A DNA stretch of 39,536 nucleotides from Dimargaris cristalligena (taxonomy: Eukaryota), in the NCBI GenBank assembly GCA_003614675.1, contig ML002350.1, positions 1-39,536 on the forward strand. Direction: 5' to 3'. The notes under the pieces were generated by a model. It did not search any database, was not told the origin of the DNA, and was given only the letters and a program-made list of their open reading frames with translations. Both the position numbers and the translations under genes were made by a program. Every line of letters starts with the position of its first letter. The stretch's first letter is position 1. Below, in pieces: positions 1-39,536 of this stretch.

Positions 1-9850: not shown

Positions 9851-12800
9851 AAGGATGCGCCTAATAGAGTTCTCCGGAATGAATAAGCCCATGGAAGATT
9901 CCGAACGATCAGTAGGAGAGATTTTTGTTGACTGTGCCCGGCAGTATCCCGATCATACTGCCGTGATTCACGGTGGTGATGAATGGACCTACCACCAGTT
10001 AGACCGGTGTAGTTCGGAACTCGCGTATATCCTCGTTAATCAATACGGGGCCAAACCCGAAAGCCGCTTTGCAATCATTATTAGTAAATCCGTCTACTTC
10101 ATAGTCGCCCTGCTGGCGATGTTTAAATCGGGGGCTGCATATGTCCCCATCGACCCAGAATATCCTGATGACCGTATTCGGTTTATTTTAGATGACTGCG
10201 ACGCCTCCCTTATTCTAACCACATTGGCCAATTATGATTGTTTTACCACTGAATTGTCACTGCCTTACTTTCAGATTGACTCCGTCGTCAACAAACAGCC
10301 ACAGACCACGACTGCCCCATTTTTTATACAATCTACAGATCTGCGTGCCTTGGCCTATATCCTATATACTTCGGGCACCACTGGTCGGCCTAAAGGCGTG
10401 CTGATACAGCAGGGGGGGGTGGCCAACGTAGCTACTGAGCCTCACCTGCGGGAGGCATACGGGCCCGGTAACCGGGTCATCCAGTTCATGTCCGTGTCCT
10501 TTGATGGCATTCTCATCGACACTTTACGTACGCTTTGCGCCGGTGGTACCGTCATTATACCCACTCTCGATATTATAGGAGATCTGCGTACAGTTCACGC
10601 CGGGCTACTTATGCCCTCATTTATATCCCGGCTGGATCCCCATGACTTCCCCCAATTTCGAGTCGTCTTTGCCGGGGGCGAATTTTTCCCTCCTGAACTC
10701 CAAACCCGATGGGCCTCCCACTGTACTCTAGTCAATATCTACGGGCCGACGGAAACGACGATTTACAGCCACCTAACAGTGATCCATCCCGAGGACCACG
10801 TTTCAATCGGGCGTCCAATCCGGAACACCTTCAGCTTAGTGGTTGACGAGCAGCTCCAGTTGGTTCCCGTTGGCGTCACCGGGGAACTACTAATCGGCGG
10901 GGTTGGGATAGCACGCGGGTACCAGAACCTACCGGAATTGACCGCCGCCAAATTCATCCCCAACCCCCACGGACCTGGGCGAGTGTTCCGTACCGGCGAC
11001 CATGTCCGGTGGCTATCCGATGGCCGAATCGAGTTTATCGGGCGTATGGATAATTTGGTGAAGTTGCGCGGGTACCGAATCGAGCTCGAGGAAATTGAAT
11101 CAGTAGCCAATCGCTTCCCTGGTCTCAACCACTGTGTGGCTGCCGTGGTGCACGATACCCTAGTGATTTTCGTCAGTCCCGTGAATGTGGACTCTAACGC
11201 ACTTTTGGAGTACATGAGCAACCGCCTCGCCAGACAAATGGTACCTGAGCTGGTGGTTCCTGTGAAAGACTTCAAAACAGCACCTAGCGGTAAATTGGAC
11301 CGCAAAGCCCTACCCTCGGTAGACCATCTCTTGCACCCAGGACCTTCTCCAAGTTTGAATAATACCCAGACTCTTACCCTAAAGTCGGAAGCTGAACAAG
11401 TCCTCGGCAGGGCCTGGGCCCAACTACTTCAGGTGGATATCAATCAAATCTGCGCTTCTGACCATTTTTTCCGGGTTGGTGGGGATTCAATTTCGGCAAT
11501 TTTATTGGTGTCAAAGTGTCAGCAGCTGGGCTATCATCTAACCGTACCACTGGTCTACCAATACCCGGAACTTCATAAAATGGCTGACCATACCGCAAAG
11601 ATCTCCAAGGCTAAAGATAGCGTAACAATAGCTTACCAAACACAAGTCCATGGTGAGGTCAACTTAACCCCTATTCAGCATTGGTTCCTTGGTCTGCCTT
11701 TACACAATCACCACCATTTTAACCAGTCGTTTATGCTTAAAGTCAATTCGCAGTCAAATGTAACCCAGTCCAGTTTAACGGGCGCCCTCGTTGCCTTGAT
11801 TAACCACCATGACACTCTGCGGGTGCGGTTTCAATTGGATGGGAGTAAAAGGGTATGGACTCAGGAAATATCGGCAACTAACGCAGTCTCGACCGACTTT
11901 CAGATTGTGGAGGAAACTGTGGGCATTGTCGACTACCCATCCTTAATTCTTCAAATCCAATCTGGCCTGAATCTCACTACAGGGCCCGTGCTAGCGGCTG
12001 CCCTCATTCACGACCCAGTAGATAGCAGTTCCACCCGCCTTTTCCTTACTATTCACCATGCCCTGGTGGACCTTGTAGGTTGGCGCATACTAATTGAGGA
12101 CCTCAACACTCTACTCGGCCAGAAAGAACTCCCGCCCAAGACGTTATCTTTCCAGGCCTGGGCTACCCAATTGAACGACTACGCCACAGCCCTTTCTGCC
12201 GACATCTGGCCCCAACAGGTGGACCCAGCGACTCCCATATCCAATATCAGAAAGCTATTGCCCCCGCCCGAGATATCCGTCTCGGATACCCAGATTGCTC
12301 GCTTATCGGTATCCTTTGAATTTGACTGGGATTTTACCAACTCCCTCCTCTTTCAGCTCGCTCCGCAGTGGCACGTTACCCCACGTGATCTACTCTTGGC
12401 GACATTCACACAGTCGTTTGCCACTGTAGTTGGTCTATCTCAAGTCACTCTATGTATGGAGGGCCATGGCCGCGAGCCCTGGTCCCCAGACCAAGATATA
12501 ACCCGTACTGTGGGATGGTTTACCGCTCTTTATCCTCTTGTACTTCGTATTCAGCCGGGCCAGTCCCTGTACGACCTATTACGCCATACTAAAGAGGCCT
12601 TGCAACAGATTCCCGGAAAAGGGTTTCCCTATGCCTTACTTAAGTACATGCCGTCAGTCCGCCCAGAGGAGCGCGCCAAACTCGAGGCCAAGACACCTGT
12701 CCAGCTAGACGTTCAATTCAATTATTTTGGGCGGTTCACCAACACAAACGGTGATTATAGTGATGGCCCTCTATCTATTGAGTGGTCGGACTTGTTCGGT

Positions 12801-15800
12801 CTACACGATTTCGCTCCAAATGACCACGTGATTTACGATATCAACCCCATGCCCACATTAGTAGGTGACCAACTGCGCCTCGTTTTGGAATACAACCCGC
12901 GAGTGTATCATAGGGATATCATTGCCCAAATAATGAATGGCTGGCAGCGCAACCTTGTTGAACTCAATGACATGGCTCGGCATTCCCAGTCAATTGTGGC
13001 TGAACCGCTGTTCACTCGGTATGACTTCCCCCACCTCCAACTCTCTGAAACCGAGTTCAGTGAGATTCTTGGTACGCTCAACAGTCGAGGCATATCGTTA
13101 AACCAGGTGAGAGACCTATTGCCATGCATTGCGGTCCAGGGCGGATTATTGACCGGGTTAGAGGTGAACCCTTCGGCCTATCTTGTTCAGATGGCCTTCA
13201 AACTTACTGGTCCACTTGATTCCAAGCGTCTCCTTCAGGCCTGGGAGTCGGTCGCTAACCAACATTCCCCTTTACGCACAGTATTTATCGAGTCGTCAGC
13301 TAAACAATCCCAGGGGTTTGTCCAGGCCTTACTTCACCCATTTTCTACTAACTGGACGACTGGTGAAAAGCCTATTGATTCACTCGACCTATTTTTTGCG
13401 GATAACCACAAATATGGGTTCACCCTAAACGCCCACATGATCCGAAACTTTATCTTTCCAACAGCAGATCGTCTGGTGCATGACATTGTTTTAACCATTC
13501 ACCATTCCCTTATCGACGGCTGGTCACTGCCTCTGCTGCTTCAACAGTGGATGGACACTTACCACCATCCTCAGCTACTGGCCCCTCTCTTGCTTACATC
13601 ATTTGATGCCGTTGTTAGCCACATCCAAACGATTGATTCAACATCCGCCCAGGAATTCTGGTCTGATTTCCTGGGTAATTTTTCAAAGACGCCGGCACCG
13701 TTAATTCTTCCCCCGGGCTACAGTTCTTTTGGCTTTGACGCCTTAACAACTGATCTTAATGTGCCCAAGGTAGCGATGGCCAATCGGGCCCAATTGTTAG
13801 GGGTGACATTGTCAACCCTGCTACAGGCAACATATGCCCTTGTGCTGGGTCGCCTTATTGGTCAAGATGACGTGGTATTCGGAATGACGGTCTCTGGCCG
13901 CAACCTGAACCTATCGGGGATGGACCAAGTCATTGGCCCGCTTATCAACACTGTGCCCTTCCGAGTGCGCCTAGACCAGCCCTCTGTCAGTACCTGTTTG
14001 AAATCTATTTACCAAAACCAGGTAAACATGATCCCTTTCGAGCATACCATTTTGACCGATATTACCCGATGGGTCACATATGGCGAGCCCAGTCCTCTCT
14101 TTAATACCTCATTGGGCTTTGAGAATTTCCCAGACATCAAAACAAACTCCTATCACCAGCTGTCAATATCCGATATCCGCATCCACGAATTTACGGAATA
14201 CCCTCTCACCGTCAATTTTATTGACCAACCCAGTGGAATTCAAGTTAAAGTATTTTACAATACGGCCATGTATTCAAATTCAGCCATTCAGCAGTTAGTT
14301 AACATGCTCCAAACCGTCCTAGAACAAATATTAAACGCCGATCACGAAGTATCTATTGACCAGATCTCACTCTCTCCGGTATCAGCATCCCTTTCGTCCA
14401 CACCTAGATACTCGAATTCTACGGGAGCCACCATTACAACCGGTTCCTTAATTCCTGATTTAAATAATGGCTCGTTCAAGAATGACCCCAACCTCTCGGT
14501 ATATATATCTAGGAACCTAACATTATCGTATGGTCAACTCAATCAGCTAACCAATTTGCTGTCATGTCAAACCACCCAAGAAACGGTACCGGACTCTATC
14601 ACAATTGTGGCCTTGCTCGAAACGCCTGACCAACTCCTGGTTTGTTTAAATACAGCAGTCAAACTAGAGGCCCAGCTACTACCACTCGATTTGGATAGCC
14701 CTATTGGCTATTTAGTAGAGTTTATTGAATTAGTAGGTGCCAATGTTGTATGGCTACCAACTGCGATGTTAGAACTGTTTTCGCCATATTTACCGATGGG
14801 CGTCCGAGTAGTTTGTTTGCCAAATCCTTCGAGTTCTCCTAACAGTACCCTACCATCGCTTCACCAATATCAACCATCGGTCGCTCCCCAAGGCCTTACC
14901 CTGTTGCTCGCCTCGGGATGGAAATTTGCTAGCCCTATAATAACCTCCGTATCAGACTCGGCTCTATTACACACTCTCTCCTCAACCCACCCGCATGTCA
15001 GTGGCCAAGGACAGTATATTGGTTTTCCTAGTCTAGCCTTAGATTGTTCACAGGCAATTTGGTTGGTACTTTCCGGTCTACGCTTGGGTTTAACCATGGT
15101 GGTACCGGATAGCCCCAAATTAACTAAAGTCAAATCGGCCCTTTGTCATATTATAATAGCGGACCTACTTCCATCATCACCCAATGGTGTCAAGAAACTT
15201 ATCCTTTGCGACCTGGGCCAAATCACCTGGTTGGACACTGACCATTTGGCCAATACTTCCCAACCCTGTCTAGCCTATAATGGGAACATTTTCATGGGGC
15301 ACTCGTTTGTAGCTAGTGGGCAGTTAGGCACCCGTAAATTACCTTCCTTTTGTAATCCCCCAGAACATGCCTCTCTGGCGATACTTGATGGTCACGGCCA
15401 GTCTTGCCCACTGGGCGTTATTGGCCAATTGGCATTCATTAATCCGCTGGGTTTTACTATACCCAAATCCAACGAGACCTCGGTTCTTGGCTACTGGGAT
15501 AAACCTGGCATAGTATCTATTATAGGATCTCATCATCAACGAGTAACAGTCCAAGGCCGCCAGGTACATCTAGGGCTAGTGGAGGAGGTTCTAAATCAAT
15601 TTGGGCTCCGGTCCCCACGAGCTTTGCTGCTCCATGGCGATCAATTGGTAGCTTTGGTGCCAAATACCTCGGAGCAGGATCTGGTTCATCTATCCTACAA
15701 AATAGCTTCCTCTACTATTCCCTCCGCCTTTGTACCCCATGTTGTAATCCCCACCGATGCTTTTCCCCATGTGGCCGAATCCACTGAACATTGCCCCAAG

Positions 15801-18800
15801 TCCTTTGCCCAAGCCTACCTCGCTGCTCTACCTTTACGATCCTCACAGATATTATCCGATACGGAGTGGTGGTTAACTGTCGTTGTGAATGAGATTTACT
15901 CCTCTCTTCAGCAGTTACCCTCCGGTTCACCAGATACAGCGCCCGTCTGGTCCACTGCAGGTTTTCCATTGTCCAAGCTTGAACTAGTTCAATTCTTGGT
16001 CCTCGAGAAATATGGGGTGGGGTTGACTCTGGGGGATTTAGTCAAATATGGCGACATCAAATTATTAGCTGACGTAATATCCAGCCAGTTGGACACCCAA
16101 ACATTCAATATCAGTGATAAGGTTGCCACCAACGATCATGGCATTTTTAATGCCGAACCCCATTCACGCAATTATGTGTACCACCAGCCCATCTCGAGCT
16201 TCCAGCAGAGTATTTGGTCCTTTGGTCGTCTAGAGCATATTCCGCGTATTTTCTACCACCAGGCAACCATTGTCTCAACCTTTCCCTTGGCGTTTACTAC
16301 AGTTCGGCAAGTTATGGCCAAAACTGTGGCCCAACATGACTCACTAAGGTCTGCTTTTCTATGCCGCAGGGGTACTGTTGGTAGTTACATTCTTCCGTCA
16401 GTCCCACTTAACATTAAGGACCACCGGGACAGGACTTTAGTAAGCGGAGCGCTCCAGGGCTCAGCGTCTGAACAAGAATTAGAGGAACCTGAATTTAACC
16501 TATCAGCGGGAATACTGGTACAGGTCGATTTTTTCCAAGCGTCAGAAATTAAAAAAGGCGGAGTACAAACCTCCATTGTAATTCGCATCCACGAGATTGC
16601 TGGCGATGCTGTTTTCTACCAAGGTTTAGTCAATGGTCTTGTTTCGATATTATCATCTGAATCTAGAGATCTGTTGCAGCATCCAACTAGCCAATCAACC
16701 AACAATATCGTGAGGAGTCGCGTAAGGGCTGGGAGTTTGCCTTCCGCGACTGCCCCGGAGCCCATGCCAAGAAAATCCAACACACCCCAGACGGTAGGGA
16801 GCATACCTATTACCCCAGTTCTACCATTGGACTATAACCGACCTTTGCTACCAACATTTCAAAATGGGATGGTCCAAGCTCAAACCAGTACAAAATTGGC
16901 TGTAGCCGTCAAGAAAATGGCCCAGGAAATCGATTGCGATGTAGGGGATTTGTGGCTGACGCTATTTGCTGCATTCCTACTGCAGATCGCTATACCGGGG
17001 GAGGTATCCGTAGAGACAAGAGTCTCGCAAACCCCATACCGCTTGGACCATCCGCATGCCTTTGATACACATTTAAACCACACACTAATCCAAGTGGATA
17101 AGAAGTCTTCAAACAGCATACACGGATTGGCCGCCCTTATAGCTGGTCAAAAGGGGGCTACTTATACGCTATCAGGTCAGCCACCTATTCCGGCAGAAAA
17201 ACAATATGGAATCTGGGCCCAAGCGGGAGTGTATCCAAGATCCCAACTGGGTTTCCAATACCAAGCACCCGGGCCACACAGCTTTACGAGTAATCTAATG
17301 ATTCACAATGACGTCCCACTGAACACTGTCTTTGTCCATGATATAGTTTGTTTTATCGCTAAAGGAGCCGACCTTTTTGAATGCTCAGTAAGATTTAATA
17401 TGGACGTATACCTTGAGGATACCATCAGTCGAATGCTACATAATTTTCTGTATTTTTCCTACCAGGCCATTCAATTGGGTTCGAATTTGAATAACGTTCC
17501 TTTGGTCTGTGAAAGAGAGGAACGCGTCCTTCTTCAAGATTTTGCAAAGGTCTGCGAATCAACCTCTCCGACTAAACAAAGTACACCGAGTGTATTGGAT
17601 AGTTTTCACCAGGCTGCCCAGAATTATTCCAATCAAACCGCCATCGATGTATTGGGGACGACACTAACATACTCGTCACTTTTATCTCGCATAGATATCG
17701 TTGCGGAACTTCTTCAACAGACTAATGTCGGAGTCGGGGATGTCGTTGGTGTTACCGTATCAAACCACCCTAATACTGTCATCGCAATGCTGGCGGTATG
17801 GAAAATTGGCGCAATTTATGTGCCAGTCGACGCAAAGCTACCCAAGAATCGTCAAAATCTTATAATCGAAGAAGCCAATTGTGTAGCCATACTAAATACA
17901 ACCAAATCGTTGGCGGAAGGGCCCAGTGTTACCAGTACGCATGCTATGAATCTGCCAATCAGCCAGGGCGCCTCTGCTACATCAAACAATGGCACACTAT
18001 CAGACAACTTGGCCTATATCGTTTTTACCTCAGGAACCACCGGTAAACCAAAGGGTGTCATGGTTACCCACCACAGTCTGAACCATATTATAAATAACCC
18101 TGAATTCCATGACTTTCAGAAGCCGTACCAACGAGTTTTGGTGGGCGTAGCTCCTGGGTTCGACGTGTTTTTCCTCAACACTCTTCTTCCACTGTGCCAC
18201 GGATCAACCTTAGTATTCTATGGCGAAGATATAACCAAAACGCTAGCCACAGTCGACCAAGTATTCCTTGTACCATCAGTCCTCAGGATTCTTAGCCCAA
18301 CCGACTACCCGAATCTCCAGCAAATCTACTTGGCTGGTGAGCCTGTGAGTCGTGACCTGGCTGACAGGTGGCTAGCTACGGCTACGGTTACAATCTACAA
18401 CGGCTATGGACCTACAGAAACGGCCATCATTAGTCACATGACCAAAATCCCTCCTACTGGGCCTGTTCCCATCGGTCGACCTGTAACTGGTTACGAATGC
18501 TACATCCTCAACCCGAATTTACGGCTCGTTCCCATTGGGGCCGTCGGCGAAATCTACATTGGCGGCATTGGTGTCAGTAAGGGCTACATCAACCGCATCG
18601 ATCTGAATCCTATCAAGTTTATTGATAACCACTTCACGGGAAAGGGGAAATTGTACCGTACCAACGATCTAGGCCGCTGGTTAACAAACGGCCAGGTTGA
18701 ATATTTAGGGCGAATAGGTAGCCAGGTCAAGCTCCGGGGATTTCGTATTGAACTGGAGGAAATTCGGAGTGTTTTGATAGGCCAAAGCGGAGTTCACGAC

Positions 18801-21800
18801 AGCGTCGTATTTATCCACAACCAGCAGCTAATCGCGTACGTTTTTCCCGAAACCGCAGCCGATGAAGACCGCCTACAAAACATTTTGAGTGATCACTTAC
18901 CAACCTATATGGTGCCTAGCTATATCTTAGGTCTTCCCCAGGTCCCATTGACCAGGAACGATAAATGTGATATCCAGTTCCTTCGAGCCCATTTCATTGA
19001 ACACTTTAATTCCCAGCAAAAAGGAACCCCAACGACACTCGACGCAAACAATATCGACCCATCACTGGAAACTCTGGCTAAGGCTTTGGTGGATGTCCTC
19101 AGTCTATCCCCCGAACAAGTTAACCTGGGCCTATCCTTTTTTAAGCTCGGCGGTGACTCCATCTCGGCAATTCAGGTATCGTCAAAGTGTCGCCAACTCG
19201 GACTAACCATACCTGCCTCGGCCTTCCTTGGTCGAGGAACTTTACTAGACGTGGTCAAATTAATGAAGCCGATTTCGTCAGCCTCGGATAGGGCATTGGC
19301 ACCGGTCAGTAATTTCACCGCCTTCCCGCTTACTCCCATCCAACAATGGTTCTTTGACCAACCTTGGACTAACATTCACCACTTTAACCAGTCGTTTGTC
19401 CTAGAGCTGACTCAACCACTGGGTATCAGCCGTCTCAATTCAGCACTACTTAGTCTCATCAACCACCATGACATGTTACGCTGTCGATTTATCCGAGATA
19501 GTGCCAGGCCAAACATCCCGTGGGAACAGGCCATTATACCACCATTTACCGAGTTGCCCATACCTACCGCTGAGGTCAAGGTGCCACAGGAAGGGCTTAC
19601 AACTTGCTTTTTAGATATTCAGTCGTCTCTGAATATATCCCAAGGCCACCACCTGGCTGCAGGCCTGATCGCATTAACTGATGGAACTAGTAGTTCGATA
19701 ATTACCAATGGTACGGCCAAAGGGTCGACCCCCACTACAACCACTCGGCTGCTGTTTCTCACTATCCACCATCTAGTCGTAGATTTGGTATCTTGGTCTG
19801 TTTTACTCGAAGACCTAGTGCTGCTACTAGAGGGTCGCCAGCCTATCCCACAACATCTGTCATTTGCAACCTGGGCTACTGAGCTGACTAACCGGTTCAA
19901 TCAATCCGCGGCTGCCGAAAAAGAAACCAAACTCTGGTCCACTGAGGCATTTCCTAAGCCCTTTTTACCCCGCGTGGACTCTGATTACTTGTCATTGAAT
20001 ATCCAAGGTAATGCTCAGCACCAGATGCTTACACTACATCCTGCCTTATCCAATTCTCTACTCCAAATTGGAAAGTGCCTTAGTCAGCCGTTGGAGATTA
20101 TGCTGGCTGCATTATTCCAATCCCTATTTCTGGTGACCCAAGAATCAATGATTACGGTATTCAATGAGTCACACGGTCGTCAGCTCCTACAACCATCTGC
20201 CGATACCAGCCGTATTGTGGGTTGGTTTACGGCCCTAGTACCCTGCTGTGCCCAAGTTGGTTCTAATACAACAATCGCCGACTACCTTAAACTGGCCAAA
20301 CGTGCACTCCACCCTTCCGCCCAGCTTGACTTGACTCAGTGGCCGTACAAGAAAATGGATCATACATCCCACATGTACACCCCCTGCCATCCCTTGGATC
20401 TGGTGTTTAATTACTTTGGGAAAATAGTTGACGATGATTGTCTCACTACTAATGGGAAAGCCCCATGGGTCCCTCGACTGGACCTGACCTCCACTCTGGC
20501 CAACTGTGATGCCTCTGAAACCCGCCCCCAATTACTGGAAATACTCGGTATTCAAACAGTAACAGGCCTCCAGTTTTCCTTTCAATACTGCCCACAGGTT
20601 ATATCGTCGTCTATAATCACCGATATTATGGTCCGGTTTGAGGAATCGATTCGCAGTATAATTGGACATATATCTCAATTCCCCGAAATGGCCTACTGGG
20701 TACCCCTGGACTTCCCCCTGCTAAAGGGAAGTCAGTCAGACCTTGCCAAGATTGAAAGTGAGCTCCATGAATTGAACATAGTGTCGGCCGAAGTTGAGGA
20801 CATCTACCCCATGCTGCCGACGCAGATAGGCTTACTGGCAACTACGGCGAAGGATTCGACCAAGTACCTGGCTCATTTGACCTTTACCATTGAGGGCCTG
20901 GTTACCCTGACTCAGCTAAAAACAGCGACAGGCTCGATAGTCGCTCTTCACCCTATTATGCGGACAAAATTCTTGACAAACTGGTACAACGATTTCAATA
21001 CTGGGGCTCAAGTGACCATGAAGCCCGGACATTTTGACTTGGATTTTATCAAAGAGTGGTCTGACGTTGGGGTGGCGAATGAAGCGGGATATCTCCAGAA
21101 AATTATGGATAAGGGTTTTAACCCTGGTAGCCCACCTATCCATTTTGGGTTAAAGCAGCTTAACAAAACCAAGTTCCGTTACTATGTGACAGCCCACCAT
21201 GCCTTACTGGACGGGTGGTCGGTAGCAATATTCCTGGACCAGTTACGCCATTATATCAGTACCCCGCAGATTGGACTAATGCCCAAAGCCACTTTCAAGA
21301 CTTATATCCAGTATATTCAAGAATTGGACCATTCCGCCGCCCTGGAATTCTGGAACGAGTACCTGGGCGGTGTAAAACAGCCTACTGAGCTGCAGCTTCC
21401 TAAGGCACAAGTTACCCCTGACATCCCAAACTCCGCCACCAACTGCGTACTTCACCCCCAAGCGAATCGAATTCAGAACCTGGCCCGGCTAATGAACACC
21501 ACTCCCTATACCTTCATCAAGGCGGCATGGGCGCTTTTACTCAGTCGGTACACCGACCAAACCGACGTGATTTTCGGCAACACGGTCTCTGGAAGGGCAC
21601 TTCCTTTAGAGGGCATCGAGGAGATCGTCGGATGTCTCATCAACACATTGCCCTTCCGGGTGCAGGTGGATCCCAATCAGACTGTTAGCCAGTATATCAA
21701 TCAAATTGGTGCTGATTCTCAGCATATTACACCCTACGAATACTGTCACTTGGCGGATATTGACACCAAGCTAGTGGGGTCAATCAGTGCCAAACATATG

Positions 21801-24800
21801 TTTAATACCCTGATTGTCTATGAGAATTATCCCAGTTCACGGCTTAAGAAGTATACGCAACAAGTTACATTCAGTGACATCGTGTCGGATGTGGCCACCG
21901 AATACCCACTATCGTTGATGTTTCAAATACAAAACAATGAATTAGTTGCTACATTCAGCTGGCATACCGCTGCATTTGACGCGCCCTGTGTTGGATCTCT
22001 AATCAAGCATTTCCACTCAATTTTTAAGGCTTTGGTGTCAAAGGTCGAAACCTCGGATATGGATAGTTTAATCGGGGAGATCCCTATGTTGTCTCCCTCT
22101 GAAGTTAAATTGTTAACCGATTCCTTTGCCAGGCCCCACAGGGATATTGATTTCCAAACCTGCATTCCTGGCCTATTTAGCAACATGGCTCACCAGACAC
22201 CCACAGAGGTTGCGGTAGAACATGCTGGTGTCAAATACACATACGCCGAATTGCACACACAGGTTATACTCGCAGCCCAAGTTTTCAATTCGTTAGGCAT
22301 TAAGCCGGAAGAACCGATTGGCATAATTATTGAGCGCCTTCCAAGTACGATTGTGGCAATGCTGGCTGTCCATTTCGCGGGGGCCGCCTTTGTCCCTATT
22401 GACCCGGAGTATCCTCTGGACCGCATAAAATATATTATCGGGGACTGCAGCATCCGGTATATGTTTTCCAATGCGAAGGACCTCACCAAAGCCCGCCAGG
22501 CTACCCAAGATTGTCATATTCGACTAATTTTCCAGGAAGACCTATTCGACATGACTCTCAAAGAGGTAGGGGAGCATTCCCGGCCACTGCCTTCCATCCG
22601 GCCTAACCATTTATCACATATTCTGTACACCTCGGGTACCACGGGTAAGCCGAAGGGGGTCCAAATGGAGCATCGAGTATTGGCCAACCTAGTGCAACAG
22701 AGCGACAACGTAATGGCAGTGACTAAAGGGTTGCGGGTTATGCAGAACATGGCACTCACCTTTGATGGTGCCCTTTACGAAATCATGGGTGCCCTATGCA
22801 ATGGAGCTACTCTGGTCTTACCCACAGAACTTCTGGAAACTCTATCCCAAGTGGACATCCTTACCGCAACTCCCACTATGCTCTCGTCGATTGACCCTAC
22901 CCACTACCCTAATATCCAGAAGGTTGTGGCGGGTGGGGAAGCATTTCCCCTCCAAGTAGCCGAGCGTTGGGCCCGCCACTGCCAAGTATATAACATGTAC
23001 GGACCAACCGAATGTATTGTCAGCCATACTGTCGAGTTCAAACTGGGAGATCAAATCACGATTGGTCACCCGATTCCCAACACGGAATGTTATATTCTTG
23101 ACCGCCATCTACGCCCCATGCCGATTGGTATCCCCGGCGAGCTCTATATAGGAGGTATCTGTGTCACTCGAGGCTATGTTAATCTACCCGAACTTAACGT
23201 GGAGCGCATTCTTCCTAATCCATTTACAGGCCAAGGTTATATCTACCGCACAGGTGACATTGGTCGTTGGCACTCTAATGGAACCATCGAATATATAGCT
23301 CGGCGGGATGATCAGCTTAAAGTTCGCGGCCACCGGGTTGAGCCCCAAGAGATCGAAGCCGTTTTGCTCAATTATTCGGGAGTCGAGAGTGCCGCCGCGG
23401 TTATGTCATCCGGCAAACTTCACGGATTTGTAAGTCCCAACTTGATTTCCATCCAAGACATCAAAGCCCATCTCTCAACACATCTTCCGCATTACATGAT
23501 TCCACATACCGTTTTTGCCCTCGACGCACTACCCCAAACTATCAACGGCAAAACCGACAAACGAGCGTTGATAAGTATGCTTCCGGAGCTAACGAATAAG
23601 TACACTACGCTGACTATTACAGCTCCGCAGAGCCCCGCACAGCTGCTCCTTGTGAATGCCCTTAGCCAGACGCTGAATGTCCCTGCTGTTGAGATTGTTC
23701 TCCACCATTCATTTTTCCAATTAGGGGGTGACTCGATTTCAGCCATTCGGTTGTCTTCTATATGCCGGGATAGTGGGCTACACCTATCGATGGCTCAAAT
23801 ATTTAAGAGTACGAATATTATACAGTTGGCCGAGTTCTCTTCCCAAGAGAATATGCCCGCCAACTCAACAAAAATCGATACTCGTAATATCTACCAGCCC
23901 TTTTCTCTTCTAGAACCGACTGAATCGCCTCATGCAACGGTGGACTCCTTAGTGAAAGAAGCGGCTTATCAGTTGAAACTTAATCCGGAAGACATTACGG
24001 ATATTATGCCAACGTCAAGCTTGCAGATAGGGTTTCTCATCAACACCCTCAAAGATCCGACCGCATATATGGTCCAGCAGTCGTACATGATTACAGGCCC
24101 CCTTGACGAAGCTCGCCTTCAACGTGCTTGGCATCAAGTGGCCAAGAGACACACGACTTTAAATACCAAATTTTTCCAACCCGGTTCGCTCTCAACCCAC
24201 AGTTTCTTACAAGTGATCACTCAAGCTTGTGACATTGAGTGGTCATTCAGCCCCAGTAGAACTTGCGATGACTGGGCCGAGTTGCAACAGGCTTACCTTG
24301 CTTCAGATCGTCGCCGCGGGTTCACCTTTGACGGGCCATTACTACGGTTGGCATTTTACAAATTATCTTCCACTGATGAACAGAAGCACGAGTGTCTATT
24401 TACTTTCCACCATGCCTTACTCGACGCTTGGTCCCAAAACCAAATCATGGCGGAGTGGTCTGAGCTATACCATGGTATTGCCCTGGCGCCCTGCACTCAA
24501 TTTACGGACTATATCGCTTATCTCCGGTCCCTTGACCAATCCGAAGTTCGTCAGTATTGGGAAGCTAATCTGGACGGGGCTTTGCCTACTCCAGCCATCC
24601 AGTTTCCCGTCTACGCCACGGCTCCTCAGGGCGAATTTGGTTTATATACCTCCAAACTGTCTATTGACTCGACTGCGCTGCAGAGTTTCTGTCGCAAATA
24701 CCATATAACTCTGAATTCCCTTTTACGGAGTGTATGGGCCCTTACACTGGCCCGCTATTTAGACCCATCCGGTGAAGTGACCTTTGGCGTACTTACTTCT

Positions 24801-27800
24801 GCTCGTAATGTACCTGTCCTGGGGATCCAAAATATGGTGGGTATGTGTATCAATACCCTGCCGTTCCGGGTCAGCGTCAATTTGGAAGCGTCAATAGTCG
24901 ATTTCATACAGTTAATTCACCGCCAGTCCGGGGAACTAACCACATCTGAACAATGCCACCTTGTAGATATCCGGAGGTGGGGTAAAGTTGACACAAACGC
25001 TAGGTTATTCGACACCCTCCTTATTTTCGATAGCTTCCCGGCCTCTCTACCTAGCGTCACTGATCCCCAAATAACATTCCACCCGCAGGAGGGACATAAT
25101 TTTACGGAATATGCCTACACAATGAACTTTACCAGCGCAGGCGATGCCCTAGAATGCCATCTATTATACAAGACCCACTACTGCAGCGAGCTGTATTCCC
25201 ATTTTCTCGTTCAGTTTCTAGACCACTGCTTACGTCACATCGTCAGTGAGTCCACTTCATTGTTACTCGACGTGATGACTCTTCCGACTGACGAGGCTCA
25301 GCTGATACACCAATGGTCTCGAGGGCCAATCCAGAAGTCTCCCCAGCAGCAATGGTCAGCCTGCCAACTGTTCACGAAACACCTTTCAAATCGAGCTAAT
25401 GCGATTGCCATTGAGACTGATCAACGAGTTTATACATACAGCGACCTATACCGAGGTGCCCGCGCTATCGCCCTGTCCCTCCAGCTCCAGGGCTTTCGCC
25501 CCGACTGTTTTGCCATTCTGCTATTCGATCAATCAACGGAATTCATTATCAGCTATCTGGCTGTGCTACTTGCCGGCGGTGTATGTGTACCCATGGACGC
25601 TTCCAATTCAATTGAGCGGTTACGCTACATGGCTGAGTTATTAGACGAGCCCTGGGCTTTGACTACCATTATCCACAAGGAAAAGGCTATACAACAATTA
25701 GTAATTAGCGACGACAGGCTTATTCTAGTCGATTCTGCCCAAATCCGTGATAGAGACTCGACCGGTTTCCAACCCGATATAACCCGCACACCATCTGATC
25801 TCATGTATATTCTGTTCACATCCGGTACTACAGGCCAGCCTAAAGGAGTGCCTATTCGGCATGAATCATTCACCAATTTTATTCTTTCGTTTACCGAGAC
25901 AACAGGGATTAGCGAAGCAACTCGCCAACTCTGGACCTTAAATCTTGCCTTTGACGGATGTCTCTGTGAAATTTTCGGTCCGCTTATCATGGGTGGTACT
26001 TTGATCGTTCCCAGTGGCCCAATGGTAGACTCCCTCCACCTTGCTAATACAAGTGTCCTGATTCCGTCCCTCTTATCCGCCATCAACCCCACGGATTTCC
26101 CTAATCTGACCAAAGTCATAACGGGCACGGATGTCCTACACCCGCAGGTTGCCCAAAAGTGGAGTCCACATGTGACCATGTACAACCTGTATGGGCCCAC
26201 CGAGACCACTATTGCCTGTCACATGGATATACTCGAACCCTGTCCAATACCGACAATCGGCAAGCCCCTGGCCAATATTCAGGGCTATATCCTGAATGAC
26301 CATTTACACTGCGTACCCGTGGGCGTGGCTGGTGAGCTGTATATCGGCGGCCAAGGTATCAGTAGCGGGTATTGGAAACAACCCGAGCTCACCGCCAAGG
26401 CGTTTATCCCCAACCCGTTCGACACCGGCAAGCTGTATCGCACGGGCGATATTGTCTGTTGGTTGCCAACCGGAAAGGTCCACTTTATCACTCGTAAGGA
26501 TTACCAGGTCAAACTGCGCGGTTACCGTATCGAATTAGGTGAAGTCGAAAATACCGCCCTACTGAACGAACAGGTTACTAATGCCACGGCATGTATAACG
26601 CAGAATCAGTTAGTACTATACGTCGCCCCCGGCCACATCAATACTCCGGCCCTTCAGACCCACCTGGCCGAAAAACTTCCCCATTATATGGTTCCCAGTT
26701 TCATTATCCCATTGGACCAGATGCCCTTGACCGCGGTGGGTAAGGTTGACCGCAAAACTCTCCAGGCAAAGTCCTTACCGGCGAATAACTTTTCCGAGCA
26801 TGCTTTGGACACCAAACCTTTGACCCCGACGTTCCTTCTTATGCGGAAGGCGCTGGTTGCCACCTTAAAGGTGGACCCACAGCATGTCGTACCCGCAACA
26901 TCGTTCCTTCAATTAGGTGGCGATTCTATTTCAGCCATCCAGTTTGCCACCAAATGTAAACAATTAGGACTCCGACTCTCGGTGGCCCACATTCTGAAAT
27001 ACCCCCAATTGTTCGTTATGGAGCAGTATGCCCAACTCATAGCCATAGATAAACAATACTCCCCCGCCAGTTACTTGGACTCTGTGGGCCCCGTTCCCTT
27101 CACTGCAGTCCAACGCTACGCGCTATCCCAACATAGAAATATCAATCAATTCAACCAATCCATGCTATTGCAGTGTCGCCAGACTTTGTCTCGTGACATG
27201 GTCAGGCAGGCCATGGTGGCGTTAATCTCCCACCACGATATGCTACGTGTCCAACTAACGCTTACTGGAAACCAATGGGAACAGCGGGTTCATTCGACTC
27301 CAGCCGAGCCGTCAGCCTGGACAGATCAGTATGTCGTGATTGACGAGGCCAACATAACCCGCGGCGAATATTTGGAGTGGGTCAACCATATGCAGAAAAC
27401 TATATCCATCGTCAACGGTCCTATCTTGGGCAGTGGTTTACTGACAATAGATGACGAACAGTACCTATTTCTAACGGTTCACCACTTTGCCGTTGATTTT
27501 GTTTCCTGGCGGATTATTCTGGAAGACTTGGAAGCCCTGCTAACCGGCCAGATCCTGTTGCCCAAGACGATGCCCTTCCGGGAATGGGCAACTAAGGTTC
27601 ACACCCATGCTCAGACGCTATCTGATTTGGACTGGCCCATCGCCACCCCTACCCATAGCGACCGGATTCCCCTGGATTTCCCAACTGCGACTGCTCAGTA
27701 CGAAGTGCCCAACGTGACCTATCACTCATTTCAATCAGTACAGGCATCATTAGGACCAGCCTTATCCGAATCACTATACAGTCAAGTTGCCCCTACACTG

Positions 27801-30800
27801 GGGACCTCGGTCCAGGAATTACTGGCTGCTTCTCTCCTGATGGCGCTAAATTCTAGTTTTGGCATTGCAACCATTGAACTGGAAATGGAAGGCCATGGCC
27901 GCAGACCCTGGGATCCGGTTATTGATATATCCCGTACCGTGGGATGGTTCACATCCATCTATCCTGTTAAGTTTAGTATCGATACCAGTGATGGCTACCC
28001 ACTCCCCAGTAAGGCTCTCCGGGTCCTCGCCCATACCAAACAAAGCCTCCGATCAGTTCCTAACCACGGGTTCCCCCATAGTCTAATCCAATATTTAAGG
28101 GACACGGATTCGCTCCAATGCAATGCACAAAATAGTCGGTTGCCTGGTTCGTACGATGAATCGAGCAACTGGAACCGAGTTGTATTTAATTATTCGGGTC
28201 GGTTTGAACAGCTGGGAGCCCAAGACGCTTTTTGGAAGTCCCGCTGCATTAACCAGGGCTGGAATTATGATTTCGATCAAGATGAGCTTATGACCCGAGT
28301 CTTTAGCGCTTCAGGCGACTTTGACATTGAACAGGGTCTAATTCTTAGTATTATGTACTCTGACGAGCTACATAAGTCAGAAACTATCCGCGGTCTAGTA
28401 GACCATTGGGTAATGTACCTAGGACAAATGGCGCACCAAGTTCAACAGGGCCCTTCCCCCAGCCTTATTACGGCTACCGACTTCCCCATATCTGGGTTAA
28501 GTGAGGTGGATTTTATTCAATTCCAAGCCGACGACCTGAAACATCTACAACTAACCATAGATCAGATTGAGGATATTTACCCTTGCTTGCCGGTCCAGGA
28601 AGGGCTCCTGTTTGCGACCCTCAAAGATCCGGCTGCTTACATGGTTCAGCTCTCAGTTCTTATTGAGGGTCCGTTAGATCCGACCCTGTTCCAGTGGGTC
28701 TGGGAGCAAACGGCTCAGAGCCAAGCGACATTCCGGACCCGGTTCCTCATGGGTACTAGTCAAAGGCCCGATCTAAACCTCCAGGTCGTGGCCACTAAGT
28801 TTGGGGCGCAATGGACTACTGGCGACTGGCAGGGCCAATCTATTGAGAAAGCTGAAGCTGAATTTACTTTACACGAGCGGGAGAAAGGTTTCCCTAGACA
28901 CCGGCCTATGATCAAATTTGGCTTATTCCAACTGGCCCCCCAGAAATATAAGTACATCGTGTCGGCCCACCATGCCATTCTCGACGGCTGGTCCATTGGC
29001 CTGATGACCCAAAGCATTTTTGGCTACTATAGCGGCAAGGTGCCCCCGCCCACCATTTCGTTTAAGGAGGTGGTTACCCACATCAAGTCCCAGAGTGTCG
29101 AAAAGGCCGCCAAATTTTGGAGTAATCAATTTGAAGGAGTAGAGTCCCCCAGTTTACTCGTACAGCCGCACCACAACCCAGATTTGAGTATCCAACCCAG
29201 TGATGCTGATTACTACGGACTGATTGATCGATCCGTTCCATTAATGTCCCACATCGAAGCCTTTGCCAGGGCAACCGATACCACCTTATCAGATGTACTC
29301 CGAGCGGGAATGGCGGCGGTTCTTCAGCGGTATACGGGCGCTGACAATCCTATATTTGGCGTAGTAGTATCGGGCCGCAATCTCCCACTAGACGGTATAG
29401 AAAATATGGTGGGCGTTTGTATTAATACCATTCCCTGCCGGGTCGCCCTCGGCCCTAGTGCTGCAATTGCTGATGTCCTTCAGAAGGTTCACCAAACTAG
29501 TATTGCCACCTATGGGTTCGAACACTGCCGGCTCACAGATATCCACCAGTGGAGTGGTTTGACTCAGGAACAACCTCTATTTAACTCCCTCTTGGTCCTT
29601 GAGAACTACCCCGAAGTGGAAATGGATGCCAATTTACCGATTCGCATTGAGTATACCGATTGGTATAATCCCACCGACCTCCCCTTTTCCTTAACGGTTC
29701 ATGCCGCTGGCAACCAACTTAATGTTACAGTTAACTACCAGCGCCTTTATTTCGACCACGATTTCATGACTCAATTCATTGACCATTTCCTCAACTCGCT
29801 CCAGTCGATCATTGCGCTAGGCCCAGATGCGCTCTTCAACACTATTGAGGTACTCTCTCCCGCCGAGCATAGCCAGCTGCTCAAGGTGTGGGCTACTAAC
29901 CCCCAAGAATGCCCTTCCCACTACGCCTACGAGGGTTTCCAATGGGAAGCGTTTTGCCACCCCGACCAAACTGCTCTAATTTACAACAACCGCCGCTTTA
30001 CCTATGCCCAACTTGACCAATCCACCAACTACTTGGCCCGTCAAATGCAAGCCATGGTGAACTGCCGATTCGACGGAATTATCGGCGTGGTGGCATCCAA
30101 CTCGCTAGAACTGATTGTAGGACAGTTGGCGGTTTGGAAAACGGGCTGTGCATTTGTAGTCCTGGACCCCGACTACCCCACCGAACGTAAACACTTTATA
30201 ATCCAGGACACGCAATGTCTTGCCCTGTTAGGCCAGTTAGAATATAAGGCAGAATTCAGTGAGCAAAAAATACCATTTATTCCCATAGACGCCGGCGATT
30301 TACTTTCTGGAATAGACAGCAAAGAATTATGTCACCAGGTCGAAATATCGTCGGAATCCCTAGCTTACGTTATATACACGTCAGGCTCCACGGGTAAACC
30401 CAAGGGGGTGCTCATTGAGCATGGCGCCGTTTCCAATCTCCTCCAAGGGGTCCAACTGGTGACCTGTATCACAGCCAGCACCATCACGCCTACAATATTC
30501 ACGCCCACCTTTGACATTTCCATTTCGGAAATTTGGAATACGCTATCCTTTGGTGGTGCGGTCCTAGTTACCCATGGTGACTATGAAGCTGCCCTGAAAC
30601 AGTCAACTCGGGCCTGCTGTACTCCCTCCCTTCTCGCCCTTTTTGAACCATCGGATTTCCCCAATCTAAACCAGGTGATGCTTGGCGGCGAAGGTGTAGG
30701 TCAGAAGGTAGTGGACCGCTGGGCCCCTGTCCTGGAACTGATTAATATATATGGTCCGACGGAGGCCACCATTACCTCCCACACCGCCCCCTTAGTGGCC

Positions 30801-32927
30801 TACCAGACGATAACCATCGGGACACCCCTACCTAACTACGTAGGTATAATTCTGGATCAGTATTTACGACCCGTGCCCATCGGAGCCACCGGCTACCTCT
30901 ATCTCGGAGGTCGTGGTGTAGCCCGGGGCTATCTTAACCGGTCTGATTTGACCTCGGCCAAATTCACTACCTGTCCCTTTACTGGAGGAAGAATCTACCA
31001 AACGGGTGACTTAGCCCGCTGGCTAACCAATGGCCATATTGAGTGCCTGGGCCGTATAGATAACCAGGTGAAGGTGCGGGGATTCCGAATTGAATTGGGT
31101 GAGGTGGAGAGTGCCCTAGAGCGCCACCCCAGCGTTGAGAAAGCCTGCGCGGCCGTTCAAAGCGGCCACCTCATAAGTTTCATTACGGGCCATCCCCCAT
31201 TCAGCCCGGACGCCATTCTCGCTTCACTTCGAACCATTCTGCCTAATTACATGGTGCCGTCGGTCTTGGTTCCAATAGACCAGCTCCCACTCACCCGTGT
31301 TGGTAAACTCGACCGGCTGGCCCTCCCGAAATACGACTTCGGGGAATCAGTTGCTAGGAGCGCCCGCGTTACGCAATCGCCCCTGGAAAACCAACTATGT
31401 CGACTCATTGGCGAGACGCTCCAAATGGACCCTGATTCCATTGCCCCCCATAACACGTTTTACCAACTGGGTGGAAATTCCCTATCGGCCATCCAACTGC
31501 TATCTCGTTGCCGCCGTACAAAGTTATTTTTGGCCCTGGCCGATATTAACCGACATAACACGGTGGCCGACCTGGCATTACTTATGGCCTCCGCCCCTTC
31601 AAAACCAGGCGTTGAGATTATCAAAAACGAGCCGGCTAAAGAAATAAGGCAGAGTCAACTTTCCCCCTCGCAGAGAATTCTTATGCAGATGCAGTTGAAG
31701 AACCCCCACTATTTCCCAGTAGCTGCTCTATTTGAATCCAAGCAGTCATTTTCGATTGAATCATGGCAAATGGCGTGGACCCAGGTGGTGCAGAGACATG
31801 ATATGTTAAGGGCCCGGTTTACCCCAGACGCCAATGGCCAATTGGTCAGTAGTACTGAACCAGGTCAAAACCTGCTGGTCTTTGAAGAAATACCCCAGCT
31901 GGATCAGTTAATTCGTCGCCTGCCCTCGATTAACCGCCAGCTTAACTTTGAAACAGGACCAATTGCCCAAGCACATATATTCCAAGTAGAGAAAACCCAG
32001 TACCTTTACCTCAGTGTACATCACTTAGTCTTCGACTACCTTTCCAGCCAAATCGTGGTGGAAGATCTCGACGCTCTGCTTACTGGGCGGGCCTTGGAAC
32101 CCCCCACTGCCTCTTTCTACTCCTGGGTTAACCATCTGTACCAAACCGTCCAACCTACTATTTTGCCCTGCGCCAAAGCCCTTTCGCATATCCCAGAACT
32201 TCCTTTTGACTGGCCCGTCGAAGGCCAGATCATTGACAACCAGACTCGTGTTCAAGAATCGGCCATTTTGGATAGCACCACCGTCCACATCCTGTTAACA
32301 AACACAACCTTGTCCCTACAAGCCACTGCCTTGGAACTCATCCTTACGGCCCTGATTCGGGCCTATGGTCTCTCCTTTGACCTATTTGATATGGATCTAA
32401 TGTTTAATGGACATGGCCGAGATGACCCCATGGGTTTTATCGACGTGTCTCGGACCGTTGGTTTCTTTGTTTCCTATATTCCGGTCATTCTGCGGACCAC
32501 TGGGCAATCCAAGCCACTGGATACCCTCCGCCTCGTTCAGGCCGCTCTAACTGAGCAGCTGGCCAATGTTACAGGGGTATCTTTCGCCCAAATTGATAGG
32601 TCCCAGTCCGATTCAATGGTGAAGTCCGAGCCACCTGCCATCCCGCAATTTTCCTTCACTTACTTGGGTATAACCACGCCACCGACAGCTTTGCCATCTA
32701 CTACCCCCAAACTACTGACCGAGAGGTCTGATCTAATTAGTGGACTGCGCTCGCTTCAAAGCGAAAATATGTATCCCTACAAGTTTGACTTGGCAGCCCT
32801 TCATGTTGGGGACGCGCTTGAACTGGGAGCAGCGTTTAATTCGCGCCACTTTGACCCGACTCGTGTGCGTCTCTTCGCCGAAAATTGGAAGCAAGAGGTT
32901 ATCATTCTGATGGACTTGGTGAAATAG
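9045..32927 (+). CDS. Giant intronless multimodular nonribosomal peptide synthetase, 7960 aa, six modules (one degenerate)
   Basis: Five A domains with (Y/F)TSG(T/S)TGxPKG at 10365, 18024, 22626, 25815 and 30375, each with NxYGPTE. PCP motifs GGDSI at 11478, 19149, 23724, 26916 and GGNSL at 31470. C motifs HHxxxD(G/A)WS at 13500, 21195, 24408 and 28968. E motifs HHxxVD plus (E/N)xHGR and RxVG(W/F)F. An in-frame TAA at 9018-9020 closes the ORF upstream. Confidence 0.98.
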   Translation: MISATGCDHSNFALPRTEPIPHATGLPLQKPNIPVGGYGAYSIKTPLIAAGPNNIVWSLGDSIRALKVILAVLMSRVHHNPFVAFGVLHASKSGLDSRGILDWSSPCRDYSITRFSIHVEPGIPISLLFASIQPASNTTCVVSSSLKSSCELPIDLSTPRDFAKVTLSLRTSQLGNHSAKKGSVEDDPVYAGLMDQNVIDLLIDCVLQDNFILATLVYRRTSYSPLAIQEFASPFVTLFQSIFQDYCPAASHDTGSPLVRDLAWLEEQERMRLIEFSGMNKPMEDSERSVGEIFVDCARQYPDHTAVIHGGDEWTYHQLDRCSSELAYILVNQYGAKPESRFAIIISKSVYFIVALLAMFKSGAAYVPIDPEYPDDRIRFILDDCDASLILTTLANYDCFTTELSLPYFQIDSVVNKQPQTTTAPFFIQSTDLRALAYILYTSGTTGRPKGVLIQQGGVANVATEPHLREAYGPGNRVIQFMSVSFDGILIDTLRTLCAGGTVIIPTLDIIGDLRTVHAGLLMPSFISRLDPHDFPQFRVVFAGGEFFPPELQTRWASHCTLVNIYGPTETTIYSHLTVIHPEDHVSIGRPIRNTFSLVVDEQLQLVPVGVTGELLIGGVGIARGYQNLPELTAAKFIPNPHGPGRVFRTGDHVRWLSDGRIEFIGRMDNLVKLRGYRIELEEIESVANRFPGLNHCVAAVVHDTLVIFVSPVNVDSNALLEYMSNRLARQMVPELVVPVKDFKTAPSGKLDRKALPSVDHLLHPGPSPSLNNTQTLTLKSEAEQVLGRAWAQLLQVDINQICASDHFFRVGGDSISAILLVSKCQQLGYHLTVPLVYQYPELHKMADHTAKISKAKDSVTIAYQTQVHGEVNLTPIQHWFLGLPLHNHHHFNQSFMLKVNSQSNVTQSSLTGALVALINHHDTLRVRFQLDGSKRVWTQEISATNAVSTDFQIVEETVGIVDYPSLILQIQSGLNLTTGPVLAAALIHDPVDSSSTRLFLTIHHALVDLVGWRILIEDLNTLLGQKELPPKTLSFQAWATQLNDYATALSADIWPQQVDPATPISNIRKLLPPPEISVSDTQIARLSVSFEFDWDFTNSLLFQLAPQWHVTPRDLLLATFTQSFATVVGLSQVTLCMEGHGREPWSPDQDITRTVGWFTALYPLVLRIQPGQSLYDLLRHTKEALQQIPGKGFPYALLKYMPSVRPEERAKLEAKTPVQLDVQFNYFGRFTNTNGDYSDGPLSIEWSDLFGLHDFAPNDHVIYDINPMPTLVGDQLRLVLEYNPRVYHRDIIAQIMNGWQRNLVELNDMARHSQSIVAEPLFTRYDFPHLQLSETEFSEILGTLNSRGISLNQVRDLLPCIAVQGGLLTGLEVNPSAYLVQMAFKLTGPLDSKRLLQAWESVANQHSPLRTVFIESSAKQSQGFVQALLHPFSTNWTTGEKPIDSLDLFFADNHKYGFTLNAHMIRNFIFPTADRLVHDIVLTIHHSLIDGWSLPLLLQQWMDTYHHPQLLAPLLLTSFDAVVSHIQTIDSTSAQEFWSDFLGNFSKTPAPLILPPGYSSFGFDALTTDLNVPKVAMANRAQLLGVTLSTLLQATYALVLGRLIGQDDVVFGMTVSGRNLNLSGMDQVIGPLINTVPFRVRLDQPSVSTCLKSIYQNQVNMIPFEHTILTDITRWVTYGEPSPLFNTSLGFENFPDIKTNSYHQLSISDIRIHEFTEYPLTVNFIDQPSGIQVKVFYNTAMYSNSAIQQLVNMLQTVLEQILNADHEVSIDQISLSPVSASLSSTPRYSNSTGATITTGSLIPDLNNGSFKNDPNLSVYISRNLTLSYGQLNQLTNLLSCQTTQETVPDSITIVALLETPDQLLVCLNTAVKLEAQLLPLDLDSPIGYLVEFIELVGANVVWLPTAMLELFSPYLPMGVRVVCLPNPSSSPNSTLPSLHQYQPSVAPQGLTLLLASGWKFASPIITSVSDSALLHTLSSTHPHVSGQGQYIGFPSLALDCSQAIWLVLSGLRLGLTMVVPDSPKLTKVKSALCHIIIADLLPSSPNGVKKLILCDLGQITWLDTDHLANTSQPCLAYNGNIFMGHSFVASGQLGTRKLPSFCNPPEHASLAILDGHGQSCPLGVIGQLAFINPLGFTIPKSNETSVLGYWDKPGIVSIIGSHHQRVTVQGRQVHLGLVEEVLNQFGLRSPRALLLHGDQLVALVPNTSEQDLVHLSYKIASSTIPSAFVPHVVIPTDAFPHVAESTEHCPKSFAQAYLAALPLRSSQILSDTEWWLTVVVNEIYSSLQQLPSGSPDTAPVWSTAGFPLSKLELVQFLVLEKYGVGLTLGDLVKYGDIKLLADVISSQLDTQTFNISDKVATNDHGIFNAEPHSRNYVYHQPISSFQQSIWSFGRLEHIPRIFYHQATIVSTFPLAFTTVRQVMAKTVAQHDSLRSAFLCRRGTVGSYILPSVPLNIKDHRDRTLVSGALQGSASEQELEEPEFNLSAGILVQVDFFQASEIKKGGVQTSIVIRIHEIAGDAVFYQGLVNGLVSILSSESRDLLQHPTSQSTNNIVRSRVRAGSLPSATAPEPMPRKSNTPQTVGSIPITPVLPLDYNRPLLPTFQNGMVQAQTSTKLAVAVKKMAQEIDCDVGDLWLTLFAAFLLQIAIPGEVSVETRVSQTPYRLDHPHAFDTHLNHTLIQVDKKSSNSIHGLAALIAGQKGATYTLSGQPPIPAEKQYGIWAQAGVYPRSQLGFQYQAPGPHSFTSNLMIHNDVPLNTVFVHDIVCFIAKGADLFECSVRFNMDVYLEDTISRMLHNFLYFSYQAIQLGSNLNNVPLVCEREERVLLQDFAKVCESTSPTKQSTPSVLDSFHQAAQNYSNQTAIDVLGTTLTYSSLLSRIDIVAELLQQTNVGVGDVVGVTVSNHPNTVIAMLAVWKIGAIYVPVDAKLPKNRQNLIIEEANCVAILNTTKSLAEGPSVTSTHAMNLPISQGASATSNNGTLSDNLAYIVFTSGTTGKPKGVMVTHHSLNHIINNPEFHDFQKPYQRVLVGVAPGFDVFFLNTLLPLCHGSTLVFYGEDITKTLATVDQVFLVPSVLRILSPTDYPNLQQIYLAGEPVSRDLADRWLATATVTIYNGYGPTETAIISHMTKIPPTGPVPIGRPVTGYECYILNPNLRLVPIGAVGEIYIGGIGVSKGYINRIDLNPIKFIDNHFTGKGKLYRTNDLGRWLTNGQVEYLGRIGSQVKLRGFRIELEEIRSVLIGQSGVHDSVVFIHNQQLIAYVFPETAADEDRLQNILSDHLPTYMVPSYILGLPQVPLTRNDKCDIQFLRAHFIEHFNSQQKGTPTTLDANNIDPSLETLAKALVDVLSLSPEQVNLGLSFFKLGGDSISAIQVSSKCRQLGLTIPASAFLGRGTLLDVVKLMKPISSASDRALAPVSNFTAFPLTPIQQWFFDQPWTNIHHFNQSFVLELTQPLGISRLNSALLSLINHHDMLRCRFIRDSARPNIPWEQAIIPPFTELPIPTAEVKVPQEGLTTCFLDIQSSLNISQGHHLAAGLIALTDGTSSSIITNGTAKGSTPTTTTRLLFLTIHHLVVDLVSWSVLLEDLVLLLEGRQPIPQHLSFATWATELTNRFNQSAAAEKETKLWSTEAFPKPFLPRVDSDYLSLNIQGNAQHQMLTLHPALSNSLLQIGKCLSQPLEIMLAALFQSLFLVTQESMITVFNESHGRQLLQPSADTSRIVGWFTALVPCCAQVGSNTTIADYLKLAKRALHPSAQLDLTQWPYKKMDHTSHMYTPCHPLDLVFNYFGKIVDDDCLTTNGKAPWVPRLDLTSTLANCDASETRPQLLEILGIQTVTGLQFSFQYCPQVISSSIITDIMVRFEESIRSIIGHISQFPEMAYWVPLDFPLLKGSQSDLAKIESELHELNIVSAEVEDIYPMLPTQIGLLATTAKDSTKYLAHLTFTIEGLVTLTQLKTATGSIVALHPIMRTKFLTNWYNDFNTGAQVTMKPGHFDLDFIKEWSDVGVANEAGYLQKIMDKGFNPGSPPIHFGLKQLNKTKFRYYVTAHHALLDGWSVAIFLDQLRHYISTPQIGLMPKATFKTYIQYIQELDHSAALEFWNEYLGGVKQPTELQLPKAQVTPDIPNSATNCVLHPQANRIQNLARLMNTTPYTFIKAAWALLLSRYTDQTDVIFGNTVSGRALPLEGIEEIVGCLINTLPFRVQVDPNQTVSQYINQIGADSQHITPYEYCHLADIDTKLVGSISAKHMFNTLIVYENYPSSRLKKYTQQVTFSDIVSDVATEYPLSLMFQIQNNELVATFSWHTAAFDAPCVGSLIKHFHSIFKALVSKVETSDMDSLIGEIPMLSPSEVKLLTDSFARPHRDIDFQTCIPGLFSNMAHQTPTEVAVEHAGVKYTYAELHTQVILAAQVFNSLGIKPEEPIGIIIERLPSTIVAMLAVHFAGAAFVPIDPEYPLDRIKYIIGDCSIRYMFSNAKDLTKARQATQDCHIRLIFQEDLFDMTLKEVGEHSRPLPSIRPNHLSHILYTSGTTGKPKGVQMEHRVLANLVQQSDNVMAVTKGLRVMQNMALTFDGALYEIMGALCNGATLVLPTELLETLSQVDILTATPTMLSSIDPTHYPNIQKVVAGGEAFPLQVAERWARHCQVYNMYGPTECIVSHTVEFKLGDQITIGHPIPNTECYILDRHLRPMPIGIPGELYIGGICVTRGYVNLPELNVERILPNPFTGQGYIYRTGDIGRWHSNGTIEYIARRDDQLKVRGHRVEPQEIEAVLLNYSGVESAAAVMSSGKLHGFVSPNLISIQDIKAHLSTHLPHYMIPHTVFALDALPQTINGKTDKRALISMLPELTNKYTTLTITAPQSPAQLLLVNALSQTLNVPAVEIVLHHSFFQLGGDSISAIRLSSICRDSGLHLSMAQIFKSTNIIQLAEFSSQENMPANSTKIDTRNIYQPFSLLEPTESPHATVDSLVKEAAYQLKLNPEDITDIMPTSSLQIGFLINTLKDPTAYMVQQSYMITGPLDEARLQRAWHQVAKRHTTLNTKFFQPGSLSTHSFLQVITQACDIEWSFSPSRTCDDWAELQQAYLASDRRRGFTFDGPLLRLAFYKLSSTDEQKHECLFTFHHALLDAWSQNQIMAEWSELYHGIALAPCTQFTDYIAYLRSLDQSEVRQYWEANLDGALPTPAIQFPVYATAPQGEFGLYTSKLSIDSTALQSFCRKYHITLNSLLRSVWALTLARYLDPSGEVTFGVLTSARNVPVLGIQNMVGMCINTLPFRVSVNLEASIVDFIQLIHRQSGELTTSEQCHLVDIRRWGKVDTNARLFDTLLIFDSFPASLPSVTDPQITFHPQEGHNFTEYAYTMNFTSAGDALECHLLYKTHYCSELYSHFLVQFLDHCLRHIVSESTSLLLDVMTLPTDEAQLIHQWSRGPIQKSPQQQWSACQLFTKHLSNRANAIAIETDQRVYTYSDLYRGARAIALSLQLQGFRPDCFAILLFDQSTEFIISYLAVLLAGGVCVPMDASNSIERLRYMAELLDEPWALTTIIHKEKAIQQLVISDDRLILVDSAQIRDRDSTGFQPDITRTPSDLMYILFTSGTTGQPKGVPIRHESFTNFILSFTETTGISEATRQLWTLNLAFDGCLCEIFGPLIMGGTLIVPSGPMVDSLHLANTSVLIPSLLSAINPTDFPNLTKVITGTDVLHPQVAQKWSPHVTMYNLYGPTETTIACHMDILEPCPIPTIGKPLANIQGYILNDHLHCVPVGVAGELYIGGQGISSGYWKQPELTAKAFIPNPFDTGKLYRTGDIVCWLPTGKVHFITRKDYQVKLRGYRIELGEVENTALLNEQVTNATACITQNQLVLYVAPGHINTPALQTHLAEKLPHYMVPSFIIPLDQMPLTAVGKVDRKTLQAKSLPANNFSEHALDTKPLTPTFLLMRKALVATLKVDPQHVVPATSFLQLGGDSISAIQFATKCKQLGLRLSVAHILKYPQLFVMEQYAQLIAIDKQYSPASYLDSVGPVPFTAVQRYALSQHRNINQFNQSMLLQCRQTLSRDMVRQAMVALISHHDMLRVQLTLTGNQWEQRVHSTPAEPSAWTDQYVVIDEANITRGEYLEWVNHMQKTISIVNGPILGSGLLTIDDEQYLFLTVHHFAVDFVSWRIILEDLEALLTGQILLPKTMPFREWATKVHTHAQTLSDLDWPIATPTHSDRIPLDFPTATAQYEVPNVTYHSFQSVQASLGPALSESLYSQVAPTLGTSVQELLAASLLMALNSSFGIATIELEMEGHGRRPWDPVIDISRTVGWFTSIYPVKFSIDTSDGYPLPSKALRVLAHTKQSLRSVPNHGFPHSLIQYLRDTDSLQCNAQNSRLPGSYDESSNWNRVVFNYSGRFEQLGAQDAFWKSRCINQGWNYDFDQDELMTRVFSASGDFDIEQGLILSIMYSDELHKSETIRGLVDHWVMYLGQMAHQVQQGPSPSLITATDFPISGLSEVDFIQFQADDLKHLQLTIDQIEDIYPCLPVQEGLLFATLKDPAAYMVQLSVLIEGPLDPTLFQWVWEQTAQSQATFRTRFLMGTSQRPDLNLQVVATKFGAQWTTGDWQGQSIEKAEAEFTLHEREKGFPRHRPMIKFGLFQLAPQKYKYIVSAHHAILDGWSIGLMTQSIFGYYSGKVPPPTISFKEVVTHIKSQSVEKAAKFWSNQFEGVESPSLLVQPHHNPDLSIQPSDADYYGLIDRSVPLMSHIEAFARATDTTLSDVLRAGMAAVLQRYTGADNPIFGVVVSGRNLPLDGIENMVGVCINTIPCRVALGPSAAIADVLQKVHQTSIATYGFEHCRLTDIHQWSGLTQEQPLFNSLLVLENYPEVEMDANLPIRIEYTDWYNPTDLPFSLTVHAAGNQLNVTVNYQRLYFDHDFMTQFIDHFLNSLQSIIALGPDALFNTIEVLSPAEHSQLLKVWATNPQECPSHYAYEGFQWEAFCHPDQTALIYNNRRFTYAQLDQSTNYLARQMQAMVNCRFDGIIGVVASNSLELIVGQLAVWKTGCAFVVLDPDYPTERKHFIIQDTQCLALLGQLEYKAEFSEQKIPFIPIDAGDLLSGIDSKELCHQVEISSESLAYVIYTSGSTGKPKGVLIEHGAVSNLLQGVQLVTCITASTITPTIFTPTFDISISEIWNTLSFGGAVLVTHGDYEAALKQSTRACCTPSLLALFEPSDFPNLNQVMLGGEGVGQKVVDRWAPVLELINIYGPTEATITSHTAPLVAYQTITIGTPLPNYVGIILDQYLRPVPIGATGYLYLGGRGVARGYLNRSDLTSAKFTTCPFTGGRIYQTGDLARWLTNGHIECLGRIDNQVKVRGFRIELGEVESALERHPSVEKACAAVQSGHLISFITGHPPFSPDAILASLRTILPNYMVPSVLVPIDQLPLTRVGKLDRLALPKYDFGESVARSARVTQSPLENQLCRLIGETLQMDPDSIAPHNTFYQLGGNSLSAIQLLSRCRRTKLFLALADINRHNTVADLALLMASAPSKPGVEIIKNEPAKEIRQSQLSPSQRILMQMQLKNPHYFPVAALFESKQSFSIESWQMAWTQVVQRHDMLRARFTPDANGQLVSSTEPGQNLLVFEEIPQLDQLIRRLPSINRQLNFETGPIAQAHIFQVEKTQYLYLSVHHLVFDYLSSQIVVEDLDALLTGRALEPPTASFYSWVNHLYQTVQPTILPCAKALSHIPELPFDWPVEGQIIDNQTRVQESAILDSTTVHILLTNTTLSLQATALELILTALIRAYGLSFDLFDMDLMFNGHGRDDPMGFIDVSRTVGFFVSYIPVILRTTGQSKPLDTLRLVQAALTEQLANVTGVSFAQIDRSQSDSMVKSEPPAIPQFSFTYLGITTPPTALPSTTPKLLTERSDLISGLRSLQSENMYPYKFDLAALHVGDALELGAAFNSRHFDPTRVRLFAENWKQEVIILMDLVK
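9909..12960 (+). other. NRPS module 1: A-T-E
   Basis: YTSGTTGRPKG (10365), SFDGIL, FRTGD, GKLDRKAL (11289), GGDSI (11478), HHALVD (12054), EGHGRE (12459), DITRTVGWFT. Confidence 0.92.
13110..17470 (+). other. NRPS module 2: intact C followed by a degenerate A*-T*-C* block
   Basis: C motif HHSLIDGWS (13500) is intact. The A-like region 14480-15770 keeps only traces (LSYGQLN, CPLGVIGQL, QRVTVQGRQVHLGLVE) and lacks TSGxTGxPKG, YGPTE and the A10 Lys. The T-like region reads WSTAGFPLS (AGFPLS at 15957) in place of FFxxGGxS. The next C reads HEIAGDA (16590) in place of HHxxxDG. Confidence 0.85.
17590..20670 (+). other. NRPS module 3: A-T-E
   Basis: FTSGTTGKPKG (18024), NGYGPTE, GGDSI (19149), HHLVVD (19767), ESHGR (20166), DTSRIVGWFT. 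Confidence 0.9.
20800..23850 (+). other. NRPS module 4: C-A-T (no E)
   Basis: HHALLDGWS (21195), YTSGTTGKPKG (22626), YRTGD, NGKTD, GGDSI (23724). Confidence 0.92.
23990..28430 (+). other. NRPS module 5: C-A-T-E
   Basis: HHALLDAWS (24408), FTSGTTGQPKG (25815), GGDSI (26916), HHFAVD (27480), EGHGRR (27888), DISRTVGWFT. Confidence 0.92.
28570..32924 (+). other. NRPS module 6: C-A-T plus terminal epimerase-like domain
   Basis: HHAILDGWS (28968), YTSGSTGKPKG (30375), GGNSL (31470), HHLVFD (32019), NGHGRD (32406), DVSRTVGFF. No thioesterase or reductase domain follows. Confidence 0.9.
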
Positions 32928-33016
32928 AATAGAGTTGTAGCTGGTGGAAGGCCTATAGCCAAGCATTACATAGTACTGCCCTACTCAATTGTTTAATATA
33001 ATTTTTAAGATTAGTT

Positions 33017-33022
33017 AATAAA
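33017..33022 (+). terminator. Candidate polyadenylation signal for the NRPS
   Basis: AATAAA in an AT-rich tract 90 nt after the stop codon. Confidence 0.4.
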
Positions 33023-34825
33023 AGTGTTTGGCATAATTATGGGAACTGTAGTGCATATCCGCCTGGATGAGAAACGGTAAAGGCCATTCAAACAAGTACC
33101 AGTAAGGCTGGAGGAGAGGTAATCAACACGGCTTTTATTCAAAAAAGCCCCAATTGGACGTCATGGCGTCTATACCTATCGAACGAGGCCCTAAATTATT
33201 TATTTAGGTATGTCGGCCGGGGGAAAGCTGGCCAGCGCCAGTTAATAAAGATAAAAGGTATGGCTCAGGTTCGATGCCCGTGGATCCGCGGAATAATAAA
33301 ATGCCAAGCTGAGAGTAATGTAATGAACTATACGGCCATCCTTTATGTCTACATCTGGCCATGCAATTACCAGAGGCACAACCTGTCTGCCCGTCTCCCC
33401 AATATTAATGTTTGTATATCCCCTCACTCTTCCACACCGCCTGATTCGCTGACTGGATAGGTACAGGCAACCTGTTTCCTTCCCCCGTAGCAGGAAGTTA
33501 ATAAGACCATAAATGGTGCCATTAGTTGACGAAGTAATGCTAGCGATGTAGATATCGAAGTCTGTTCATTCAAAATACGCCGCCGGCCATGTAGGGGTAG
33601 TTGGGTAGGATGGTCTTGTAATGTTTTTAATTGTCGTACATCAATCACTATACTGGCCTCTACTCAACAGTATTATTGACAAGTACTAGCTGCGACTTCA
33701 AGCAGGTGCAATTCATAGAAGAGATACTCGCAGCGGATGGCTTGAAAATTCGGGCTTTCGAACCATCGCTGTCTGATGGATGTTGGCGCGCAACATAGAA
33801 CCAGCGAATCTACTGGACAATACGTCGAGGTTAATAGCTAAAGCAAACGTATATCAAACAGGCCACCCTTGTCCACTGCAGCCCATGGTCAAGCAAATAA
33901 AGCCAAAGTAGACCCTACCCAGCCATGAGGACTGCCTCTGGCAATAGAAAGCACTTACTTTCGGTGGGCAACTCTCTGGCATATTTTTGTGAATGCCATT
34001 ATTTTTTGAATCCTCCATACAGTTGGTTTTGCCAGAGTAGCAATACCTACCGTAAGTGGAATGATTTGCGCCAATATTGCCCAATTCTGACATCTAAGCT
34101 AAGGATCTAATGGTTAGTTTGCTCTACCCATTATCACTACCTCTCTTGAACCCCGAGAGATCCGCCCTCGTCCCCCTTGCTACACTATGTTATTTCCAAT
34201 GAATCGTTTATGAGCTGCACCATGATGTAACGATCCGTGTCCACCCCACACGCGAATGTATGGGCCTGTGCTTATCCTATGACCCTCTCTCTTTCATTTA
34301 ACAACCACCCAATGGCTGGAGGCCCTGCCCCCCATCCGTCGAGCCATTTGTTCTTGATTGGGTGGCATATCAAATGTAAAGAAGGATTGTCGTTGTCGTA
34401 AATGGCTGACCTGGGGAGGCTTTTGAAATTCGGTTTATATTTCCCTGCCGAACAGTACTGGCCAGGGACATGCCTTCTCACCAGGTGACTATGCATGATC
34501 AATTTTAGACGGGCTTACATGCTTTATCATTGCCATCTTCCTTCAGATAGTGGGGCCCTTCTTATTTGGTTTCGGATTGGTTTGGCCAATGCAATCCCCG
34601 AAATTTAATATCGCTCACCGACTGGCCGGAGATGAAATTTAGACAGGGTGTGCTTTCTTAGTGAATAGAGGAGGGGGCCAGATCCCCAAAGATGCAAGCC
34701 GCTTGGATGCGAGGGAGATTCAATACTTGCCAATAATGGAAGGCACTGCCTTTTTGGGAATTGATGTTTACCCTCATTCGGATATGATTAAGGTGATACA
34801 GCACTGAAAAGGAGGTTATCTTAGC

Positions 34826-34831
34826 TATAAA
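34826..34831 (+). promoter_or_regulatory. Candidate TATA box for the transporter gene
   Basis: TATAAA about 330 nt upstream of ATG 35155, followed by a CT-rich leader. Confidence 0.3.
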
Positions 34832-35154
34832 GCCCTCCTCGGTTTATTACGCTCTCCAAGTTAGTTGCTTCTGTTTACTTCTTTAGTCTTCTTCATTACC
34901 TCTCGTTGTGGTGCATTTGCCAACGCACATGCTTGTAGTTTGCTACGTGGGCATTCCCTCAGGATCGTTATTCCGGCCCTTCTCCTAAAACTCGGTGTAT
35001 ATATTACCTTGTGGACCTACGCCGCAACCTCTAGAGCCATACTGGCCCTTGATTCCGTGAGTCGGCTACAGCTACCTAACCGAACTATACCCAATACCAT
35101 TGAAACCCAGAGTCCAACCATATATTCAAGTTCATTCACCCCTAGTTCTACCGC

Positions 35155-39536: not shown

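Follow-up and report, generated by a model that had tools for sequence, protein, structure and literature searches.

Module skipping is a rare and poorly understood behaviour of nonribosomal peptide synthetases (NRPSs) that is sought by those who engineer these enzymes; in the natural cases known to us, the modules passed over are still nearly intact. Fungal siderophore synthetases of the SidC/NPS2 type, in which degenerate adenylation (A) domains were reportedly described by Bushley et al. in 2008, combine such a degenerate A domain with carrier (T) and condensation (C) domains behind it that still function, a different A domain serving them. In the myxochromide S synthetase of Stigmatella aurantiaca, an internal module (module 4 of MchC) is skipped because its carrier is dead (Wenzel et al. 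2005; PMC6180311, PMC12192607); as these accounts give it, the skipped carrier reads GGNPS in place of GGHSL and the next C domain carries HQxxxD (PMC6180311, PMC12192607). The Trichoderma peptaibol synthetases of the tex2 type are described as having 14 modules and yielding 11-residue peptides, and the detection of both 11- and 14-residue products makes skipping appear optional there (PMC12192607). Glycopeptide NRPSs carry in their last module an X domain, a dead C domain described as recruiting P450 enzymes (PMC8949500). The NRPSs for fungisporin (HcpA) and fusahexin (NRPS4) and those termed 'WARP' are reported to make fungal cyclic peptides in which D and L residues alternate; they are ascomycete enzymes described as having all modules live, an adjacent ABC transporter and some iterative modules (bioRxiv 10.64898/2026.07.13.738209, PMC10967133).

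The NRPS described here is encoded on the forward strand of a 39,536-nt stretch of Dimargaris cristalligena DNA, the whole of which was analysed and is referred to as the window, by a single uninterrupted ORF (nt 9045-32927; 7960 aa); all features given below lie on the same strand. Pfam matches to Condensation (E 3e-150 and 2e-223), AMP-binding (E 3e-137 and 3e-194) and PP-binding (E 1e-19 and 4e-32) identify the protein as a multimodular NRPS. Just N-terminal of A1 lies the C-terminal half of a C domain (nt 9144-9785, aa 34-247), which has no Pfam match and aligns by hhalign with live C domains (probability 94.7%, E 6e-8, template positions 230-458 of 463). Live module 1 (nt 9879-12983) consists of A1 (aa 279-760), T1 (aa 776-857) and the epimerisation domain E1 (aa 858-1313, motif HHALVD), whose top solved match is the epimerisation domain of TycA (2xhg, E 1e-49). 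It is followed by C2 (nt 13074-14360, aa 1344-1772) and then by the dead block; A3 (aa 2839-3317) and T3 (aa 3333-3413) resume the live sequence at nt 17559-19283, and the remainder (nt 19317-32918) reads E3, C4, A4-T4, C5, A5-T5-E5, C6, A6-T6 and a terminal E-like C-type domain (aa 7521-7958, motif HHLVFD). Five A3 P-loops, five NxYGPTE, five GGxS and eight HHxxxD motifs are intact in the whole protein, none of them inside the block, and HMMs built from its own domains return five full A, five T and eight full C/E matches. The E domains follow T1, T3 and T5, an every-other-module arrangement that requires the dead module to be included in the count.

The original prediction had located this dead unit at nt 14480-17470; the feature is there, and its extent is somewhat larger (nt 14361-17558, aa 1773-2838, 1066 aa). 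That it amounts to exactly one A-T-C unit is borne out by its length (the live A4-T4-C5 unit, taken between the starts of A4 and A5, has 1063 aa) and by full-length profile matches of its A and C parts. The block comprises a degenerate A domain, dA (nt 14412-15830, aa 1790-2262), a degenerate carrier, dT (nt 15831-16199, aa 2263-2385), and a degenerate C domain, dC (nt 16200-17558, aa 2386-2838). The dA domain has lost motifs A3, A5, A7 and A10, as predicted, but to say that all core motifs are gone was an overstatement, vestiges of A1, A2, A6, A8 and A9 persisting. The carrier reads AGFPLS from aa 2305 (nt 15957-15974) and there is no GGxS in the block; Pro2308 occupies the position of the carrier serine in three MAFFT modes and by the helix start in a predicted model, with a serine, Ser2310, two residues further on (FPLSK). 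The C domain has HEIAGD at aa 2516 (nt 16590-16607), and HHxxxD is absent throughout the block. The flanking C2 (HHSLIDGWS) and A3-T3 are intact, also as predicted.

Profile searches gauge how far each part has decayed. Weak matches had been anticipated for all three domains; Pfam gives 13.4 bits for AMP-binding in dA (cut-off 29.9), no PP-binding match in dT and 46.5 bits for Condensation in dC (cut-off 30.6). With the HMMs of the protein's own domains, A is found in two fragments only (aa 1812-1890, -2.9 bits; aa 2145-2244, 20.5 bits), C in a single weak match (5.7 bits) and T not at all within the block. On the block pieces, NCBIfam models give nothing but adenylation matches below threshold, apart from one match to an anti-sigma factor model (E 0.03), set aside as chance. 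In profile-profile comparisons (hhalign), dA aligns with live A domains over 413 columns (probability 99.3%, E 1.8e-20), dC with live C/E domains over 391 columns (98.9%, E 1.4e-17) and dT with live T domains over just 27 C-terminal columns (56.6%, E 1e-4). The dA and dC domains are thus matched at full length, and dT is recognisable in its C-terminal half only. Against the DCL-like, E-like and LCL-like classes, dC scores 95.8, 77.4 and 65.1, with profiles of unequal depth (14, 12 and 5 sequences), values that do not tell its possible ancestral subtypes apart. An AlphaFold2 model of the block, built on an 8-row alignment, has low confidence (mean pLDDT 51.9, pTM 0.33) and served for fold class and the start of dT helix 2, not for domain packing; its top Foldseek matches are A-PCP-C cross-module structures, namely 5u89 (E 6e-34) and LgrA constructs, at TM-scores of about 0.2.

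A check of paralogues for the same dead block had been suggested, and an exhaustive HMMER search recovered a family: of the 14 closest proteins that were examined, 12 have a degenerate block after A-T-E-C. These 12 come from D. cristalligena and Tieghemiomyces parasiticus, have the block at the same position and are all without catalytic motifs there; of the remaining proteins, P0018 is an unrelated NRPS with six modules and P0164 a fragment ending short of the site. A word-index protein search with the block returned distant bacterial NRPSs only (19-28% identity) and, having missed the family, is uninformative on distribution. Among the family sequences checked, no block contains HHxxxD, GGxS or an A3 P-loop (0/11 sequences), and HHxxxDGWS is present in every C2 (11/11). 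Carrier death is firm for the 7960-aa NRPS on alignment evidence and less so for every paralogue, because 4 of 10 homologues (P0016 and three near-identical Tieghemiomyces copies) have Ser at the Pro column. Identity to the colinear paralogue P0162 falls from 57% in A1, 72% in T1 and 53% in C2 to 36% in dA, 31% in dT and 25% in dC; block identity of this NRPS, or of D. cristalligena copies in general, to Tieghemiomyces is 17-35%. Going by these alignments, the block has changed more rapidly than the live domains around it, yet stays alignable and is not free-running, and most of its conserved columns are structural positions inherited from ancestral A and C folds. The relic is old and family-wide, which is the main addition to the original prediction; its death is placed before the split between Dimargaris and Tieghemiomyces and before duplication enlarged the family.

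Within the species, a second isolate shows no indel across the 20 kb compared (nt 9045-29044), block included. The substitution counts that follow cover 40 of 64 differences, those listed, assumed to be all up to nt 20935. Among them the block has 10 nonsynonymous and 4 synonymous changes (pN/pS 0.80; 7/3/4 by codon position) and the live regions 10 and 16 (Fisher p = 0.096 for the contrast), with pN/pS of 0.17 in the live upstream region and 0.17-0.25 in live domains. On these counts the block looks nearly neutral in its recent amino-acid changes, and module 1 and C2, by the same differences and their identities to P0162, are under purifying selection. The block is free of stops, as predicted: none in 1066 codons, where 2000 shuffles averaged 50.5 and never fell below 27 and the other five frames carry 36-78. 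The accompanying claim of selection to translate through the block is right, but needs no more than what lies behind it: about 5100 aa of live modules follow in the same frame and would keep the block translated.

By comparison with the skipped module of myxochromide S, as described, dT shows the same change of serine to Pro in the carrier core (GGNPS there, AGFPLS here), and the C domain after the dead carrier likewise lacks the second His (HQxxxD there; HE here, HD or HQ in paralogues). A skipped module of this kind has no usable phosphopantetheine site, and dT, with AGFPLS, no PP-binding match and 27 hhalign columns, has none. Unlike that bacterial PKS/NRPS with its proven product, the present enzyme is fungal, its product predicted from sequence; its entire A-T-C unit is only 25-36% identical to its paralogues, whereas the myxochromide module is treated as recognisable; and its dead state is common to a whole gene family in two genera. 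With the tex2-type synthetases it shares being a fungal NRPS whose peptide would be shorter than its module count, but skipping, apparently optional there, would be obligatory here since the unit is catalytically dead. Like SidC/NPS2, it keeps in frame an A domain without working core motifs; unlike SidC/NPS2, T and C are dead as well, and a siderophore-type degenerate-A module was rejected, GGxS and HHxxxD being absent from the block in 11 of 11 sequences. The dC domain resembles the X domain in joining a C-type fold, clear from the hhalign match to live C domains, to a mutated HHxxxDG (HEIAGD), but it is internal, between dT and A3 within a dead module, whereas the X domain is described from the last module before the TE; no partner is evident, and the NRPS flanks within the window show no further NRPS-related domain. 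Any likeness to the 'WARP' type would be one of domain layout, with E in modules 1, 3 and 5 if the dead module is counted; the death of module 2 interrupts that alternation here, and no ABC transporter is seen in the window.

The assembly line probably jumps the dead unit and makes a five-residue peptide. The block would be the fossil second module (A-T-C) of an original six-module NRPS with epimerases in modules 1, 3 and 5. A1 would load T1, E1 would epimerise the residue, and C2 would condense the D-residue straight onto the aminoacyl group of T3, past dA-dT-dC; modules 3 to 6 would continue the chain, and the terminal C-type domain would release the product, probably via cyclisation, as a pentapeptide of predicted pattern D-D-L-D-L. 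That C2 joins the T1 D-residue to the T3 residue in this way, by analogy with myxochromide S, while the dead domains persist as partners of C2 and A3, is the reading we favour and consider reasonably likely. As the intact C domain upstream of the block, C2 could bridge to the next live carrier, and it is as conserved against the paralogue as other live C domains. Its top solved matches are McyB, then SrfA-C, BacC, TycB1 and PvdL-C3; we take the C domains of the last four to sit after E domains, which fits a D-configured donor from T1-E1.

In this division of labour dA may serve as platform partner of C2 and dC as platform partner of A3, with dT as the tether between them, the dead domains being kept under relaxed constraint, chiefly as folded neighbours. 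A need of A domains for a C-lobe neighbour would fit the N-terminus of the protein, which retains just the A-proximal half of a C domain. The stronger proposal, that the module has been kept in frame and folded since before these two genera of early-diverging mycoparasitic fungi split, and through many gene duplications, because C2 and A3 need A- and C-shaped neighbours, is tentative and, to us, rather doubtful. Three paralogue models have shorter blocks (P0013, 693 aa; P0015, 643 aa; P0019, 627 aa) with most of dA or dC missing; with limits set from domain matches and the gene models taken as given, these count against an obligatory platform role if the models are right. The block polymorphism, compatible with neutrality, also counts against the favoured reading. 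If the stronger proposal holds, the family would be a natural example of a C domain acting on a carrier some 1600 residues further down the chain, with an entire inert module in between, and of about 1000 residues being maintained by C-A platform contacts instead of catalysis. The skipped unit is fully decayed, yet near full length across the gene family, and its many independent copies offer a way to learn which portions of such a unit the neighbours still depend on; the value of the locus is that of a well-defined, testable case whose chemistry we infer from sequence. The case also bears on how NRPS genes of early-diverging fungi are read: in these Dimargaritales genes, a tally of A-like or C-like domains would overestimate peptide length.

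The protein may instead house two lines, modules 3-6 starting on their own to give a tetrapeptide and module 1 with C2 making or releasing something else, for instance by condensing the module-1 residue onto a free nucleophile. We consider this improbable: module 1, E1 and C2 remain joined to the other modules in all family members whose sequence spans this part, purifying selection acts on all three, C2 is an ordinary elongation-type C domain by its best solved matches, and no release domain follows it. It draws on the resemblance of dC-A3 to many fungal starter modules, where a vestigial C precedes the first A, just as such a remnant forms the N-terminus of this very NRPS, and on the contact of T3 with C2 being a proposed one.

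An unlikely reading, too, is that the block has acquired a new role outside catalysis, as an X-domain-like docking or recruitment platform or as an oligomerisation element. Its conservation between two D. cristalligena paralogues, P0162 and P0163, is about that of C2 (dA 52%, dT 47% and dC 55%, against 55%), some of its columns are invariant yet not ancestral motifs (F-A-x-A-Y-L and W-W-L near aa 2255-2280), and the X domain offers a precedent for a dead C domain that recruits. Against such a function stand the mostly nonsynonymous recent changes among the differences listed, the large parts missing from the three short models and the predominance of ancestral structural positions among conserved columns; nor is any tailoring enzyme gene recognised in the window.

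That the gene is silent or decaying, or that the block is removed from the mRNA, is very improbable: the lower GC3 of the block (0.447 against 0.52-0.54) would suit it, but the frame is open over 7960 codons and indel-free between isolates over the 20 kb compared, the live domains are constrained among the differences listed, and the block retains in-frame protein similarity across two genera, unlike an intron. A live dT, with Ser2310 charged either in trans or from an adjacent A domain to give a hexapeptide, is scarcely credible, for although an ungapped alignment of helix 2 by eye sets Ser2310 on the carrier serine and siderophore synthetases set a precedent for live T and C behind a degenerate A, the alignments and model helix start favour Pro2308, the Ser2310 column holds A, V or L in the homologues (Ser in 0/10), the N-terminal half of dT is recognised by no profile, and the dC behind it lacks its catalytic His in each of 8 sequences, all of which keep the first His of the motif and carry E, D or Q at the second.

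The window contains a single very long open frame (9045-32927, forward strand, 7960 codons), whose product carries numerous Condensation, AMP-binding and PP-binding domains (Pfam). Motif scans and HMMs trained on the protein's own domains set their order along this strand: an N-terminal region (aa 1-278) precedes A1-T1-E1 and C2, which are followed by a 1066-aa stretch devoid of catalytic motifs, then A3-T3-E3, C4-A4-T4, C5-A5-T5-E5, C6-A6-T6 and a terminal C-type domain. The A3 P-loop, NxYGPTE and the GGxS carrier site each occur five times in the protein and HHxxxD eight times, always outside aa 1773-2838. Among solved structures, E1 comes closest to the epimerisation domain of TycA (2xhg, E = 1e-49) and C2 to McyB, then SrfA-C, BacC, TycB1 and PvdL-C3; the last four of these are C domains located behind an E domain.

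The motif-free block (aa 1773-2838, nt 14361-17558) matches one module in size, 1066 aa against 1063 aa for the live unit that opens with A4 and ends where A5 begins. Together with the profile matches, the lack of motifs and the total absence of stops in its 1066 codons (shuffles: mean 50.5, minimum 27; other five frames: 36-78), this bears out the original observation of a dead A-T-C unit kept in frame. Profile-profile comparison, based on the block as aligned across 12 family members, matches its adenylation-like part (dA) to live A domains over 413 columns (probability 99.3%, E = 1.8e-20) and its condensation-like part (dC) to live C/E domains over 391 columns (98.9%, 1.4e-17), while the carrier remnant (dT) matches live T domains over its last 27 columns only (56.6%, 1e-4). 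Pfam matches had been expected to be weak, which holds for AMP-binding (13.4 bits, cut-off 29.9) and for PP-binding (no match) but not for Condensation, which at 46.5 bits passes its cut-off; among the own-domain HMMs, the A model returns two fragments and the T model none. Nor has dA lost every core motif, as first proposed: the A3 P-loop, A5, the A7 TGD motif and the A10 lysine are gone, but vestiges of A1, A2, A6, A8 and A9 can be aligned. AlphaFold2 gives a low-quality model of the block (pLDDT 51.9), for which Foldseek nonetheless ranks highest the DhbF A-PCP-C cross-module fragment 5u89 (E = 6e-34) and multi-domain constructs of LgrA.

Searched exhaustively with HMMER, the block returned 1619 proteins at E ≤ 0.001 and just seven at E ≤ 1e-30, the closest relatives belonging to Dimargaris cristalligena and Tieghemiomyces parasiticus, both mycoparasites of the order Dimargaritales. 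The paralogue check suggested at the outset found a degenerate stretch at the same site, between A-T-E-C and a live A-T, in 12 of 14 proteins examined, the other two being an unrelated six-module NRPS (P0018) and a fragment that stops short of the site (P0164). In none of 11 family sequences checked does the block contain HHxxxD, GGxS or an A3 P-loop, and in all 11 the HHxxxDGWS of C2 is retained. The dC motif (HEIAGD at aa 2516 in the window) keeps its first histidine in eight of eight sequences, has E, D or Q for the second in all eight and retains the aspartate in two. Since the block and its motif losses are shared across both genera, the module died before Dimargaris and Tieghemiomyces split and before the duplications described by Ahrendt et al. 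(2018), who report 27 NRPS genes in two lineage-specific expansions, with modular synteny. A dead module is not mentioned in the passages of that paper covered here, nor was a description of one found in the literature searched, mostly at listing level. One D. cristalligena paralogue, P0162 (7347 aa), runs colinear to the window protein across all later modules; between T1 and the block it has a single C-type domain (residues 830-1283), the C2 counterpart, and its lack of an E1 counterpart reflects either a true loss or a gap in the gene model.

Module 1 and C2 are conserved with every catalytic motif kept and are thus presumably in use. In the simplest path, C2 would take the D-residue from T1 and couple it to the residue on T3, the only live carrier downstream of C2 before the later modules; being of the kind found after E domains, C2 suits a donor in the D configuration. 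The expected product would be a pentapeptide of pattern D-D-L-D-L, and the ancestral enzyme would have made D-L-D-L-D-L, an alternation characteristic of fungisporin, fusahexin and related peptides. In myxochromide S synthesis, the carrier core reads GGNPS, with proline for serine, and the next C domain has HQ for HH; the window bears both marks, with HE at the second. The proposed skipping stands as the best available reading, with C2 intact, the block's motifs dead and T3 next in line, although the C2-to-T3 transfer itself remains inferred. If true, a module fossilised throughout would be skipped obligatorily, a state conserved within one gene family of early-diverging fungi. A line split into two, with an independent start at module 3, is a possible but not favoured alternative, given a C2 retained throughout the family. 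The carrier-serine column reads T, T, T, P, S, S, S, S, Q and R in 10 homologues; three of the four serines are near-identical Tieghemiomyces copies, a GG(D/H)S context occurs at this site in no family sequence compared, and dC is without the catalytic histidine throughout the family. In the window, dT (AGFPLS at aa 2305) has no usable serine: MAFFT in three modes places Pro2308 at the carrier position, in agreement with a helix 2 beginning at Leu2309 in the low-confidence AlphaFold2 model, and the Ser2310 that an ungapped reading would place there is found in none of 10 homologues. A dT that still works is therefore not favoured.

Constraint on the block is clearly relaxed. Identity to P0162 is 43-72% in live domains against 36% in dA, 31% in dT and 25% in dC; when aligned globally, the block trails the flanking C2 and A3 in conservation in every case, and in comparisons of Tieghemiomyces with the window or D. 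cristalligena it is still 17-35% identical. The D. cristalligena paralogues P0162 and P0163 are 47-55% identical in the block (dA 52%, dT 47%, dC 55%), close to the 55% of C2. A second contig, which comes from another study's run, covers nt 9045-29044; it differs by 64 substitutions and lacks indels; the 40 used for pN/pS all lie at or before nt 20935, to which point they are assumed complete. They give 10 nonsynonymous and 4 synonymous changes in the block (pN/pS 0.80), 6 and 11 in live sequence upstream (0.17) and 4 and 5 downstream (0.25). The contrast of 10:4 with 10:16 has p = 0.096 (Fisher's test), and a binomial test on the block rejects an omega of 0.2 (p = 0.013) but not 0.35 or 1. 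GC3 is lower in the block, 0.447 against 0.52-0.54. The long-term signal indicates that some constraint persists; the recent one is compatible with its presence or its absence.

Stops and frameshifts are excluded from the block, as either would leave the live modules downstream untranslated, but this alone does not explain its length (1029-1066 aa in five of nine sequences covering it whole; 965 aa in P0163) or the persistence of A-fold and C-fold core positions. The explanation proposed is that dA serves as structural partner of C2, and dC of A3. Support comes from the N-terminus, where aa 34-247 (nt 9144-9785), without a Pfam match, correspond to the C-terminal half of C domains (hhalign, probability 94.7%, E = 6e-8): ahead of A1, only the A-proximal half survives, as a second, truncated fossil domain. 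Against a strict requirement stand three paralogue models, P0013 (693 aa), P0015 (643 aa) and P0019 (627 aa), in which most of dA or dC is missing; these may be in-frame deletions or predicted introns hiding stops. A docking role gained by the block, like that of an X domain, is a possible but not favoured alternative. A silent gene or a spliced-out block is not favoured, given a frame open throughout.

Release would fall to the terminal C-type domain (HHLVFD; aa 7521-7958, nt 31605-32918, forward strand), probably a repurposed release domain. Its best solved matches are E domains (PvdL E2, E = 3e-26; TycA, 1e-18), which it resembles more than TqaA, the fungal terminal cyclisation domain, absent from its hits; it reads FNGHGRD against EGHGR in E1 and E5, an N replacing the glutamate of the EGHGRE motif.

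Around the gene, no transporter or tailoring gene was recognised within the window, and no ORF above 103 aa lies in the roughly 4.4 kb (4600-9000) leading up to the NRPS start; positions 1-2000 are AT-rich (GC 0.335 against 0.42-0.55 elsewhere). A 1460-aa frame at 35155-39534 (forward strand), open at its 3' end, runs off the window; its sole match is an FUSC_2/ALMT-like membrane family near residues 1258-1351 (E = 2e-10), with none in its first 1250 residues. Within 18937-27657, short contigs link remote stretches of the gene (19175 with 27141 and 18937 with 26922, among others) through arms just 21-26 letters long in conserved T/E-domain motifs; the most likely cause is cross-linking of repeated modules or paralogues during assembly rather than real deletions.

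Follow-up and report, generated by a model that had tools for sequence, protein, structure and literature searches.

The window, a stretch of 39.5 kb, carries a Dimargaris cristalligena NRPS gene whose modules follow the order A-T-E / C-A*(dead)-T*-C*(dead) / A-T-E / C-A-T / C-A-T-E / C-A-T-E*, where E* denotes the terminal, E-derived domain. The preliminary description held that this NRPS has neither a TE nor a reductase domain, and Pfam searches of both halves of the protein and, separately, of its last 550 aa indeed found neither: the sole families present are Condensation, AMP-binding, AMP-binding_C and PP-binding. No partner NRPS that might take over the chain downstream, and no TE or hydrolase, lies within the 39.5-kb window, nor is there a further NRPS exon 3' of the TAG stop. 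The C-terminus is genuine, since the D. cristalligena homologues stop at the matching position in the alignment, residue 445 of the 450 in E* aligning with residue 7377 of 7380 in the homologue P0003.

Features of the NRPS gene and its domains (positions in the window)
Feature	Position	Strand	Remarks
NRPS gene	9045..32927	+	ORF of 7960 aa
Internal E domain 1	11565..12944	+	EGHGRE at aa 1139; canonical comparison
Internal E domain 2	19263..20636	+	ESHGR at aa 3708
Internal E domain 3	27003..28235	+	EGHGRR at aa 6282
Last adenylation domain	29691..31289	+	Partial pocket signature DISLII
Terminal T domain	31371..31592	+	Ser motif GGNSL at 31470..31484 (aa 7476)
Terminal E-derived domain (E*)	31575..32924	+	450 aa
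HHLVFD motif (HHxxxD)	32019..32036	+	aa 7659
NGHGRD, replacing EGHGRE	32406..32423	+	aa 7788; Asn codon AAT at 32406..32408
DVSRTVGFF	32442..32468	+	aa 7800; canonical D.SRTVGWF, Trp to Phe
Stop codon TAG	32925..32927	+	Ends the NRPS ORF

The motif positions and the DNA itself bear out the reported NGHGRD of the last domain, as they do the presence of the Glu in all three internal E domains. The Asn codon stands in the context cta atg ttt AAT gga cat ggc cga gat gac; conversion of AAT to GAA or GAG takes two base changes, which rules out a single-base error as the source of the Asn.

The carrier that precedes E* had been described as the only one to deviate from GGDSI. This holds among the five recognisable T motifs, the other four (aa 812, 3369, 4894 and 5958) all reading GGDSI, but not for the protein as a whole, for the fossil module contains a sixth, degenerate carrier-like stretch, GFPLSK, at aa 2306. 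Across Dimargaritales NRPSs the carrier before the terminal E-type domain reads GGNS[L/I] in 21/23 cases, and those preceding internal E domains read GGDSI in 28/28.

The nearest relatives of the NRPS are other Dimargaritales NRPSs, from Dimargaris, a parasite of moulds, and from Tieghemiomyces and Dispira, and an E-type domain is C-terminal in 24 of the 25 examined, the window's own included. In an alignment of 643 E-type domains from 263 proteins, Glu is retained in 555/560 internal domains, so that its loss from the terminal ones exceeds chance: it is absent from 22 of the 24 terminal domains of Dimargaritales NRPSs. The view that the substitution is a private loss of function is thereby dismissed. 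Conservation of the change from Glu to Asn was also at issue, and here the answer divides—loss of Glu is widespread, Asn itself is not conserved, and the site is occupied by N, L, V, S, Q, T, A, M or I. With the site so variable and no conserved Glu-to-Asn change, it looks like one released from constraint rather than one that has gained a new catalytic residue. Glu is just one among several E signatures that the terminal clade has lost, and the clade has acquired signatures of its own; it retains HHxxxD, HGR and D.S/T.T.G.F, the HGR being invariant and the two His and the Asp of HHxxxD being unchanged in 17/17 non-redundant members.

In the tree, the 24 Dimargaritales terminal domains form a single clade nested within E domains, and the predicted fold of E* is nearest to those of the TycA, TycB3, PvdL and GrsA E domains. 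The earlier assignment of the domain to the E type thus agrees with its sequence, its place in the tree and its predicted fold, on the evidence of which E* is derived from an E domain. A common clade with the terminal C domains of ascomycetes was rejected (AU test, p 8.6e-8); the suggestion that the Dimargaritales domain might have arisen independently of the ascomycete CT domains is accordingly upheld.

As to function, our leading reading, tentative at a probability of roughly 0.45, is that E* is an E-derived candidate offloading domain, probably a cyclase. One possible alternative is that E* still epimerises to a residual extent: according to PMC8905534, the GrsA substitution E892A reduces epimerisation by no more than about 6-fold and H753A abolishes it, so loss of the Glu alone does not amount to loss of epimerisation. 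A purely structural role for E* is also possible. On the offloading reading, release of the product may have passed to this remodelled epimerase-type domain, which stands where a normal release domain would be expected.

The peptide synthetase (NRPS) of the window is encoded by a single unbroken open reading frame specifying 7960 aa, in which the only Pfam families recognised, on scanning both halves and the last 550 residues, are Condensation, AMP-binding, AMP-binding_C and PP-binding. Neither the halves nor the last 550 residues contain a thioesterase (TE) or reductase (R) family, as had been read from the sequence alone, and the protein has no CT domain. The other features noticed in the gene at that stage proved all to be present when re-examined by ORF calling, Pfam, motif mapping and a check of the DNA: the last of the four epimerization (E)-type domains reads NGHGRD, the three internal ones keeping the glutamate of EGHGRE, ESHGR and EGHGRR, and the carrier (T) domain that serves it bears GGNSL rather than the GGDSI of the other four. 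At the site of this glutamate (hereafter the Glu site) the sequence of the gene is ...ttt AAT gga cat ggc cga gat..., AAT being two substitutions from a Glu codon. The D. cristalligena homologues stop at the identical alignment position.

Between the first condensation (C) domain and the second intact adenylation (A) domain lies a fossil module: its A domain has shrunk to a fragment of about 115 aa, its carrier-like stretch reads GFPLSK, with the serine apparently retained (hand alignment), and its C-type remnant has HEIAGDA at the place of HHxxxDG. A matching degenerate stretch is found in P0003, a D. cristalligena NRPS collinear with that of the window. One module being a fossil, the enzyme has five intact A domains, the last of which shows the partial pocket signature DISLII (six positions). 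The segment that precedes the first A domain matches no Pfam family; P0003 has a comparable N-terminal extension, its A domain beginning at aa 183.

Features of the window and of the NRPS that it encodes
Feature	Position	Strand	Basis or remark
AT-rich stretch	1..2000		GC content; short open frames only
413-aa open frame	3457..4698	-	Pfam; no family
108-aa frame upstream of the 413-aa frame	5045..5371	-	F-box match, 5.7e-5
NRPS open reading frame	9045..32927	+	7960 aa
Segment before first A domain	9045..9650 (aa 1-202)	+	Pfam; no family
A-domain core motifs	aa 442, 2995, 4529, 5592, 7112	+	motif mapping
Carrier motif GGDSI	aa 812, 3369, 4894, 5958	+	motif mapping
Carrier motif GGNSL	aa 7476 (nt 31470)	+	motif mapping
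HHxxxD	eight places in the NRPS; terminal HHLVFD at aa 7659	+	motif mapping
E-type motif	EGHGRE aa 1139, ESHGR aa 3708, EGHGRR aa 6282, NGHGRD aa 7788	+	motif mapping
Fossil module	14415..17423 (aa ~1790-2790); by motifs aa ~1790 to 2850	+	GFPLSK at aa 2306, HEIAGDA at aa 2516
Terminal E-type domain	31575..32924	+	450 aa
AAT codon at Glu site	32406	+	DNA read; Asn7788
Stop codon TAG	32925	+	DNA read
Frames scanned 3' of the stop	33071..33460, 33242..33565, 34865..35260		no Pfam family
P0002, serine-/proline-rich membrane protein, >1460 aa	35155..39534, runs off window	+	FUSC/ALMT-type matches near aa 1258-1351, long poly-Ser tracts

The flanks covered by the window amount to 9 kb upstream and 6.6 kb downstream of the NRPS gene. 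Among the 17 flanking ORFs scanned, Pfam detected no second NRPS, thioesterase, hydrolase or PBP/beta-lactamase-like gene, though intron-split genes could be missed by such a scan; the sole family matches there are the F-box and the FUSC/ALMT of P0002. This last protein could be a peptide exporter; nothing links it to the NRPS. The 413-aa and 108-aa frames may belong, as separate exons, to a single F-box protein gene. The AT-rich stretch at the start of the window has a GC content of 33.5%, compared with 42 to 55% elsewhere in it. A TE or R exon lying 3' of the NRPS stop was considered and rejected: the longest stop-to-stop frames before the next gene (32928 to 35154) are of 129 to 131 aa, and the three that were scanned contain no Pfam family.

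Both in sequence and in predicted fold the terminal domain is closest to E domains. The best five protein families found with it in a phmmer search of the PDB are all E domains, and the matches, PvdL E (3.3e-26), bacitracin synthetase 3 (7.9e-23), TycA (1.3e-18), GrsA (5.2e-17), TycB (2.5e-12) and LgrA (2.5e-7), include an alignment in which Asn7788 pairs with the first Glu of PvdL EGHGRE. The 18-row alignment behind the AlphaFold2 model had been deepened with 10 bacterial fragments from a length-matched homologue search with the 450-aa domain (used solely for this purpose); the model has a mean pLDDT of 79.8 and a pTM of 0.80. Foldseek sets the E domain of TycA first (2xhg; 1.3e-30, TM 0.81), then those of GrsA, TycB3, PvdL, bacitracin synthetase and LgrA; the best 13 of the listed matches are E domains, and C domains come after. 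With VIA-align E domains occupy each of the best 11 places (Z 32.3 to 38.1, rmsd 2.6 to 2.9 Å, 406 to 416 residues aligned), C-type domains appearing from Z 31.9 down. TqaA-type CT structures are not among the 50 matches listed by Foldseek or VIA-align, an absence which carries no evidential weight. The model is aligned through residue 450 of 450: the protein ends with the E fold, and has no additional tail. The NF004282 profile is matched from 2781 to 3218, as it is by the three internal E domains, the terminal domain scoring lowest of the four (95.9 bits vs 115.8 to 208.2); TIGR01720 was uninformative as a criterion of E membership, all four domains lying below its cutoff. The scaffold of the terminal domain is that of an E domain; the catalytic features by which E domains are defined are missing from it.

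The proteins nearest to the window NRPS all belong to the Dimargaritales (Kickxellomycotina), haustorial parasites of other moulds: they come from D. cristalligena, D. xerosporica, D. verticillata, Tieghemiomyces parasiticus, Dispira simplex and D. parvispora. When domain architectures were called with the window's own domains as queries, 24 of 25 Dimargaritales NRPSs (the window's included) were seen to have an E-type C-terminus, the remaining one, P0068, ending in T and being flagged partial by its source. The best match to these ends is the window's terminal domain, not an internal E domain, in 23 of the 24; the exception is P0010, which is closer to an internal E. The precomputed Pfam lists of the 25 proteins include no TE, R or terminal C domain.

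The fate of the Glu was followed in a survey of 1817 C/E-type regions from 263 proteins, 705 of which scored as E-type; 643 of more than 330 aa were retained for alignment, and the six Dispira terminal domains are among the 62 shorter ones left out. In the 643-row alignment Glu is retained in 555/560 internal and 71/83 terminal E-type domains, the 12 Glu-less terminal domains being those of the window NRPS, of 10 other Dimargaritales proteins and of one protein from a Halanaerobiales MAG. In a refined alignment that takes in Dispira, Glu is missing from 22 of the 24 Dimargaritales terminal domains and kept only in P0010 and P0021. The preliminary description asked whether an E-to-N change is conserved among paralogues: the loss is family-wide, and so not private to the window, but the site is variable (N, L, V, S, Q, T, A, M or I in the 22 Glu-less domains) and there is no conserved E-to-N switch.

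A phylogeny of the C/E superfamily, proposed at the outset as the means of placing the terminal domain, sets it within the E clade and apart from ascomycete terminal C domains. FastTree analysis of 102 C/E-type domains (24 terminal, 16 Dimargaritales internal E, 20 other fungal E, 27 bacterial E taken as a random sample, 5 ascomycete terminal C and 10 internal C) unites the 24 terminal domains in one clade with support 100; this clade sits on the E side of the E/C split (support 100), among clades of Dimargaritales internal E domains. A short IQ-TREE search under LG+C20 PMSF, with 59 rows of which 14 are terminal domains, recovers the terminal clade with an SH-aLRT of 99 and the E/C split with 100. 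A tree constrained to unite these 14 with the 5 terminal C domains of ascomycetes is rejected by the AU test (delta lnL 153, p-AU 8.6e-8), the grouping tested having been proposed by the preliminary description and the FastTree tree being already known before the test. From tree placement and AU rejection, then, the terminal domain is of E origin, and its kinship with ascomycete CT domains is limited to the superfamily level.

Within the clade P0004, which has Q at the Glu site, branches first; at the next level, in an order that is unsettled, come the Glu-bearing pair P0010 and P0021, Dispira, and Dimargaris (the window included) with Tieghemiomyces. The earliest branches look near-canonical, P0004 having GWFT and FNYLGR, and P0010 and P0021 having Glu. 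The Glu state requires four changes over the whole tree, two of these, by hand reading, lying outside the clade (one bacterial row, one degenerate internal domain). Outside the Dimargaritales, the Halanaerobiales MAG protein P0241 (4036 aa) reads LHGHGRE, with His at the Glu site; its terminal E-type domain, the only Glu-less one in the sample from another source, forms a long branch within the bacterial E domains. A Fusarium lateritium protein, P0007 (7814 aa), ends in T(GGDSI)-E without a release domain; its Glu is intact (ESHGR), and its terminal E clusters with its own internal E domains, outside the Dimargaritales clade.

Comparison of 17 non-redundant terminal domains with 58 non-redundant canonical E domains separates the residues that have been kept from those lost and gained. 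All 17 keep the H, H and D of HHxxxD, the HGR, and the D, T, G and F of D.SRTVG.F, and W7694, R7589 and G7638 are also invariant in the clade; HHxxxD is invariant in 24/24 clade members, at an overall identity of 30 to 40%. Degenerate C/E-type domains of the same proteins are without the second His, for example the HEIAGDA remnant of the window and an internal domain of P0021 (HRLVID). At DxxSW, GWFT and FNYLG the window's terminal domain reads DYLSSQ, GFFV and FTYLG.

Residues lost and gained in the terminal clade (numbering of the window NRPS)
Position	Canonical E domains	Terminal clade
Glu of EGHGRE	97%	2/17 non-redundant
Trp of DxxSW	98%	0/24
Trp at 7710	98%	variable
Trp of GWF	100%	3/24 (18 Phe, 3 Tyr)
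Thr after GWF	98%	Ala or Val
Asn of FNYLG	90%	1/24
Trp of TPIQxWF	present	lost
Y7653 (gained)		100%
W7574 (gained)	Leu	94%
Q7832 (gained)	Lys in 81%	88%
V at 7645 (gained)

The carrier motif co-varies with the domain that follows it: T domains before an internal E have GGDSI in 28/28 cases and those before C have GGDSI (24), GGDSL (6) or GGNSL (1), the T before the terminal domain having GGNSL (17), GGNSI (4) or GGDSL (2). Set beside canonical E domains (TycA, GrsA, TycB3, PvdL E2, BacC), the terminal domain finds in them its best sequence and structure matches, is nested in their clade and keeps the HHxxxD, HGR and RTVG.F core; it differs in lacking the EGHGRE Glu, the DxxSW Trp and the FNYLG Asn, in having GFF for GWF, and in standing always at the extreme C-terminus, after a GGNS[L/I] carrier rather than a GGDSI one.

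By per-domain identities the terminal domain is the fastest-evolving of its protein. Between the window NRPS and P0003 it is 39% identical, other collinear pairs of domains being 43 to 65% (an outlier at 32%, the C domain at aa 6486, reflects a match to a non-collinear C domain); the figure for the window and P0005, another relative, is 38%, and that for P0008 and P0264 is 36%, with neighbouring domains at 59 to 67%. Among close paralogues it reaches 89% (P0016 vs P0020), 74% (P0003 vs P0005) and 68% (P0027 vs P0034), values about equal to or slightly under those of the adjoining domains. In none of the 24 proteins is the domain interrupted. A working domain on which constraint has loosened or is shifting would give this pattern, bearing in mind that protein identities do not distinguish relaxation from adaptation and that relaxed constraint and neofunctionalisation fit the variability of the Glu site equally well. 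In the Dispira proteins P0016, P0020, P0027, P0034, P0086 and P0122 similarity to the window's terminal domain fades about 100 aa before the end, and the equivalent of FNYLG is gapped; the C-terminal subdomain may have been further remodelled in this genus.

The reading that we favour, with a probability of roughly 0.45, is that the terminal domain is an E-derived offloading domain whose retained His would act on the nucleophile. In E domains the second HHxxxD His forms an acid/base pair with the Glu of EGHGRE (H743/E882 in TycA, H753/E892 in GrsA, in the passage of PMC8905534 concerned with these residues). In the ancestor of the Dimargaritales NRPS expansion, we suggest, an E domain came to be permanently paired, at the C-terminus, with a specialised GGNS[L/I] carrier, and would now serve as the offloading domain of the assembly line. 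The last T domain would insert its peptidyl-phosphopantetheine arm into the donor-side tunnel, in the manner of an E domain; the second His of HHxxxD would act as general base on a nucleophile, not on the C-alpha proton; the nucleophile would most likely be the N-terminal amine of the same chain, to give a head-to-tail cyclic peptide, water being the alternative; and with the thioester cut the product would be freed. Three epimerase residues no longer needed for this chemistry, the EGHGRE Glu, the DxxSW Trp and the FNYLG Asn, would have drifted.

The stereochemistry expected of such a cyclase bears on this scheme. Head-to-tail macrolactamisation usually joins heterochiral ends, TE domains coupling an N-terminal D to a C-terminal L residue and PBP-type TEs an N-terminal L to a C-terminal D (PMC11735501, in its treatment of these cyclases). 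Among long Dimargaritales proteins in which A is the first domain detected, 12/14 start with A-T-E, P0005 and P0264 starting with A-T-C; from this we infer a D residue at the N-terminus. A D N-terminus and the heterochiral rule together would call for an L residue at the C-terminus, so that a non-epimerising terminal domain would suit a cyclase. For the window enzyme, whose five intact A domains predict a pentapeptide, the product would have D residues from modules 1, 3 and 5, and L at the C-terminus.

Fungal terminal C domains provide the functional parallel, releasing their products by intramolecular amide formation (PMC10510592 and PMC2823734, in the parts that deal with release). Like the CT domains of the TqaA and cyclosporin synthetase type, whose role is described in the same parts of PMC10510592 and PMC2823734, the terminal domain is a C-terminal member of the C superfamily that directly follows the last T of a fungal NRPS without TE or R; it too keeps the catalytic His, and it would likewise take a single carrier-bound substrate. 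The two differ in descent, ascomycete terminal C domains clustering with C domains and their union with the terminal domain being rejected (p-AU 8.6e-8), and in motif, which is SHxxxDx in CT domains according to that portion of PMC10510592 and HHxxxD here. Among the C-superfamily domains with which fungal NRPSs are known to end, what is new here is one of E descent that lacks the Glu. Certain observations nevertheless count against the offloading reading: the domain evolves fastest, its Glu site is variable, the early branches of the clade look near-canonical, and the E892A mutant of GrsA is partly active.

Alternatively the terminal domain could be an inactive scaffold, a structural cap or docking platform of the last module, with release spontaneous or effected by an unlinked trans enzyme. 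We consider this unlikely, though it accommodates the rate at which the domain evolves, the variability of its Glu site, the stepwise erosion of E signatures along the clade and the Dispira members without detectable similarity over the last ~100 aa. It also has precedents in the passages of PMC10510592 on inactive domains: LgrA ends with an inactive E domain (as also in the corresponding part of PMC2823734), and X domains recruit P450s. The LgrA E and the glycopeptide X domain keep the E/C fold after loss of its original chemistry, and the former is likewise protein-terminal (PMC10510592, same passages); the Dimargaritales domain, however, has an invariant HHxxxD and ends a whole pathway, instead of handing its chain onward or drawing in a known partner, the LgrA E and X domains being set apart from it by description, not by motifs. 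A mere scaffold sits poorly with the invariance of HHxxxD in 24/24 members at 30 to 40% identity, the second His being absent from the degenerate domains of the same proteins, and with the clade-specific conserved positions and the co-varying carrier motif. Nor was a candidate trans enzyme found among the ORFs scanned in the window; a trans-acting release enzyme may be encoded elsewhere in the genome.

Somewhat more doubtful is residual epimerization, in which the His, alone or with another base, would invert the last residue and a separate SurE-type PBP thioesterase would release the D-terminated chain. The His, the HGR and the E fold are indeed kept, and Glu is present in 2/24 clade members. 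In GrsA, moreover, H753A is dead but E892A is only about 6-fold down, with about one sixth of the activity left (PMC8905534, passage on these mutants). Bacteria offer a precedent in the SurE, WolJ and Ulm16 systems, which combine a terminal E with a trans PBP-type TE as cyclase and, like the Dimargaritales line, end in T-E without a release domain in cis; there, however, the E is intact and gives an obligatory C-terminal D, and the N-terminus is L (PMC11735501, in the part given to these systems). The window NRPS departs from that type in having lost the Glu, in having an E in module 1, and in having no PBP-like gene among the flanking ORFs scanned. In most members of the clade Glu, the DxxSW Trp and the FNY Asn are missing together, and their last carrier is no longer the GGDSI used in 28/28 carriers before internal E domains. 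PBP-type TEs pair an N-terminal L with a C-terminal D (PMC11735501, as treated there), yet module 1 has an E in 12/14 of the long proteins, and no beta-lactamase/PBP-like gene was found among the ORFs scanned in the window.

A T-E-terminated layout in bacteria usually signifies transfer in trans. By analogy with such E-terminated subunits, the terminal domain could pass its chain to another NRPS, encoded at a different locus and starting with a C domain, and 71 of the 83 terminal E-type domains sampled are canonical Glu-bearing ends, mostly from bacterial-named sources; we find this highly improbable for the Dimargaritales, where the sampled proteins that start with C are all flagged partial by their source, no second NRPS was detected in the window, and the protein stops at the end of the E fold without a tail (model aligned to 450 of 450). 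Least credible is self-release, in which the side chain of the last residue would close a ring, a route proposed for E-terminated NRPSs of hydroxamate siderophores, since 21 terminal A domains show 13 different six-residue pocket signatures (DVSIIW, DAGLVE, DSLTFT, DVASYV, DAAVVC, DGKVRV and DISLII among them; six motif-anchored positions only) and the commonest type occurs mid-chain too, so that the family is not marked by one particular kind of last residue.

The offloading reading extends from the window to the order. We would put at a little below even odds the proposition that in the Dimargaritales an E domain was turned into a release domain, macrocyclising or hydrolysing, across an NRPS expansion of tens of genes per genome, independently of ascomycete CT domains and with a dedicated GGNS[L/I] carrier, and that it would be the first release catalyst of the E lineage. 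To our knowledge no domain of that lineage is known to catalyse release. The order has the largest NRPS repertoires among early-diverging fungi, an expansion reported in the NRPS passages of PMC6784888 and PMC9866270: D. cristalligena has 27 such genes (PMC6784888), and the number of NRPS or NRPS-like genes ranges by species from 25 to 89 (PMC9866270). We found no description in the literature, those passages included, of the products, release mechanism or terminal domains of Dimargaritales NRPSs, nor any of an E-derived release domain; Supplementary Fig. 7/Table 6 of Ahrendt 2018 (PMC6784888) may show architectures. The trait itself is family-wide, internally consistent and directly testable; the release role is unproven.

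Should the domain be inert, release by the Dimargaritales NRPS family remains a problem to solve. Should it act as proposed, P0004, then P0010 and P0021, then the remaining members would document in nature a stepwise passage from a near-canonical to a completely remodelled domain, and the domain with its matching carrier would be a compact cyclase candidate for engineering peptide macrocyclisation. E domains, besides C domains, would be seen to be able to become offloading catalysts, and the offloading of the whole Dimargaritales NRPS family would be accounted for.
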